Source of the DNA: an uncultured Eubacteriales bacterium
Lineage (GTDB): Bacteria > Bacillota > Clostridia > Christensenellales > CAG-138
Direction: 5' to 3'
NCBI GenBank assembly: GCA_900544965.1
Contig: UQXE01000002.1
Location: 15,385-79,384 of the forward strand
Length of the DNA stretch: 64,000 nucleotides
Shown piece after piece: positions 1 through 64,000 of this stretch; position 1 is the stretch's first letter, and each line of letters opens with the position of its first letter. Made by a program: the position numbers and the translations under genes. The notes under the pieces were generated by a model. That model worked only from the letters and a program-made list of their open reading frames with translations. It searched no databases and was not told where the DNA came from.

Positions 1-183
1 ATGGAGGGATTCTATTCGCGGCTCTACCACGCCCAGTTTGAATAATGTATGAAGCGGGAGAGCCTGAATTTGATAATTAACGCGATGAAAAGGGGTCGCA
101 TTTAGGCGGTAATAGCTGAATAACCGTGGGCTTGCAGACGATTACGATCCACAGCGCTTTGTCTTTGACTTAAGCGCGTTAAA

Positions 184-870
184 TTACTGTATCTCTGTTG
201 GAATGAGGTTAAGCATATCCTCCTCATTTGCCACATTCGTATATACCTGGGGAACGTCGCCCACGATCACGCCTTCGGCCACGGCTATTTCAGCGCTTAC
301 CATTATATCCTCCCAAACGCTTGGCAAAATCAGCTTAAGAGAAGCTGTGAGCCTTACTTTTACCCTGTATAGCGTCTGATTAATTCCAGCCGATTTGAGT
401 TCAGATTTAAATTCGCTTACCACGCTTCCGGCAGGCTCAAATTTTACCCTGATGTCAGGCCCTACTCCGGCTAAGAATGGAATATTGGTCAACGTCCCAA
501 TCGGGATGGCGATGCCCTGCTCCCCGATCTCCGCAATCCGCTTCTGGGCCGCCTCGCTGCTGGACGCGGCGAGGGTATTCATTTTAACGGTATCCGCGTG
601 GAGCATGTATACATTGCTGGAAGTATTGTTCATTGATATAAGCTGGGCGTACACTTCGTCTTTGGACATCGACTCAAGTATTGACTCGTTTAGCGCTGTA
701 GATGTTAAGGCGGTTACCCTAGCTTCCGCGAGGGAAAGCGCCGCTGGGTTCATGTTTATTCCCACGGAAACGAATATAGCCGCAAACACGACAACCAGAA
801 ATACAAGCACTATAAGCAGTCGTTTCTTGATATAGCGCCATTGGCGATGCTTTCTTTTTCTGGTTTCCAT
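184..870 (-). CDS. yunB: sporulation protein YunB-like (membrane-anchored)
   Basis: 228-aa ORF. Basic N-terminus plus one TM helix (LLIVLVFLVVVFAAIFV), then a YunB-type pattern (IPIGTL..PFLAGVGPDI.V.F.P.G.V..EF.SE..SAGINQT.Y.V.V). Recognised from memory of the family. Confidence 0.65.
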   Translation of the reverse strand: METRKRKHRQWRYIKKRLLIVLVFLVVVFAAIFVSVGINMNPAALSLAEARVTALTSTALNESILESMSKDEVYAQLISMNNTSSNVYMLHADTVKMNTLAASSSEAAQKRIAEIGEQGIAIPIGTLTNIPFLAGVGPDIRVKFEPAGSVVSEFKSELKSAGINQTLYRVKVRLTASLKLILPSVWEDIMVSAEIAVAEGVIVGDVPQVYTNVANEEDMLNLIPTEIQ

Positions 871-990
871 GCTGCCTCCATACGGCTGTGCCGGGCATTA
901 GGATGTATCATCATTATATGCTTAAAGAACCATAAACGATACAAAAAATTGCTCCCTTGGCATAACCAAAGGAGCAGGGGCGTGCAAATA

Positions 991-2205
991 TCAGGCCGCC
1001 ATCCGTTTCACTATACCCAGAAGGATGTCAACGGTCCTTTCCATTGACTGAACCGGTATATATTCATATCTGCCGTGAAAATTTTCCCCTCCTGTACAGA
1101 GATTTGGACAGGGAAGACCCATAAACGAAAGCCGCGCACCGTCGGTTCCGCCACGTACGGGCGTAATAATAGGCTCTATCCCCAAACCGCGCATAACAGC
1201 GCACGCGCTATCGATCAGGTGCATATGCGGAAGCAGCTTTTCTTTCATATTATAGTATGAATCGTTAATATCTATATCCAAAGTGCCTTTTCCATATCTT
1301 GTATTGATGTACTCGGCTCCTAGCTTCATAAGTTCTTTCATATGCTCAAACTTACGCCTATCGTGATCACGAATTATATACTCCATCCTTGTGCTTTCAA
1401 CACATCCCTCAAAGGAGGTAAGATGGATAAACCCTTCATATCCATCGGTATACTCGGGCCTGGCGGCTGAAGGAAGCATATCGTTGTATTCATGGGCTAC
1501 ATGAATGGAATTTACCATCTTTCCCTTTGCCTCGCCCGGATGTATTCCACGGCCGTTTATTTTAATTTTTACTCCGGCAGCGTTAAAGTTCTCATATTCA
1601 ATCGAGCCTAGCTCACCTCCGTCAACCGTATATGCATAATCCGCGCCAAATCCCTCTACATCGAACATATCCGCGCCTCTTCCTACTTCTTCGTCGGGGG
1701 TGAAGCCAATGCATATATCGCCATGCCTGATTTCGGGGCTGTTCATAAGTATTTCAGCAAGCGTCATTATCTCGGCTATTCCCGCCTTATCATCTGCCCC
1801 CAGCAGCGTAGTACCGTCGGTAACGATTAAGTCCTGTCCAACATATTTTTCAAGAGATGGAAAATCCGATGGCGAGAGCACCGTATTTTCATTAAGCTCT
1901 ATATCAGTTCCGTCGTAATGCTTTACAATACGGGGGCGAACGTTCGCCCCCGGCGCGTCCGGAGAGGTATCCATGTGCGCTATAAAGCCCAGAACGGGAA
2001 TGCCGTCGGCATTGGCTTCAATTCTTGCATATACATATCCATGTTCATCCATACGCGCATTTTTAATTCCCATGGCCTTCAGCTCTCCTACAAGCGCCTC
2101 AGCAAGCAGCTTTTGCTTGTCCGTGCTGGGAATTGCATCCTGATCATGCATTGATGCCGTATCAAAGGATACATATTTTAAAAAGCGTTCCACTACAGTT
2201 TTCAT
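991..2205 (-). CDS. pepT: peptidase T (tripeptide aminopeptidase, M20 family)
   Basis: 404-aa ORF. N-terminus [16 protein letters not shown] is typical of PepT. M20 metal-binding motifs are present (HMDTSPD, GADDKAG, PDEEVG). Confidence 0.9.
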
Positions 2206-2377
2206 GATATCCGGCTCCTTTAAATTTTTAATAACGCTATTATATCATGTACGGCTGATTTGATATAGAAGCGCCAGCACCAAATAAGTTAGAATTGATT
2301 CAACGGGCGATAGTTTTATTTTCAATGGATATGTGGTAGAATCAATAGGTTGAGTATGAATAGTGGAGGTAAGATGA

Positions 2378-3256
2378 ATGTTATACAGCATGACTGGATT
2401 TGGTCGTGCAACGGCTGAGGAGGATGGCCGCAAGTTAACCGTTGAATTAAAAAGCGTGAATCACAGGTATCTTGATTTATCGTTCAGAATGTCCAAGCAC
2501 ATAGCGTTTGTTGAAGACGCATTGCGCGCCTATATCGGCTCCCAGATATCAAGGGGTCATTTGGAAGTCACCGTCTCTTACAGAAACTATAGAAACGACG
2601 CACGTATTGTAACTGTAGATACGGCTCTTCTGGCGGCTTATTTATGTTCCGCAAGAGCCGCATGCTCGGAACTGGATATCTCAGACGACCTTGCGCTGTC
2701 AAGCGCACTCAGGCTCCCAGACGTCACCACAATAACCGAGGAGGACGAGGACAGGGAAGCCGTCACCAGGCTTGCTCTTATAGCCATTGAAAATGCACTT
2801 TGCGAGCTTAAGTCCATGCGCAAAGCCGAGGGCGCCAGACTGAGCGATTCGCTTGAGCACTGTATCAAAAATGTAGAGCAAATAGAAAAAGTTATTGAAG
2901 ATCGATCTCCGGCTGTTGTTGAGGAATATCGCGAGAAGCTTCAAGACAGGATCGCAATGCTTTTAGGCGACGTTAAGCTGGACGAAGCCAGGCTGGCGGT
3001 CGAAGTGGCGATATTTGCCGATAAAGCAAGCATACATGAAGAAATTGACAGGATAAAGAGCCACATAAAGGAATTTTACGGCATGCTTCTAAGCAGCGTA
3101 CCCGTTGGAAGAAGGCTTGACTTCCTTGTACAGGAGCTAAACAGGGAATTTAATACGATAGGATCAAAAGCGAATGATTCGGGTATCGCGGCAAACGTAA
3201 TAATGGCCAAAGCTGAGATAGAAAAGCTGCGCGAGCAAATTCAGAACATAGAGTAA
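2378..3256 (+). CDS. yicC: YicC/YloC family stress-induced protein
   Basis: 292 aa. Family-typical start ML.SMTGFGRA and conserved C-terminus (LDFLVQELNREFNTIGSKA). GGAGG lies 8 nt upstream of the ATG. Confidence 0.85.
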   Translation: MLYSMTGFGRATAEEDGRKLTVELKSVNHRYLDLSFRMSKHIAFVEDALRAYIGSQISRGHLEVTVSYRNYRNDARIVTVDTALLAAYLCSARAACSELDISDDLALSSALRLPDVTTITEEDEDREAVTRLALIAIENALCELKSMRKAEGARLSDSLEHCIKNVEQIEKVIEDRSPAVVEEYREKLQDRIAMLLGDVKLDEARLAVEVAIFADKASIHEEIDRIKSHIKEFYGMLLSSVPVGRRLDFLVQELNREFNTIGSKANDSGIAANVIMAKAEIEKLREQIQNIE

Positions 3257-3274
3257 CGCCTGGAGGACATAAAG

Positions 3275-3544
3275 ATGAAATCAATGCTGTTGAACGTAGG
3301 ATTTGGCAATATGGTCGCCGTTGGCAGGCTGATAGCTATAGCTTCGCCGGACAGTTCTCCGATAAAGCGCATAATACAGGACGCTAGGGAGCGAAACGCG
3401 GTGATTGACGCGACACACGGCAGGCGCACTAGAGCTGTTGTGGTTATGGACAGCGGACATATAGTTCTCTGCGCGCTTCAAACCGAAACGCTTGCAAACA
3501 GGCTTAACGCCAATAGCATTGAAGAACTCAGTGCGCAGGCATAA
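3275..3544 (+). CDS. remA: RemA/YlzA (DUF370) biofilm regulator
   Basis: 89 aa. [50 protein letters not shown] matches the highly conserved RemA sequence. Canonical position upstream of gmk. Confidence 0.85.
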
Positions 3545-3577
3545 AGTGAAAAGGCAATAAATTCTGGAGGTTATATA

Positions 3578-4225
3578 ATGCAAAAGAGCAGAAACGGTCT
3601 TCTTCTGGTCATTTCTGGGCCTTCCGGCGTTGGCAAGGGAACCATTTGCGATGGGATTCTGGATAGAAGCCCCAACGCCAGACTGTCTATATCGGCAACG
3701 ACGAGGCCAATGAGGCAGAATGAAATAGACGGGGTCGATTATTTTTTTAAATCATATGAGGAATTCGACAGGATGATAAAGAACAACGAGTTCCTTGAGT
3801 ACATGCATGTATTCGGCACCAACTACTATGGAACCCCAAAGGCGTATGTCGAGGATGAACGCAGGCAGGGGCACGATATAATACTTGAAATTGACGTACA
3901 GGGCGCTATGAAGGTAAAGGAGGTATGTCCTGACGCGATTTGTATTTTTATTGCTCCTCCGTCAATGAGCGATATCAAAACCCGGCTTATAGGGAGAGGA
4001 ACTGAAAGCGACGCGGCGATTGAGCGGAGGTATTCCGTAGCTTTTGAAGAGATGAAGAGCATGGATAGATACGACTATGTGGTTGTAAACGATATTATTG
4101 ATAAAGCGGTAAGTACCGTTTGTAACATTATTGACGCGGAACGGTGCCGAATGGCACGAAATGGAGAATTATTGGAAAAATTCAGGAAGGAGCTAAAAGG
4201 AAATGATGAATTACCCGCCGATTGA
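3578..4225 (+). CDS. gmk: guanylate kinase
   Basis: P-loop GPSGVGKGT, then TTR and the DYFF..EEF..MI....FLEY motifs. Conserved remA-gmk-rpoZ order. Confidence 0.93.
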   Translation: MQKSRNGLLLVISGPSGVGKGTICDGILDRSPNARLSISATTRPMRQNEIDGVDYFFKSYEEFDRMIKNNEFLEYMHVFGTNYYGTPKAYVEDERRQGHDIILEIDVQGAMKVKEVCPDAICIFIAPPSMSDIKTRLIGRGTESDAAIERRYSVAFEEMKSMDRYDYVVVNDIIDKAVSTVCNIIDAERCRMARNGELLEKFRKELKGNDELPAD

Positions 4226-4409
4226 CGAGCTTATTGAAAAGGCAGGAAGCCGATACGCGTTGGTGACAGCGGTTTCTAAGAGGGCGCGAGGGATGATGGA
4301 GGTAAAGGAAGAGTCCAATGGGGATAAACCCGTTTCGGAAGCGGTTATGGAACTCTATGAAGGAAAGCTGATAATTAAAAACGACGTCGATTCCGGATAT
4401 TCGGAGTAA
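4203..4409 (+). CDS. rpoZ: DNA-directed RNA polymerase subunit omega
   Basis: 68 aa. SRYALVTAVSKRAR motif. Overlaps the end of gmk, as in many Firmicutes. Confidence 0.85.
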   Translation: MMNYPPIDELIEKAGSRYALVTAVSKRARGMMEVKEESNGDKPVSEAVMELYEGKLIIKNDVDSGYSE

Positions 4410-4421
4410 TAGGGCAAAGTC

Positions 4422-5624
4422 ATGAGCAAGTGTGTGGTATTGGGAATAACGGGGTCGATAGCGGCGTATAAGGCTGCTGAGATTACAAGCCGGCTTAAAA
4501 AGAATGGTGTGGACGTACGCATTATCCTTACAAAAGCAGGCGCGGAATTTATAACTCCCTTAACGCTTGAAACGTTGAGCGCTAATCCTGTTGTAACAGA
4601 TATGTTTCTGCGCGACACTCCATGGGAGGTAGAGCATATCTCTCTCGCGAAGAGGGCAGATGCGTTTCTAGTAGCGCCCGCTACCGCCAATTTCATAGGA
4701 AAGTACGCTTCAGGCATTGCTGACGACATGCTGACTACCACCATCATGGCTGCCGTATGCCCTGTATTGATTGCTCCTGCGATGAATGTAAATATGTATG
4801 ATAGCGACGCCAATAAGAGCAATATGGAATTGTTAAAGCGGCGGGGATGCATGTTCATTGAACCGGACGAGGGGCTTTTAGCCTGCGGCGACGTTGGAAA
4901 GGGAAGGCTTGCGGATCCAGCTAAAATCGTTGATATTGTAATGCGGGCGTTGTACCCAAAGCGCGACCTTGAGGGCATACGCATCCTGGTTACCGCCGGC
5001 CCGACGCGTGAGGAGATAGACCCTGTCAGATATATCACAAACCATTCGAGCGGCAAGATGGGTTTCTGCATTGCACAGGCGGCGGCAAGAAGAGGCGCGG
5101 ACGTAACCCTGATATCGGGACCGGTCGCGCTCAGAACTCCAGATGGGGTTAAAAGAGTAGATATAGTATCTTCTAGCGAACTGTACGACGCGGTAAATTC
5201 GCATTATGATAATTGCGACATCCTTATTATGGCCGCGGCTCCGGCGGACTTTACTCCAAGCAGCAGGGCTGTACATAAGATAAAGAAGCGGGATATGGAA
5301 AGGATGAGCTTGGAGCTACTGCCCGAAAGGGACATTTTGGCATCGATGGGGGCTAAAAAGGGGGAAAGAGTTCTGATTGGTTTCGCGGCGGAAACGGAAA
5401 ACCTTTTAGAGAACGCTGTGCTAAAACTTGAGAAAAAACACCTTGATATGATAGTCGCAAATGATATAAACGCTCCAGGCGCGGGTTTTCAATCCGATAC
5501 AAACTCCGTAACCCTGATTCTCAGCAGCGGGACGGTTAAAGACAGCGGCCTTCTTAGCAAGGTGGGCGTCGCGGATTGGCTGCTTGACGAAACCGTTGAT
5601 TATATTGCTTCAAAAAGGCAATAA
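4422..5624 (+). CDS. coaBC: bifunctional phosphopantothenoylcysteine decarboxylase / phosphopantothenate-cysteine ligase
   Basis: 400 aa. N-terminal flavoprotein domain (GITGSIAAYKA, PATANFIGK). C-terminal CoaB domain (TAGPTRE.IDPVRYI.N.SSGKMG, AAAPADF). Confidence 0.93.
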   Translation: MSKCVVLGITGSIAAYKAAEITSRLKKNGVDVRIILTKAGAEFITPLTLETLSANPVVTDMFLRDTPWEVEHISLAKRADAFLVAPATANFIGKYASGIADDMLTTTIMAAVCPVLIAPAMNVNMYDSDANKSNMELLKRRGCMFIEPDEGLLACGDVGKGRLADPAKIVDIVMRALYPKRDLEGIRILVTAGPTREEIDPVRYITNHSSGKMGFCIAQAAARRGADVTLISGPVALRTPDGVKRVDIVSSSELYDAVNSHYDNCDILIMAAAPADFTPSSRAVHKIKKRDMERMSLELLPERDILASMGAKKGERVLIGFAAETENLLENAVLKLEKKHLDMIVANDINAPGAGFQSDTNSVTLILSSGTVKDSGLLSKVGVADWLLDETVDYIASKRQ

Positions 5625-5713
5625 ACCATTTGGGGGTTATTGTATAATTCTTAAATAAAAGATGCTTTTTTTAAGAAACATGTTAGCATTGCCTGGGAAA
5701 AGTATTTCAATAT

Positions 5714-5734
5714 AAGCGGCGCGAAGCCGCTTTT
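5714..5734 (+). terminator. candidate intrinsic terminator after coaBC
   Basis: AAGCGGC-gcgaa-GCCGCTT stem followed by TTTT. A competing stem (GCGCGAA/TTCGCGC, 5719-5739) overlaps it. Confidence 0.35.
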
Positions 5735-5756
5735 CGCGCTGATGAGGAATTGACTG

Positions 5757-8021
5757 ATGATAGCAAACGTTTCAGTGGATATTGCCCACTCGAATATAGA
5801 CAGGCTTTTTAGCTATATCGTGCCTGAGGACATGGATGTGAGCGCAGGGCACAGGGTGCTAGTCCCCTTCGGCGCGGGAAACAGAAAGACCGAGGGTTTT
5901 GTTATCGGCCTTGACTATGAGGTTCAAAGCGCACAGGGCAGCCTAAAGCAAATTATACGAACGCTGGAGCCATATACGGTTCTTTTGCCGGATCAGCTGG
6001 AACTCGCAAAGTGGATGGTTAAAAACTATAAATGCCTTCTTGTTGAGGCGCTGAGAGTGATGATACCGGCCCAGCTGCGTGGAGGCCGTGTTAAAGAGAA
6101 ACGCATACGCACCGTAAGGCTTGCGGACGGAATAGACATCGACGCGGTTATAAGCAAAATGTATTCAAAAAACGGCAAGCTCAAATCCGCGGTTCAATAC
6201 GAGATCGTCGATATGCTGCAAAAAGCCGGATGCGAAATGAGCGTTAAGGATATTTGCGGCTTTATTCCTGGCGCTCAAAGCGCGATAAGTTCGCTTTTGC
6301 GTAAGGGCGTGCTGGAGGAGGACGGAAGGACCGTATATCGTCAGCCATATATGGATGAGGTCGCGGTAACGCAGCCCCTTTCTATGACGCCGGCCCAGGA
6401 AACAGCCCTGAGCGAGATAATCTCGGCAATCGACAGCAGGCACGGAAGCTACCTTTTGCATGGAGTAACCGGAAGCGGCAAAACTGAGGTGTATATGCAG
6501 GCGATTTCGCATGCGTTATCCGCCGGTGGAACCGCCATTGTCTTAGTTCCGGAGATATCCCTTACTCCTCAGACGGTTGACCGGTTTAGAGGCAGGTTTG
6601 GCGACCGCGTAGCCGTGCTGCACAGCCGCCTTAGCCCGGGCGAAAGGTTTGACGAGTGGAGAAGGATAAGGCTTGGACGGGTAAGCGTGGTGGTAGGGGC
6701 AAGAAGCGCCTTATTTGCGCCGCTAGAAAATATTCGCCTTATAGTTATAGACGAGGAGCATGAACAATCCTACTATTCCGAAACTTCTCCGAGATATAGC
6801 GCTATTGACGTTGCATCGCATAGATGCTCTTTAAATGGGGCGGCGCTCGTGTTGGGAAGCGCCACGCCCGCTCTGAACGACTATTTTAAAGCTATGCGCG
6901 GAAGGCTTACGCTTTTGGAGATGCCGGACAGGATCAGCGGCATACCGATGCCAAGGGTAGAGGTGGTAGACATGCGTAAGGAGTTTTTAAAGGGCAACAG
7001 CAGCATATTCTCCACCTCTTTGTATAATTCGCTCAAAGGGTGCTTAGACCGCGGAGAACAGGCTATATTGTTCATTAACAGACGGGGATACTCCACATTT
7101 GTATCATGCAGGGGCTGCGGCCATGTATTTTCATGCCCCGACTGCGATGTCTCCATGACATACCATAAGCCCGAGGCGTGCATGAAATGCCACTATTGCG
7201 GCAGAATAAGCCGAATTCCTGACAAATGCCCCGAGTGCGGCAAGCCGTATATAAAGTATTTTGGAATCGGGACACAGCAGGTTGAGGAACAGTTCCTTAA
7301 GTACTTCTCAGTATATACGGCCCTGCGTATGGATATGGATACCACTGGAGCAAGAAACGCCCATCAGAGGATACTGAAAGCCTTTGAAAATAAGGAAGCC
7401 CAGGTATTGATCGGCACGCAGATGGTGGCTAAGGGCCTTGATATAAAAAACGTAACGCTGGTTGGAGTAATAGCGGCGGACGCAATGCTGCACATACCCG
7501 ATTTCAGGAGCTGTGAAAGGACGTTTCAGCTTCTTACGCAGGTAGCGGGCAGGGCGGGCAGGCACAAAAAACAGGGGGAGGTCATCATTCAGACATATTC
7601 GCCCGATCATCCCGCCGTTACTTTTGCATCAAAGCACGACTATAAGGGATTTTACGATTATGAGATAGCTCAGAGGAGAGCGTCCCTTTTCCCGCCTTAC
7701 TCAGCATTTATAAGGGTACTGATCTGCACGGAGGAAGAACGCCTGGCCGAAGAGCTGTCGGAGCAATATGCAAATGGAATACGCGAGATTGTGGAAAACA
7801 CCCTTAAAAGCCGCGGAGCCAAATCCAGCGAGGTCTTGCTGATTATGGCGTCCCCCGCTCCGGTTAAAAGGAGACAGGGGATTTACAGGTATCAAGTGCT
7901 TATGAGGTTTGCTCGTACCAGAAATACGCCCGCGCTGGTAGAAGCAATATATGATTATGCGCTGTCAAACAGGCGGGAGGAAATATCGTTTCCCGAGATC
8001 AACCCAATGGACATGTTTTAG
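5757..8021 (+). CDS. priA: primosomal replication restart helicase PriA
   Basis: 754 aa. Walker A GVTGSGKTEVY, DEEH box, and the zinc-binding cysteine cluster (CRGCGHVFSCPDCDVSMTYH...CHYCG...CPECG). Confidence 0.93.
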   Translation: MIANVSVDIAHSNIDRLFSYIVPEDMDVSAGHRVLVPFGAGNRKTEGFVIGLDYEVQSAQGSLKQIIRTLEPYTVLLPDQLELAKWMVKNYKCLLVEALRVMIPAQLRGGRVKEKRIRTVRLADGIDIDAVISKMYSKNGKLKSAVQYEIVDMLQKAGCEMSVKDICGFIPGAQSAISSLLRKGVLEEDGRTVYRQPYMDEVAVTQPLSMTPAQETALSEIISAIDSRHGSYLLHGVTGSGKTEVYMQAISHALSAGGTAIVLVPEISLTPQTVDRFRGRFGDRVAVLHSRLSPGERFDEWRRIRLGRVSVVVGARSALFAPLENIRLIVIDEEHEQSYYSETSPRYSAIDVASHRCSLNGAALVLGSATPALNDYFKAMRGRLTLLEMPDRISGIPMPRVEVVDMRKEFLKGNSSIFSTSLYNSLKGCLDRGEQAILFINRRGYSTFVSCRGCGHVFSCPDCDVSMTYHKPEACMKCHYCGRISRIPDKCPECGKPYIKYFGIGTQQVEEQFLKYFSVYTALRMDMDTTGARNAHQRILKAFENKEAQVLIGTQMVAKGLDIKNVTLVGVIAADAMLHIPDFRSCERTFQLLTQVAGRAGRHKKQGEVIIQTYSPDHPAVTFASKHDYKGFYDYEIAQRRASLFPPYSAFIRVLICTEEERLAEELSEQYANGIREIVENTLKSRGAKSSEVLLIMASPAPVKRRQGIYRYQVLMRFARTRNTPALVEAIYDYALSNRREEISFPEINPMDMF

Positions 8022-8039
8022 TTTATTAAGCGTATACTG

Positions 8040-8750
8040 TTAACCCTGCATTGCGGTTATTTCCTTTCGCAGCTGTTTTATTATACGCTTTTCCAAGCGG
8101 GATATATAGCTTTGAGATATACCCAGCATATCCGCCACCTGTTTTTGGGTATATTCACGGTTGCTGTTTAAGCCAAACCTGAGTTCTACAATACGCTTTT
8201 CCCTGTCGGTAAGCTTCTGCATAGCCGCATGCAAAAGTTCCTTGTCAGCCTGCTCCTCCAGTCCTCTTGATACGGAATCGGAATCGGTTCCCAATATATC
8301 CGACAACAGCAATTCATTTCCATCCCAATCGATGTTAAGCGGTTCATCAAGGGAAACCTCCATTTTGAGTTTACATGTCCGTCTCAGATACATAAGTATT
8401 TCGTTTTCAATACATCTGGAAGCATAGGTCGCGAGTTTGATCTTCTTGCTTGCGTCAAATGTATTTACGGCTTTTATAAGGCCTATTGTTCCAATGGAGA
8501 CAAGATCCTCAATGCCAATGCCGGTGTTTTCAAATTTCCTGGCAATGTAAACGACAAGTCTAAGGTTTCGTTCAATGAGCGTCTGCCTTACATCCGTATC
8601 GCCGACAAGAAGCCGTGCCATGAGTTCCGCTTCCTCTGCAGGGGAGAGCGGTGGAGGAAGGGAATCTCCGGAATTGACATATCCTATCAGGCGGCCAATT
8701 TTAAGCGTACGGTATAATTTTTCCAGAAACTTTGCTAAAAACTTTATCAT
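8040..8750 (-). CDS. sigE: RNA polymerase sporulation sigma factor pro-sigma-E
   Basis: 236 aa. Near-identical blocks to B. subtilis SigE as I remember it ([44 protein letters not shown]...[23 protein letters not shown]). Lies directly downstream of spoIIGA. Confidence 0.9.
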
Positions 8751-8761
8751 AGTGTACCTCC

Positions 8762-9559
8762 TTAAACGTCGGCGGTATTGGAATGGCCCAGATCGGGCAA
8801 CGCCGATGGCGGTATAAGAGCGTCCGCACCCTCAATGGAGACAGAGCCAATGGCCACAAAAACATCAAGAACAGCGTTCATTTTTCCTGAAAGCTGAAGC
8901 TTGTCGGGCCGGAACCCATAAACGACCTCGTTTCCCGAAACGGTACGGCATGGTATTGGAATCGTTGCAAAACATTCAAGCTCCCTGGAGCTGATGACCA
9001 CGACAGGAAGACCGCTCATAGGTTCGCATAGCATATTGCCTGTATCCACAATCGCGGACGCGCATATTGAAACACCCTTATGGATTATTTCAATTCGCAG
9101 CCGGCTATTATTGACCAAGCGCCTTTCCAGCACCCTTCTTATGACCCCTGGCATAAACGATGCCAGCAAAGCTGAACCCAGCATAACCCTTAGAGGTACG
9201 GCGGCAAGCACAAATCCATTTTCTAATTTGCCGCCCAGCAGGAATGCCAGACCGACTGCGGCTCCGCCTACCGCAAAGGTTGATAAAAACAGGGCAAGCG
9301 CACTGAACATATACTCCTTCGCTGTTTTAAACGGAATGGCCAAAGCCATTAAAAGACCCAGTACGAGCTTCATTGGCAATGACATAAGAAGCGGCACGGT
9401 CCCAACGGAAAGCGCTGCGTATATTGCACCCAGGACAGAGGCGGCAATCATTCTCCAGCATGGCAAACGTCTTGAGAGCATGGCTGCCGCTGTACGAAGG
9501 ATAAGCGAATTCATTAGCGCGTTATCCAGCAGGAACAGTTCTATATACATATGGTTCAC
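8762..9559 (-). CDS. spoIIGA: sigma-E processing peptidase SpoIIGA
   Basis: 265 aa. About five N-terminal TM segments, then a C-terminal aspartic protease motif (IVDTGNML). Located upstream of sigE. Confidence 0.85.
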
Positions 9560-9632
9560 CCCGACTTATGCCAATATAACATATGATAGGTTGGTCATAT
9601 GTAGAACGAGTGACGTGAATATATGTAGTGTT

Positions 9633-9701
9633 TGGCGAATTAGTAAACCAATCGGACACTTCCAAGATTGTTAATGTACGGCTAATCTGAATATTTCGGC
9701 A
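9633..9701 (-). promoter_or_regulatory. two candidate Spo0A boxes (TGNCGAA) upstream of spoIIGA
   Basis: TGGCGAA at 9633-9639 on the + strand. TGCCGAA at 9701-9695 on the - strand. They lie about 75 and 140 nt upstream of the spoIIGA ATG. These are short consensus matches only. Confidence 0.25.
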
Positions 9702-9746
9702 TACATTTAGAGTATAAAATAACCCGCTTTCGTGTGAGGTAAATAT

Positions 9747-10880
9747 ATGAGTACAAAACGCCGTATAATTTCGTTGATAATGGCTACAGCGATGGTGCTG
9801 TACGTAATATTCATACCACAGTACTTACAGGATCAGCTGGAGCGGGATCCATACAGGGAATGGATCTCGCCGAATGATGAACCGTATTCTGGCATAATAA
9901 ATGTTTGGCATATAGTCGGTTTCAAGCCATACCTTGGTAGCGTAGGGAGCTGGCTTAAGAACCGGGCGCATGTAATCGAGGCCCGCCATTATGGGGTATT
10001 CTTCGAGGTCACAGCAATGACGGTTGAAGAATGCTCGGACAGAATGCAAAAAGGGGAAAAGGCTGATATTTACTCATTTCCATCGGGATGGTGCGCAGCG
10101 GATATGCTTAGGGAGCTTGAATCCGAGACGGAATACAGTCTGATCGGCCGATTGGCCGGCAGCGGCAATAGCGGAGACAAGATATTGGCAGTGCCATACC
10201 TATATTCAGGCTACATGTTGTCTGTCAATACGTCGATTGCTGCGGAAAAAGGCGTTACTATGCCGGATGACCGAATAGCTTCGGTCGATTGGCTGAAAAA
10301 CGCGGTCAAGGAGCTGGATTATAAGCGTGGAAAGAAACAGGAGCATGTATATGGCCTGTCGGGACACAAACAGGTAGCAGCAATGCTGGGTATAAATGGT
10401 GAAATCGCTGAGTATGAACGCTTCAGGGCGCAGGAGGCTTCCATGGCAATCACGGATATACGGGCAGTAGGCGATCATGAAAGGCGCATTGCCGCTGGAA
10501 ATGGATTTTCCTTTGAAATCTGCGCTGTGCCATATTATACGGATCTCATCCAATATATAGGTATAGCGTCGGACATAGAGGATATAAAGGTAAAATACGC
10601 GTTGGAACTTATAGATGTAATATTAAGTGAAAAAGCCCAGAAAGCGCTTGAAACTCTCGGAATGTTCCCTGTAATAGAAACTGAGTCGCCCGTTGAATTT
10701 GAACAGTCGTCCGTAGAGCTGCTTTATAGCAAGATGACCGACCCGGCAATTCCAAATACCTTTGAACTTAACACGGCCAAAGCTGGATTGGATTTAGCTA
10801 TAGAAAGAGCGCTTAAGGGAGATGACGGGGAGCTTAGACAAATTATTAATACACTTGTACCAAACTTTAAAATGGGGTAG
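9747..10880 (+). CDS. hypothetical membrane-anchored extracytoplasmic protein (solute-binding-protein-like?)
   Basis: 377-aa ORF with GAGG 7 nt upstream. N-terminal TM/signal anchor (IISLIMATAMVLYVIFI). The remainder is soluble with no motif I recognise confidently. Confidence 0.5.
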   Translation: MSTKRRIISLIMATAMVLYVIFIPQYLQDQLERDPYREWISPNDEPYSGIINVWHIVGFKPYLGSVGSWLKNRAHVIEARHYGVFFEVTAMTVEECSDRMQKGEKADIYSFPSGWCAADMLRELESETEYSLIGRLAGSGNSGDKILAVPYLYSGYMLSVNTSIAAEKGVTMPDDRIASVDWLKNAVKELDYKRGKKQEHVYGLSGHKQVAAMLGINGEIAEYERFRAQEASMAITDIRAVGDHERRIAAGNGFSFEICAVPYYTDLIQYIGIASDIEDIKVKYALELIDVILSEKAQKALETLGMFPVIETESPVEFEQSSVELLYSKMTDPAIPNTFELNTAKAGLDLAIERALKGDDGELRQIINTLVPNFKMG

Positions 10881-10926
10881 AATTTGATTGTAAGTTATGG
10901 TGCTATTGCCCAAAAAAGGAGTTATA

Positions 10927-11823
10927 ATGCCGGATTTTTTAAAGTTGTTGGATAGTCTCAGCGGCTTGAGCGTTAAAACAGATGTTCGCATGAGGGAATA
11001 TACCTCGTTTAAAATTGGGGGCCAAGCACCTGTTATGGTGGAGCCGAGGTCTGCTGCTGAGGTCCTAAAGATTCTGTCCATTGCCCGAAAATGCGGGTTG
11101 CCCATTTTTATAATGGGCAACGGATCAAACCTTTTAGTGAGCGACGAGGGCGTGAACGCAGTCGTAATGCGTATATGCGGAAGCATGAGCGGAATCAAAG
11201 TTGACGGAACACAAGTATATGCGGGTTCTGGCGTTCTTTTGAGTTCGCTGGCAAAGCAAACGGTTGAAGCCGGCCTTTCGGGGCTGGAGTGGGCCGCGGG
11301 CATACCTGGTACCGTCGGAGGCGCGATTGCGATGAACGCGGGGGCATACGGCGGCGACATAGGTTCGGTGGTTAAAAGAATTGACGCGGTGCATGGCGGG
11401 AGGATTTTAGCCGTCAGAGCCGCGGAGTCGGATTTCGGATACCGCCGGAGCAGATTTTCACCGCCTGAATGGATAGTTTGCGGATCCGTATTGAACCTTA
11501 AAAAGGACGATGGAATGGCTGCCGCTAAAATGGCTGAATATATGGATATGAGGCGCAAAAAGCAGCCCCTTTCCTATCCCAGCGCCGGAAGCGCGTTTAA
11601 GCGGCCCAAGGGGGAATATGCGGGGGCGCTGATTGAAAAGGCGGGGTTAAAGGGCGAAACGGTTGGCGGTGCGCGGGTAAGCGAGCTTCACGCGGGGTTT
11701 ATAATAAATACAGGGGGCGCGACGAGCGCGGATGTGCGCTCATTAATTAAAATAATTCAGGAGCGGGTTTACGATATGTCCGGTATTATGCTGGAGCCGG
11801 AGATAAAGTTTGTTGGAGGATGA
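10927..11823 (+). CDS. murB: UDP-N-acetylenolpyruvoylglucosamine reductase
   Basis: MurB motifs are present (YTSFKIGG, GNGSNLL, GIPGTVGGA..MNAGAYG, SAGS.FK.P). I prefer the ATG at 10927 (AAGGAG upstream) to the ORF-track start at 10897. Confidence 0.9.
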   Translation: MPDFLKLLDSLSGLSVKTDVRMREYTSFKIGGQAPVMVEPRSAAEVLKILSIARKCGLPIFIMGNGSNLLVSDEGVNAVVMRICGSMSGIKVDGTQVYAGSGVLLSSLAKQTVEAGLSGLEWAAGIPGTVGGAIAMNAGAYGGDIGSVVKRIDAVHGGRILAVRAAESDFGYRRSRFSPPEWIVCGSVLNLKKDDGMAAAKMAEYMDMRRKKQPLSYPSAGSAFKRPKGEYAGALIEKAGLKGETVGGARVSELHAGFIINTGGATSADVRSLIKIIQERVYDMSGIMLEPEIKFVGG

Positions 11824-11824
11824 T

Positions 11825-12703
11825 ATGCATATTATAATCGTCACCGGTCTTTCAGGGGCGGGTAAATCCAATGTTTTAAGGGTTCTTGAGGATCTTAGCT
11901 ATTACTGCGTTGACAACCTTCCCGTGGAGCTTATGCCGGATTTTGTAAAGCTATGCAAAAGAGCGGAACCAACCATAGATAAGGCCGCGCTTGTTATTGA
12001 CAGCCGGGAAAGCGTATTCAGAAGCGACTTGGAGCTGGGATTTGCGGCTCTTGACGCTATGGAGCAAAAATATGAGATACTGTTTTTGGAATGCAGGGAT
12101 GATGTGTTGGAGCGGCGTTACAGCGAAACACGGCGTCGCCATCCAATGAGTTCCAACATAATCGAAGGCATATCTATTGAAAGGGAACTGCTGCAGTCGC
12201 TGCGCGAACGGGCGAACTATGTAATAGACACCAGCGATTTGAGACCATATGAGCTTCACCGCTATATAGAGAGTATGCGCCTTGGCGACAGCCAGCACCC
12301 GTTTATGCTTGTCATATCAAGCTTTGGATACAAAAGAGGCGTTCCGATGGAAGCGGATATTGTAATGGACATGAGGTTTACAAAAAATCCGTTTTATGAA
12401 TCGGGGCTGCGCAGTCTCTCCGGAATGGACGAGCCTGTGCGCGAGTATGTGCTTCGCGATCCGGCTGTAATGGATATTATAAACAATCTGGAGTGGATGC
12501 TTGATAATCTGATACCCAAGTATATAGAGCAGGGCAAGCACAGGCTTATGGTTGCCTTTGGGTGCACCGGCGGCCGGCATAGATCGGTATGCGCCGCATA
12601 TGAACTGTATACAAGGATGAAGGATAAGCATCACTGCATATTGGCCCATAGGGATCAGGGGAGAGAGGACAGGGATATCAGCGAAAGATTCGTTAACCGC
12701 TGA
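11825..12703 (+). CDS. rapZ: RNase adapter / nucleotide-binding protein RapZ (YvcJ)
   Basis: Walker A (IIIVTGLSGAGKS), DNLP, and C-terminal GCTGGRHRSV. The ATG at 11825 is 1 nt after the murB stop, with GGAGGA upstream. Confidence 0.9.
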   Translation: MHIIIVTGLSGAGKSNVLRVLEDLSYYCVDNLPVELMPDFVKLCKRAEPTIDKAALVIDSRESVFRSDLELGFAALDAMEQKYEILFLECRDDVLERRYSETRRRHPMSSNIIEGISIERELLQSLRERANYVIDTSDLRPYELHRYIESMRLGDSQHPFMLVISSFGYKRGVPMEADIVMDMRFTKNPFYESGLRSLSGMDEPVREYVLRDPAVMDIINNLEWMLDNLIPKYIEQGKHRLMVAFGCTGGRHRSVCAAYELYTRMKDKHHCILAHRDQGREDRDISERFVNR

Positions 12704-12743
12704 TTTATCTATTCTTTGCCACTATGCAATCGCGGAGGGGAAA

Positions 12744-13688
12744 ATGTCATTTTCGCTTACAGTAAAGGATGAGATAGTGTCTCATAAGCTGCGCGGGGAG
12801 GAGGTTGGCGAGTTTGAACTTGCGGCCCTCACCGGTACTGCTGGAAGCATACTCATAAGCCGGGGAGAACGGTATATAGAGTACACGACGGAAAGCTACA
12901 CCGTTGGGAGGCATATAGCAAGGCTTGCGCATTCGCTCCATGATATCGAATCCTCCGTAGCCGTTATGGAACGTGAAGGAAGAAAATCCAGGAGCACGGT
13001 TGTCAGGATAACGGGCAAGGGCTGCGAAGGAATGCTCTACGCTTCAGGTATGCTGTCAAGCACTGTAAACGGAATATCCATGGGCAGTGGGATGGATTGG
13101 AAGCTGCTTGATACCCCTGGGAAAAAGCGCGCGTTTTTAAGGGGGGCTTTTCTTGGTTCAGGCTCTATAAGTGATCCTAGCCGGTCATACCATATGGAAA
13201 TCGTTTGCAGGACAGAGCGTCTGGCCCAGGGCATAATGGATCTGCTGTCGGAATTCGGGCTCAATGCCAAACGGTTCGAACGCAAGGCCAGCCAGGTTGT
13301 ATATATTAAGGATGGTGATATGATATGCGGCTTCCTAGCCCTGCTGGGCGCTTCTGAAGCCGCGCTCAGGATAGAGGATGCAAGGATGCTTAAAAATGCG
13401 CGCAACGACGCTATAAGGATCACAAACTATGAAACCGCAAATATGCAGAAGACGGCAAAGGCGGCTGCGGCTCAGATTATAAATATAGAATTGATAGCCG
13501 CGCGGATTGGAATAAAAGCCTTGCCCCAGCCGCTGTTTGAAGTGGCCGAGGCTAGGCTTAACAATCCCGAGGCCACGCTGTCACAGCTTGCTCAAATGCT
13601 TGGCCTGGGTAAGTCGTGCGTAAATTCACGTCTGAAAAAAATATCTGATATAGCGCAGGATATTGAAACAGGCACGGCTGATTTGTGA
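12744..13688 (+). CDS. whiA: DNA-binding sporulation/cell-division regulator WhiA
   Basis: 314 aa. MSFS..VK.E start, a LAGLIDADG-like middle (RGAFLGSGSISDP) and a C-terminal HTH (LSQLAQMLGLGKSCVNSRLKKI). Confidence 0.9.
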   Translation: MSFSLTVKDEIVSHKLRGEEVGEFELAALTGTAGSILISRGERYIEYTTESYTVGRHIARLAHSLHDIESSVAVMEREGRKSRSTVVRITGKGCEGMLYASGMLSSTVNGISMGSGMDWKLLDTPGKKRAFLRGAFLGSGSISDPSRSYHMEIVCRTERLAQGIMDLLSEFGLNAKRFERKASQVVYIKDGDMICGFLALLGASEAALRIEDARMLKNARNDAIRITNYETANMQKTAKAAAAQIINIELIAARIGIKALPQPLFEVAEARLNNPEATLSQLAQMLGLGKSCVNSRLKKISDIAQDIETGTADL

Positions 13689-13717
13689 GCCATAGGAAAC
13701 AGGATGGGAGGATTAAG

Positions 13718-16700
13718 ATGACCGATTTTGTACACCTGCATGTACATACTCAATACAGTCTGCTGGATGGAGCCGCACGCATAACCGACCTGGTAGCGAG
13801 AGCTAAGGCGCTTAATATGGATGCGCTTGCTATAACGGATCATGGAGCAATGTATGGAGTTATAGATTTCTATAAGGTATGCGTAAGTGCCGGAATAAAG
13901 CCGATTATAGGTATGGAGGCATATGTGGCCCCGCGCTCAATGGAGGAAAAGCAGGGGACGAGGGAGTACGCCCATCTTGTTTTGCTTGCGAAAAACGATA
14001 TAGGGTACCATAATCTTATGATGCTTTCATCGCAGGCCTTTCTCAAAGGGTTTTATTATAAGCCTCGGATTGATTATGACATTTTGGAAGAACACAGCGA
14101 AGGACTTGTCTGCCTTTCAGCGTGTTTAGCGGGCGATATACCTGCAATGCTGCTTGAAGGGCGCGACGACGAGGCGAGGGCGCTAGCAAAACGCCTTAAG
14201 GCCATGTTTGGTGAAGATTTCTATATAGAGCTGCAGAATCATGGGCTTAAAGAACAGCTTGAGGTTCTCCCGAAGCTGAACGGCCTCGCAAAGGAGCTTT
14301 ATATTAAAACCGTAGCCACGAATGATATACATTATGTTGATAAGGCCGATGCGGAAGCGCAGGATATCCTGCTGTGCATACAGACAAACCGCTTTGTTGA
14401 CGATGAAAACAGGATGCGGATGAGCGCCGACGAGTTTTACCTAAAATCCGGCGATGAGATGAAAAAGGCGCTTTTTGATTACCAGGACGCGATATTTAAC
14501 ACCCGCGAGATAGCGGATAAGTGTAATGTTGAGATTAAGTTTGGTGAAAGACATCTTCCCGAATTCAAGGCGCCTGGCGGCGTGGATAATGAGACCTATT
14601 TAAGAGAGCTTTGCCTTGACGGCATAAAAAGAAGGGTGCCGGACGCCGACAAGGATGTATACGACCGTGTAAAATACGAGCTTGACATGATCGTCTCAAT
14701 GGGGTTTGTTGATTATTTTCTGATTGTAAAGGACTTCATAGATTTTGCAAGGGCAAATGATATAGTGGTTGGGCCTGGGCGCGGAAGCGGGGCCGGAAGC
14801 ATGGTTGCGTACTGTCTGGGGATTACAGGCATTGACTCGATAAAATACGGTCTTCCGTTTGAGCGTTTTTTGAACCCTGAGCGCATATCTATGCCGGATA
14901 TAGACGTGGATTTCTGCTTTGAACGAAGGCAGGAGGTTATAGATTATGTCGCAAAGAAATACGGCAAGGATCACGTCGCCCAGATTATAACCTTTGGAAC
15001 GCTTGCCGCCCGCGCTGCGGTTAAGGACGTAGGCAGGGCGCTTAGAATGCCCTATGCCGAGGTGGATCGCATTGCAAAGCTGATTCCCGGGGAGCTTAAT
15101 ATGACGCTCGACCATGCCATGGAGGTTTCACATGAGCTAAGGGCGCAGTATGAGGCCGACGCGAAGCTAAGGAAGCTGATAGACCTTTCAAAAAAGCTTG
15201 AGGGCCTTCAGCGGCACGCTTCAACGCACGCGGCGGGGGTTGTCATAGCGGCTAAGCCAGTATCGGACTATGTGCCTCTCCAGAAGAACGACGAGGCCAT
15301 CACTACACAGTTTTCCATGAACACGATTGAGGAGCTGGGCCTTCTAAAAATCGACTTTTTGGGCTTAAGGACGCTAACCGTTATACGTGACGCGTTAAAA
15401 TACATTGAGCAGGGCGGCAAGCCGGTTCCTGATCTTGAAGGGCTCAAATATGACGATCAATCTATCTATGACATGATCTCAAGGGGCGATACGGACGGCG
15501 TGTTCCAGCTTGAATCCGGAGGCATGCGGCGGTTCCTTACGCAGCTGAGGCCGGATTGTCTAGAGGACCTGATGGCAGGCGTTTCGCTCTATCGCCCTGG
15601 CCCAATGAAGCAAATACCGCGCTACGTTGAGGGAAAGCATGATCCTTCGAAGGTTAAATACCTGCATCCCATACTGAAACCTATCCTTCAAAATACATAC
15701 GGCTGCATGGTATATCAGGACCAGGTAATGCGTATAGTCCGAGACGTTGCGGGATATTCGATGGGCAGAAGCGACCTTGTACGAAGGGCTATGTCAAAAA
15801 AGAAGCATGATGTAATGGCTAAGGAGCGGCATAACTTTATATATGGCATTGAGGACGACGGTGTTCCAGGCGCTTTGAAAAATGGCGTAAATGAGTCAAC
15901 GGCAAGCCATATATTTGACGAAATGATGGATTTCGCGTCATATGCGTTCAACAAATCCCATGCCGCCCCATATGCGGTGCTTGCCTACAGAACCGCATAT
16001 TTAAAGCTGTATTATCCCGTTGAGTATATGACAGCGCTGGTCAACAGTTTTCTTGGCAACGCCGACAAAATCGCTCAGTACATATACAGCATAAAACAGA
16101 TGGGGATCAAGGTGCTGCCTCCCGATATAAACCGGAGCCAAGCAAGGTTTTCAGTAGAAGGCGGCGCGATAAGGTTTGGCTTGGCGGCAGTGCGCAATGT
16201 GGGGGAGAAGGCAATAGACGAACTAATTGAGGAGAGAAGCACAAGCGGGAATTTCTTGGATTTTTACGATGTCGTCAAACGTGCGCCAAGCATCAACAAG
16301 CGGATGGCCGAGGCCCTTATCAAGGTTGGCGCCTTCGATTTTTCAGGAGCAAGGCGTTCACAGCTGGTATCGGCATACGAGGAAATAATGGATTCAGCTT
16401 CAAACGACAGAAAGCGGCGCGAAACCGGCCAAATGTCGCTGTTTGATATGGCTATAATGGCTGCCGATGCCAATCCATATCGGGAACTGCCGGACATCGG
16501 CGAATTTCAGCGAAGGGTTATTCTCTCAATGGAAAAGGAAATGGCAGGGGTATATATATCGGGCCATCCCTTGGAAGAATTCAAGCCCGAGCTGGACAGG
16601 CTTGGGATAACCGCATCACAGCTGGCGGAACAGGATGAAACCGGCTCAACGGCAGTCGAGGATGGTTCACATGTGCGTATCGGCGGCATTATAACATCAA

Positions 16701-17155
16701 TCAGACGCAAACCGACGCGCAGCGGCAACGGCCTTATGGGATATGGAATGCTGGAGGATATGACGGGTACTATTGAGATAGTTGCGTTTCCTTCCGTATT
16801 GGAAAAATACGACATACAACTTGTGCAGGATAATATCGTATGCATATCAGGACGCTTTAACGCCAGGGATGAAAAGGGCAACAGCATATTGATTGAGGAA
16901 ATTACGCCGTTGGTAAAGACGAGCGAAACGATAAAGCTGTACCTGCGGTTTGATTGTCAGGATACCGATTTAAAGCGGCGGGTAATAGACGTATTGTCCA
17001 GGTTTCCGGGCAATATACCCGTTATTCTGTACGACGTTGGCACAAAAAAACAGTCCATAGCTCCAAAGGAGAGATATGTAAATATAACGGATGGATTTAT
17101 GGAAATGATGGAAAGCATGCTTGGCGATGGCAATGTGAAGTTGGTCAAAAGATAG
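13718..17155 (+). CDS. dnaE: DNA polymerase III alpha subunit (DnaE type)
   Basis: N-terminal PHP domain (FVHLHVHTQYSLLDG, AITDHG), polymerase core (PDIDVDF, HAAGVVI) and an OB fold. The ATG at 13718 has GGGAGG upstream and is preferred to the GTG at 13685. Confidence 0.93.
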   Translation: MTDFVHLHVHTQYSLLDGAARITDLVARAKALNMDALAITDHGAMYGVIDFYKVCVSAGIKPIIGMEAYVAPRSMEEKQGTREYAHLVLLAKNDIGYHNLMMLSSQAFLKGFYYKPRIDYDILEEHSEGLVCLSACLAGDIPAMLLEGRDDEARALAKRLKAMFGEDFYIELQNHGLKEQLEVLPKLNGLAKELYIKTVATNDIHYVDKADAEAQDILLCIQTNRFVDDENRMRMSADEFYLKSGDEMKKALFDYQDAIFNTREIADKCNVEIKFGERHLPEFKAPGGVDNETYLRELCLDGIKRRVPDADKDVYDRVKYELDMIVSMGFVDYFLIVKDFIDFARANDIVVGPGRGSGAGSMVAYCLGITGIDSIKYGLPFERFLNPERISMPDIDVDFCFERRQEVIDYVAKKYGKDHVAQIITFGTLAARAAVKDVGRALRMPYAEVDRIAKLIPGELNMTLDHAMEVSHELRAQYEADAKLRKLIDLSKKLEGLQRHASTHAAGVVIAAKPVSDYVPLQKNDEAITTQFSMNTIEELGLLKIDFLGLRTLTVIRDALKYIEQGGKPVPDLEGLKYDDQSIYDMISRGDTDGVFQLESGGMRRFLTQLRPDCLEDLMAGVSLYRPGPMKQIPRYVEGKHDPSKVKYLHPILKPILQNTYGCMVYQDQVMRIVRDVAGYSMGRSDLVRRAMSKKKHDVMAKERHNFIYGIEDDGVPGALKNGVNESTASHIFDEMMDFASYAFNKSHAAPYAVLAYRTAYLKLYYPVEYMTALVNSFLGNADKIAQYIYSIKQMGIKVLPPDINRSQARFSVEGGAIRFGLAAVRNVGEKAIDELIEERSTSGNFLDFYDVVKRAPSINKRMAEALIKVGAFDFSGARRSQLVSAYEEIMDSASNDRKRRETGQMSLFDMAIMAADANPYRELPDIGEFQRRVILSMEKEMAGVYISGHPLEEFKPELDRLGITASQLAEQDETGSTAVEDGSHVRIGGIITSIRRKPTRSGNGLMGYGMLEDMTGTIEIVAFPSVLEKYDIQLVQDNIVCISGRFNARDEKGNSILIEEITPLVKTSETIKLYLRFDCQDTDLKRRVIDVLSRFPGNIPVILYDVGTKKQSIAPKERYVNITDGFMEMMESMLGDGNVKLVKR

Positions 17156-17205
17156 CGCGTGTGATATAATTAAAAATATTTTTAGCTTTATCAGGAGTGT
17201 ATATG

Positions 17206-18171
17206 ATGAAACGTATCGGCGTGCTTACAAGCGGAGGCGATACTCCAGGGATGAATTCCGCCATAAGAGCGGTATTTAAGGAGGGGGCTGGCAGAGGATA
17301 TACGGTAATGGGAGTACTGCACGGCTTTAAAGGACTCTTAGAAGGCCGTATAAAGCAGCTTTCCTATGAGGACGTCGAAAATGTAATGCACAAGGGCGGA
17401 ACCGTGTTAAGAACTGCCCGCAGCAGCGAGTTTATGGCTGAAGGCGGCATTGAGCGGGCCGTAAACATGGCGCGTGCCTATGGTATTAATGGTATAATCG
17501 TAATAGGGGGAGATGGCAGCTTTAAAGGCGCGAAGCTTCTTAACGATTGCGGGGTGCCGACTGTGGGTCTTCCAGGAACCATTGACAATGATATGGGATA
17601 TACAGATTTCACAATAGGCTTTGATACGGCTGTAAACAATATTACAACTGAGATATATAAGATTAGAGATACCATGCGTGCTCACGACCGTGTGGGCGTA
17701 ATTGAGGTTATGGGCAGAAATTGCGGGGATATTGCACTTTGGGCGGGCGTCGCGGGAGGGGCTGACCTGATACTCGTTCCAGAACACCCCATGCCATGGG
17801 AGCTTGCGGCAAAGCGGCTTTCCGACAACAAACTCAGGGGGAAGCTGACCTGTATAGTGATAATCGCGGAAGGCGCGGGAAAGGCTGAGGATTTTGCCAA
17901 ATATGTAAAGGATAATACGGATGTTGAGATAAAGGCCATAGTGCCTGGATACATTCAGCGCGGGGGAAACCCGACTGCGTTTGACCGCGTACTTGCGTCG
18001 AGGCTTGGCCAGCGAGCTGTGGAGCTTCTGGCGGAGGGAAAAGCGGGCAGGGCGGTTGGAATAAGGCATAACAAAATTATAGATGTAACGCTGGATGAGT
18101 CTATAAAGCGCGGCGACTGCTTTGATAAAAAGTTATATGATTTCAATAATGATGTTTTATCAAGATTTTGA
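17206..18171 (+). CDS. pfkA: ATP-dependent 6-phosphofructokinase
   Basis: MKRIGVLTSGGD.PGMN, GGDGS, PGTIDND, MGR.CGD, QRGG. Start is at ATG 17203 or 17206 after AGGAG. Confidence 0.93.
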   Translation: MKRIGVLTSGGDTPGMNSAIRAVFKEGAGRGYTVMGVLHGFKGLLEGRIKQLSYEDVENVMHKGGTVLRTARSSEFMAEGGIERAVNMARAYGINGIIVIGGDGSFKGAKLLNDCGVPTVGLPGTIDNDMGYTDFTIGFDTAVNNITTEIYKIRDTMRAHDRVGVIEVMGRNCGDIALWAGVAGGADLILVPEHPMPWELAAKRLSDNKLRGKLTCIVIIAEGAGKAEDFAKYVKDNTDVEIKAIVPGYIQRGGNPTAFDRVLASRLGQRAVELLAEGKAGRAVGIRHNKIIDVTLDESIKRGDCFDKKLYDFNNDVLSRF

Positions 18172-18195
18172 TCTGGAAGGAAGATTTGATAATAT

Positions 18196-19569
18196 ATGAA
18201 TCTTGCGCCCCCATTGAAGAAAAACGATAATATAACCCTTCAAATAGATAATCTAGGCTCGGAGGGGCAGGGGATTGGCCGCTATAACGGCTTTGCTGTG
18301 TTTGTTCCTTATGCCCTGCCGGGAGAGATAGTTGAAGCACATATAATTAAGGTTGCGAAAAACTATGCAATAGGCAAGCTTATCAGCATTACATCCACCA
18401 GCCCAAACCGCGTTGAGCCTCAATGTAGTGCGTTTTTAAAATGCGGGGGATGCGCTCTTCAGCATCTGGAGTATGAAGAGCAGCTTGAGTTCAAACGCCG
18501 TCAGGTGGCGGACGCCCTTGAAAGGATTGGAGGGTTCGTTGGAATTCATGTCGAGAAAACCTTGGGAATGCCCGAACCGAAACGGTACAGAAACAAGGCC
18601 AGCTTTCCGTTTGCGGAAACGGAGAACGGAGTTGAGCTTGGATTCTATGCAATAAACAGCCATAGACTAATACCGGTTGACGATTGTATGATCCAGGGCA
18701 AGGAGTGTATGTCCGCCATGCGTATTGTCCGCATCTGGGCAAACAAATACAGCATACCGGCATATGATGAACGTACAGGTAATGGTATACTGAGAAACCT
18801 GATGGTGCGTACTACAGGCTTGGGAGAAATCATGGTAACAGTTGTCACAAGCGGGGAGCTTCCTCATGCTGACGATCTTGTTTCAATGCTAAGGGAAGGC
18901 GTATCCGACCTAAAAGCTGTAGTGCATAATATCAACCCTCAAAACACCAATGTAATTTTAGGCGCTCAGTATAAAACGATTTGGGGAAGCGGGTATGTTA
19001 CAGAGCATATATGCGGATTGCGCTTTGATGTCAGTGCGGCGTCCTTTTTACAGGTAAATACTGCTCAGACGGAACTATTATATCAAAGTGTTATGAAATT
19101 GCTAAATATACGTCAGGATGAAACCGTGCTCGACATATACTGCGGCATCGGAACAATAACTTTGCTGGCGGCCAAAAGGGCGGAAAAAGTAATAGGAATT
19201 GAGGAGGTATCGCAGGCAGTTGAGGATGCGGTACGAAACGCGCGGAAAAATGCAATCGATAACGCTATGTTCATATGTGACAGCGCCGAAGATGTCCTTC
19301 CTACATTGGTTGCCCAGGGCGTTTCGGCGGACTGCATAATTTTGGACCCCCCGCGTAAAGGGTGCCATGAATCGGTTTTGAGGGCCATAGCCCAATCATA
19401 CGCAAAGCGGATTGCGTATGTATCGTGCAATCCCGCTACATTAGCCCGCGATTGCAAAACGCTTACTGCTATGGGGTATGAGATTAAATGCGTACAGCCA
19501 GTTGATATGTTTTGTGAAACAGCGCATGTGGAAACGGTAGTTCTGTTAACGCAGAAACAACAAGCGTAA
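18196..19569 (+). CDS. rlmD: 23S rRNA (uracil-C5)-methyltransferase RlmD/RumA family
   Basis: 457 aa. N-terminal TRAM domain, a Cys cluster (C..FLKCGGCALQH), a SAM site (DIYCGIGT), the catalytic region (DPPRKG, YVSCNPATLARD) and the family-typical C-terminal HVETVVLL. Confidence 0.88.
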   Translation: MNLAPPLKKNDNITLQIDNLGSEGQGIGRYNGFAVFVPYALPGEIVEAHIIKVAKNYAIGKLISITSTSPNRVEPQCSAFLKCGGCALQHLEYEEQLEFKRRQVADALERIGGFVGIHVEKTLGMPEPKRYRNKASFPFAETENGVELGFYAINSHRLIPVDDCMIQGKECMSAMRIVRIWANKYSIPAYDERTGNGILRNLMVRTTGLGEIMVTVVTSGELPHADDLVSMLREGVSDLKAVVHNINPQNTNVILGAQYKTIWGSGYVTEHICGLRFDVSAASFLQVNTAQTELLYQSVMKLLNIRQDETVLDIYCGIGTITLLAAKRAEKVIGIEEVSQAVEDAVRNARKNAIDNAMFICDSAEDVLPTLVAQGVSADCIILDPPRKGCHESVLRAIAQSYAKRIAYVSCNPATLARDCKTLTAMGYEIKCVQPVDMFCETAHVETVVLLTQKQQA

Positions 19570-19576
19570 GGAGAGA

Positions 19577-20335
19577 ATGATGTTCACAGAAAAGGAACGC
19601 ATTTTAGCGAATGAGGCGGCACTAACGGCATCTCTGCTGGGCAATGGATTGAATTCACTTCGTCGGGCAGATATGTATAATAAAGGACTTTATTATCAGG
19701 CGTTTTTCTCTTTGTCCATCGGAATAGAGAGACTGCTGAAAATTATTGTTGTGAGCCGGTATCGATGTGAGCATGACGGAGAATTTCCGGCCAACATTAA
19801 TTTGAGAAAGTTCGGACATGATTTATTGAAGCTTTGCGAATATGTGGAAATAAAATTTGATATGGACTCTGTACATTTGCACATTTTATCATTTTTAAAT
19901 GAGTTTGCAAAAAAAAACAGATATTATAATATAGACAGCATGCTAGATATGAGTATTCACTATATTGATCCGCTAAAAGAATGGGACTCCATCGCTGAAA
20001 CAATAGTTCAATTATCAAACAAGAAGAAGTCTATTCAAAACAGGGAAGTATTATCCAATATGTTGGATTCAGTGGCAGACATCCATTTTTACGATTTGCG
20101 TGGAAATGAAATTACAAGTTCTAGTCAAATACTCGACGAACTGGAGGTGCGAGAGGTGACACAATCTTATTCGGTTCAGTATGTCTTCCAAATCATTACT
20201 AAATTGATTGAACAAATAAGAAAACTGGAACGCAAGAAGTATTTAATGCCGGTTTTATCAGAATTTTTCCCCTTATATCACAGTTATTGGAGGCCTTTTG
20301 AAATCAGGCGTAAAAAGGATTGGTGTCGCATTTAA
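19577..20335 (+). CDS. hypothetical protein, predicted all-alpha, HEPN-like signature
   Basis: 252-aa ORF whose AAGGAGAG RBS overlaps the rlmD stop. Visibly AT-richer than its flanks. Helix-rich N-terminal part with E51-R52 and R77-K-F-G-H81-D-L-L-K-L, which resembles HEPN R-x(n)-H/GHDL helices. No confident family assignment. Confidence 0.55.
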   Translation: MMFTEKERILANEAALTASLLGNGLNSLRRADMYNKGLYYQAFFSLSIGIERLLKIIVVSRYRCEHDGEFPANINLRKFGHDLLKLCEYVEIKFDMDSVHLHILSFLNEFAKKNRYYNIDSMLDMSIHYIDPLKEWDSIAETIVQLSNKKKSIQNREVLSNMLDSVADIHFYDLRGNEITSSSQILDELEVREVTQSYSVQYVFQIITKLIEQIRKLERKKYLMPVLSEFFPLYHSYWRPFEIRRKKDWCRI

Positions 20336-20363
20336 AAAACAGACCCGTTTCAGTCCAAGCTGC

Positions 20364-20438
20364 GCTTTTCAGGAATCACACTCAACACAGGTTGAAAGTA
20401 TCGTATTGTTATCCTACAAATCACTCAATAGTATATAA
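20364..20438 (+). pseudogene. possible relic of an rlmD/rumA 3' end
   Basis: One frame reads AFQESHSTQVESIVLLSYK...stop. The intact rlmD C-terminus is MFCETAHVETVVLLTQK. There is no upstream ORF, so this would be a fragment only. Confidence 0.35.
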
Positions 20439-20754
20439 ACGTGAAAGTTAAGATAGGAGAGGAAAAATAAGATGAATTTTGATTAAATTGTTAAAAAACA
20501 ATGCCTGCATCAAAAGCTAATTATAAAATAATAAAGTAGCAGATGCAGAACATGGCTAAAGTATCCTCTTGAACTAAAACAGCGCATACATCCAGTACAC
20601 GCTGTTTTAGTTGCAATAATGCGATTAGCCGCTAAGTTAGTTTGCTTTAATAATTTCTTATAAGTGTTAGTGAATGCCTTGGAAAGCTGGTCGCCATAGA
20701 ATTGATGCTGTGGCATGCTCTCCTTACATAAACTATTTGCACCCGAGACGAATA

Positions 20755-22179
20755 CTATTTCTTGTGACTTTTACTGAACAGCACAACACCTGCACCAGTC
20801 ACAGCTGTAAGGATTCCTATTGCGGCCAGGCTTACCGCACCGGCGGCAGGAATATCCGAGGGGTCTGGTTCGGGCGTTGGCGTTATCGACGGTTCGGGGC
20901 TGGGCGTTACCAGCGGCGCGGGTGTTGGAGTTGCCGGCGGTTCAGGGCTAGGCGTTACAAGCGGCGTGGGTGTTGGCGTTGCCGGTGGTTCAGGGGTAGG
21001 CGTTACTGGTGGCTCAATAATGCCAGGAGGTGCAATTTCCTCAAGTATAAGTACTTCCGTATCGAAATTATGGCGGTTGCCCTGACCAAGCTCACCTTCA
21101 AAATTCCAGCCGTATCCATAAAGCTCGTTACCGTTCTTTACAAGTAAGTTAAAGTCAGCGCCGGAAGCGATATAGTCTACACCACCAATAAAGTATGTCG
21201 GCTCTATCAGGTTCAAGAGCTCCGTATTTCCGGGCAGACACTGCCTGCGGTTATTTGCACCCCATACATATAGATCGCCGTTATTTTTAACTGCAATGGT
21301 ATGCACATTCCCGCATTGTACCTGCTTAACATCCGATAATACAATCGTGGGAGTAAGGACGGGGTTAGATTGAGTTTCTATACCAACTTGGTATGAAGAG
21401 TTTTGTCCGAACATATAGAGGTCTCCAGCTGTGGTAAGGACAGCGCTGTGCGCGTTTCCGCAGCTCATGGAATCGATCTCAATACCTTCCATAATTTGCA
21501 CGGGGGCATTGGAAATCTGGGTATCTCCTGTACCAAGCTGGCCATATGTGTTGTATCCCCATGACCATAGGGTGCCATCTGACTTCAATGCAATATTGTG
21601 GTAGGTGCCCGCGGCGACAGAAATAACATCTTCCATAATCTGCGTAGGCGTATTGAGGGTATACCATTCGCCGGTGCCAAGCTGACCATAGTCGTTTTTA
21701 CCCCACGACCAAAGCGTTCCATCCTTTTTTATGGCAAGCGTGTGTTGGAAGCCGCTGCTAACGGCGGCAACGCTTTCCATAACAAGGAAGGGGGTAGCCT
21801 TGTTCGCATAATCTCCTAAGCCAAGCTGACCGCTTGTGTTTTGTCCCCAGCCATAGAGTTCACCATCCTCGGTAATTGCCATGCTGTGGAATCCCCCAAG
21901 GCTTACCATTGCTATGCCGCCTTCAAATACACGTTCGGGAGAAAACGCATTATAGCTCGGATCCTCGTTGTCAACGCCAAGTTGGAAAGAGCCGTTGTTC
22001 CCCCAAATCCAAAGGGAACCATCTGGTTTAACTGCGGCAGCATGATATGCGCCGCCGCTGACGGTTTTAGCAAGATCTACGCCGGCATATTCCGTAGCGT
22101 AAGTCTTGCCAGCAAATACGCCGAAAATGCTGCAAAAACAAATCGCAAGCATCAGCATACTTGATAGCACTTTTTTCAT
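20755..22179 (-). CDS. secreted RCC1-repeat (beta-propeller) protein with Pro/Thr-rich stalk and C-terminal TM anchor
   Basis: 474 aa. Signal peptide (MKKVLSSMLMLAICFCSIFGVFAGKTYA). Seven repeats of G..H..A....G.L..WG.N..GQLG. Then a PEPPATPTP..PLVTPS tandem stalk, a hydrophobic segment (AAGAVSLAAIGILTAVTGAGVVLF) and a KSHKK tail. No LPXTG motif. Confidence 0.8.
   Translation of the reverse strand: MKKVLSSMLMLAICFCSIFGVFAGKTYATEYAGVDLAKTVSGGAYHAAAVKPDGSLWIWGNNGSFQLGVDNEDPSYNAFSPERVFEGGIAMVSLGGFHSMAITEDGELYGWGQNTSGQLGLGDYANKATPFLVMESVAAVSSGFQHTLAIKKDGTLWSWGKNDYGQLGTGEWYTLNTPTQIMEDVISVAAGTYHNIALKSDGTLWSWGYNTYGQLGTGDTQISNAPVQIMEGIEIDSMSCGNAHSAVLTTAGDLYMFGQNSSYQVGIETQSNPVLTPTIVLSDVKQVQCGNVHTIAVKNNGDLYVWGANNRRQCLPGNTELLNLIEPTYFIGGVDYIASGADFNLLVKNGNELYGYGWNFEGELGQGNRHNFDTEVLILEEIAPPGIIEPPVTPTPEPPATPTPTPLVTPSPEPPATPTPAPLVTPSPEPSITPTPEPDPSDIPAAGAVSLAAIGILTAVTGAGVVLFSKSHKK
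20867..21015. repeat. 48-nt tandem repeat (about 2.6 copies) encoding the Pro/Thr-rich stalk
   Basis: Units at 20891-20938 and 20939-20986 are near-identical. Partial units flank them. Each unit encodes 16 aa (PEPPATPTP(A/T)PLVTPS) on the minus strand. Confidence 0.85.
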
Positions 22180-22296
22180 GTTTTCGCTCCTCCTAATGGA
22201 TAGTTTACAGGTCGGTCATATTGACCATGTATTTCGACCAATATTGAAAGTGTTGATTTCTATATTGATCGTATGTTATTATACCTTTGTCGAGTC

Positions 22297-22325
22297 TTGA
22301 CTGTCAACGAAGAATTCGATATATA
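22297..22325 (+). promoter_or_regulatory. candidate sigma-A promoter of the ArsR-like gene with overlapping palindrome
   Basis: TTGACT, 17-nt spacer, TATATA. The -35 is part of the perfect palindrome TTGACtGTCAA (22297-22307). A second palindrome, GGTCATATTGACC, lies at 22214-22226. Confidence 0.35.
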
Positions 22326-22359
22326 TTATTATAACGAATAACAGCTATGGAGGTATACA

Positions 22360-23442
22360 ATGCAATCTGAAAATATAAATCCAATAATGGAAGCGCTTAC
22401 ATATTATAGATATAGGGCATGCGGTAAAAGTATATATGAAAGCCTAAACAGGTATATGGATATTTCTGAAGCGCTTAAAATTGAACTGAGACAAAGATTT
22501 AATCCCATAAAACAGCTTGAAAGTATACTTAACGAGCAGCTTAATATACCTCAAAGCATCATAAAGCAATATTTCAAACCAATGGACGAGGGAATGGGTG
22601 TTCGTGGCTTTTCGCTTGCAGATATCATCTATATGATCCCATCTCACAGTGTTTTTGTTGACTTCGATACTGCAGAAAAAGAGATACTTTCCTATACCAG
22701 CGACGAAAAGAGAGAGATAATTACAGCTTCTCTTGTCCGGAATAACAAGCTGTTTAGCGAGTCTGATTTAAGCTGCGATAATTTTCTAAAGGTTATTGAA
22801 AGGCAGCATATGAGCGACGAGGAAAAGTGGCGGTTGATACTACTCTATAATAACTTTGATTCCATCGCGGCAGAGGTTTCGTATATGCTTCGAACCGCGG
22901 TTGAGATAATCCAGAATAATAGTTCGATTTACGAAGGAATAATCGATGAATTCAACGCTTGCTACAGCAAAATCGAAGGAAACCTGGGCGCTTATTTTTC
23001 AGCACAATATGATGCTAACATACCCGTATATGATGATGGGTTACTGTTCCCGTGGCTTTTCGGGTATGGCGATATTCAAAGCGTTTATTCTGACGAATTA
23101 AATAAAACCTCTTTTACATTTCTGGGGGTGCTTGTTGATTTTATCGCTAAAAAGGTCAGAAAAAAGCTTATGCCCAACGATTGCGATAGTCTGCTCAAGG
23201 TATTGAGCGACCCCAATAGGGCCAATATATTAAAATATCTTTGTGACAAGAACGCATATGGGCTTGAACTTGCCGAATACCTTAAGCTGTCCCCAAATAC
23301 TGTTTCCCATCACATAAACAAGCTGCTGATAAATGGATTTATAACATCAGAGGCGGAGGGCAACCGTGTGTATTACCAGTCAAATAAGGACAATATTGAA
23401 AAATTCCTGAAAATGCTTTCAGCAATGTTTTTAGGGAGGTAA
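22360..23442 (+). CDS. ArsR-family winged-HTH regulator with about 270-aa N-terminal domain of unknown function
   Basis: 360 aa. The C-terminal about 90 aa carry the ArsR/SmtB pattern (LKVLSDPNRANILKYL....AYGLELAEYLKLSPNTVSHHINKLLINGFI......GNRVYY). I do not recognise the N-terminal part. The gene is AT-rich. Confidence 0.75.
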   Translation: MQSENINPIMEALTYYRYRACGKSIYESLNRYMDISEALKIELRQRFNPIKQLESILNEQLNIPQSIIKQYFKPMDEGMGVRGFSLADIIYMIPSHSVFVDFDTAEKEILSYTSDEKREIITASLVRNNKLFSESDLSCDNFLKVIERQHMSDEEKWRLILLYNNFDSIAAEVSYMLRTAVEIIQNNSSIYEGIIDEFNACYSKIEGNLGAYFSAQYDANIPVYDDGLLFPWLFGYGDIQSVYSDELNKTSFTFLGVLVDFIAKKVRKKLMPNDCDSLLKVLSDPNRANILKYLCDKNAYGLELAEYLKLSPNTVSHHINKLLINGFITSEAEGNRVYYQSNKDNIEKFLKMLSAMFLGR

Positions 23443-23460
23443 AGTCTGCGGCTATGAGTT

Positions 23461-23491
23461 AAAAAACCCCGCTTATTAAGCGGGAATTTTT
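23461..23491 (+). terminator. intrinsic terminator after the ArsR-like gene
   Basis: A-run, CCCGCTT-att-AAGCGGG stem, then AATTTTT. Confidence 0.7.
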
Positions 23492-23719
23492 GTATGTGTG
23501 TGACGGGTGCTGTAAAGTTATAAGCTGTTTAAAAAGTTCTGATTTGTGACGCCTTTCGCCTAGGCGTGGTAAGTGTGAGCGTAGGCCCATAGGTATATAT
23601 TCTAGCCGCTCCCTCAAAACACATGATATATTTTATATACTCACCCGGCTTAATACTACATTAATACGCACTTATTCCATCGAATTAATTTGAATACTAA
23701 AATAATATAAAGTTATTTG

Positions 23720-23748
23720 TTGACGAGTGACTAAAATTGTGATACAAT
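23720..23748 (+). promoter_or_regulatory. candidate sigma-A promoter of the cas operon
   Basis: TTGACG (23720-23725), 17-nt spacer, TACAAT (23743-23748) preceded by TGa (extended -10). Lies about 33 nt upstream of the cas3 ATG. Confidence 0.5.
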
Positions 23749-23780
23749 AAAACAACAAATATCAAGGAAAACTGAGATTT

Positions 23781-25982
23781 ATGTCCATTGAATCCGATAA
23801 GCTTTTAGCTCGTATAAGCGAAGACGAGACACGTAAACAAACAATAATAGATCATTTATTAGGGACTGCGGAATTGGCCGGAAGGTTTGCAAACGCATTT
23901 AACAACAGGGAATTGGGATATGCCTGCGGCCTGCTTCACGACATAGGCAAATATTCGCAAGGCTTTCAGAGGAGGTTAAGGGGCGGCCCTAAAGTCGACC
24001 ATGCAACCGCAGGTGCTAAGGAAGCTTCAAACTATGCTTCGGAAATGGGTTATGTCGCTTCATTTTGCGCCCAATATTGCATATCCGGCCACCACTCGGG
24101 ACTGCTGGACTTTGGCACTGCTAGCGACGTAGGAGGAACTCCAACGCTTAAGGGACGACTAAATAAGCGGCTGGACGATTATCAGGCGTACAAGCAGGAG
24201 ATAGAAATTCCAAAAATTCCGAAAATTCCATTAAAGCCTCTGGATAATGATATTCAGGGGTTCAGCGCGGCGTTTCTTATCCGCATGATCTTTTCGTGTC
24301 TGGTGGACGCCGACCGTCTCGACACAGAGCGATTTATGTCAAACGGAGCAGTTCAAAGGGGCGGCTACGACAGCATGCTTACCCTGTTTGAAAGATTAAA
24401 TAATAAAGTCAGGCCGTGGCTGGAGAACGGCGACCTAAATACTGTAAACGGAAGACGGACGGCGATATTAAAGGCCTGTCTGGACAAGGGGCGTTCCGCA
24501 CGGGGCCTTTTTACGCTGACAGTTCCAACCGGAGGCGGTAAAACCATATCATCCCTCGCGTTTGCGCTTCAGCACGCTGTTGAAAACGGGATGGAGCGCA
24601 TAATCTATGTAATTCCTTATACCAGCATTATCGAGCAGAACGCGGGTGTATTTAAAGACATACTAGGCGAAATAAACGTCTTAGAGGATCATTCAAATGT
24701 AACCTATAAAAAAGGAGGCGATGAGCTCGACCTGATGCAGCTTGCAGCCGAGAACTGGGACATGCCCGTAATCGTCACAACAAATGTACAGTTTTTCGAG
24801 TCTCTCTTTTCAAACGGCACATCCAAATGCCGCAAGATACATAATATTGCAAACAGCGTGATCATATTTGATGAAGCGCAGATGCTTCCTACCCAGTATT
24901 TAAAGCCATGCTTGCAGGCAATAGCCGAACTGGTTTATAATTACCGCAGTACTGCGGTAATATGCACGGCGACCCAGCCGGCCCTGGAGAAATTTTTTCC
25001 AGAGGCATTAGAGCTAGAGCCAGTTGAAATCTGTCCCGAGCCGGCAGGCCAGTATGAGTTTTTCCGCCGTACAAGTATAAAACATATTGGAGAAATTTCT
25101 GAAGAGGAGCTGATAGAGCGCCTTAAACAGCGGGATCAGGCGCTGTGTATTCTCAACAGCCGCAAACGGGTTCAGCGTGTCTACGACGCTCTAGGAGGCG
25201 AGGGTACATATCATCTTTCGACGTTTATGTATCCTGCCCACAGAAGCCGCATACTGGCTGAAATCAAAGCGCGGCTAAAGGATAAAAAGCCATGCAGGCT
25301 TATAGCGACCAGCTTGGTAGAAGCGGGGGTGGATCTTGACTTTAGAGCTGTGTTCAGGGAGTTGGCAGGGGTTGACTCCTTGATACAGGCGGCCGGGCGG
25401 TGCAACCGCGAGGGAGAAGAGGACAGATATGAGTGCGAAACCATTGTATTCAGCCTAACAAAGACAGAGGGCATAAACATTCCACGCAGCTTGGAGATGC
25501 CCATTGACGTAACAAAGCAGATAGTGGAAGCGCATGGAGACGTTATGTCCCTTGAGGCCATAAAAGACTATTTTGAAAGGCTATATAAGTACAAAGGTGA
25601 AAATGGGCTGGATTTAAAGGGTGTCTTAAATAATTTCAAAAAGGGATTGTTCATTCCGTTCGCATCAGTAGCGGATAAATTTAAATTAATCGAGGAGAAT
25701 ACCAAATCGGTATTCATTGAGCCTACTCCTATAGATGAAGACTCACAGAAAGCGGCCGATATAGCAAAGCGCCTGAGAAGCGGGGAGCATACCCGGTCGC
25801 TGACAAGGGACGCCGGACAATACAGCGTAAATATATATGAAAGCGATTTTGAAACACTCCGCGGCGCGGGCCTATTGGAGGAACCCCGTCTTGAAATATA
25901 TATATTGAGGGATAAGCGCCTGTACTCTAAAGATAAAGGGCTGATTTTAAATGTAAGCAGAGGTGATGCGTTGGTTTTCTAA
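23781..25982 (+). CDS. cas3: CRISPR-associated nuclease/helicase Cas3 (HD domain fused N-terminally)
   Basis: 733 aa. HD domain (H..G.......CGLLHDIGKYS, DH), helicase Walker A (VPTGGGKT), DEAQ box and SLVEAGVD. Confidence 0.92.
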   Translation: MSIESDKLLARISEDETRKQTIIDHLLGTAELAGRFANAFNNRELGYACGLLHDIGKYSQGFQRRLRGGPKVDHATAGAKEASNYASEMGYVASFCAQYCISGHHSGLLDFGTASDVGGTPTLKGRLNKRLDDYQAYKQEIEIPKIPKIPLKPLDNDIQGFSAAFLIRMIFSCLVDADRLDTERFMSNGAVQRGGYDSMLTLFERLNNKVRPWLENGDLNTVNGRRTAILKACLDKGRSARGLFTLTVPTGGGKTISSLAFALQHAVENGMERIIYVIPYTSIIEQNAGVFKDILGEINVLEDHSNVTYKKGGDELDLMQLAAENWDMPVIVTTNVQFFESLFSNGTSKCRKIHNIANSVIIFDEAQMLPTQYLKPCLQAIAELVYNYRSTAVICTATQPALEKFFPEALELEPVEICPEPAGQYEFFRRTSIKHIGEISEEELIERLKQRDQALCILNSRKRVQRVYDALGGEGTYHLSTFMYPAHRSRILAEIKARLKDKKPCRLIATSLVEAGVDLDFRAVFRELAGVDSLIQAAGRCNREGEEDRYECETIVFSLTKTEGINIPRSLEMPIDVTKQIVEAHGDVMSLEAIKDYFERLYKYKGENGLDLKGVLNNFKKGLFIPFASVADKFKLIEENTKSVFIEPTPIDEDSQKAADIAKRLRSGEHTRSLTRDAGQYSVNIYESDFETLRGAGLLEEPRLEIYILRDKRLYSKDKGLILNVSRGDALVF

Positions 25983-26034
25983 CGGCGCAAATAATCAATA
26001 AAATAACTTTCTTGGAATGGAAAGGAGGGAGCAG

Positions 26035-26694
26035 ATGGGTATAGGTGTTAGTATAAGGACATGGGGAGAACTGGCGCTGTTTTCGCGCCCTGAGATGAAG
26101 GTAGAGCGGTGTAGTTACGACGTTATAACGCCGTCGGCAGCCAGGGGTGTTCTCGAAGCCATCTACTGGCATCCCGGCATACGCTGGGTCATTGACAAAA
26201 TCTATGTGATGAAGCCGATTCAGTTTACCAGCATACGAAGAAACGAGGTTAAGGGTAAATTATCCGCTAGAAACGCTTTAAGCGCAATGAACGGCTCAAA
26301 GACGCAGCTTTACGTAAGCAGCAGGGAAAATATCGTCCAGCGGGCCTCAATATTGCTTAGCGATGTAGAATATGTGATCGACGCTCATTTCGAATTGACC
26401 GACAAAGCAAACGAATCCGACAACTCCGGCAAGTTTAAGGATATAATCATGAGGCGCCTAAGAAAGGGTCAGTGTTATCATACCCCGTATTTTGGCTGCA
26501 GGGAGTTTCCGGCAAGGTTTGAGCTGTTTGAGGGAGATGGGGTTGAAACCGCATATCAGGATACGGAAAAGGATCTGGGCTATATGCTTTATGACTTAGA
26601 TTACTCGGATCCGGAGAACATTCAGCCCATGTTCTTTCGCGCAGTGCTTAAAAACGGGGTTTTGGATTTGAGTAATTGCGAGGTGATACGATGA
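26035..26694 (+). CDS. cas5c: type I-C Cas5c (Cas5d) pre-crRNA endoribonuclease
   Basis: The N-terminus (IRTWGELALFSRPEMKVERCSYDVITPSAARGVLEAIYWHP) is the hallmark Cas5d block. The ATG at 26035 follows AAGGAGGGAG and is preferred to 26017. Confidence 0.9.
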   Translation: MGIGVSIRTWGELALFSRPEMKVERCSYDVITPSAARGVLEAIYWHPGIRWVIDKIYVMKPIQFTSIRRNEVKGKLSARNALSAMNGSKTQLYVSSRENIVQRASILLSDVEYVIDAHFELTDKANESDNSGKFKDIIMRRLRKGQCYHTPYFGCREFPARFELFEGDGVETAYQDTEKDLGYMLYDLDYSDPENIQPMFFRAVLKNGVLDLSNCEVIR

Positions 26695-28574
26695 TATTGC
26701 AGTCGTTGGTTCAATATTATGAAGCGCTTGAAAGCAAGGGGCGTATCACAAGGCCTGGCTGGTGCAGGGCTAAGGTTTCGTTTGCCCTGAGAATTTCTGA
26801 ATCCGGAGAGCTTTTGGACGTAATCAGGCTGACAAACGATGTTGAGATCCGGCAAAAGAAGGGCGGCATTAAGATCATAAAGGAACCCCAGCCGCTGATC
26901 GTTCCGGAAATGGTTACAACCCGCACCATAAAGGTAACCGCAAACTTTCTGTGCGATAATACCAGTTACATTTTGGGTGTAGACAATAAGGGAAAGCCTG
27001 CACGATCACGGGAATGTTTTAACTGTGCCAAGGAGAAGCATCTGGAGCTGTTGGATTCAGTGGACAGTGCAGCTGCAAAGGCGGTTAAAAATTATTTTCA
27101 AAACTGGAACCCTGAAACGGCTATGGACAATGCTGCGCTGAACGATTATCTGGATGAAATGATGTCTGGCGGCAATTTGATTTTTGATATAGCTAATTTC
27201 GGGTATGCTCATGAGGACAAGGCCATAAGGGAAGCGTGGGAACGCCATCTTGAACGCGCCGAGGCGGATGGCGAAGATGCGGGGACTTGCCTGATAACGG
27301 GCAGGCGTTCCAAGATAGCCAGAATACACGGAAACATAAGGGGCGTAAGGGGAGCTCAGTCCAGCGGCGCTTCGCTTGTGTCGTTCAACGACCCGTCCTT
27401 TGAATCATATGAAAAAAAGCAAAGCTTCAACGCCCCGATAAGTACCTACGCCGCTTATGCGTATACCACAGCCCTGAATCACCTGATATCAGACTCCCAG
27501 CACTCCACCGTAATAGGAGACGCCACGATTGTATACTGGTCTGAGGATGGAAATGAAGAATATCAGGACATCTTTTCTGCCGTGACAGAGCCTAAGGAGG
27601 ACAACTATGAGATAGTTGACGGCGTGTTCAAAAAACTGGAGGCGGGAAGGGCCGTTGACGTTGACAACGTTATTGGCCATATAACGTTGGATAAGCGGTT
27701 CTACATCTTAGCGATAGCGCCCAACGCGGCAAGGCTGGCTATTAGGTTTTTCTATCAGGACAGCTTTGAAAAAATATTAGGGCACCTTAAGGATCACTAC
27801 GACAGGATGGAGATAGCGAGACCCGAGTGGGAAACCAGCAAACGTAAATACATTGGCGCCTGGCGGATGCTTCAGGAGACTGTAAATAAAAAGTCAAAGG
27901 ATAAAAAGCCCGTTTCCAGCATGGCGTCATCGGTATTGCGCGCGATGATATCGGGGGGAAAATATCCGGAGACATTATATCTTAACACCCTGGGCAGGAT
28001 TTACGCGGAGCAGGACGACGAGGAATCCAAAATCTCTAAAATAACCAGCGGCAGGGCCGCGATCATCAAGGCCTATCTATTGAGAAATAAAAACTACGAT
28101 AAGGAGGAAATTCCTATGGGATTGAATGTAGCCTGTGATAACGTAGCCTATGTGCTGGGCAGGACGTTTTCGGTATTGGAGGCGATACAGGAGGATTCAA
28201 ATGATAATAGAAATGACAAAAAAAATGAAAAAAGAAAGAAATCTATAAATTCTACAATTAAGGATAGATACTTTAACGCCGCGTGCGCTACGCCGGCGTC
28301 CATCTTCCCAGTCCTGTTCAAATTAAAGAACAGCCATATAAGAAAGATTGATAGTCCAAATATGGTAATCCATTATGAAAAGCTGTTGACGGAGCTTCAG
28401 TCAAAGGTGCCGGCCGCGGAGCATCAGTGCGCCGCTTATCCCAAGCGGCTTTCGCTTGAGGAACAGGGCATGTTTGTCTTAGGCTATTATCATCAAAATG
28501 AGAAGCGCTACGAAAAGAGATCAAAGGATAGTGATAACAAATCAAATGAAAATAAAGGGCAGGAGGCTGAATAA
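26691..28574 (+). CDS. cas8c: type I-C large subunit Cas8c (Csd1)
   Basis: Starts MILQSLVQYYEAL, the typical Csd1 N-terminus. ATGA overlap with the cas5c stop. About 627 aa. Confidence 0.88.
   Translation: MILQSLVQYYEALESKGRITRPGWCRAKVSFALRISESGELLDVIRLTNDVEIRQKKGGIKIIKEPQPLIVPEMVTTRTIKVTANFLCDNTSYILGVDNKGKPARSRECFNCAKEKHLELLDSVDSAAAKAVKNYFQNWNPETAMDNAALNDYLDEMMSGGNLIFDIANFGYAHEDKAIREAWERHLERAEADGEDAGTCLITGRRSKIARIHGNIRGVRGAQSSGASLVSFNDPSFESYEKKQSFNAPISTYAAYAYTTALNHLISDSQHSTVIGDATIVYWSEDGNEEYQDIFSAVTEPKEDNYEIVDGVFKKLEAGRAVDVDNVIGHITLDKRFYILAIAPNAARLAIRFFYQDSFEKILGHLKDHYDRMEIARPEWETSKRKYIGAWRMLQETVNKKSKDKKPVSSMASSVLRAMISGGKYPETLYLNTLGRIYAEQDDEESKISKITSGRAAIIKAYLLRNKNYDKEEIPMGLNVACDNVAYVLGRTFSVLEAIQEDSNDNRNDKKNEKRKKSINSTIKDRYFNAACATPASIFPVLFKLKNSHIRKIDSPNMVIHYEKLLTELQSKVPAAEHQCAAYPKRLSLEEQGMFVLGYYHQNEKRYEKRSKDSDNKSNENKGQEAE
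28116..28574 (+). CDS. cas11c: candidate internally translated small subunit Cas11c (nested in-frame in the cas8c 3' end)
   Basis: A perfect AAGGAGG (28101-28107) lies 8 nt upstream of an in-frame ATG at 28116. Product would be about 152 aa (MGLNVACDNVAYVLGRTFSVLEAIQ...). Confidence 0.5.
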   Translation: MGLNVACDNVAYVLGRTFSVLEAIQEDSNDNRNDKKNEKRKKSINSTIKDRYFNAACATPASIFPVLFKLKNSHIRKIDSPNMVIHYEKLLTELQSKVPAAEHQCAAYPKRLSLEEQGMFVLGYYHQNEKRYEKRSKDSDNKSNENKGQEAE

Positions 28575-29467
28575 TGATGTCAGAGGCAATTAAAAACAGG
28601 TATGAATTCGTAATTTTATTCGATGTGGAAAACGGGAATCCAAATGGGGACCCTGACGCGGGAAACCTGCCAAGGATGGATCCCGAAAGCGGATACGGCC
28701 TGGTAACGGACGTTTGCATCAAGCGGAAGATAAGGAACTACGTAGAAGCGGTCAAGGAGGATGCTCCGGGCTATAAAATATATATAAAAGAGGATGTTTC
28801 GCTCAACCGAAGTGACAGCAGCGCTTACGAATACCTTGGAATCAATGCCAGCAACGTAAAGGACGCTAAAAAGAGCGATCCTGACCTTGACAGGAAGATA
28901 CGGGATTTCATGTGCCAGAACTTCTTTGATATACGTACGTTCGGTGCGGTTATGACCACCTTTGTAAAGGCGGCGCTGAACTGCGGCCAGGTGCGCGGAC
29001 CGGTGCAAATCGGATTTGCGCGCAGCATCGACCCTGTAATAAGCCAGGAGGTCACCATCACCCGCGTTGCGATTACAAAGGAAGAGGATACCGAAAAAAA
29101 GAGCACGGAGATGGGACGAAAGAGCATAATCCCCTATGCGCTTTACAGGGCGGAAGGCTATGTATCGGCAAATCTTGCCCGTAAAACAACCGGCTTCTCC
29201 GAAGAGGATCTAGAGCTATTGTGGGAAGCCATCCTAAACATGTTTGAAAATGACCGTTCGGCCGCCAGAGGAAAGATGGCTGTCAGGGAGCTTATTGTAT
29301 TTAAGCACAGCAGCGAATTGGGCGATTGTCCAGCTCATAAGCTGTTTGACACAGTGGAGGTTAAGCGCAGGGACGACGTGGAATATCCAAGACAATATGG
29401 GGATTACAGCTTAGAGATACATGAGGACAGAATTCCGGCTACAGTAGAGCTTATAAGAAAGTTATAA
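28574..29467 (+). CDS. cas7c: type I-C Cas7c (Csd2) backbone subunit
   Basis: 297 aa. NRYEFVILFDVENGNPNGDPDAGNLPR.D...G.GLVTDVCIKRKIRNY is the signature Csd2 N-terminus. Confidence 0.92.
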   Translation: MMSEAIKNRYEFVILFDVENGNPNGDPDAGNLPRMDPESGYGLVTDVCIKRKIRNYVEAVKEDAPGYKIYIKEDVSLNRSDSSAYEYLGINASNVKDAKKSDPDLDRKIRDFMCQNFFDIRTFGAVMTTFVKAALNCGQVRGPVQIGFARSIDPVISQEVTITRVAITKEEDTEKKSTEMGRKSIIPYALYRAEGYVSANLARKTTGFSEEDLELLWEAILNMFENDRSAARGKMAVRELIVFKHSSELGDCPAHKLFDTVEVKRRDDVEYPRQYGDYSLEIHEDRIPATVELIRKL

Positions 29468-30132
29468 TGGAATACAGGGAAGACGAATATCTGATGCTTT
29501 CGGGCATACAGCACTTTGCTTTTTGCAGGAGGCAATGGGCCCTTATCCACGTTGAGCAGCAGTGGCAGGAAAACGAACATACTGTTATAGGCGAGCTGTT
29601 CCATAAAAGGGCCCATGACCCCTATTTTCATGAAAAAAGAAATGATCTGATTGTCAGCAGGGGAGTGCCCGTCCATTCCAGATCGATGGGGGTAAGCGGA
29701 GTATGCGATATCATTGAGTTCTATAAGGTTGAGGACGGCATTTCCCTTCACGGGCGCAGGGGGCTGTATAGGGTATATCCGGTTGAATATAAAAAGGGGC
29801 ATCCAAAGGAGACGAGGGCAGACCAGCTGCAGCTTGCGGCTCAAGCAATGTGCCTTGAGGAGATGATGTGCTGTAAAATCGACGAGGGAGCTATATTTTA
29901 TGGGGAAACGCGCCGAAGGGACAGAGTGGCCATTACGGAGGAGCTTAGAGAAGAGGTAGTCAAAACCTTTAAGGAGATGCATGAGCTGTTTAATAGAGGA
30001 TACACCCCAAAGGTAAAATGGTCAAAGAGCTGCAATGCGTGCTCACTCAAAGACCTATGCCTTCCAAAGTTAGGCAGGTCGCCCTCCGTTGCGGAGTATA
30101 TTAAGAATGCGCTCGCAGAGGATGATATATGA
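29467..30132 (+). CDS. cas4: Cas4 RecB-like exonuclease
   Basis: 221 aa. N-terminal Cys (FAFCRRQW), nuclease core (D.IE....L..VEYKKG) and C-terminal C..C....C (CNACSLKDLC). Confidence 0.9.
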   Translation: MEYREDEYLMLSGIQHFAFCRRQWALIHVEQQWQENEHTVIGELFHKRAHDPYFHEKRNDLIVSRGVPVHSRSMGVSGVCDIIEFYKVEDGISLHGRRGLYRVYPVEYKKGHPKETRADQLQLAAQAMCLEEMMCCKIDEGAIFYGETRRRDRVAITEELREEVVKTFKEMHELFNRGYTPKVKWSKSCNACSLKDLCLPKLGRSPSVAEYIKNALAEDDI

Positions 30133-31160
30133 AAAAGCTGCTTAACAGCCTGTATGTTACATCTCCTGAAAATTACCTTTCACTGGACGGGGAGAACATT
30201 GTTATACTTGAAAACGGTCAGGAGCTGGGCAGAATTCCGCTGCATAACTTAGAGGCGGTAATTTCGTTTGGATACAGAGGAGTCAGCCCAGCGCTGATGG
30301 GCAAGTGTTCAGAACAGAATATTTCTCTATGCTTTATCAGTCCTAACGGCAGATTTCTTGCAAGAGTGACAGGGGGCGTTAAGGGAAATGTGATATTAAG
30401 AAAAAAGCAGTACCGGGTTTCTGAGGATGAAAAACTAAGCTTTGAAATAGCTAAAAATTGCGTGTTGGGTAAAGTATATAATTGCCGCTGGGTTTTAGAG
30501 CGGGCCACAAGGGATCACAGCACACAGATAGATCTTGAAAGGGTTAAGCGGGCGTCCTCATTTCTTCAGCAATCGCTTACAAATATTTCATTAAGCCGAT
30601 ATATGGCCCAGCTGCGCGGATATGAGGGAGAAGCCGCGAGCGTCTATTTTGGGGTTTTTGATCAGCTAATCCTTCAGCAGAAGAAGGAGTTTACGTTTCA
30701 TGGCAGAAGCAGAAGACCTCCTCTTGATAATGTAAACGCCATGTTATCCTTTATATATACGCTGCTTGCTAACACTATTGAATCAGCTTTGGAGTCCGTA
30801 GGGCTTGACCCATACGTAGGCTTCATGCATACAGATAGGCCAGGAAGAGCGTCCTTGGCGCTGGACTTAATTGAAGAGCTGCGTTCGGTTCTGGCCGACC
30901 GCTTCGTGCTTACAATGATCAATAAAAAAATGATAACTGGCCGGGGGTTCTCAAAAAAGGAGGATGGGGCGGTAATGATGAAGGATGATACGAAAAAGCT
31001 CATCCTGACCGCATGGCAGAATAAGAAGAAGGATGTAATCACCCATCCCTACCTTGGAGAAAAGGTGGAATGGGGTATGATACCATTCGTTCAAGCCATG
31101 CTGCTGGCCAGACACCTGAGGGGCGATATAGACGAATATCCACCGTTCCTTTGGAAGTAG
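30129..31160 (+). CDS. cas1: Cas1 integrase, type I-C
   Basis: 343 aa. LYV......LS.DGENIVI, GYEG.AA..YF, N..LSF.YT.L, G.DPY.GF.H. Confidence 0.93.
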   Translation: MKKLLNSLYVTSPENYLSLDGENIVILENGQELGRIPLHNLEAVISFGYRGVSPALMGKCSEQNISLCFISPNGRFLARVTGGVKGNVILRKKQYRVSEDEKLSFEIAKNCVLGKVYNCRWVLERATRDHSTQIDLERVKRASSFLQQSLTNISLSRYMAQLRGYEGEAASVYFGVFDQLILQQKKEFTFHGRSRRPPLDNVNAMLSFIYTLLANTIESALESVGLDPYVGFMHTDRPGRASLALDLIEELRSVLADRFVLTMINKKMITGRGFSKKEDGAVMMKDDTKKLILTAWQNKKKDVITHPYLGEKVEWGMIPFVQAMLLARHLRGDIDEYPPFLWK

Positions 31161-31172
31161 GTGATAGCTTTG

Positions 31173-31460
31173 ATGGTTCTTATAACTTACGACGTTAACA
31201 CAGAAACCGCCGAAGGGAGGACCAGACTGAGGAGAGTAGCTAAACAGTGTGTTAATTATGGAACGCGCGTACAGAACTCTGTCTTTGAGTGCCTATTGGA
31301 CAAAGCCCAATGCGTGGCGCTTAAGTCTATGTTAACCGATATCATTGACGAAGAGCTTGACAGCCTAAGATTTTATTATCTGGGAAACAATCATAGGACA
31401 AAAATTGAACATATTGGCGTTGATAAGGGTATTGATATGGAACAGCCGCTGATCTATTGA
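31173..31460 (+). CDS. cas2: Cas2
   Basis: MVLITYDV........RLRRVAK.C.NYG.RVQNSVFEC. The ATG at 31173 lies 8 nt after AGGTGA. The ORF track starts at the GTG at 31161. Confidence 0.9.
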   Translation: MVLITYDVNTETAEGRTRLRRVAKQCVNYGTRVQNSVFECLLDKAQCVALKSMLTDIIDEELDSLRFYYLGNNHRTKIEHIGVDKGIDMEQPLIY

Positions 31461-31656
31461 ACGGAAAAGTCTAAGTACGGAAGCGTAGGCGTCTATTAAT
31501 ATCGCTTTATAGAGGATAATTAAAGAGATTGGCGTTTACAGGTTGAGTTTATTTGTCGCTAACGGTTTTATCCATTGACCATAAGGATTTTAACCTCTGA
31601 AGCTATTTTAATAATATTTATAAGCTTGTATTATTTAGTTATATATACCCTCAGTT

Positions 31657-31687
31657 GACAAGGGCAACAACCTTGTCGGCGTTTTGT
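31657..31687 (+). terminator. hairpin plus short T-run, about 200 nt downstream of cas2 (weak terminator candidate)
   Basis: GACAAGG-gcaacaa-CCTTGTC followed by ggcgTTTTgt. Confidence 0.3.
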
Positions 31688-31936
31688 ATAATGTTTGATT
31701 CTCATATATAATCTGGAACGCATTATGGGATAAAAAGATTATCATAAATAGATACATTATAAATTAAGTTTTATTAACTTTACAAGTACTGAACCCATTA
31801 ATTGAAAACGCCGTGCTAATCTGCAAAATAGATAATCAAAGTATATCAAATGTTTATAAGCGTTTTTATAGCCAGCCGTTATAAATTAATGTGAGCGTTT
31901 GTATATATAGCATATAAGAGGACAGGAGGTGTCTTT

Positions 31937-32812
31937 ATGGAATACAGACGAAGACGTAGGCGCCGTGGGACAAGAAACGGAGGTTCGGGCGCTGGCGGAG
32001 TGGTTTTAGCAATAGTGCTGGTTGCGGGTATGATCTATTTTGTCACCGCATCCTCCGCCGGCACCTGGATCGCGCAAAACGTAGTCGCGCCGCTGTTTGG
32101 TACGGCTACCCACAGTCCGGATCCGTCGGCAACGCCTGATGATAACCCCGCGATAAACTCGGGCGACCTCGTTACACGCGAGATTGATCTGCCATCGATA
32201 TCCTGCTATATGTTGCAGATGGGTGCATTCGAATCCAAAGAAAATGCCGAAAAGCTAGCCAACGATATCAAAGACCAAGGGGCGGCCGGTTACGTATATC
32301 AGGACAGCGAACGCTTCAGGGTGCTTGCGTCGGGATACGGAAGCGAGAGCGACGCCAAGAGCGTAAGGGATAGGCTAAAGGATGAGGGCCATGACTGCAC
32401 GGTATTCAACCTAGCGGCATCAGGAGCAAGTTTCCGCGTTACAGCGACGGAGGCGCAGCTGAACAATGTTGAAAGCGGTTTTAAAGCCCTGCTCGATACG
32501 TGCAATGAAATCATGGAGGCGTCAATATCTTTTGATGAAAATAAATCCCAGGTTTCAGAGGGAAAAGCCGCAGTCGGAGAAATTCTTACAAAACTCAAAA
32601 ATGCAGTAGAACCGCTGAAATCCGTTACATCCTCCGACGAGGTGCTGTTGAGGGTTATTGAATGCTATGATAGATATAGCAGTTTATTATCCGCACTTTC
32701 CAACGAACAAACAGAAAGTTTTGTGGATTTTTCGTCGAAAATGAAGTATACTCAATTACAGTTAACGCATGAATACGTTAAGCTGATGGAGGCGCTGTCC
32801 TCCCAAGGCTGA
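31937..32812 (+). CDS. SPOR domain-containing membrane protein
   Basis: 291 aa. Poly-Arg N-terminus, one TM helix (VVLAIVLVAGMIYFV), then a SPOR-like block (YMLQMGAFESKENAEKLANDIKDQGAAGYVYQD.ERFRVLASGYGSESDAKSVRDRLK). Confidence 0.7.
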   Translation: MEYRRRRRRRGTRNGGSGAGGVVLAIVLVAGMIYFVTASSAGTWIAQNVVAPLFGTATHSPDPSATPDDNPAINSGDLVTREIDLPSISCYMLQMGAFESKENAEKLANDIKDQGAAGYVYQDSERFRVLASGYGSESDAKSVRDRLKDEGHDCTVFNLAASGASFRVTATEAQLNNVESGFKALLDTCNEIMEASISFDENKSQVSEGKAAVGEILTKLKNAVEPLKSVTSSDEVLLRVIECYDRYSSLLSALSNEQTESFVDFSSKMKYTQLQLTHEYVKLMEALSSQG

Positions 32813-32831
32813 CGAAGGAGGGGAATGCGCA

Positions 32832-33191
32832 ATGTTAATATCGGATGTTATCAGGATACTGGACGCAAATATCCTATGTGGAGCCGACCGCACAGATTTG
32901 GAGATAGACTCCGCATTTGGATCTGATATGATGAGCGACGTGCTGGCGTATGTCACGCCCACAACCTTGGTCTTAACAGGCATGATAAATCCTCATGTGA
33001 TACGCACCGCAGAGATGCTTGATGTGCGATGTATAGTATTCGTGCGTGGAAAGCAGGTAAGCGATGATATCATTGAAGAGGCCGACGAGCAGGGAATGGT
33101 GCTTTTGTCAACGACCAAAACCTTATATACATCAAGCGGTCTCTTGTATCAGGCGGGGCTTCCCGCATGCACAAGGAGCGGACAGGCATGA
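32832..33191 (+). CDS. DRTGG domain protein
   Basis: 119 aa. The size and the pattern (L......DVLAYV.P..LVLTG....HVIRTAEM.....IVFVRGK....D.I..A.E.G..LL.T...) fit the small DRTGG family. Assigned from memory. Confidence 0.65.
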   Translation: MLISDVIRILDANILCGADRTDLEIDSAFGSDMMSDVLAYVTPTTLVLTGMINPHVIRTAEMLDVRCIVFVRGKQVSDDIIEEADEQGMVLLSTTKTLYTSSGLLYQAGLPACTRSGQA

Positions 33192-33610
33192 CGGTATTAT
33201 ATAGGGATATATATCCAGTTGAGAGAGGAAATTTCGCCATGGCTGGCGATGCGTCGAGCAAGATAAAGCGGCTGCTTAAACGTATGGATGTAGACCCCGT
33301 CTTGATTAGGGAAGTTGCGATATGTTCATATGAACTTGAGCTTAATCTTGTAATACACTCGCTCGGAGGCGAACTAATCCTTGAGATGACGGAAAATTGC
33401 CTTACACTTACCAGCTCGGATTGCGGTCCAGGGATACCCAATACCGAACTTGCGATGAAAGAGGGATACTCCACGGCGCCGGAGGACGTGCGCATGATGG
33501 GATTTGGAGCGGGAATGGGCCTGCCCAATGTTAAAAGGCATAGCAGCCGATTTACAATTAAATCCGAAGTTGGAAAAGGTTCCATAATAACGGCTGAATA
33601 TGACTTGTGA
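33188..33610 (+). CDS. GHKL-type ATPase / RsbW-SpoIIAB-like serine kinase domain protein
   Basis: The ATG at 33188 overlaps the upstream stop (ATGA). N-box (E.ELNLVIHS), G1 (DCGPGI) and G2 (GFGAGMGLPNV). About 140 aa. Confidence 0.75.
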   Translation: MTVLYRDIYPVERGNFAMAGDASSKIKRLLKRMDVDPVLIREVAICSYELELNLVIHSLGGELILEMTENCLTLTSSDCGPGIPNTELAMKEGYSTAPEDVRMMGFGAGMGLPNVKRHSSRFTIKSEVGKGSIITAEYDL

Positions 33611-33644
33611 CCTGTAGGGTTTTCAAGAAACGGGAGGATGAAGT

Positions 33645-34949
33645 ATGTATAGGCATTCGGTTCGAATAGACAGGCGCAAATGTGTCGGATGCACTAACTG
33701 TATAAAGACCTGTCCTACTGAGGCGATAAGGGTTCAGCAGGGAAAGGCTAAGATGATGGATGAGCGCTGCATTGACTGCGGAAGGTGTCTTTCCGCCTGC
33801 CCGCATCATGCAATGGTTTCTGTTACAACGCCAGTTTCGGCTCTTGGAACATTTAAATATAACATAGTAATACCGTCCACTACACTCTATTCGCAATTTA
33901 AGGGCTTGGAGGATCTTGAGGATATATACGCGGGACTTTACGCAATGGGCTTTGACGCCATATATGAAGAGGCCAAAGCGGTTGAAATATTCTCTGAAGC
34001 TATAAGCAGATATATTCACAGCTCAGATGCCATATATCCGGTTATACCATGCGCATGCCCTGTAGTGCCAAGGCTGATTACGGCGATGTATCCAAACCTA
34101 ATAGACAATCTTGCCCCGTTTGTAGCGCCAAACGAGATAGCCGCGCGTGTTGCAAAGGAAGAGTTCTGCGAGGCCGTAGGAGTTACCAGAAATGAGGTAG
34201 GCGCTTATTATATCTCTGCGTGCGCGGCCGAAATGACGCAGATAAAAAACCCGCTGGGGATCTCAAAAAGTGAAGTTAACGGGGTTTTGTCGGTTAGGGA
34301 TGTATTTACAACCCTGCGAAGTTATGTTGGAAAAAACGAAGCCAACCCAAGAAAGATCGCGTACCGCGCAGGAGCGTTTGGCTTGGGCGCCGCCGTTATA
34401 GGAGGCATCAGTTCAGCCGTGGGCACAGGACATCATCTTGCGGTGGATGGAATCTACAATATCATACAATGCTTGGATGAAATAGATAACGAACGATTGA
34501 ACGACCTGGTTCTGATGGAGCCGCTTGCCTGTGCTGGCGGTTGCATTGGAGGGCCGCTTTCTGTTGAAAACCAGTTCGTAGCCAAAAACCGCAACAGGCG
34601 CATCGCCAATTCACAGCCTCGTTTTGATCTTGAAAACGATGAGCATGTGCAGAAATATATAGGATCGCCCTTGATCCGTTTTGATAAGGAATTCCAGCCG
34701 TTTAACATGATGAAGCTAAGCGACGACGTGGTGGAGGCAATGAGGATGATGGACAGGCTTGAGTGTATAAATAAAAACCTTCCGGGACTTGACTGCGGCT
34801 CATGCGGTTCGCCTACATGCAGAACACTGGCGGAGGATATCGTGCGCGGACATGCCGTGGAGATGGATTGCATATTCAAGCTTAGGGATAAGGTCAGGCA
34901 AATGGCGCAGGAAATGGTGGATTTGGCGAGCGCTCAGAAGCGTGGCTAG
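33645..34949 (+). CDS. [FeFe]-hydrogenase-like Fe-S protein (putative sensory type)
   Basis: 434 aa. Two ferredoxin motifs (CVGCTNCIKTCP, CIDCGRCLSACP). H-cluster-domain-like region with PCACP (res 135-139), SACAAE (res 191-196) and EPLACAGGCIGGP (res 292-304). C-terminal CGSCGSPTC motif. Confidence 0.8.
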   Translation: MYRHSVRIDRRKCVGCTNCIKTCPTEAIRVQQGKAKMMDERCIDCGRCLSACPHHAMVSVTTPVSALGTFKYNIVIPSTTLYSQFKGLEDLEDIYAGLYAMGFDAIYEEAKAVEIFSEAISRYIHSSDAIYPVIPCACPVVPRLITAMYPNLIDNLAPFVAPNEIAARVAKEEFCEAVGVTRNEVGAYYISACAAEMTQIKNPLGISKSEVNGVLSVRDVFTTLRSYVGKNEANPRKIAYRAGAFGLGAAVIGGISSAVGTGHHLAVDGIYNIIQCLDEIDNERLNDLVLMEPLACAGGCIGGPLSVENQFVAKNRNRRIANSQPRFDLENDEHVQKYIGSPLIRFDKEFQPFNMMKLSDDVVEAMRMMDRLECINKNLPGLDCGSCGSPTCRTLAEDIVRGHAVEMDCIFKLRDKVRQMAQEMVDLASAQKRG

Positions 34950-34988
34950 GGTAAATTCGTTTATTAAATTAAGGAGGACATTTTAATT

Positions 34989-35333
34989 ATGAAAGCTGAA
35001 GAATTGGCCGTATTGATAGATGGAGCTATAAAAACGCGGGAAGGCAGGGACAATGAGATATTATGCGGCTGCACATGCGATTTGTTGAGCTGGGTAATGG
35101 CTAAAGGCGTGGCTGGCTGCGCATGGATAACCGTTCAGACCCACATGAACGTAATAGCGGTGGCGTCTCTTCACGATATGGCCTGCGTTATTTGCCCTGA
35201 GGGTATGTCGCCTGAACCGGCTACGGTGGCCAAGGCCGATGAAGAGGGGATAGCTATAATATCTTCTCCGTATACCGCATATAAAATCTGCTGCATTATG
35301 AATCAGCATGGAATTAAACCCGAGCGGGATTGA
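34989..35333 (+). CDS. small DRTGG-like domain protein (second copy)
   Basis: 114 aa. Same size class and similar hydrophobic periodicity as the DRTGG protein at 32832, but Cys-rich (CGCTCD, C..ITV, ACVICP). Weaker assignment. Confidence 0.5.
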   Translation: MKAEELAVLIDGAIKTREGRDNEILCGCTCDLLSWVMAKGVAGCAWITVQTHMNVIAVASLHDMACVICPEGMSPEPATVAKADEEGIAIISSPYTAYKICCIMNQHGIKPERD

Positions 35334-35334
35334 T

Positions 35335-36042
35335 ATGTTGCTTGCATGTGACCTACATATTCATTCGTGCCTGTCTCCGTGCGCCGATATGGCCATGACG
35401 CCCAATAATTTGGTTAACATGGCATATCTTAAGGGCCTTGATATGATCGCTGTGGCAGATCATAACAGCGCTAAGAACCTGCCTGCATGCAAGGCAGCTG
35501 CAGATGAGAGAAATATGCTCCTTTTGCCCGCTATTGAGGCGGAAAGCAGGGAGGAGGTTCATGTGCTTTGCTATTTTCCAACTGTGGAATCAGCGATTGC
35601 TATGGGCGACTACCTGTATCAACATCTGCCGGATATTAAAAACAGTCCGGAGCTGTTTGGTGAGCAGATAGCCATGAACTCCGAGGATGAGCCTATATAC
35701 AGGGAAGAAAAGCTCCTCATACAATCCACGACGCTATCCATTGATAGTATTGCAGACCGGTGCAGAGCGTTCGGCGGCGTGCCTGTGCCGGCACATATAA
35801 ACCGCTCGTCGAATTCGCTGATATCCAGTCTCGGATTTGTTCCTCCTCAAAGCGGATTCACTGCGTTGGAGGTATATCGGGGGCTGCCCGCGGCTGGCGT
35901 GGACGTTGACCAATACCACATACTGTATTCATCGGACGCGCATTATCTGGAAAATATACTTGAGAGGGAGAACTTCATAAACGTAAGGGAAAGGAGCATT
36001 GGTTCGGTACTTGAATATCTGTCCAGCAAAAATGATGTTTAA
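35335..36042 (+). CDS. PHP-domain phosphoesterase
   Basis: The ATG lies 1 nt after the upstream stop. CDLHIHS..SPC and AVADHNS motifs, plus later H and D residues typical of the PHP fold. Confidence 0.8.
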   Translation: MLLACDLHIHSCLSPCADMAMTPNNLVNMAYLKGLDMIAVADHNSAKNLPACKAAADERNMLLLPAIEAESREEVHVLCYFPTVESAIAMGDYLYQHLPDIKNSPELFGEQIAMNSEDEPIYREEKLLIQSTTLSIDSIADRCRAFGGVPVPAHINRSSNSLISSLGFVPPQSGFTALEVYRGLPAAGVDVDQYHILYSSDAHYLENILERENFINVRERSIGSVLEYLSSKNDV

Positions 36043-36143
36043 AAATGATTGTCATAAAAAGTTTGGTTTTCAAATTATAGGAAATAATGTATTATTATAA
36101 TTGGAGTATTGGGACAGAATATCAATTACAGGAGGATTTACTA

Positions 36144-36725
36144 ATGGAAAAAGATAAGCTGAATACCAAGAAACTGATACTGGCCGGCATTTTTTTAGTA
36201 ATAATAGTGCTGATGACGTCCTTGCTGCGCGTGCCGGTGTATCAGACCACCGATAGCGGTACTTCTCCCGTAATCCGTAATAACGGCGATCCGGCGGGAT
36301 CGTACCTGAATCTTGGCGACGCGCCTATATATGCAGCGGCCTTGGTACTTGGCGGGCCGCTTGGAGCGCTTGTAGCAGCTATAGGTTCATGCCTTGCGGA
36401 TCTATTCGTGGGAAGCTCGGTCTATGCTATTCCAAGCTTTATTATTAAGGGCTGCATGGCTTTATTGGCGGCTAGGCTGCTTAAAAAGGGAAGCGGCTGG
36501 ATGGAGCTTATAAAGGTATGCCTGTATTGCTCACTTATAATGATTGCGGGATATTTTCTGTTTGATCTTGTAATAATGGGCGATTACGGGGTTGCATCGT
36601 TCGCGTTGCCGCTTGATTTGCTACAAACTGTGGTTAACACTATCCTCGCTGTACCCGTATTAAAAGTCCTAAGCGGGAAACTCTATAAAGAAAAGGATAA
36701 TGATTTTATTGTTAGGGTGAAATAG
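36144..36725 (+). CDS. ECF-transporter S-component-like membrane protein (substrate unknown)
   Basis: About 193 aa from the ATG at 36144 (AGGAGG upstream). Five or six TM helices. General resemblance to ECF S components only. Confidence 0.45.
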   Translation: MEKDKLNTKKLILAGIFLVIIVLMTSLLRVPVYQTTDSGTSPVIRNNGDPAGSYLNLGDAPIYAAALVLGGPLGALVAAIGSCLADLFVGSSVYAIPSFIIKGCMALLAARLLKKGSGWMELIKVCLYCSLIMIAGYFLFDLVIMGDYGVASFALPLDLLQTVVNTILAVPVLKVLSGKLYKEKDNDFIVRVK

Positions 36726-36728
36726 CGA

Positions 36729-37469
36729 ATGAAATTAACCGTTTTAGGAAAATACGGGCCGTTTCCTGCAGCTACAGGAGCGTGTTCAGGCTATCTTGTT
36801 GAAACCGATCAGGCGTCTATCATTCTGGACCTTGGAAATGGCGCCCTTAGCCGGCTATTGTATAAAAAACCTAGGCTCACAGTGGACGGCGTAATATTGT
36901 CCCACCTCCACAGCGACCATATGTCGGATATGCTTGTGCTGAGATACGCGCTAAAACAGCTTCATTCAAGGGATAGGTCCATTCCCACACCCTTGTCGGT
37001 TGTCGCGCCTTCCGAGCCTGAGCTTGAATTCAGGCAGCTGATATCCTCCGGCGTTTATGACATGATAGCCGCCAAGGATGGTATGAAGCTGAAATTCAAG
37101 GATTTAACGGTTGTTTTGCACAGAATGACTCATACTGTTGTTTCCTATGCGGTGGAGCTTATGAGCGGAGGCAAACGGATGGTCTATACGGGGGACACAG
37201 GTTATAACATGCGCCTTGAATCCCTCTGCGGCGGAGCGGATCTGCTGCTTGCCGATACATGTTACCTAAACGCCGATAAAACCACGGAAAACGCTGCGCA
37301 TTTGACTGCCGGCGAGGCTGGGAGGCTTGCGAAACGATGTGGCGTAAAGCAGCTTATCTGTACTCACATATGGGGCGGCAGTATTGACGATGCCGGCGTA
37401 CTTGGCGAAGCCAGGGCCGAATTCCCAACCGCGGAGGTTGCCGTGGAAATGCGCACATATGAGGTTTAA
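36729..37469 (+). CDS. MBL-fold metallo-hydrolase
   Basis: 246 aa. Starts MKLTVLG..G. Contains the HLHSDH motif (H-x-H-x-D-H), and later TGDTG and H residues. Confidence 0.8.
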   Translation: MKLTVLGKYGPFPAATGACSGYLVETDQASIILDLGNGALSRLLYKKPRLTVDGVILSHLHSDHMSDMLVLRYALKQLHSRDRSIPTPLSVVAPSEPELEFRQLISSGVYDMIAAKDGMKLKFKDLTVVLHRMTHTVVSYAVELMSGGKRMVYTGDTGYNMRLESLCGGADLLLADTCYLNADKTTENAAHLTAGEAGRLAKRCGVKQLICTHIWGGSIDDAGVLGEARAEFPTAEVAVEMRTYEV

Positions 37470-37485
37470 ACTCACTATTGTATAA

Positions 37486-37513
37486 ATACGCCTGTTAAAT
37501 TTAACAGGCGTAT
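37486..37513 (+). terminator. perfect hairpin after the MBL gene
   Basis: ATACGCCTGTTAAA/TTTAACAGGCGTAT palindrome, followed by AGTTATTT. Confidence 0.55.
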
Positions 37514-37559
37514 AGTTATTTAATCATATATTGTAATTTTCAAGGATGGTAGGGTGTAA

Positions 37560-38339
37560 ATGGAAAGGCTTAATGATTTTTTAAGAAAATACGATAAAAT
37601 AGCCATAGCGCTGTCGGGAGGCGCGGACAGCGCCTGTTTGCTAAAGGCAGCCGTTAAAGCTATAGGCTCTAAAAACGTTTTGGCCATAACGGTCCACAGC
37701 GAATTCATGCCCGATGCGGAGCTCGCAATGGCCAGGCGCTTTGGCCAGCTTGCGGGTGTAGAGCATATGGTTATAGAAGTATGCGCTCTTGATAACGAAT
37801 TTGTCGCCGCAAATGGACCAAAGAGGTGTTATTATTGCAAGCGCGCAATATTTACCGAGATTCTTAATCAAGCATGGATTCATGGAATAAAGGCTGTAAT
37901 GGATGGCACCAATGCTGATGATACTTCAGACTACCGTCCAGGAATGGAAGCGTTAAGTGAACTCGGCATTATAAGTCCATTTTTAGAGCTTAACATGAAA
38001 AAAACGGATATTATACAGCTTTTTGAAGATACAGACGATTTAAGCGTTCCATCCTATGCCTGTCTGGCTACCAGAGTGCCTACTGGAACGAAGATTACAC
38101 TACAAGACCTGGAAAGGGCCGACCGGGGCGAAACGCTGCTTAGATCCATGGGGTTTTCAAAACTTAGGGTGAGGATTCACGGCGATTGTGCTAGGCTGGA
38201 ATTATCAGTGGATGAGATTGACAAGGCTTTTGAAATGAAAAGCAATATATCAAATGCGCTAAAATCGGTTGGATTCAGGTACGTATCGCTTGATCTGGAT
38301 GGTTATGTTCAGGGAAATATGAACGAAAGGCGGGCCTAG
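37560..38339 (+). CDS. larE: LarE, ATP-dependent sulfur transferase for nickel-pincer cofactor (PP-loop ATP pyrophosphatase)
   Basis: 259 aa. PP-loop (ALSGGADSACLL). CYYC plus ACLATR cysteines. Adjacent to larB and larC. Confidence 0.85.
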   Translation: MERLNDFLRKYDKIAIALSGGADSACLLKAAVKAIGSKNVLAITVHSEFMPDAELAMARRFGQLAGVEHMVIEVCALDNEFVAANGPKRCYYCKRAIFTEILNQAWIHGIKAVMDGTNADDTSDYRPGMEALSELGIISPFLELNMKKTDIIQLFEDTDDLSVPSYACLATRVPTGTKITLQDLERADRGETLLRSMGFSKLRVRIHGDCARLELSVDEIDKAFEMKSNISNALKSVGFRYVSLDLDGYVQGNMNERRA

Positions 38340-38344
38340 GTGTT

Positions 38345-39034
38345 ATGAACGCTGAAATATATGACGACCTCGGCTTTGCAAAGGTTGATCTGAGCCGGGA
38401 AAGGCGCCAGGGATATCCTGAGGTGATTTATGGATGCGGCAAGACTAACGAACAGATATGCGGGATATGCGGTTCATTGCTCTCAAACGGGGGAAAGCAT
38501 ATATTGGTGACCAGAATAGGCAAGGGCTGCGCTTGTGATCTAGAGCACAGGTTTGGGGAAGTATCCTATTCAGAGGCGGCTTCGGTCGCAATCGTCAACC
38601 CTCGGAAGCTGCACCCGCAGGGCAGCGTAATCGTGGCGACTGCAGGCACTTCAGACATATGCGTGGCCGAAGAAGCCGCGATTACGGCGGAAGCCATGGA
38701 TGCGGATGTTATGCGGATATATGATGTCGGAGTATCCGGAATACACCGTATACTTGCTTATAAGGACGCATTGAGTACGGCAAACGCCATAGTAGTGGCT
38801 GCCGGCATGGACGGAGCACTGCCAAGCGTTGTAGGCGGCCTTACGGACCGTCCGGTTATAGCCCTGCCTACGAGTGTAGGATATGGGGCGTCATTCAACG
38901 GTCTTGCCGCTCTGCTGTCAATGCTTAATTCCTGTTCAGCAGGCGTAACGGTAGTAAATATCGACAACGGGTTTGGCGCGGGATTCGCGGCCGGAAGGAT
39001 AAATCGGCTAATTGTAGGAGGAGGGAAAGTATGA
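38345..39034 (+). CDS. larB: LarB, nickel-pincer cofactor biosynthesis carboxylase/hydrolase (PurE-like)
   Basis: 229 aa. D..R..R.GYPEVIYG.GKT, then a PurE-like half (VATAGTSD..VAEEA, AGMDGALPSVVGG). Confidence 0.88.
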   Translation: MNAEIYDDLGFAKVDLSRERRQGYPEVIYGCGKTNEQICGICGSLLSNGGKHILVTRIGKGCACDLEHRFGEVSYSEAASVAIVNPRKLHPQGSVIVATAGTSDICVAEEAAITAEAMDADVMRIYDVGVSGIHRILAYKDALSTANAIVVAAGMDGALPSVVGGLTDRPVIALPTSVGYGASFNGLAALLSMLNSCSAGVTVVNIDNGFGAGFAAGRINRLIVGGGKV

Positions 39035-40251
39035 GGACACTTTATATTGATGCGTTTTCAGGAATAAGCGGCGATATGTTTTTAGGGGCGCTTATAGACT
39101 GCGGCGCTGATTTTGATTTTATCCTGTCTGCGCTTAACGGCCTGGGGATTTCGGATGAGTTCCACATTGAGGCAGCCAGGATTAATAGACGGGGTATCTG
39201 TGGAATTGATCTTAACGTACGCCTTAAGCATGGTCATAGCCACCATGACGGCGTTTCACACTCACATGCTGGCTACAGAAACTACTCTCAGATAAAGTCG
39301 CTTATTTTGGATTCGCAAATCAGCGCAAACGTCAAAGAACGGGCGCTTCGCATATTCGGACGCGTTGCGGAGGCCGAGGCGTACGTACATGGCGTAACAG
39401 AGGATGAAGTTCATTTTCATGAGGTTGGGGCGGTTGACTCAATAGTGGACATAGTTGGCGTTTCAGCCGCGCTTGAATCCCTGGGGATAAAGAAAATAGT
39501 ATCGTCTCCTCTTAATCTCGGCGGCGGAACCGTAACCTGTGACCATGGAATTTTGCCTGTACCCGCGCCCGCTACGGCTAGAATTTTGTTTGGGTGTCCC
39601 TGCTACGGCTCAGATCCAAAGCACGGGGAACTCACCACGCCTACGGGAGCCGCCTGCGCTATGGAGGCCGAGCGTTTTGGAGAGCTGCCCTTAATGGTTC
39701 CGGAAGCGGCAGGCTATGGATTTGGAAAAAGGGATACAGGAACGCTTAACGCCTTGCGGATAATGATGGGTGAGGAGCGAGACGGTTCCTGCGGTAAGCC
39801 CACAGATAAAAAGGCTGGCAATGTAGCGCTGATAGAAGCCAATATTGATGATATGACAGGAGAAAGCCTGGCATTTGCCGCCAAGAAGCTTATGGAGGAA
39901 AGCGCCTTAGACGTTTGGATCACTCCGATTATAATGAAAAAGGGACGTCCTGCGCATGCTTTATCGTGTATGTGCGAACTGGCGGATAAAGACCGCCTTG
40001 TTGAAGTGATATTTAAACACACGACTACCTGGGGATTACGTATTGACGTTAAAACACGGACTTTGGTCACAAGAAGCACCTGTGTAGCTAATACAGAATA
40101 TGGCCCAATAAGATTTAAAACGGATGGCGTAAGAATAAAAGCGGAGTATGACGACTGTGAACAGACGGCTCAAAGGAACGATGTGGGATTGACTGAGGTG
40201 GAAGCCGCTTTGATTCGAGCGGCACGTGGCGCCTCTAAACACGATAAATAA
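39031..40251 (+). CDS. larC: LarC nickel insertion protein (DUF111)
   Basis: 406 aa. The start (LYIDAFSGISGDMFLGALID.GAD) is the family signature. A His-rich stretch (KHGHSHHDGVSHSH) is present. Start overlaps the larB stop. Confidence 0.88.
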   Translation: MRTLYIDAFSGISGDMFLGALIDCGADFDFILSALNGLGISDEFHIEAARINRRGICGIDLNVRLKHGHSHHDGVSHSHAGYRNYSQIKSLILDSQISANVKERALRIFGRVAEAEAYVHGVTEDEVHFHEVGAVDSIVDIVGVSAALESLGIKKIVSSPLNLGGGTVTCDHGILPVPAPATARILFGCPCYGSDPKHGELTTPTGAACAMEAERFGELPLMVPEAAGYGFGKRDTGTLNALRIMMGEERDGSCGKPTDKKAGNVALIEANIDDMTGESLAFAAKKLMEESALDVWITPIIMKKGRPAHALSCMCELADKDRLVEVIFKHTTTWGLRIDVKTRTLVTRSTCVANTEYGPIRFKTDGVRIKAEYDDCEQTAQRNDVGLTEVEAALIRAARGASKHDK

Positions 40252-40258
40252 TCCTTGT

Positions 40259-41083
40259 TCAATCGTATTCTCCCAGAAAATAGGCGTTTATTTCGTCGGC
40301 GACCCGTCGCATCTTGTCGGGGTTTATACCTATAGACCTAATTGTTTCCGCGTTAAGGCGGTCAATGCTAACCGAGTCCGTGCATGATATCCTGCTGAGG
40401 ATGACAGTGCCGGACTTTATTGATAACGCGCTGTCCTGTCCCACTATTATGTGGTCAAACAGGCGTATCTGACCTGCATCCAAAATTATAGAGGCCATTC
40501 TGGTGGCTTCAATATCCTGGACGGAGGGCTGGAGATTGCCGGATGGGTGGTTATGACAAAGTATTACGCTATGCGCATTATGCTTAAGCGCGGACATCAT
40601 AATTGAACGGGGATATATTTCGGCCTGTGTCAATGTTCCGATACCTATTATGTCCGAGCCCAATAGCTTTCCCTGCTTATTAAGCGATACTACGCAGATG
40701 GTTTCATTAGGCTGTTTATGCAGCAGCGATATGCAGTAATGCATTGCGGCCGCAGGGGTGTTTAGCAGCTTTTCGTCGTCGAAATGCTGCAAGGCGCGGT
40801 CATATATATCGGAAATCAGCGTAAGCAGAATTGCCGTATTTGGACCCACGCCCTTTGTGTTTGCCAATATCTTACGATCCGCCTTAATTACGTTGCGCAA
40901 GCTGCCAAATTGACTTAGCAGTTCATGAGCAAGGGGATTTGTATCCTTTTGAGGTATACAGTAGAAAAGCAAAAGCTCCAACAGCTGGTGATCCAAAAAG
41001 GACTGCGGACCGTTTTCAAAGTATTGATTTTTCATTCTTTCTCTATGCCCCTTATGCGGGTTGTTAGTTCCCATAAGTTTCAC
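40259..41083 (-). CDS. radC: RadC-like JAB/MPN domain protein
   Basis: 274 aa. N-terminal H.GHRERM...F plus an HhH region, and the JAMM motif (LCHNHPSG...PS.QD). Carries about 45 extra C-terminal residues relative to typical RadC. Confidence 0.85.
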   Translation of the reverse strand: MKLMGTNNPHKGHRERMKNQYFENGPQSFLDHQLLELLLFYCIPQKDTNPLAHELLSQFGSLRNVIKADRKILANTKGVGPNTAILLTLISDIYDRALQHFDDEKLLNTPAAAMHYCISLLHKQPNETICVVSLNKQGKLLGSDIIGIGTLTQAEIYPRSIMMSALKHNAHSVILCHNHPSGNLQPSVQDIEATRMASIILDAGQIRLFDHIIVGQDSALSIKSGTVILSRISCTDSVSIDRLNAETIRSIGINPDKMRRVADEINAYFLGEYD

Positions 41084-41200
41084 CTGTTACATAATTATAT
41101 GAAGAATTGATCTTTTATATAGAATTTAACGATTAATATGTGGATTGATCTGGTCAGGCACGTTCGCTTGAAATTAGCGGAGCGTGCCCGACTTATATTT

Positions 41201-42820
41201 TCAATTCATTAATATTTCCTGCCAGCGGTCTGCAAAGGCCTTTATATCGGCCTCCATTATATCAAGCTTTAGTTCCATATCCGGAGACCTCCTATCGTGT
41301 ATTTCCTCAAGAAGCTTAAGTACCCGATTTAGATAAGCCTTTATTTCCGTATCGCGATCCAGCGCGTTTACGTCTTCAACCTGAGCGCTCGGCATTAAAG
41401 TGTCGTGCTCAGCGTCTCCCAGTTTATATACATCTCCAAGGGCTGGAACTATGGTTGTGTATCCCAGCGACTGCACGGCTTTATTCAAAGACTCCAGAGC
41501 CGTTTCCTCGCCATGTACAAAGAAAATTTTGTCCGGTCCCCTGTCAATATCAGTTATCCATTTTATTAGCTCGTCCCTTCCGGCGTGGCCGGAAAATTCG
41601 GTGAGCTGTTCTATTGTAGCGTTTACCCGTATTTCCTCACCAAACAACTTTACGCTTTGAACTCCGTCTATCAGCATCCTGCCCAAAGTACCAACCGCCT
41701 GGTAGCCGGCGAATACGATTGTGGAATCATGTCTGTACAGGTTATGCTTTAAATGATGCCTGATTCGTCCGGCATCGCACATACCAGACGATGATATGAT
41801 TATTTTAGCTCCTTGTGTAAAATTGATCAGCTTGCTTTCATCAGCAGTACGGGCAACGCGAAGCGTGGGAAAATCAAACGGTGATCCGCCCCTGCTCATT
41901 TCAATCGCTTCCTCGTCGTAGTATCCCTGAGCGCAACGCTCGTATATACGGGTCGCCTCAATGCCCAACGGACTATCTATATATACGGGTATTTTGTCGA
42001 GGCCCGTTATCGTCCCCTTACAAATCAGCTTTTTTATGAAGTATAGTATCTCCTGTGTTCTTCCAACCGCAAAGCTGGGTATAACTATGTTGCCGCCGCG
42101 AGCTATCCCTGCCGATATTATTTTTGAGAACTGGGCTTCCTTAGCCTCATCGGTACTCAATTCATGATTCCGGTCGCCATACGTACCCTCTATTATGAGG
42201 TAATCCGCAGATTCGATACGATCCGGATCACGAATGATTGGCCGGTTATCCCTGCCAATATCGCCGGAAAACACGAGCTTGCTTGTCTTGCCGCATTCTT
42301 CTACCCACAGCTCTATAGCTGCGGAACCCAGAAGATGCCCCATATCCCTGTAACGTACCGTTACATTATGCATCAACCTTACAGTCTCTTTGTAGCCAAC
42401 CGATCTGAACAGCTTTAGAGCGTTGTTTGCATCTTCAAGGGTGTATAGCGGCTCAATAGGTTCCTTGCCAGCTCTGAGACGCTTGCGGTTGGTGTTTTCC
42501 GCATCGCCCTCCTGAATATGGGCGCTGTCAGGCAGCATGATTGTAGCGAGCTGCGATGTTGCTTCCGTGGCCAGCACCACCCCGCTGAACCCTCTCTTTA
42601 CAAGAAGGGGGATGAGTCCGCTGTGGTCAATGTGCGCATGGGTAAGCAGCACTGCGTCAATGCTGGAAGGATCAAAAAGAAACCCGCCTTCGCCGAGATC
42701 CGTCTTTGTATCCTGTCCCTGGCGCATACCACAATCGACCAGAAGCCTGCCTCCTTCAAATTCAACAAGATGGCAAGAACCGGTTACCGATCGTGCCGCA
42801 CCACAAAACTTTATATCCAT
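41201..42820 (-). CDS. MBL-fold / beta-CASP family RNA-metabolising hydrolase
   Basis: 539 aa. GAARSVTGSC start, THAHIDHSG motif, beta-CASP and RMMBL-like C-terminal region (H.SGH). Confidence 0.85.
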   Translation of the reverse strand: MDIKFCGAARSVTGSCHLVEFEGGRLLVDCGMRQGQDTKTDLGEGGFLFDPSSIDAVLLTHAHIDHSGLIPLLVKRGFSGVVLATEATSQLATIMLPDSAHIQEGDAENTNRKRLRAGKEPIEPLYTLEDANNALKLFRSVGYKETVRLMHNVTVRYRDMGHLLGSAAIELWVEECGKTSKLVFSGDIGRDNRPIIRDPDRIESADYLIIEGTYGDRNHELSTDEAKEAQFSKIISAGIARGGNIVIPSFAVGRTQEILYFIKKLICKGTITGLDKIPVYIDSPLGIEATRIYERCAQGYYDEEAIEMSRGGSPFDFPTLRVARTADESKLINFTQGAKIIISSSGMCDAGRIRHHLKHNLYRHDSTIVFAGYQAVGTLGRMLIDGVQSVKLFGEEIRVNATIEQLTEFSGHAGRDELIKWITDIDRGPDKIFFVHGEETALESLNKAVQSLGYTTIVPALGDVYKLGDAEHDTLMPSAQVEDVNALDRDTEIKAYLNRVLKLLEEIHDRRSPDMELKLDIMEADIKAFADRWQEILMN

Positions 42821-42857
42821 AAACGTTTGCTCCTATTAATTTTAAGAAATAGACTAA

Positions 42858-43742
42858 TTACTTCAATAACAATTCATCGCGGCCCTTTCCAAAGTAAACG
42901 ATGGCCAGCGTTCCAGGGCCGCAGTGGGAGCCTATTACAGGACCCACAGGCCGAATCACTACCGCTTTTGGCTTAATCAGCTCTTCTACCTGTAATTTTA
43001 ACACACTGGCATCTCCTGGACAATCGGCATGGCAAATATATACGGTTTGATCTTCAGGCCGTTCTATCGTAGACGCGCATCCCTCCAGAATATATTTAAT
43101 CGCCTTTCTCTGCCCCTTTATCTTCGCAACTGGGACTACAAGGCCGTCAGGGCCAACGGTCAATATGGGCTTTAACTGAAGCGCCGTTCCAAAAAAAGCG
43201 GCCGTATTTGAAATCCTGCCGCCTCTGCGCAGATATTCCAGGCTGTCCACCGCAAACAGGGAGCATGATTTCATCTTATTATCCTCCACCCAGTCGCGTA
43301 TTTCATCAAGGGATTTTCCTGCCCGCCGCATTTCGAGAGCTACTCCCACGAGCTGGCCAAGAGGCATTGATATGGCAAGCGTATCGACCAGTTCAATCCT
43401 CCGTTCCGGGTATTTTTCCAAAAGCTCATTTCTTGCTATGCACTCATTGCTAAAGGTTCCGGACATTTTTGATGAAAACGCAATGTGCAGTATATCGTTT
43501 CCCTGTTTTAAATACGGCTCAAAGTACTCCTCTATCTCCGCAGGATTCCGCTGGGCTGTGGTGACAACCGCCCCTTCTCGGAGACGCTTGAAAAAAGCGG
43601 GTATATCTGTTTCTCTACCCAGATCATAGTAGCGTTCAAGACCATCATATGTATACGGCATTCTCATTACGCAAAAGCCGTTTTCATCCTCCCACTGGTA
43701 GGGGATTTCCGAATTGGATTCGGTGGTAATAACAAAACTCAT
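42858..43742 (-). CDS. degV: DegV family fatty-acid-binding protein
   Basis: Starts MSFVITTESNSEIP (ATG at 43742, AAGGAG upstream). Contains SS.MSGT, GR.....A, GPG. The ORF-track start at 43850 is an upstream extension with no RBS. Confidence 0.88.
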   Translation of the reverse strand: MSFVITTESNSEIPYQWEDENGFCVMRMPYTYDGLERYYDLGRETDIPAFFKRLREGAVVTTAQRNPAEIEEYFEPYLKQGNDILHIAFSSKMSGTFSNECIARNELLEKYPERRIELVDTLAISMPLGQLVGVALEMRRAGKSLDEIRDWVEDNKMKSCSLFAVDSLEYLRRGGRISNTAAFFGTALQLKPILTVGPDGLVVPVAKIKGQRKAIKYILEGCASTIERPEDQTVYICHADCPGDASVLKLQVEELIKPKAVVIRPVGPVIGSHCGPGTLAIVYFGKGRDELLLK

Positions 43743-43956
43743 GATACACTCCTTAATTAAGCTTATAATATAATGAATGAATCCATTTAATATTATATAA
43801 CTTAATGGCGGGACATGCAACAAATTACGACAGGTGAACCTAAAAAGCATATAAAAATAAATAGCTGTATTGATTACTAGTCATTTTATATAATGATAAC
43901 CTAAACAGTTAGTTGATATAGCTTTATAAGGGAAATAACCGTATCATTTATGGATA

Positions 43957-43985
43957 TTGATCCATAATAATACCTGTGATATAAT
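43957..43985 (+). promoter_or_regulatory. sigma-A promoter of the pheST leader
   Basis: TTGATC, 17-nt spacer, TATAAT with an upstream TGa (extended -10). Confidence 0.55.
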
Positions 43986-44029
43986 GGCATAATTCAATAG
44001 GGTAAATGCGGTGAAGGGATAAATCACGG

Positions 44030-44276
44030 CTATAGGCGCGTTAAGAGAGGTTTGCCTCCGGCTGAAAGCAAACCGCGTTAAGGCCATGAAGCAGTTCGTC
44101 CTGGAGCAGCTTTGGTGAAATCCATAATAAAAATCCGGATGGGTAGTCGAAGACGGGCAAGCCCGATACAGCTGAGAGGTTTTGTAACTGGATTAACTTT
44201 TAGTACAGAACGAATTAGGGTGGTACCACGAGAAAGCGCACTCGTCCCTTTGGGATGTATGCGCTTATAATTTTTT
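44030..44276 (+). promoter_or_regulatory. T-box riboswitch leader (Phe specifier UUC)
   Basis: AGAGAG motif at 44044. Distal loop CCGGCUGAAAG. UUC at 44095-44097 on the 3' side of stem I. T-box sequence AATTAGGGTGGTACCACG at 44213-44230. Terminator AAGCGCA...TGCGCTT plus TTTTTT at 44234-44276. Lies upstream of pheS. Confidence 0.85.
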
Positions 44277-44294
44277 AGGAGGAAAAGATGTCAG

Positions 44295-45317
44295 ATGATT
44301 GACCGACTGGACGAGATTAAAAAGAAAGCGCTTGCCTCCCTTGAAGCGGCCAAGACCGACTCGGAGATTGAGGAAATATATATATCAACTCTGGGAAGAA
44401 ACGGCAAGCTAACCGAAATACTTCGGGGCATGGGAAAGCTCAGTAAGGAGATGAGGGCTGAGGTAGGCAAGATGGCCAACATTGTCAAACAGGAGCTTGA
44501 AGAGGGTATAAACAGTCGCAGGCAGGCAATGGCCGAAATGGCGCAGCAGCTCAGGTTTGAAAGGGAAAAGATCGACGTAACCGAACCTGGAAAACATATA
44601 TTGCCAAGCGGCCATCTGCACCCGCTTACGCTCGTGTACCGCGAGATTAGAGACGCTCTGGTAGGCATGGGGTTCACTACGTTTGACGGACCTGAGATTG
44701 AATACGACGACCTCAACTTCACAAAGCTCAATATGCCTCCGGATCATCCGGCAAGGGACATGCAGGACACCTTCTATATAAACGATAAGGTTGTATTGAG
44801 GACCCATACAACTCCATGCGAGGCAAGGGCGCTTATGTCTGTAAAACCGCCGTTCAGGCTTGTGATACCTGGACGCTGCTTTAGGGTGGATGAGGTAGAC
44901 GCTAGCCATAGCCCAATATTCATGCAGATAGAGGGCCTGGTTGTAGATAAAAGTGTTACGTTTGGGGATCTGAAGGGCACAGTATCGGCCTTTGTACACG
45001 CGGTCTTTGGGTCAGATGTTAAAACACGCTTCCGTCCAAGCTATTTCCCGTTTACAGAACCATCGGCCGAGGTGGATATATCATGTACCATATGCGGCGG
45101 TAAGGGATGCAGGGTGTGTAAGGGTACGGGTTGGCTTGAAATAATGGGCTGCGGAGTAACAAATCCGCACGAGATTGAAAACTGCGGCCTCAATCCAAAG
45201 GAATGGAGCGCGTTTGCCTTTGGGGTAGGCGTTGACAGGGTGGCTAATTTAAAATATGGGATACCCGACATACGCCTGCACTATGAGAATGACGCAAGAT
45301 TTCTAAGGCAGTTTTAA
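44295..45317 (+). CDS. pheS: phenylalanine-tRNA ligase alpha subunit
   Basis: 340 aa. HP.......I......MGF, class II motifs (FRPSYFPFTEPS, GCG...P.V). A 4-codon uORF (ATG at 44288) overlaps the start. Confidence 0.95.
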   Translation: MIDRLDEIKKKALASLEAAKTDSEIEEIYISTLGRNGKLTEILRGMGKLSKEMRAEVGKMANIVKQELEEGINSRRQAMAEMAQQLRFEREKIDVTEPGKHILPSGHLHPLTLVYREIRDALVGMGFTTFDGPEIEYDDLNFTKLNMPPDHPARDMQDTFYINDKVVLRTHTTPCEARALMSVKPPFRLVIPGRCFRVDEVDASHSPIFMQIEGLVVDKSVTFGDLKGTVSAFVHAVFGSDVKTRFRPSYFPFTEPSAEVDISCTICGGKGCRVCKGTGWLEIMGCGVTNPHEIENCGLNPKEWSAFAFGVGVDRVANLKYGIPDIRLHYENDARFLRQF

Positions 45318-45332
45318 AGGGGGACGAAAAGG

Positions 45333-47729
45333 ATGAAATTACCGCTGAGATGGCTAAAAGAATACGTTGATTTCAACGTTACTATAGATGAATTCGTAGA
45401 GAGGCTTATGTGGAGGGGATTTGAGGTATCCGAGGTGGCTGATGAAATGCCGGGGATAAAAAATGTAGTCGTCTGCACGATAAATAAAATAGCCCCGCAT
45501 CCACAGGCCGAGAAGCTTAGGATTTGCACGGTAGGTATAGGGTCGGACGAACCTGTCCAGATTGTCACCAATTCAAAGAGGGTATACGAAGGCGCACAGG
45601 TTCCAGTAGCGCTCTGCGGAGCGACGCTTCACGACGGAACCGAAATTAAGCCTACAAGCCTTCGTGGGGTAGAAAGCCAAGGAATGTTCTGCGGAGGCCA
45701 TGAGCTCGGCCTAACCGATGCCGACTATGAGGGCGCCGGCCTTGACGAGGTTCTCATTTTCAATGAACCCCATCCTGATGGGCAAAGCGTTCAGGAAGCG
45801 TTTGAGCTTGATTCCGTTATATTCGATATAGAGCTTACGCCAAACAGGGCTGATTGCCAGAGTATTATCGGAATGTGCCGTGAGGCGGCCGCTGCTTTGG
45901 GACAGAAGTTCATTGAACCCAAGATCAGAGAAGTAACCGGTGTTGGCGATATATCGGAGTACGCCAAGGTAACGGTGGGCAATAGCGAGCTTTGCCCCAG
46001 GTATTGCGCAAGGGCCGTAATCGATCTGAGGATCGGGCCCTCGCCTAAATGGCTGCAGAAAAAGCTGAGAAGCGTGGGCCTTAGGCCGATCAACAACATA
46101 GTAGATATAACTAACTTAGTAATGGTGGAGTATGGTCATCCGATGCATGCGTTTGACCTTGCGTGCGTTAATGGCGGGCATATTATAGTGCGCAACGCTT
46201 ATGAAGGCGAAACTGTCATAACTCTGGATGGAAAGCGGCGTGACGTTACCCCAGACATGCTTTTAATAGCTGATCCCCAAAAAGGAGTTGGTATAGCCGG
46301 CGTAATGGGTGGAGAAAACTCCGAAATAACGGCCAATACAAGGGCTACGTTATTCGAGTCAGCGGTTTTCAAGGGCAGCAGCATCCGTTCTACAACGAGA
46401 AAACTGCATCATACCACCGATTCGGCCATCCGTTTTATGAGAGGCGTAGAGCCTGTAAACGCTATGAAGGCTGTCAAAAGGGCTATTGAATTGGTTGACA
46501 GCCTCAATGCCGGCAGGGTAATAGGCGGTACTATCGACGTATGCGGAGCTGATATAAACGAACGCATCGTTGAAGCGGACTGGCGGCATATTAACCGGAT
46601 TAATAACCTTGAGCTTGAACCACGGGATATGGCGGAACTCCTTGAAACTATAAATATACGGGCGGATATTGATGGTGAAAAGCTGAGAATCAGGGTGCCT
46701 CATTACAGGGTTGATATTGAAAGCGGCATTGAAACCGACTGGGATATCGCCGAGGAGATAGCGCGTCTCTATGGATATGAGAGGATAAACCCTACGCTTA
46801 TGCGCGGTGAAACCTTCTGCGGTTCCATAAGCGCCGTGTTTAAAGCGGAGGATAGGGCAAAAGACTTGCTCGCGGCTTTAGGCGCATGTGAAATGTATAA
46901 TTATAACTTTATGTCTCCGGATGAGCTTTCGTCGCTAAAGCTGGGTTCAATGGATGAAAGAAGGCTTGCTGTAAAAATAATGAACCCCTTTGGGCAGGAT
47001 CAAAGCCTTATGAGAACCACCTTGATACCTGGAATGCTTAGATCGCTGGCTGTAAATTTAAACAGGCGTACAGAGCATAGCCGTTTCTTTGAGATTGGAA
47101 ACGTGCATATAAACAACAATCCATCCCTGCCTGAGCAGAGGAAAAATATCTGCATCGCATACATGGACCAAGAGGACTTTTTCACCTTAAAGGGCACGGT
47201 CGAGTCGCTGCTTATGGGATTTGGCATAAATGATGCGGCGTTTAGGGTTGGTTACAGCAACCATTTCCAGCCAGGGCAGAATGCCGTATTAATTGTGGAT
47301 GGTGAGGAGATAGGCGAGATGGGTGCGATACACCCCGATACGCTGAAGGCGTTTGATATTACAGCACGCGTCTTCATCTGCGAGCTATCCTTTGATAAGC
47401 TGTTTGGGCTTAATCAACCGGTGCGCGCCTATAGTCCAATTCCAAGATATCCGGTTGTAAAGCGGGATATTGCGGTGATTGTGGATGAAGGCGTTTGCGC
47501 GGACGATGTCGCCAGGGCCATACTATCGGCAGAAACAGGCGTTATTATTGAGGATATATATCTTTTCGACGTATACCGCGGAAAAGGCGTTCCAGATGGA
47601 AAAAAGAGCATGGCATATTCATTCCTGCTTCGCAGCCCTGATCACACCTTGGTAGATGAGGAAATAACGGCGGCAGTGGCCTCGATACTGGAGAGCTTAA
47701 ACGCGAGACTTGGCGCAAAGCTGCGCTAA
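45333..47729 (+). CDS. pheT: phenylalanine-tRNA ligase beta subunit
   Basis: 798 aa. Starts MKLPLRWLKEY, followed by a tRNA-binding domain, B3/4, B5 and a ferredoxin-fold anticodon-binding domain. Confidence 0.95.
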   Translation: MKLPLRWLKEYVDFNVTIDEFVERLMWRGFEVSEVADEMPGIKNVVVCTINKIAPHPQAEKLRICTVGIGSDEPVQIVTNSKRVYEGAQVPVALCGATLHDGTEIKPTSLRGVESQGMFCGGHELGLTDADYEGAGLDEVLIFNEPHPDGQSVQEAFELDSVIFDIELTPNRADCQSIIGMCREAAAALGQKFIEPKIREVTGVGDISEYAKVTVGNSELCPRYCARAVIDLRIGPSPKWLQKKLRSVGLRPINNIVDITNLVMVEYGHPMHAFDLACVNGGHIIVRNAYEGETVITLDGKRRDVTPDMLLIADPQKGVGIAGVMGGENSEITANTRATLFESAVFKGSSIRSTTRKLHHTTDSAIRFMRGVEPVNAMKAVKRAIELVDSLNAGRVIGGTIDVCGADINERIVEADWRHINRINNLELEPRDMAELLETINIRADIDGEKLRIRVPHYRVDIESGIETDWDIAEEIARLYGYERINPTLMRGETFCGSISAVFKAEDRAKDLLAALGACEMYNYNFMSPDELSSLKLGSMDERRLAVKIMNPFGQDQSLMRTTLIPGMLRSLAVNLNRRTEHSRFFEIGNVHINNNPSLPEQRKNICIAYMDQEDFFTLKGTVESLLMGFGINDAAFRVGYSNHFQPGQNAVLIVDGEEIGEMGAIHPDTLKAFDITARVFICELSFDKLFGLNQPVRAYSPIPRYPVVKRDIAVIVDEGVCADDVARAILSAETGVIIEDIYLFDVYRGKGVPDGKKSMAYSFLLRSPDHTLVDEEITAAVASILESLNARLGAKLR

Positions 47730-47773
47730 GAGGGATTAACGGGCTAAAAAGTGATGACTAATGTAAATTGCAG

Positions 47774-47885
47774 TTGACATTGGACTATTGACTGTGATAG
47801 GATGCTTTGGTGAGCCGCTCCGTTTCGGCCTTAAAGTGTTGCTGAAACCGCCGAATTCGGGCGAGACTGGTAAGAGGAGGTAAGT
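47774..47885 (+). promoter_or_regulatory. promoter plus structured leader upstream of rplU (possible L21 leader)
   Basis: TTGACA (47774), 18-nt spacer, TGaTAGGAT, then an about 80-nt GC-rich leader before the rplU RBS. A ribosomal-protein L21 leader is known in Firmicutes, but I cannot verify its structure by eye. Confidence 0.35.
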
Positions 47886-47891
47886 TTAGGT

Positions 47892-48197
47892 ATGTATGCT
47901 ATAATTCGTACAGGAGGAAAACAATACAACGTAAGCGTAGGCGATGAGATCGTAGTAGAAAAGCTCAACGCTGAAGTAGGCGATGTAGTTTCCTTTGACG
48001 TACTGATGCTTGTAGATGATAACGGCGTTAAGATTGGCACCCCTGTCGTAAAGGGCGCGTCGGCAAACGCAAAGGTTATCGAGCATGGCAAGGGTAAAAA
48101 AGTAGTTGTGTTTAAGTATAAGCCAAAGAAGAACTACAGGAAAAAGCAAGGACACCGTCAGCCATACACCAAGGTCAAGGTTACCGCGCTTAGCTGA
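47892..48197 (+). CDS. rplU: 50S ribosomal protein L21
   Basis: [15 protein letters not shown]. Confidence 0.95.
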
Positions 48198-48215
48198 GAT
48201 CATAAGGATACCGAT

Positions 48216-48545
48216 TTGACTGAGATCACAGTTTACCGCTCCCGCGGAAGAATAGCGGGATTTAAAGCAAATGGACACACGGGGTACGCCGAGAGCGGCG
48301 AAGACATCGTGTGCAGCGCTGTATCCGCGCTTACTCAGACGGCGATAATGGGCTTAACCGAGCATCTGGGTCTGCGGGCATCACATGAGATCAAGGAAGG
48401 CAGTTTAACCTGCATGCTCGATAAGAGCATATCCAATGATGAGTGGAAGAGCGCTGAGATAATTCTTGAGACCATGCTATTGGGTTTAAAATCCATAGAA
48501 GGAAATTATTGCGGATACCTCAGATTGACTGAAAGGGAGGTGTAG
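48216..48545 (+). CDS. prp: ribosomal-processing cysteine protease Prp (YsxB)
   Basis: 109 aa between rplU and rpm[20 protein letters not shown] contains the catalytic His/Cys context. Confidence 0.88.
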
Positions 48546-48549
48546 TACG

Positions 48550-48843
48550 ATGATGAATATAAATCTTCAGCTTTTTGCACATAAGAAGGGTGTTGGCAGT
48601 TCACGAAACGGGCGTGACAGCGAATCAAAACGTCTTGGCCCGAAACGTGCCGACGGTCAGTTTGTTCTGGCCGGCAATATCCTGGTAAGGCAGCGCGGCA
48701 CTCATTTTCATCCCGGCAATAATGTCGGAATAGGAAAGGACGATACGCTTTTCGCCATGGCGGACGGAGTAGTTCGCTTTGAAATCAAGCGTAAACGCAG
48801 GCAGGTCAGCGTGTATCCGTCTGAACAGGCGGCTGCGAACTGA
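48550..48843 (+). CDS. rpmA: 50S ribosomal protein L27 (with cleavable N-terminal extension)
   Basis: [24 protein letters not shown]. The LQLF/AHKKG junction is the Prp cleavage context. Confidence 0.95.
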
Positions 48844-48865
48844 TATATTCAATTAAGCTTAAAAT

Positions 48866-48894
48866 GGATGTCCCTTGAGGGCATCCGTTTTTTT
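48866..48894 (+). terminator. intrinsic terminator after rpmA
   Basis: GGATGTCCC-ttga-GGGCATCC, then TTTTTTT. Confidence 0.75.
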
Positions 48895-49049
48895 GGCGCT
48901 TAAATGTAGAAAACGACGGATATGCCAATGCGGTTTGTATGAAGGTTGGTTCGATATGGCTATATATCCGCGTTTTATCATATTTCCCAGGGTTTATCCT
49001 GTACTTTTATATAATAGTGGCAAAAATGTGTATAAAATGGCGTTTGTGT

Positions 49050-49078
49050 TTGTCAACTTGGAAATAACTTGATATAAT
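49050..49078 (+). promoter_or_regulatory. candidate sigma-A promoter for the NCS2 permease
   Basis: TTGTCA, 17-nt spacer, TATAAT preceded by TGa. Leaves an about 100-nt 5' UTR. Confidence 0.45.
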
Positions 49079-49183
49079 ACTAATTGGTTCTGTCACTGTT
49101 TATTCGTACTGAGATGGGGGGAGGATATTATATCTGATTTTTGGGTTAATTCCGTTTACAAATGCTAAGGGAGGTAAAAAAAC

Positions 49184-50521
49184 GTGTTTAACAAGATTTT
49201 TAAGATCAAGGAACGCGGCTCGACTGTAGGAACAGAAGTAATAGCAGGCATTACAACGTTCTTTGCAATGGCTTACATCATTTTTGTAAATCCAAATTAC
49301 CTGTCTGGTACCGGTATGCCTCATTCCGGCGTGCTTTTTGCAACATGCGTCGCCGCTGCCATAGGCTGTATCATCACCGCGTTTCTTGCAAACGTGCCGT
49401 TTGCTCAGGCGCCTGGCATGGGCTTAAACGCCTTTTTCGCATTTACCGTAGCCACGGCCGGCCTTGGCTATGGTATGGGATACACCTGGCAGCAGGCCCT
49501 GACAATAGTGCTTATATCAGGAATCCTGTTCCTGATTATTGCCGTCTCGCCCCTTCGCGGTAAGATTATATCTTCGATCCCGTCATCTTTAAAGGCGGCG
49601 ATTGGCGCAGGAATAGGGTTGTTTATCGCCTTCATAGGGCTGATAAACTCGGGTTCGGGCATCATTGCGCTTGATGGGAACATAACCAGGCTTAACTTCA
49701 CTATGGATGGAGCGCTTAATATGAGCGCCCTTCTGACGATAATCGGGCTTATAATTACAGCCGGTCTGATGGCTTGGAAAGTTAAGGGCGCTATCTTTAT
49801 CGGAATAATCGTTACTACCCTGATAGGTATACCAATGGGTGTAACACATATACCCGAATCCCTGAGCTTTTCGACAGAGGGAATGTTTGATACGGTATTC
49901 AAGCTTGACTTCAGCGGTTTGCTCGACCATGGGGTTATGGCGCTTATCACGGCGATTATAAGCTTTGCAATAGTAGACTGCTTTGACACCGTGGGCACGC
50001 TGGTTGGAACGGCGGGTAACGCCGGCATGCTTGATAAAAACGGAAACCTGCCTGGTGGCGACAGGGCGCTCATAGCCGACGCAATCGCGACATGCTCCGG
50101 AGCTTTGCTCGGCACCTCTACTGTTACCACATATGTGGAATCGTCAACCGGCATCAGCGAGGGAGGACGAACGGGACTTACCCCGCTGGTAGTTGGAATT
50201 CTCTTCCTTGTAGCGATATTCTTAGCGCCGATAGCGATTATGATTCCAGGCGCCGCTACCGCCCCCGCATTAATCATTGTGGGTGTTTTGATGATGAAGA
50301 GCATTACTAAGGTTGAGTGGGATAACATAGAGATCGCTATCCCCTGCTTCCTCACCATCGCAATGATGCCGTTTGGCTATTCGATATCCGACGGCATTGG
50401 GTTCGGCTTTATATCCTACACGCTGATAAAGATGATACGCGGCAAGTTTAAGGAAGTTCCGGCGCTTATGTATATTATCTCATTGTTGTTCATCGCCATG
50501 TATGTTTTGAAGAATATCTAA
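49184..50521 (+). CDS. NCS2-family purine (adenine/guanine/hypoxanthine) permease, PbuG/AzgA-like
   Basis: 445 aa. GTG start after AAGGGAGG. FKIKERGSTVGTEVIAGITTFFAMAYIIFVNP is the typical family N-terminus. About 12-13 TM segments. Confidence 0.88.
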   Translation: MFNKIFKIKERGSTVGTEVIAGITTFFAMAYIIFVNPNYLSGTGMPHSGVLFATCVAAAIGCIITAFLANVPFAQAPGMGLNAFFAFTVATAGLGYGMGYTWQQALTIVLISGILFLIIAVSPLRGKIISSIPSSLKAAIGAGIGLFIAFIGLINSGSGIIALDGNITRLNFTMDGALNMSALLTIIGLIITAGLMAWKVKGAIFIGIIVTTLIGIPMGVTHIPESLSFSTEGMFDTVFKLDFSGLLDHGVMALITAIISFAIVDCFDTVGTLVGTAGNAGMLDKNGNLPGGDRALIADAIATCSGALLGTSTVTTYVESSTGISEGGRTGLTPLVVGILFLVAIFLAPIAIMIPGAATAPALIIVGVLMMKSITKVEWDNIEIAIPCFLTIAMMPFGYSISDGIGFGFISYTLIKMIRGKFKEVPALMYIISLLFIAMYVLKNI

Positions 50522-50558
50522 CTAAAGTATCATTCCATTAAAGACGATAAATGGTGAC

Positions 50559-50586
50559 CATGGACCCTGGTAAAACGGGGTCCATG
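50559..50586. terminator. 9-bp hairpin between convergent genes
   Basis: CATGGACCC-10 nt-GGGTCCATG. No clear U-run on either strand. Confidence 0.3.
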
Positions 50587-50695
50587 ACTATTCAATATAG
50601 ATTTATACACAGGCATAGAAGCATAGTTTTCGAGGTTCTTAAGGCGGAGGAATTAAGTATTGAATATAATAAAATAGGTTTATTTTAAATTGATT

Positions 50696-51406
50696 TCATC
50701 CAGCTACCCTGTACATAAGCCGCACATATGAATTCTGCAGCGGTTCAGCTTTTTGAAGTTGCAATACGCCAAGCTTATTCAGTTCTGATTTTGAGGTTAA
50801 GGATTCACCGTCTATAAGAGTGGCCGTGTCCTTTCCGCCTATCAAAACCGGCGCAACGATTATGTCCACAAAATCGATCAATTTTGAACGCAAAAACAAT
50901 GCGTTTAAAGTCCCTCCAGACTGAAGGGTAATCCGTTTGCAATCAAATTTTTCGTAAAGGTCCTCAAGCGCTTTTTTCACATTAAGCTTATCGTAGCACA
51001 ATATATGCAGGTTGTCTGCCTGAGACTCATATGCGGGATGTGATCTGTTGGCGGTAATCAGTACAAAGGTTTTCGATAGATGTGTAAAGTATTCTACGCC
51101 ATGGCGCGTCAGATGCTTATTATCAACAATGACAAAGCTCACGCTTTGCCTTTTGTGAGGAATAGGTTTTTCATTGACACCGATTTTAGCCTGAACTCTT
51201 CCGGAGTTGAGCGACCATAGATCCGTTGTACTCTCGATTTCGTAATATTGATGAAGGCCCTCGCTTACTCCCTTGATAGCGGGAAAGTCCCTGTCAACAT
51301 CCATTTCATCGGTTGCCCCCGTACTGATCTTTCCATCTACTGAAGTCAATAAAAACAGTGTCGTAATTGGTCTGTTATTCATGCTTTTTTCATAGACCTC
51401 CATCAT
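50696..51406 (-). CDS. RibD C-terminal domain / dihydrofolate-reductase-like family protein
   Basis: 236 aa. LTSVDGKISTG near the N-terminus, and GGTLN..F......D......AP.L.GG near the C-terminus. Confidence 0.7.
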   Translation of the reverse strand: MMEVYEKSMNNRPITTLFLLTSVDGKISTGATDEMDVDRDFPAIKGVSEGLHQYYEIESTTDLWSLNSGRVQAKIGVNEKPIPHKRQSVSFVIVDNKHLTRHGVEYFTHLSKTFVLITANRSHPAYESQADNLHILCYDKLNVKKALEDLYEKFDCKRITLQSGGTLNALFLRSKLIDFVDIIVAPVLIGGKDTATLIDGESLTSKSELNKLGVLQLQKAEPLQNSYVRLMYRVAG

Positions 51407-51537
51407 TCAGATGCTTTTATTATACTTGATTTTGTAACGCTATCAACATAATAAATTATATACCTAGACATCTGCCCTTGCCAACTGAGAGTATTAAAAC
51501 AACGTATAAATAGGCAATAAAAACGGTTTTTTTAAGC

Positions 51538-51562
51538 AGGTATCAAAATTTGCGTATAGAAT
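51538..51562 (+). promoter_or_regulatory. sigma-H-like promoter candidate upstream of spoIIAA
   Basis: AGGTAT ... about 14 nt ... aGAAT. This partly matches the RWAGGAxxT-14-HGAAT consensus and lies about 35 nt upstream of the ATG. Confidence 0.3.
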
Positions 51563-51595
51563 ATGTATAAGTCCAATATTACGGAGGTTATAGCG

Positions 51596-51904
51596 ATGGA
51601 AATATGCAGGAATATGACCGGGCAAACTCTAACGGTTGCTTTACGTGGAGAGTTAGACCATCATGCAGCCGAGCAAACGCGAAACACCATAGACCTACTG
51701 ATCAACGAACTCAGACCTACGGAACTGGTGCTTGACCTTAGCGGGGTTACGTTTATGGACAGTTCAGGCTTGGGCGTTGTGCTTGGACGCTACAGGCTGC
51801 TTTCTACTAGAGGGGGAAAGATGTATATAACTGGTGCAAACCGAAGCGTTGATAGAATACTAAAGATGGCAGGCATATATGCTCTTGTCGAGCGCAGGGG
51901 ATAG
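51596..51904 (+). CDS. spoIIAA: anti-sigma-F factor antagonist SpoIIAA (STAS)
   Basis: L.GELDHH.A.........I.......[17 protein letters not shown] (phosphorylatable Ser in DSSGLG). The ATG at 51596 follows GGAGG. Confidence 0.88.
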
Positions 51905-51914
51905 GGGGAAAAAT

Positions 51915-52355
51915 ATGTACCGCAATGAAATGCATGTGGAGTTCTTGTCCATATCACAAAATGAGAGCCTGGCTAGGATGGTTGTAGCTGCCTTTATAAC
52001 CCAGCTTAATCCTACTATAGAGGAATTGACCGATATACGCACAGCCGTCAGCGAGGCCGTTACAAACAGCATAATACACGGATACGGAAATAGCAACGGT
52101 ACCGTTTATATGGATTGCGAAATAGAGGATCAGCTGCTTACGGTAGCAATCCGTGACGAAGGCAAAGGAATCGAAAATATTGAGCTTGCGCGGCAGCCGT
52201 TTTATACATCTATGCCCACTATGGATCGGTCTGGAATGGGCTTTGCGGTTATGGAGGCCTTTATGGACTCGGTTGAAGTAACCTCAGAATTGGGCGTTGG
52301 AACCACCGTAACTATGAAAAAGACCATTGGAAGCGTGGTTATGGGTGATGAATGA
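51915..52355 (+). CDS. spoIIAB: anti-sigma-F factor SpoIIAB (serine kinase)
   Basis: N-box ([13 protein letters not shown]), DEGKGI, SGMGF. Lies between spoIIAA and sigF. Confidence 0.9.
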
Positions 52356-53091
52356 CTCTGCCCCGCTCAAGCATGAAGAGGCCCTGCGCCTGCTTGCGCT
52401 TGCTAAAGAGGGCGATGAAAGCGCGCAGGAGCTATTGGTAAAGAGAAACATCGCGCTTGTCAAATCCATAATAAAGAAATATCTCAACAGGGGCGTCGAC
52501 TACGACGATCTGTTCCAAATAGGATGCCTTGGCCTGGTAAAAGCCATAAAAAACTACGATCCGGCATACCAGGTTAGGTTTTCCACGTATGCCGTCCCGA
52601 TGATTGCGGGGGAAGTAAAACGCTACCTTCGTGACGATGGTATGGTAAAGGTGAGCAGGTCGCTGAAGGAACTGGCTATTAAGGTTGCGGCAGCTCAGGA
52701 GAAGCTTAATCTGCGTTTTGGACGTGAAGCGGGAATTATGGAGATAGCTGAGGAAACCGGCGCTGACCCAGGCGATATCGTTATGGCGCTTGAGGCGTCA
52801 AGGCCGCACGCATCGATATATGATCCAGTTTACGGCGATGATTCGGATGCGTGCGTTATGGACAAGCTGGCGTCGGACGAGGACTGTGAAAGCGGAATTG
52901 TAAATAGGATACTTCTTAAAGAGCTTTTGTCCCAGCTTGATCCCCGCGAAAGGCAGCTGATAATGATGCGTTACTTTATGAATAAGACACAAAGCGATAC
53001 AGCCAAGGAACTGGGGGTATCGCAGGTACAGGTATCAAGGCTTGAAAGCAAGATATTGAAGAAGTTAAGGGATGTGGCGGGGGAATGTTGA
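52348..53091 (+). CDS. sigF: RNA polymerase sporulation sigma factor SigF
   Basis: Region 2 ([18 protein letters not shown]....[18 protein letters not shown]) and region 4 HTH ([20 protein letters not shown]). The ATG at 52348 overlaps the end of spoIIAB. Confidence 0.9.
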
Positions 53092-53104
53092 TTGAGCCTT
53101 TAGT

Positions 53105-53680
53105 TTAAAACGATATTATCCCCAGATGCTCCAACAGAATCTTCAGGCCTATCAGACACAGCAGGACGCCGGCGATGAGCTCGGCGCGTTTTTTGAATAC
53201 TTCGCCGAGTTTTTTGCCCAGAACCGCTCCGCAGCACGACAGGACAAATGTAATAATACCTATTAGAGCAACCGCTAACCACAGCGTATCCTGAGCCATT
53301 GAAAGGCTGGCGAAGCCTATCCCTACAGCAAGCGCGTCAATGCTGGTTGCAATGGCCATAATTATCAGGGCGCTAAATGCAAATGGGTTGGCTTTGGGCC
53401 TGTCATCGCCTTTAAAGGATTCGACCACCATTTTTATACCTATAAAGCCCAGCAGGGCAAAGGCTATCCAATGATCAAAACTTTCTATAAGCCCGCTTAC
53501 CGTTTGACCAAGCAACCATCCTAGGACAGGCATTAAAAACTGAAAGCCGCCGAACAGGGCAGCCATCAGGATAACGCTTTTTGCTTTCAGTTTCTTTACC
53601 GCAATTCCGTTTGATATACTTACGGACATGGCGTCTGCCGATAGTGCAATGGCGGTTAAAACTATTGAGATAATATCCAT
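53105..53680 (-). CDS. mntP: manganese efflux pump MntP
   Basis: 191 aa, six TM segments. LSADAMSVSISNG and SIDALAVG repeats are typical of MntP/YebN. Confidence 0.85.
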   Translation of the reverse strand: MDIISIVLTAIALSADAMSVSISNGIAVKKLKAKSVILMAALFGGFQFLMPVLGWLLGQTVSGLIESFDHWIAFALLGFIGIKMVVESFKGDDRPKANPFAFSALIIMAIATSIDALAVGIGFASLSMAQDTLWLAVALIGIITFVLSCCGAVLGKKLGEVFKKRAELIAGVLLCLIGLKILLEHLGIISF

Positions 53681-53885
53681 CCGGTGCTCCTAGAGATTTA
53701 ATAACGGTACAACAAACGAATATTATCATAGATTGGTATCATTGACAAGATCAATTACCAGACGCCCCAAGAAAATGATATGTTATATTTTGATGAAAAA
53801 TCTGTTAACTGATGATGCTTAAACTTTATTGTGCTATAATGCATAATGAAATTGAACAGGCGTTACTGTGAAAAGGAGGAAAACT

Positions 53886-54887
53886 ATGTCCGTCATAGAA
53901 CAGATTAAAGCAAAGGCAAAATCAAACAAGAAGTTCATACTGTTGCCGGAAGGTACCGAGGAAAGGACTATTCAGGCCGCGGCTTTGATAACGGAGGAAG
54001 GAATAGCTAAGGTAGCCCTGATGGGAGACGAGCTTGAAATCGCGGATAAGGCGGCCGCTTTAGGGGTTAATCTCAATGGCGTTGAAACAATCAATCCGGT
54101 TACGAGCGCAAAATTTAAGGATTTTAGTGAAAAGTTCTATGAAATGAGAAAGGCTAAGGGCGTCACGCCCGAAAAGGCCGAAGAAACCATGAAAAACCCC
54201 CTGTTTTTTGCGGCGATGATGATAAAGTTAGATTTAGCGGACGGAATGGTAGCCGGAGCGATCAGCACAACCGGAGATACGCTGCGCCCGGGCCTTCAGA
54301 TAATAAAAATGGCAAAGGGAATATCGGTTGTATCCAGCTGTTTTATAATGGAAATTCCCGACCGTTCATATGGAGACAACGGGGTCATGATATTTGGCGA
54401 CTGCGCAGTAAACCCCAACCCGACTGCCGAACAGCTTGCGGCAATCGCAGTATCCTCAGCTGATACTGGAAAAGCCCTATGCGGCATAGAACCGCGCGTT
54501 GCGATGCTTTCATTCTCCACGAAGGGAAGCGCTAAACATGAGCTGGTTGACAAGGTAAAAGAGGCTGCGGATTTGGTAAAAGAGCTCAGCCCTGATCTTA
54601 TGGTTGACGGCGAGCTGCAGGCGGACGCGGCATTGGTTGAAAAGGTCGGTCAGTTGAAGTCCCCGGGCAGCCCTGTGGCCGGCAAGGCAAACGTGCTTAT
54701 ATTCCCGGACCTGCAGGCAGGAAATATAGGCTACAAGCTTGTGCAGAGGCTGGCCGGAGCAGAGGCGATTGGCCCGATATGCCAGGGGTTTGCAAAGCCT
54801 ATAAACGATCTGTCCAGAGGATGCAGCATAGATGATATAGTATCGGTAGTGGCGATAACCGCCGTACAGGCGCAGACGCAAATTTGA
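53886..54887 (+). CDS. pta: phosphate acetyltransferase
   Basis: ILLPEG.EERT..AA, MV.G....T.DTLRP.LQIIK, FPDL.AGNI.YK. The ATG at 53886 follows AAGGAGGA. Confidence 0.92.
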
Positions 54888-54907
54888 GTCGGGAGGAAAG
54901 ATACGAA

Positions 54908-56110
54908 ATGAAGGTATTGGTAATAAACGCTGGAAGCTCATCGCTTAAGTACCAGCTCATAGATTTAAATTCAAACGATGTAATCGCAAAAGGGCTATGC
55001 GAAAGAATAGGCATTGAAGGATCAAAGTTGATATACAAGCCCACAGGAAAAGGGACGCACGAGTTTGAAAAGCGCATGAACGATCATACCGACGCTATAA
55101 GGATGGTTCTTGACGCATTGGTGGATAAAGAAATAGGTGTTTTGAAGAGCATGGACGAAATCGACGCAGTAGGACACCGGATTGTTCATGGAGGTGAAAA
55201 ATTCAGCCAGTCCGTACTCATTGACGATTCGGTGATAGACGCCGTAAAGGAGCTTTCGGCGCTCGCCCCGTTGCATAACCCCGCAAACCTGATGGGGATA
55301 TACGCCTGCCGCGATATAATGCCAAACGTACCTATGGTTGGGGTCTTTGACACCGCGTTTCATCAGACTATGCCAAATGAAGCCTTCCTTTACGGGCTTC
55401 CCTATGAAGCGTATTCGCAGCTAATGATAAGACGTTACGGATTCCACGGCACCTCGCACGCGTATGTTTCACAAAGGGCAATAGAGTTACTGGATCTTCC
55501 AAAAGAGGATACAAGGATTATCACATGCCATCTGGGCAATGGATCCAGCATAACGGCGGTTAAGGGCGGGAAATCTATGGATACATCAATGGGCTTTACA
55601 CCGCTTGAGGGCGTACCCATGGGAACGCGCTGCGGCGCTATGGATCCGGCCATAGTAACCTACCTGATGGATAAGCTGAACATGGATATAGACGGCATTA
55701 ACGCTTATATGAATAAAAAAAGCGGGGTACTTGGTATATCCGGCGTATCCAGCGATTTCAGGGACCTTGAGGAGGCGGAAAACGCGGGCAATGAAAGGGC
55801 GCGGGCGGCGCTGGACGTATTTACCTACAATGTTAAAAAATACATTGGTTCTTATGCGGCGGTTCTCAACGGTGTAGATGCGATAGTGTTTACAGCGGGA
55901 ATCGGTGAAAACGACAGGGGAGTACGGCAAAGGATAATGGAAGGGCTTGAATACCTTGGAGTTGACATGGACTTTGAATATAACAACACGTGCCCGAGGG
56001 GCAGGGAAGTGGAGCTTACAAAGCCGGATAGCAGAGTTAAAGTATTTGTGATACCGACGGATGAGGAGCTGATGATCGCCAGGGACACGGCGCGGATTGT
56101 TTCTCAATAA
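54908..56110 (+). CDS. ackA: acetate kinase
   Basis: [47 protein letters not shown]. Confidence 0.95.
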
Positions 56111-56116
56111 TTTGTG

Positions 56117-56145
56117 TTGACAAAATAAGGGGCAGCATATAAAAT
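56117..56145 (+). promoter_or_regulatory. candidate sigma-A promoter for yceD-rpmF
   Basis: TTGACA, 17-nt spacer, TAAAAT. Confidence 0.45.
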
Positions 56146-56167
56146 GTCAAAGTTGTGAGGTGAAACT

Positions 56168-64000: not shown

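Follow-up and report, generated by a model that had tools for sequence, protein, structure and literature searches.

The type I-C cas operon

In the window, by which we mean the whole 64-kb stretch of contig C2 analysed here, an intact operon with the gene order cas3-cas5c-cas8c-cas7c-cas4-cas1-cas2 occupies positions 23781-31460, as identified from the list of open reading frames and from NCBIfam profiles. Table 1 reports the features of the locus. All seven Cas proteins exceed their NCBIfam cut-offs, with the profile length fully covered, and the gene content is that of type I-C: Cas8c/Csd1, Cas5c, an HD-helicase Cas3, Cas7c, and Cas4-Cas1c-Cas2. The operon has no cas6, as the seven reading frames leave no space for one. 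Residues 9-216 of the predicted endoribonuclease Cas5c align to solved type I-C Cas5c chains (E 4e-71), the best being 8DEX and 7KHA.

The genes are start/stop coupled, and cas5c through cas1 overlap by 1-4 nt. For cas8c, the likely start is the ATG at 26691 rather than the TTG at 26676; this ATG has a GAGGTG Shine-Dalgarno sequence and overlaps the cas5c stop. A second in-frame ATG inside cas8c (28116), preceded by an AAGGAGG Shine-Dalgarno sequence, would yield a 152-aa product, which we take to be a candidate that may act as the Cas11c small subunit. The putative promoter is 32 nt 5' of the cas3 ATG. An earlier note on this DNA had described seven complete, intact and coupled I-C genes behind a good promoter; the NCBIfam scores and the overlaps of the reading frames bear out the description of the genes, and the pattern match agrees with that of the promoter.

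Searches of the assembly by tblastn with the seven proteins, and with HMMs for Cas1 and Cas5c, return a single cas operon with the only Cas1 and the only Cas5c of the assembly, and no second cas locus. Between this genome (G000) and its congener G002, dN/dS is 0.03-0.17 across all seven cas genes, with 0.034 in cas7c and 0.17 in cas3, and 0.08 in the adjoining gene for a SPOR-domain protein. By these ratios purifying selection acts on the cas genes, including the adaptation genes cas1, cas2 and cas4.

Table 1. Features of the operon, its flanks and the remote array (window positions, except where a contig is named).
Feature	Position	Strand	Details
Upstream intergenic tract	23443..23780	+	cas promoter and terminator hairpin of ArsR-family gene; no repeats
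cas operon promoter (putative)	23720..23748	+	TTGACG-17-TACAAT, TG extension, sigma-70-like, 10/12 consensus; pattern match only
cas3, 733 aa, HD nuclease and SF2 helicase	23781..25982	+	HD: TIGR01596, residues 24-182, 93.7 bits (cut-off 43.5); core: TIGR01587, residues 245-570, 127.8 bits (cut-off 102.5)
cas5c, 225 aa, type I-C pre-crRNA endoribonuclease (predicted)	26017..26694	+	TIGR01876, 174 bits (cut-off 85)
cas8c/csd1, large subunit, subtype signature	26691..28574	+	TIGR01863, 419.5 bits (cut-off 218.7), profile 1-587/588
cas7c/csd2, 297 aa, backbone subunit	28574..29467	+	TIGR02589, 353.9 bits (cut-off 182.3)
cas4, 221 aa	29467..30132	+	TIGR00372, 135.4 bits (cut-off 65)
cas1c, 343 aa	30129..31160	+	TIGR03640 Cas1c, 482.7 bits (cut-off 385)
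cas2, 99 aa	31161..31460	+	TIGR01573, 61.7 bits (cut-off 24.5)
Post-cas2 intergenic tract, AT-rich, cas2 to SPOR-domain gene	31461..31936	+	no repeats, no recognisable leader element
Terminator-like hairpin	31654..31680	+	10-bp stem, then GTTTTGT; putative function
I-C CRISPR array	C3:70814-76999	minus	92 repeats, 91 spacers; genome-wide repeat scan

Flanks of the operon

The tract upstream of cas3 carries, besides the putative promoter, the bidirectional terminator hairpin of an ArsR-family gene (23467-23485). The tract that follows cas2 is 476 nt long and non-coding, and a three-species alignment shows homology, interrupted by indels, to the corresponding tracts of two congeners. The hairpin within it probably ends the cas transcript, about 195 nt past cas2; sequences like it, 20-40 nt in length, are found at five other sites in the genome.

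A repeat search of the whole 64-kb window finds no CRISPR-like direct repeats. Its sole returns are a 24-nt periodicity in coding sequence (20871-21014) and one pair of 20-mers due to chance, and a spaced-repeat scan of contig C2 returns the same coding repeat alone. The I-C repeat of this genome, described below, has no blastn-short match of 14 nt or more to C2, which extends 39 kb before cas3 and 41 kb past cas2 and has no array anywhere. On the strength of these negative searches, an array is truly missing from 31461-31936, from 23443-23780, and from the rest of the window, as the earlier note had found by eye; the two or more genuine repeats in either flank that would have overturned its reading do not appear in any of the scans. 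An Rfam scan of 23300-32100 and of the leader regions finds nothing relevant. To the eye, GTCGCT...ATTGACC near 31554 and AATTGAAAAC near 31800 bear a faint likeness to the ends of an I-C repeat. We judge them to be chance resemblances, since they have the wrong spacing and no blastn-short match of at least 14 nt, and the leader model R1, introduced below, is negative there.

The CRISPR array on contig C3

A genome-wide repeat scan places a large I-C array on contig C3, outside the window. Its repeat, GTCGCACCCCGTGTGGGGTGCGTGGATTGAAAT, is of the canonical I-C type, a 32-33 nt hairpin repeat of the form GTCGC...ATTGAAAT/C that forms an 8-bp stem with an 11-nt tail behind it (-16.6 kcal/mol). 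The spacers are 33-38 nt long and all unique except for one duplicated sequence. The 61 repeats nearest the leader are identical, and variants lie toward the trailer. The leader is AT-rich and includes a near-consensus promoter by pattern match (TTGAAA-17-TATAAT with a TG extension, 11/12 consensus). Measured from the contig ends, operon and array are at least 46 kb apart. No CRISPR lies within 10-20 kb of the cas genes, and arrays of the matching subtype are found elsewhere in the genome, on C3 and as degenerate mini-arrays on contigs C20, C44 and C60.

The assembly is a metagenome-assembled genome of 1.94 Mb in 89 contigs, 95.5% complete, with a marker-gene contamination of 0%. Some of its contigs deviate in composition. 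For C3, the tetranucleotide correlation with the remaining assembly is 0.96, and C3:58258-67144 is 87% identical to congeners G002 and G001. By these comparisons C3 is native to the lineage. That C2 and C3 are linked in one cell, and how far apart they truly are, we infer from a fragmented metagenome-assembled genome.

A handful of protospacers gives a first view of the PAM. In genomes of relatives, where the matches are near-perfect, spacer 77 has a protospacer with a 5' TTC and one mismatch, spacer 37 has one with a 5' TTT and one mismatch, and spacer 39 has protospacers in two genomes, flanked by TTT and TTC. Spacer 65 matches the TTC-flanked site of spacer 39 and so is not an independent example. 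The sample thus holds two independent TTC and two TTT flanks from three protospacer families, which fits a TTC trend and is too small for a logo. The spacers have no match in a cultured-phage collection. The 61 identical leader-proximal repeats, together with the TTC/TTT flanks, argue for recent adaptation of the I-C type, in an array that is apparently active and recently extended.

Spacer 14 is a perfect self-match (34/34) to C3:83222-83255. This could mean that operon and array are both present and that interference is switched off, by repression or by an anti-CRISPR, which would explain why the self-match is tolerated. Also in favour of this reading, the roughly 7 kb from the C3 leader to the contig end consist of small ORFs without a Pfam or PHROG family; a search of these ORFs gives no useful Cas, Pfam or PHROG assignment. 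The flank of the self-match, however, is AAT, not the expected TTC, and this alone would prevent I-C interference; the match fits a tolerated target without a PAM and equally fits an inactive system. With cas genes under purifying selection and an array that looks recently extended, we regard a silenced system as unlikely.

Several of the mini-arrays are leaderless, start with a truncated repeat, and have housekeeping genes around them. A RelB/YafQ toxin-antitoxin pair interrupts one, and for another a congener has a syntenic counterpart. Two other views of them were set aside. Carriage on a prophage or other mobile element is rejected in view of their housekeeping neighbours (MnmG, MetRS, Fe-hydrogenase, PSP1 and a cation-efflux protein). 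A duplicated module, suggested by the methyltransferase genes beside the C20 and C60 mini-arrays, is dismissed because there is no DNA homology outside the repeats.

The split layout in relatives and in known systems

Congeners G002 and G003 both have the operon in synteny, with an array-free junction between cas2 and the SPOR gene at about 87-91% nucleotide identity, so that the comparison of syntenic loci proposed in the earlier note also places no array after cas2. Since the junction is common to two further species, the arrangement is old. The remote arrays carried by all three congeners (G001, G002 and G003) have near-identical repeats with matching handle sequences. In G003, the array flank on the leader side shows homology to C3:77000-77837. 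By synteny, the split layout of cas genes and array is conserved across three species of the genus. In more distant genomes the picture is different. Among 12 relatives in this family or order with an I-C-like Cas1, nine have an array directly after cas2, starting about 140-190 nt past it, from which adjacency follows as the ancestral state. The C3 repeat shares with these nine cas2-adjacent arrays a GTCGC-stem-GCGTGGATTGAAAT architecture, in which the stems differ in sequence yet stay self-complementary.

In diverse I-C loci, a conserved upstream leader element is found directly 3' of cas2. R1, a covariance model of this element, detects a single copy in the genome, within the C3 leader (GTGCGAA-N29-TTCGCAC), and has no match in 23000-32500 of the window at E values up to 10. 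The tracts after cas2 and before cas3 share only chance matches of 7-18 nt with the C3 leader, and the post-cas2 tract has no significant similarity to it. The ancestral adjacency, and the AT-rich, non-coding nature of the post-cas2 tract, would suit the recent deletion of an array once located after cas2, with 31461-31936 as its decaying leader, which was one option of the earlier note. We consider such a loss extremely unlikely, given that the array-free junction recurs in the two congeners, that R1 is negative after cas2 and has its sole copy in the C3 leader, and that the tract is unlike that leader and keeps no repeat remnant of at least 14 nt. As judged from the sequence, the 476-nt stretch past cas2 is not the leader relic that the note had suggested. 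The point of separation lies between the stop codon of cas2 and the conserved upstream element: leader and array left the operon as a single unit rather than being lost. The element stayed with the array when this parted from cas2, which fits an action on the array side, in integration or in transcription of the array, rather than on the cas side.

It is also conceivable that the cas operon is an orphan with a non-immune role and that the C3 array is mis-binned from another organism or an unused fossil. In a metagenome-assembled genome the membership of each contig is indeed presumed, and contigs of deviant composition do occur here. We find this very unlikely, in view of the 87% identical synteny of C3 with congeners and the 0% contamination, of the I-C-type arrays with the same handles in three congeners, two of which also have the syntenic operon, and of a repeat architecture that is that of the closest Cas1 relatives. 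The uniform leader-proximal repeats, the TTC/TTT flanks, and the purifying selection on cas1, cas2 and cas4 likewise speak against an unused array.

Very probably, then, we are dealing with a type I-C system that is canonical and looks functional, with the cas operon and the array at separate chromosomal sites. Because the same genome carries a 92-repeat I-C array with a leader, the system is an ordinary split one and not array-less. Of the options in the earlier note, the distant array is the one that holds: a large array with its own leader and promoter, in a genome with a single cas locus. The option of an array-less locus with another role falls with the cognate array, and the genome-wide search for arrays and I-C repeats that the note had proposed leads to the finding by which the note would have downgraded the locus to ordinary.

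We infer how such a system would work in trans in transcription, processing, interference and adaptation. Transcription of the operon probably starts at its own promoter and stops at the hairpin past cas2, and crRNAs are probably supplied in trans by the C3 array from its own leader and promoter; the degenerate mini-arrays may also contribute crRNAs. Cas5c would cut the repeat hairpin, leaving the 11-nt UGGAUUGAAAU as the crRNA 5' handle. Cascade would consist of Cas5c, Cas8c and Cas7c, possibly with an internally translated Cas11c, and Cas3 would degrade TTC-flanked targets. Cas1, Cas2 and Cas4 would insert new spacers at the leader-repeat junction of the C3 array. A further idea, which we hold to be a long shot, is that the genus-wide uncoupling of cas genes and arrays and the dispersed mini-arrays might reflect an undescribed dispersal of I-C arrays, or crRNAs of a regulatory or addiction type; ectopic integration or recombination seeded at repeats might be the route of dispersal. 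If so, the layout would go beyond a simple rearrangement.

A single window without an array beside cas2 gives weak support to an array-less reading. All contigs of the assembly need scanning, especially in metagenome-assembled genomes, where arrays are often on other contigs. The locus offers a clean natural case of an I-C array that is large (92 repeats), apparently growing and probably served in trans by a distant operon, in a layout kept in three species. Its importance beyond correct annotation is small.

Among known systems, the closest likeness is to type I-C (Dvulg) as found on plasmid pDV of Nitratidesulfovibrio vulgaris Hildenborough and on plasmids of the Bacillus cereus group. The seven-gene content without cas6 is the same, and the compared plasmid loci have the same cas7c-cas4-cas1-cas2 order. 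The Cas1 described here shares about 50% identity with its N. vulgaris counterpart and 62% with that of B. cereus. A 32-33 nt repeat ending in ATTGAAAT and the same upstream leader element are also shared, and the few protospacer flanks fit a TTC-type trend. The difference is in placement: in the pDV and B. cereus loci, leader element and array directly follow cas2, whereas here and in two congeners they occupy a separate site, in this genome at least 46 kb away. Among type I loci, 12% are isolated cas loci whose arrays are distant (PMC5294841, Zhang and Ye 2017). Of all arrays, 23% are "distant", and for these the mean is 13 (PMC7145637, Bernheim et al. 2019). In such isolated-cas systems, for instance the I-F system of Zymomonas mobilis with its scattered arrays, there is likewise a complete type I locus with no CRISPR within 10-20 kb and with cognate-repeat arrays elsewhere, and spacer diversity implies activity, as it would here. 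The present case differs in the size of its distant array, whose 92 repeats greatly exceed the reported mean of 13, in its subtype, I-C, and in its host, an uncultured member of the Christensenellales.

The cas operon and its flanks

The open reading frames at 23781-31460 of the window match Cas3 (HD and helicase domains), Cas5c, Cas8c/Csd1, Cas7/Csd2, Cas4, Cas1c and Cas2. All seven proteins cover the full profile length and score above the curated NCBIfam cut-offs, which bears out the complete type I-C operon reported in an earlier note. Successive genes from cas5c through cas1 overlap by 1-4 nt. The start of cas8c is likely the ATG at 26691, and inside the gene a Shine-Dalgarno sequence with an ATG at 28116 could provide an internal start for a Cas11c-like small subunit. 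A comparison of Cas5c with solved structures returns type I-C Cas5c chains at E 4e-71 (top matches 8DEX and 7KHA). When the assembly is searched by tblastn with the seven Cas proteins and by HMM for Cas1 and Cas5c, no second cas locus turns up.

The absence of an array from the window was tested with a repeat finder, a spaced-repeat scan and blastn-short using the genome's own repeat. None of the three finds CRISPR-like repeats in 23443-23780 or 31461-31936, the flanks in which two or more might have been overlooked by eye, or in the rest of the window. The three checks agree, and therefore the original observation of no array in either flank or elsewhere in the window is correct.

We also observe that the hairpin after cas2, GTTGACAAGGGCAACAACCTTGTCGGC, has matches of 20-40 nt (82-100%) at five other genome sites (C1, C19, C21, C60, C62), two of them at the edge of a dispersed repeat family of about 270 bp (C60, C23, C5, C62). 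Upstream of the operon, a 474-aa ORF on the minus strand (20755-22179) has no NCBIfam match and carries a Gly-rich periodic repeat of 24 nt (8 codons) at 20871-21014.

Features of the window and of other contigs of the source assembly (C numbers are contigs, L numbers stretches of them)
Feature	Position	Strand	Basis	Context
Sigma-70-type promoter, good	window 23720-23748		pattern match, predicted	
Terminator-like hairpin	window 31654-31680		predicted	after cas2
Type I-C array	C3:70814-76999 (L001:12815-19000)	minus	genome-wide repeat scan, then refined	
Two degenerate I-C mini-arrays	C20:12356-13462 (L003:4357-5463)		repeat search	
Leaderless mini-array, degenerate I-C repeats	C44:2201-2625 (L004)			near XRE-family gene and cation-efflux gene
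Leaderless mini-array, degenerate I-C repeats	C60:5932-6275 (L005)			near methyltransferase and PSP1
Solitary partial I-C repeat	C6:62665-62698			outside any array
Solitary partial I-C repeat	C3:5924-5941			outside any array

A remote type I-C array

The earlier note had left three options for the operon: a distant array, a recent array loss leaving a leader relic, or an array-less locus with another role. The whole-genome scan favors the first and reduces the case to an ordinary system, as a type I-C array of 92 repeats lies on contig C3 of the same assembly. The label "array-less" does not survive this cognate-subtype array. Because the Cas protein searches find only the window operon, the sole cas locus and the sole large array of the assembly share one subtype. 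Judging from contig ends, at least 46 kb separate them.

The repeats are 32-33 nt long, 68 of the 92 being GTCGCACCCCGTGTGGGGTGCGTGGATTGAAAT; the leader-proximal 61 are identical, and variants gather at the trailer side. When folded, the repeat has the architecture of type I-C, a GC-rich 8-bp stem and an 11-nt 3' tail. The 91 spacers measure 33-38 nt, with one sequence present twice and the others unique. Upstream of the array is an AT-rich leader with a predicted promoter, TTGAAA-17-TATAAT with a TG extension (11/12).

We infer that C3 and the contig of the window (C2, of which the window is 15385-79384) are linked in one genome; the source is a metagenome-assembled genome of 1.94 Mb in 89 contigs, by marker genes 95.5% complete and 0% contaminated. 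Its closest public relatives are metagenome-assembled genomes labelled Christensenellales or uncultured Clostridiales. C3:58258-67144 aligns at 87% identity with contigs from the congeners G002 and G001, the same divergence that the cas operon has from G002, and in tetranucleotide composition C3 and the remaining assembly correlate at 0.96. A near-identical repeat occurs in the arrays of all three congeners (G001, G002 and G003), with differences confined to its stem-loop part, and C3:77000-77837 is homologous to the leader-side flank of the array in G003. A different repeat, a 58-59 nt unit with two hairpins, CTAAGTGCTGTTCAGCACTTAG and AAAGGCCTTATGGCCTTT, forms short tandem runs at the ends of 28 contigs (67 blast matches in total, for example C85:16-113, C75:3734-3851 and C39:105-221). 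It evidently breaks the assembly, and resembles a REP-type family of intergenic repeats.

Smaller I-C repeat loci are listed in the table. The C20 mini-arrays have 1 and about 5 full repeats and are separated by a RelB/YafQ toxin-antitoxin gene pair (L003:4547-5078). The upstream one opens with a truncated repeat, at the end of which the methyltransferase gene upstream has its stop codon. The C20 neighbours are housekeeping genes (this methyltransferase, GNAT acetyltransferases, BlaI/BlaR-like genes, MnmG), and the C44 and C60 mini-arrays are also in chromosomal contexts. The C44 mini-array is syntenic in G002, which has three mini-arrays along one contig. The solitary partial repeats may be leftovers of arrays or else stand-alone repeat units.

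The leader element and the age of the split

The leaders of relatives share an element right behind cas2, GTGCGAA, about 29 nt, TTCGCAC. This inverted repeat precedes the first CRISPR repeat by about 140-190 nt in I-C loci of several phyla; its arms GCGAA/TTCGC are invariant, and one further flanking pair covaries. Rfam has no family for it. A preprint (bioRxiv 10.1101/2023.05.26.542337, citing Santiago-Frangos et al. 2021) describes motifs that are specific to the subtype and lie 100-200 bp upstream of I-C repeats, and the present element probably belongs to them.

We built a covariance model of the element, R1, from 19 training sequences. On non-training I-C loci it matches directly 3' of cas2 with E 6e-12 to 2e-5 (Bacillus cereus, Paenibacillus, Rhizobium, Thermus thermophilus, N. 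vulgaris pDV, Blautia schinkii and others). Its one significant copy in the assembly is in the array leader, at C3:77120-77169 (L002:621-670, minus strand; E 1e-7), partly by construction since the C3 leader is in the training set. With filters off, window 23000-32500 has no significant match (best E 0.3, within cas7c), and the cas loci of G002 and G003 have none. Therefore element, leader and array were set apart from the operon as one unit. The 476-nt tract after cas2 was considered as a leader relic and rejected for lack of an R1 match; it is ordinary intergenic DNA.

The operon is syntenic in G002 and G003, with the same SPOR-domain gene 3' of cas2 and a homologous AT-rich spacer, with indels, in between. 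Neither congener has an array at this site, and a junction free of an array in both, together with the R1 result, argues against the proposed recent loss. Of the 12 relatives within the family or order that encode an I-C-like Cas1, 9 have an array beginning about 140-190 nt past cas2, so that adjacency is ancestral and the split is older than the divergence of the three species. Between the source genome and G002, dN/dS is 0.03-0.17 across all seven cas genes (0.08 for the adjoining SPOR gene); thus the operon has been kept by selection in the split configuration.

Spacer targets and comparison with known systems

The C3 spacers have no match in a cultured-phage collection and a few near-perfect protospacers in 150 genomes of the family. 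In this small PAM sample, the 5' flank is TTC for spacer 77 and TTT for spacer 37 (1 mismatch each), while spacer 39 has its protospacer in two other genomes of the family, once with TTT and once with TTC. Spacer 65 differs in sequence from spacer 39 and hits the same TTC-flanked protospacer, so it gives no independent flank. Spacer 14 matches its own genome at C3:83222-83255 (L002:6723-6756; 34/34), at a distance of about 6 kb from the array on the same contig. Here AAT takes the place of the expected TTC, and with such a flank the site would escape I-C interference. The roughly 7 kb from the leader to the contig end consist of small ORFs with no Pfam or PHROG family.

Judged from sequence, the window operon belongs to an ordinary type I-C system whose array is remote, a layout conserved in the genus. 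The plasmid I-C loci compared have the same cas7c, cas4, cas1, cas2 order as the window operon, and most of them carry the leader element 3' of cas2, where the window operon has none. Isolated loci are 12% among type I cas loci (PMC5294841), distant arrays are 23% of arrays with a mean of 13 repeats (PMC7145637), and use in trans is documented for both (PMC5294841; PMC7145637).

Follow-up and report, generated by a model that had tools for sequence, protein, structure and literature searches.

A five-gene module around a putative sensory [FeFe]-hydrogenase homologue with a rebuilt [2Fe] pocket in an uncultured member of the Clostridia

We identified a series of five plus-strand ORFs at positions 32832-36042 of a 64,000-nucleotide stretch of DNA (the window) from an uncultured Eubacteriales bacterium. 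In order, they encode a DRTGG protein, a SpoIIAB-like GHKL ATPase, an [FeFe]-hydrogenase-like protein, a second DRTGG protein and a PHP-family protein (Table 1). The ATG of the kinase and the TGA of DRTGG-1 overlap as ATGA at 33188-33191, an AAGGAG ribosome-binding site lies just 5' of the kinase start, and a single nucleotide separates the DRTGG-2 stop from the PHP start. Independent gene calls on metagenome contigs that carry an identical protein match the ORFs of the module. An earlier note, made from the sequence alone, had described the cluster together with its overlap, its 1-nt gap and its cysteine motifs. All of these were confirmed on the sequence, and the domain calls were upheld by profile HMM searches against Pfam, with a weak match for DRTGG-2 (8e-4).

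Table 1. Genes of the module and its immediate neighbours, with positions in the window
Feature	Position	Strand	Evidence
SPOR-domain protein gene, 291 aa	31937..32812	+	Pfam SPOR E 1e-12
DRTGG-1, single-domain DRTGG protein, 119 aa	32832..33191	+	Pfam DRTGG E 2e-9
SpoIIAB/RsbW-like GHKL ATPase or serine-kinase-type protein, 140 aa	33188..33610	+	Pfam HATPase_c E 9e-8
Group D (M2e)-type [FeFe]-hydrogenase-like protein, 434 aa	33645..34949	+	Pfam, AF2, Foldseek
DRTGG-2, DRTGG-1 paralogue, 114 aa	34989..35333	+	Pfam DRTGG weak, 8e-4
PHP-family metal-dependent phosphoesterase, 235 aa	35335..36042	+	Pfam PHP 2e-4; family profile much stronger
ECF-transporter S-component-like gene and MBL-fold hydrolase gene	36087..37469	+	Pfam; synteny with L006

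The SPOR gene lies directly upstream of DRTGG-1 with a gap of 19 nucleotides, is possibly co-transcribed with the module, and keeps its place beside it across this lineage. A terminator scan identified a sole strong terminator-like hairpin upstream (31654-31680), and the first such hairpin downstream (37486-37513) follows the ECF S-component-like and MBL-fold genes. In locus L006, the closest relative, synteny between these two genes and the module is preserved; their membership of the system is uncertain. No NuoE, NuoF or HydA homologue, other hydrogenase or maturase occurs in the 64 kb window. Likewise, no STAS, sigma, receiver or DNA-binding domain was identified by Pfam within the five-gene cluster. 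The earlier note had placed none of these nearby, which holds for the cluster itself. However, a spoIIAA-spoIIAB-sigF operon encoding STAS, SpoIIAB and sigma-F proteins is located at 51563-53091 (sigF at 52327-53091), 16 kb downstream of the module. It is an ordinary sporulation operon with its own kinase, separate from the module.

The 434-aa protein consists of two Fer4 domains with two N-terminal [4Fe-4S] motifs, an Fe_hyd_lg_C domain (4e-19) and a C-terminal PF04060 'FeS' domain (5e-12); Pfam returned no PAS match. Its cluster cysteines lie in the motifs PCACP (C138), SACAAE (C193) and EPLACAGGCIGGP (C296, C300), followed by a C-terminal Cx2Cx4Cx16C comprising CGSCGSPTC (C384, C387, C392) and C409. 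A family HMM alignment against solved [FeFe] hydrogenases places C138, C193, C296 and C300 on the L1, L2 and L3 ligands, which bears out their earlier reading as H-cluster ligands. An AF2 model (pLDDT 92.3, pTM 0.89) has CbA5H, DdH, CpI and HydA as its top Foldseek matches (TMq 0.65-0.69; E 1e-21 to 1e-18 for the first three), and more than 7,300 homologues share an identical architecture. The characterized sensory homologue TamHydS aligns with the window protein over its whole length: K58 corresponds to position 57, E289 to E292, and C379/C404 to C384/C409, while A137 corresponds directly. The TamHydS coding sequence (SI of PMC13104023) in turn matches the hydrogenase-like protein of locus L076 at 67-75% over well-read segments and at 51% where the TamHydS scan is garbled. 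On the basis of the Pfam and NCBIfam domains, the homologue architecture, the ligand alignment, the structural match and the TamHydS correspondence, the protein belongs among the putative sensory [FeFe] hydrogenases of Group D (M2e), the family of TamHydS. It is thus non-prototypical, with alanine at the proton-relay cysteine position, as had been proposed.

The sensory class is not new: Group D/M2e was defined in 2010 (Calusinska 2010), and biochemical work on TamHydS dates back to 2019-2020 (Land 2020, PMC8163306; PMC10407848, PMC13104023). TamHydS combines very low turnover with high affinity for H2, a profile that befits a sensor (PMC8163306), and its C-terminal cluster is unresponsive to H2 (PMC13104023). 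The proximity of Group D genes to those for protein kinases and bifurcating hydrogenases was also noted previously (PMC3561251). The literature searched contained no characterization of the roles of the signalling partners, in agreement with the earlier note. The window protein shares with TamHydS and Group D the two [4Fe-4S] clusters, the four-cysteine H-domain, the C-terminal Cx2Cx4Cx16C, the lack of a PAS domain, alanine at CpI C299, serine or threonine at CpI M353, and an adjoining histidine-kinase-like ATPase; the five-gene module itself surrounds close TamHydS relatives (L076). It differs in that the residues at CpI K358, CpI P231, the tryptophan at the F417 position, and Tam E252, S249 and K58 are replaced. 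Additionally, its module is not followed by HydABC, is linked to SPOR, and belongs to a Christensenellales-like branch. The module is therefore of a known kind, and the new part is the divergent variant.

Of the 60 genome loci with enough flanking sequence to be counted, 54 carry the complete set of five with an unchanged gene order (46/51 canonical, 8/9 divergent). Such co-occurrence is far beyond chance. The divergent clade, which includes the window protein, consists of Christensenellales-like MAGs (64-98% identity), and the window protein is approximately 42-48% identical to canonical Group D members. When the neighbourhoods of relatives were examined over 10 kb flanks, a HydABC operon (NuoE-HATPase-Fd-NuoF-HydA) was found directly 3' of the module in 34 of 41 canonical loci and in 0 of 8 divergent loci (Fisher p = 1.4e-5). 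A SPOR homologue is immediately 5' of DRTGG-1 in at least 29 loci from both clades, and also in L085/L086. Intermediates such as P0050 (PAPKWE+M at the pocket positions described below) are already SPOR-linked and HydABC-unlinked, which argues that separation from HydABC came before the pocket was rebuilt. In L006, a member of the divergent clade, a NuoE-HATPase-Fd-(NuoF) operon lies 7.4 kb from the module and has no other module beside it. Some tie to hydrogen metabolism may therefore remain, and the presence of HydEFG is possible.

The pocket that surrounds the [2Fe] sub-cluster is extensively changed in the window protein. Nine of the pocket positions are near-invariant (at least 95% conserved) in canonical Group D, and seven of these have switched here, compared with 12 of 105 other conserved columns (p = 3.6e-5, for a list of pocket positions chosen partly after seeing which columns had switched). 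The signature P-A-P-K-W-E-K (positions 79, 137, 162, 196, 249, 255 and 57) is exact in 116 of 192 sequences, and the window protein reads T-A-P-E-A-I-M at the same positions. Its remodelled residues are T79, E196, A249, I252, I255 and M57. Glu196 occupies the position of CpI K358 and CrHydA1 K228, a lysine that contacts the distal CN ligand, and variants of this lysine prevent H-cluster assembly (PMC9516953). Lysine is found there in 100% of 121 canonical sequences, whereas the 62 divergent-clade sequences carry E (27), R (12), K (12), G (4), Q (4) or V (3). The lysine-to-glutamate change had been pointed out in the earlier note, but its weight was missed. The equivalents of CpI P231 and F417, proline and tryptophan in canonical members, are replaced as well.

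The proton pathway specific to Group D runs through E252-E289-S249-D265 in TamHydS numbering, and E252V/D variants retain less than 0.01% of H2 oxidation (PMC10407848). This pathway is not complete in the window protein: E292 (Tam E289) and D268 (Tam D265) are retained, whereas Ile255 takes the place of Tam E252 and Ile252 that of Tam S249. The divergent clade as a whole has L/F/I/M and I/V at these two positions. Ala137 (at the proton-relay CpI C299) and Ser191 (at CpI M353) are of Group D type, and together with Leu294 and Pro162 they are kept as in TamHydS; most members of the divergent clade have Asn or Ser at position 137. Every full-length sequence retains the complete set of 16 Fe-S cysteines, and the four H-cluster cysteines (equivalent to CpI C300, C355, C499 and C503) are invariant in both clades. 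In the window copy, then, the residues that hold the H2-activating iron pair have probably been lost while every Fe-S ligand and all four partner proteins are kept. With seven [2Fe]-pocket or proton-relay positions replaced that show 96-100% conservation in canonical Group D, this lysine among them, H2 sensing by this protein is doubtful.

The protein is nevertheless under strong purifying selection and appears to be still functional, judging from the 16 retained cysteines, a dN/dS of 0.01-0.12 within the divergent clade, the intact motifs of its partners, and the higher identity of the module genes between the window and L006 (63-75%) than of the flanking genes (35-60%). Such selection would also suit a bona fide H2 sensor of the TamHydS kind, the reading put forward in the earlier note, in which HydEFG-supplied [2Fe] sits in a re-shaped pocket and a hydrogenase encoded elsewhere is regulated. 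The invariance of the four ligand cysteines, the bridging one included, is consistent with this, as are the TamHydS-like Ala137, Ser191, Leu294, Glu292 and Asp268, the L006 operon with its HATPase and no second module alongside, and the lysine or arginine (12/62 each) still found at the K358 position within the divergent clade. However, glutamate stands in place of the lysine whose variants block assembly (PMC9516953), and isoleucine replaces E252, the sole relay to the adt amine, where substitution by V or D leaves almost no H2 oxidation (PMC10407848). The counterparts of P231 and F417 have disappeared too, the pocket positions vary within the clade in a manner that looks like released constraint, and neither hydrogenase nor maturase lies within the 64 kb window. 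We consider an H2 sensor of this type rather unlikely, and favor a protein that probably no longer uses a canonical H-cluster.

The kinase, the one partner that almost always adjoins the hydrogenase-like protein, is SpoIIAB/RsbW-like as first described. Its family profile matches the anti-sigma F factor SpoIIAB best among PDB entries (E 7e-11, residues 27-139, a full-length match) and RsbW at E 0.013. The N-box (YELELNLVIH), G1 (DCGPGI) and G2 (GFGAGMGL) are conserved in both clades. DRTGG-1 occurs in 55 canonical and 12 divergent loci. Its profile aligns with the DRTGG insert of the CBS-pyrophosphatase 3L2B, and D32, M34, S35, D36, T49, G50, R58, T59, A60, R72 and K74 are invariant among 29 aligned sequences. 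DRTGG-2 is 26% identical to DRTGG-1 (E 8e-10) and has conserved CDLLSWVM and WITVQTH motifs, but the invariant basic residues of DRTGG-1 are absent from it. Homology between DRTGG and STAS is undetectable; when the DRTGG-1 profile was compared by hhalign with the SpoIIAA encoded in the window, the probability was 1.5%.

The metal-site pattern of the PHP protein (His/Asp/Glu) is complete, with D6, H8, H10, D42, H43, E68/E73/E74, H76, H154, D201 and H203 invariant in 33 sequences. Its profile matches RNase AM (7UG9), 3E0F, EndoQ and 2YB1 (E 8e-9 to 3e-7), and its NCBIfam matches are the TrlF N-terminal PHP domain and the pAp phosphatase. No match to CpsB/YwqE-type protein phosphatases was obtained. 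The proposal that the PHP protein is a protein phosphatase thus finds no support from its nearest relatives (RNase AM, pAp phosphatase, EndoQ), all of which are nucleotide or nucleic-acid phosphoesterases.

These relatives raise the alternative of a nucleotide-signal circuit, in which the PHP protein would degrade a small phospho-nucleotide, the DRTGG proteins would be its receptors, and the GHKL protein would act as an ATP-dependent switch bound to the hydrogenase-like protein. The closest structural relatives of the PHP protein, RNase AM/TrpH, the pAp phosphatase Cv1693 and EndoQ, are in keeping with such a role. DRTGG domains occur in the nucleotide-regulated insert of CBS-pyrophosphatases, and the Arg/Arg/Lys/Thr-Gly set is invariant in DRTGG-1 and missing from DRTGG-2. 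However, in CBS-pyrophosphatases the nucleotide is bound by the CBS domains and not by the DRTGG domain, the module contains no nucleotide cyclase or synthetase, and the argument proceeds purely by analogy; we regard such a circuit as unlikely. Less probable still is an accessory redox or assembly unit (e.g. an electron-transfer protein or an Fe-S/hydrogenase-maturation chaperone) whose gene order is inherited synteny. In its favour, the module is devoid of DNA-binding and output domains, canonical modules share a transcript with their companion enzyme, and the SPOR-module synteny shows that lineage-specific neighbourhoods are heritable. Against it, a GHKL protein of SpoIIAB type whose ATP-binding motifs are intact is a signalling component, purifying selection has maintained the module since it parted from HydABC, and TamHydS has the low turnover and high H2 affinity of a sensor (PMC8163306).

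The signalling reading that we prefer resembles several known systems in part. Like the SpoIIAB-SpoIIAA-SpoIIE and RsbW-RsbV-RsbU systems, the module has a small SpoIIAB-like GHKL kinase bearing N, G1 and G2 boxes, accompanied by alpha/beta partners of only ~115 aa and by a phosphoesterase that depends on metal. However, the module has DRTGG in place of STAS and PHP in place of PP2C, with no sigma factor in the cluster. TmHydS of Group C (M2f) is likewise a putative sensor that has lost the proton-relay cysteine, has a C-terminal [4Fe-4S] cluster, and lies next to genes for bifurcating hydrogenases and for kinases or phosphatases; it differs in having a PAS domain and links to PP2C-type phosphatases or histidine kinases, where the window module has DRTGG and PHP proteins and no PAS domain. 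HoxBC-HoxJ-HoxA of Cupriavidus necator also couples a low-activity hydrogenase to a kinase as a sensor, but this [NiFe] enzyme is of an unrelated metalloenzyme family and has a classical histidine-kinase and response-regulator output, for which there is no counterpart in the window cluster. The eukaryotic Nar1/NARFL (IOP1) proteins have the [FeFe]-hydrogenase fold and keep their Fe-S cysteines without a functional [2Fe] catalytic site. The likeness lies in the fold and the kept cysteines, the loss of [2Fe] in the window protein being deduced from sequence, and Nar1/NARFL are of independent origin (the eukaryotic CIA pathway), with another domain set and no kinase, DRTGG or PHP partners.

On balance, we favor the view that the locus is a Group D signalling module in a derived copy that was split from HydABC, had its [2Fe] pocket rebuilt, and works as an Fe-S sensor circuit. 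In most Clostridia the canonical module heads the HydABC operon and presumably informs HydABC of H2 or redox status. In the window lineage the module would first have broken away from HydABC; next, the pocket in which the [2Fe] sub-cluster is held and protonated would have been rebuilt, while the [4Fe-4S] ligands, accessory clusters and partners stayed under strong purifying selection. The hydrogenase-like protein may now act as a redox or electron-input sensor without a canonical H-cluster, its state governing ATP binding or phosphotransfer by the adjacent kinase. The DRTGG pair could be the kinase partner or substrate, or a ligand-binding adaptor, and the PHP protein may hydrolyse the phospho-signal, whether protein-bound or nucleotide. 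Output would occur in trans, on targets encoded elsewhere. A partner-switch circuit of this kind is a reasonable hypothesis.

We therefore put forward, tentatively and as somewhat short of an even chance, that a branch of gut and anaerobic-digester Clostridia has converted a Group D H2 sensor into an H-cluster-less Fe-S sensor with a non-STAS, non-PP2C cassette acting in trans. If so, this branch would be widespread and would be a bacterial counterpart of the eukaryotic Nar1-type hydrogenase relics, and its signalling cassette of a SpoIIAB-like kinase, a DRTGG pair and a PHP esterase would be of an undescribed type.

The five-gene module proposed in the earlier note is present on the plus strand and encodes DRTGG-1, a SpoIIAB-like GHKL kinase, a 434-amino-acid HydS-like protein, DRTGG-2 and a PHP protein. 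Gene calls on metagenome contigs that carry an identical HydS-like protein agree independently on these genes. The TGA of DRTGG-1 overlaps the next ATG as described, with an AAGGAG ribosome-binding site just 5' of this kinase start codon, and a single nucleotide separates the DRTGG-2 stop from the PHP start. Pfam and NCBIfam profile searches recover the expected domains: DRTGG, HATPase_c (nearest NCBIfam model, anti-sigma F factor), two Fer4 with Fe_hyd_lg_C and a C-terminal PF04060, a weak second DRTGG, and PHP. The only terminator-like hairpins around the module lie 5' of a SPOR-domain protein gene and 3' of an MBL-fold hydrolase gene.

Features of the window and of homologous loci (L numbers, genome loci from the homologue scan)
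Locus	Feature	Position	Strand	Remark
Window	RCC1-repeat protein gene	20755-22179	-	
Window	Tandem repeat in RCC1-repeat gene	20871-21016		24/48 nt, in frame, about 5 copies
Window	Lower local G+C near RCC1-repeat gene	22001-24000		0.39
Window	Type I-C cas operon, complete	23781-31460		cas3, cas5d, cas8c/csd1, cas7, cas4, cas1, cas2
Window	Terminator-like hairpin	31654-31680		5' of SPOR gene
Window	SPOR-domain protein gene	31937-32812		Directly 5' of DRTGG-1, ends 19 nt before it
Window	Five-gene module	32832-36042	+	
Window	DRTGG-1	32832-33191	+	
Window	ATGA overlap	33188-33191	+	
Window	PHP start	35335	+	
Window	ECF S-component-like, MBL-fold hydrolase and larE-larB-larC-like genes	36087-40251		Downstream of module
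Window	Terminator-like hairpin	37486-37513		3' of MBL gene
Window	spoIIAA (STAS)-spoIIAB-sigF operon	51563-53091		Ordinary type
L005	Orphan HydS-like gene	9932-11305		
L006	NuoE-HATPase-Fd-(NuoF) operon	1-1790	-	
L006	SPOR gene	8288-9163		
L055	Second hydrogenase gene set	1896-7511		
L064	Second hydrogenase gene set	188-8266		
L068	Second hydrogenase gene set	15079-19337		
L085	SPOR gene	8103-9149		
L085	DUF4258 gene and small ORF	11324-11868		
L086	SPOR gene	8237-9178		

Elsewhere in the window, no CRISPR array was detected beside the cas operon or anywhere else in the 64 kb, and the 477-bp interval between cas2 and the SPOR gene contains no repeats. The RCC1-repeat gene adjoins this operon and an ArsR-type HTH gene. 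Downstream of the module, the nearest NCBIfam model of the MBL-fold hydrolase is a cyclic-nucleotide-degrading phosphodiesterase, far below cutoff. The larE-larB-larC-like genes (NAD_synthase-like, AIRC, Ni_insertion) are those for the nickel-pincer cofactor, and no larA was seen near them.

All of the cysteine motifs previously quoted for the central, HydS-like protein are found. In an alignment of 14 sequences reaching down to 46% identity, C138, C193, C296 and C300 are invariant, as are the C-terminal C384, C387, C392 and C409. The top PDB matches of the resulting profile are exclusively [FeFe] hydrogenases, with SSACP placed on TSCCP, PCAAK on MPCxxK, and ACxGGCxGG on MxCxxGCxxGG. The AlphaFold2 model (pLDDT 92.3, pTM 0.89) matches CbA5H, DdH, CpI and the HydA subunits of the trimeric electron-bifurcating hydrogenase HydABC (TMq 0.65-0.69). 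The profile places the cysteines on the H-cluster ligands of solved [FeFe] hydrogenases, and the misalignment against which the earlier note had warned is therefore not seen. A Nar1-type or other Fe-S family is rejected because of this alignment and because the nearest relatives belong to Group D.

Calusinska's Group D (M2e) comprises proteins with two clusters at the N-terminus, a Cx2Cx4Cx16C motif at the C-terminus and Ala at the position of CpI C299, and without a PAS domain. Their genes are found near those for protein kinases and 5' of trimeric bifurcating hydrogenases (PMC3561251; PMC8163306). The model enzyme of the class is TamHydS, characterised in several papers. We recovered its coding sequence, which contains scanning errors, from the SI of PMC13104023; identity to the HydS of a Thermoanaerobacteraceae MAG (L076) is 67–75% over well-read segments and 51% where the scan is garbled. 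TamHydS aligns to the window protein over its whole length with matching residue numbering. Putative sensory hydrogenases of Group D, accompanied by a kinase, are a known kind, and the window protein is one of them. Over 7,300 homologues, mostly from Clostridia MAGs, have the same length and architecture. The exact window protein has entries in 943 blocks of the assembly collection, and those contigs that were read are from metagenome assemblies.

We surveyed one genome per species, calling ORFs in the 80 loci returned and building family HMMs from them. The five genes do co-occur in related genomes. The full set is found at 46 of the 51 typical Group D loci (canonical) and at 8/9 loci of a divergent clade, which consists of the window protein and relatives 64–98% identical to it (L005-L018 and HydS sequences P0001-P0048). 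Three canonical exceptions have the kinase and HydS pair only (L054, L059, L084) and two have DRTGG-kinase-HydS (L057, L071). Because all of these retain kinase-HydS, the kinase is the core partner; the survey shows this pair as an invariant core with the two DRTGG proteins and the PHP esterase as near-constant partners. The five-gene unit can be recognised as a conserved module. No description of it as such was found in the searchable open literature, whose mentions go no further than a 'histidine kinase-like ATPase' or 'protein kinases' beside Group D, and the literature searched yielded no functional work on DRTGG, kinase or PHP partners of a sensory hydrogenase.

Individual loci show further arrangements. 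The divergent-clade HydS-like gene of L005 (72% identical) is an orphan, its four partners absent within 10 kb. L084 is an Oceanispirochaeta MAG, and in L059 a 637-amino-acid hydrogenase-like ORF follows HydS. An intermediate-clade MAG (L085, GCA_003324335.1) has a DUF4258 gene and a small ORF, resembling a toxin-antitoxin system, between HydS and DRTGG-2, and the module tolerates this insertion. Three canonical modules (L055, L064, L068) lie beside a second hydrogenase gene set encoding a ~1,000–1,080-amino-acid NuoF-like fusion protein and a 580–620-amino-acid HydA. The long ORFs of L062, L016 and L010 that resemble DRTGG-kinase or kinase-HydS fusions are not fusions but result from extension of the ORF in the upstream direction, where it overlaps the neighbouring gene in another frame.

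The two clades differ in what follows the module. In Acetivibrio mesophilus (L074) Pfam matches read DRTGG, HATPase, HydS, DRTGG, PHP, NuoE, a second HATPase, 2Fe-2S ferredoxin, NuoF and HydA, which is the published Cthe_0335-0342 layout. Among loci with at least 8 kb readable downstream, NuoE and HATPase genes of the HydABC operon follow the module in 34 of 41 canonical loci but in 0 of 8 divergent loci (Fisher p = 1.4e-5). A search of the whole 64-kb window for NuoE, NuoF, HydA and radical-SAM maturase candidates returned none, only housekeeping genes. In L006, closest to the window among the relatives whose flanks are readable, a NuoE-HATPase-Fd-(NuoF) operon without a module of its own directly follows mreC-mreD-PBP2, 7.4 kb from the divergent module and on the opposite strand. 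A bifurcating-type hydrogenase is thus present in some divergent-clade members.

Besides the window, L006, L085 and L086, at least 29 other loci have the SPOR gene directly upstream of DRTGG-1. They come from both clades and include many canonical Christensenellales-type loci still carrying HydABC. In Acetivibrio it is absent from this position, which a PRK-like kinase gene occupies. The adjacency may reflect co-transcription, or lineage synteny rather than function. The window and L006 share a context of SPOR, ECF-S-like and MBL genes around the divergent module; from the window's downstream set L006 has only ECF-S, MBL and a LarE-like gene.

The divergent clade has also changed in the [2Fe] pocket. 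We mapped seven positions to CpI by HMM alignments and to TamHydS by its own alignment: window residues 79 (CpI P231), 137 (CpI C299, TamHydS A137), 162 (CpI P324), 196 (CpI K358, the equivalent of CrHydA1 K228), 249 (CpI F417, TamHydS W246), 255 (CpI V423, TamHydS E252) and 57 (TamHydS K58). The exact signature P-A-P-K-W-E-K, in this order, occurs in 116 of 192 sequences, every one canonical; the window protein reads T-A-P-E-A-I-M and its clade is variable at these positions. The equivalent of TamHydS S249 is also replaced (Ile252). Seven of the nine pocket and proton-pathway columns that are at least 95% conserved in canonical Group D have switched, compared with 12 of 105 other conserved columns (p = 3.6e-5, for a pocket list partly assembled after seeing the data). 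In TamHydS, E252 is the sole candidate relay to the adt amine and E252V/D variants retain <0.01% of H2-oxidation activity (PMC10407848). Substitution of the Lys that corresponds to CpI K358 prevents assembly of the H-cluster (PMC9516953). Canonical H2 activation by the window protein is unlikely. What is new here is the lineage to which the window locus belongs, unlinked to HydABC and remodelled in the pocket.

The window protein is not decaying: all 16 Fe-S cysteines are present in every full-length sequence, 86 of the 114 columns conserved in canonical sequences are unchanged, dN/dS ranges from 0.01 to 0.12 within the clade, and module genes are 63–75% identical between the window and L006 compared with 35–60% for flanking genes. 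The within-species polymorphism of HydS (9 synonymous, 0 non-synonymous changes against L001) was rejected as evidence, since an exactly identical protein had been the criterion for retrieving those contigs, and dN/dS between other clade members was used instead. Intermediates exist: P0050 keeps PAPKWE with Met at the K58 position and is already SPOR-linked and HydABC-unlinked, and P0059 is partly degenerate. It thus seems that the module parted from HydABC first and that the pocket was remodelled later.

The kinase profile gives a full-length match to SpoIIAB (E 7e-11) and a weak one to RsbW, and the kinase has invariant N, G1 and G2 boxes. Its identity to the SpoIIAB encoded elsewhere in the window is only 30%; the ordinary spoIIAA-spoIIAB-sigF operon is present, so the organism keeps sporulation-type partner switching besides this paralogue. 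DRTGG-1 and DRTGG-2 are paralogues (26% identity) and, among solved structures, are closest to the DRTGG insert of a CBS-pyrophosphatase. DRTGG-1 has invariant D32, S35, D36, T49-G50, R58-T59, R72 and K74, and DRTGG-2 lacks the invariant basic residues. Profile comparison detects no homology of DRTGG-1 to STAS proteins, and this assignment is rejected. The PHP protein has a complete metal-site pattern and belongs to a family as large as that of HydS; it is most closely related to RNase AM, the 3E0F esterase, EndoQ and the pAp phosphatase 2YB1, and no PHP-type protein tyrosine phosphatase is among these relatives. These features support the prediction of an active ATP-dependent signalling cassette, in which the phospho-signal may be carried on a protein, as first proposed, or on a nucleotide. 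The 'new partner-switching-like circuit' of the earlier note is a fair name for the problem that this cassette poses; as a mechanism it is a proposal.

These results bear on signal transmission by the 'sensory' [FeFe] hydrogenases of Groups C and D. TamHydS has so far been studied alone, without its neighbour proteins, and a defined protein set for co-expression is now available to experimenters. The survey reveals a natural lineage that has kept the whole cassette, rebuilt the H2-activating pocket and left the hydrogenase operon, a 'pocket-dead' comparator by which Fe-S or redox sensing could be told apart from sensing of H2. The module may be relevant to hydrogen and redox handling in the gut, provided that the organism is as common in gut samples as the 943-block listing suggests.
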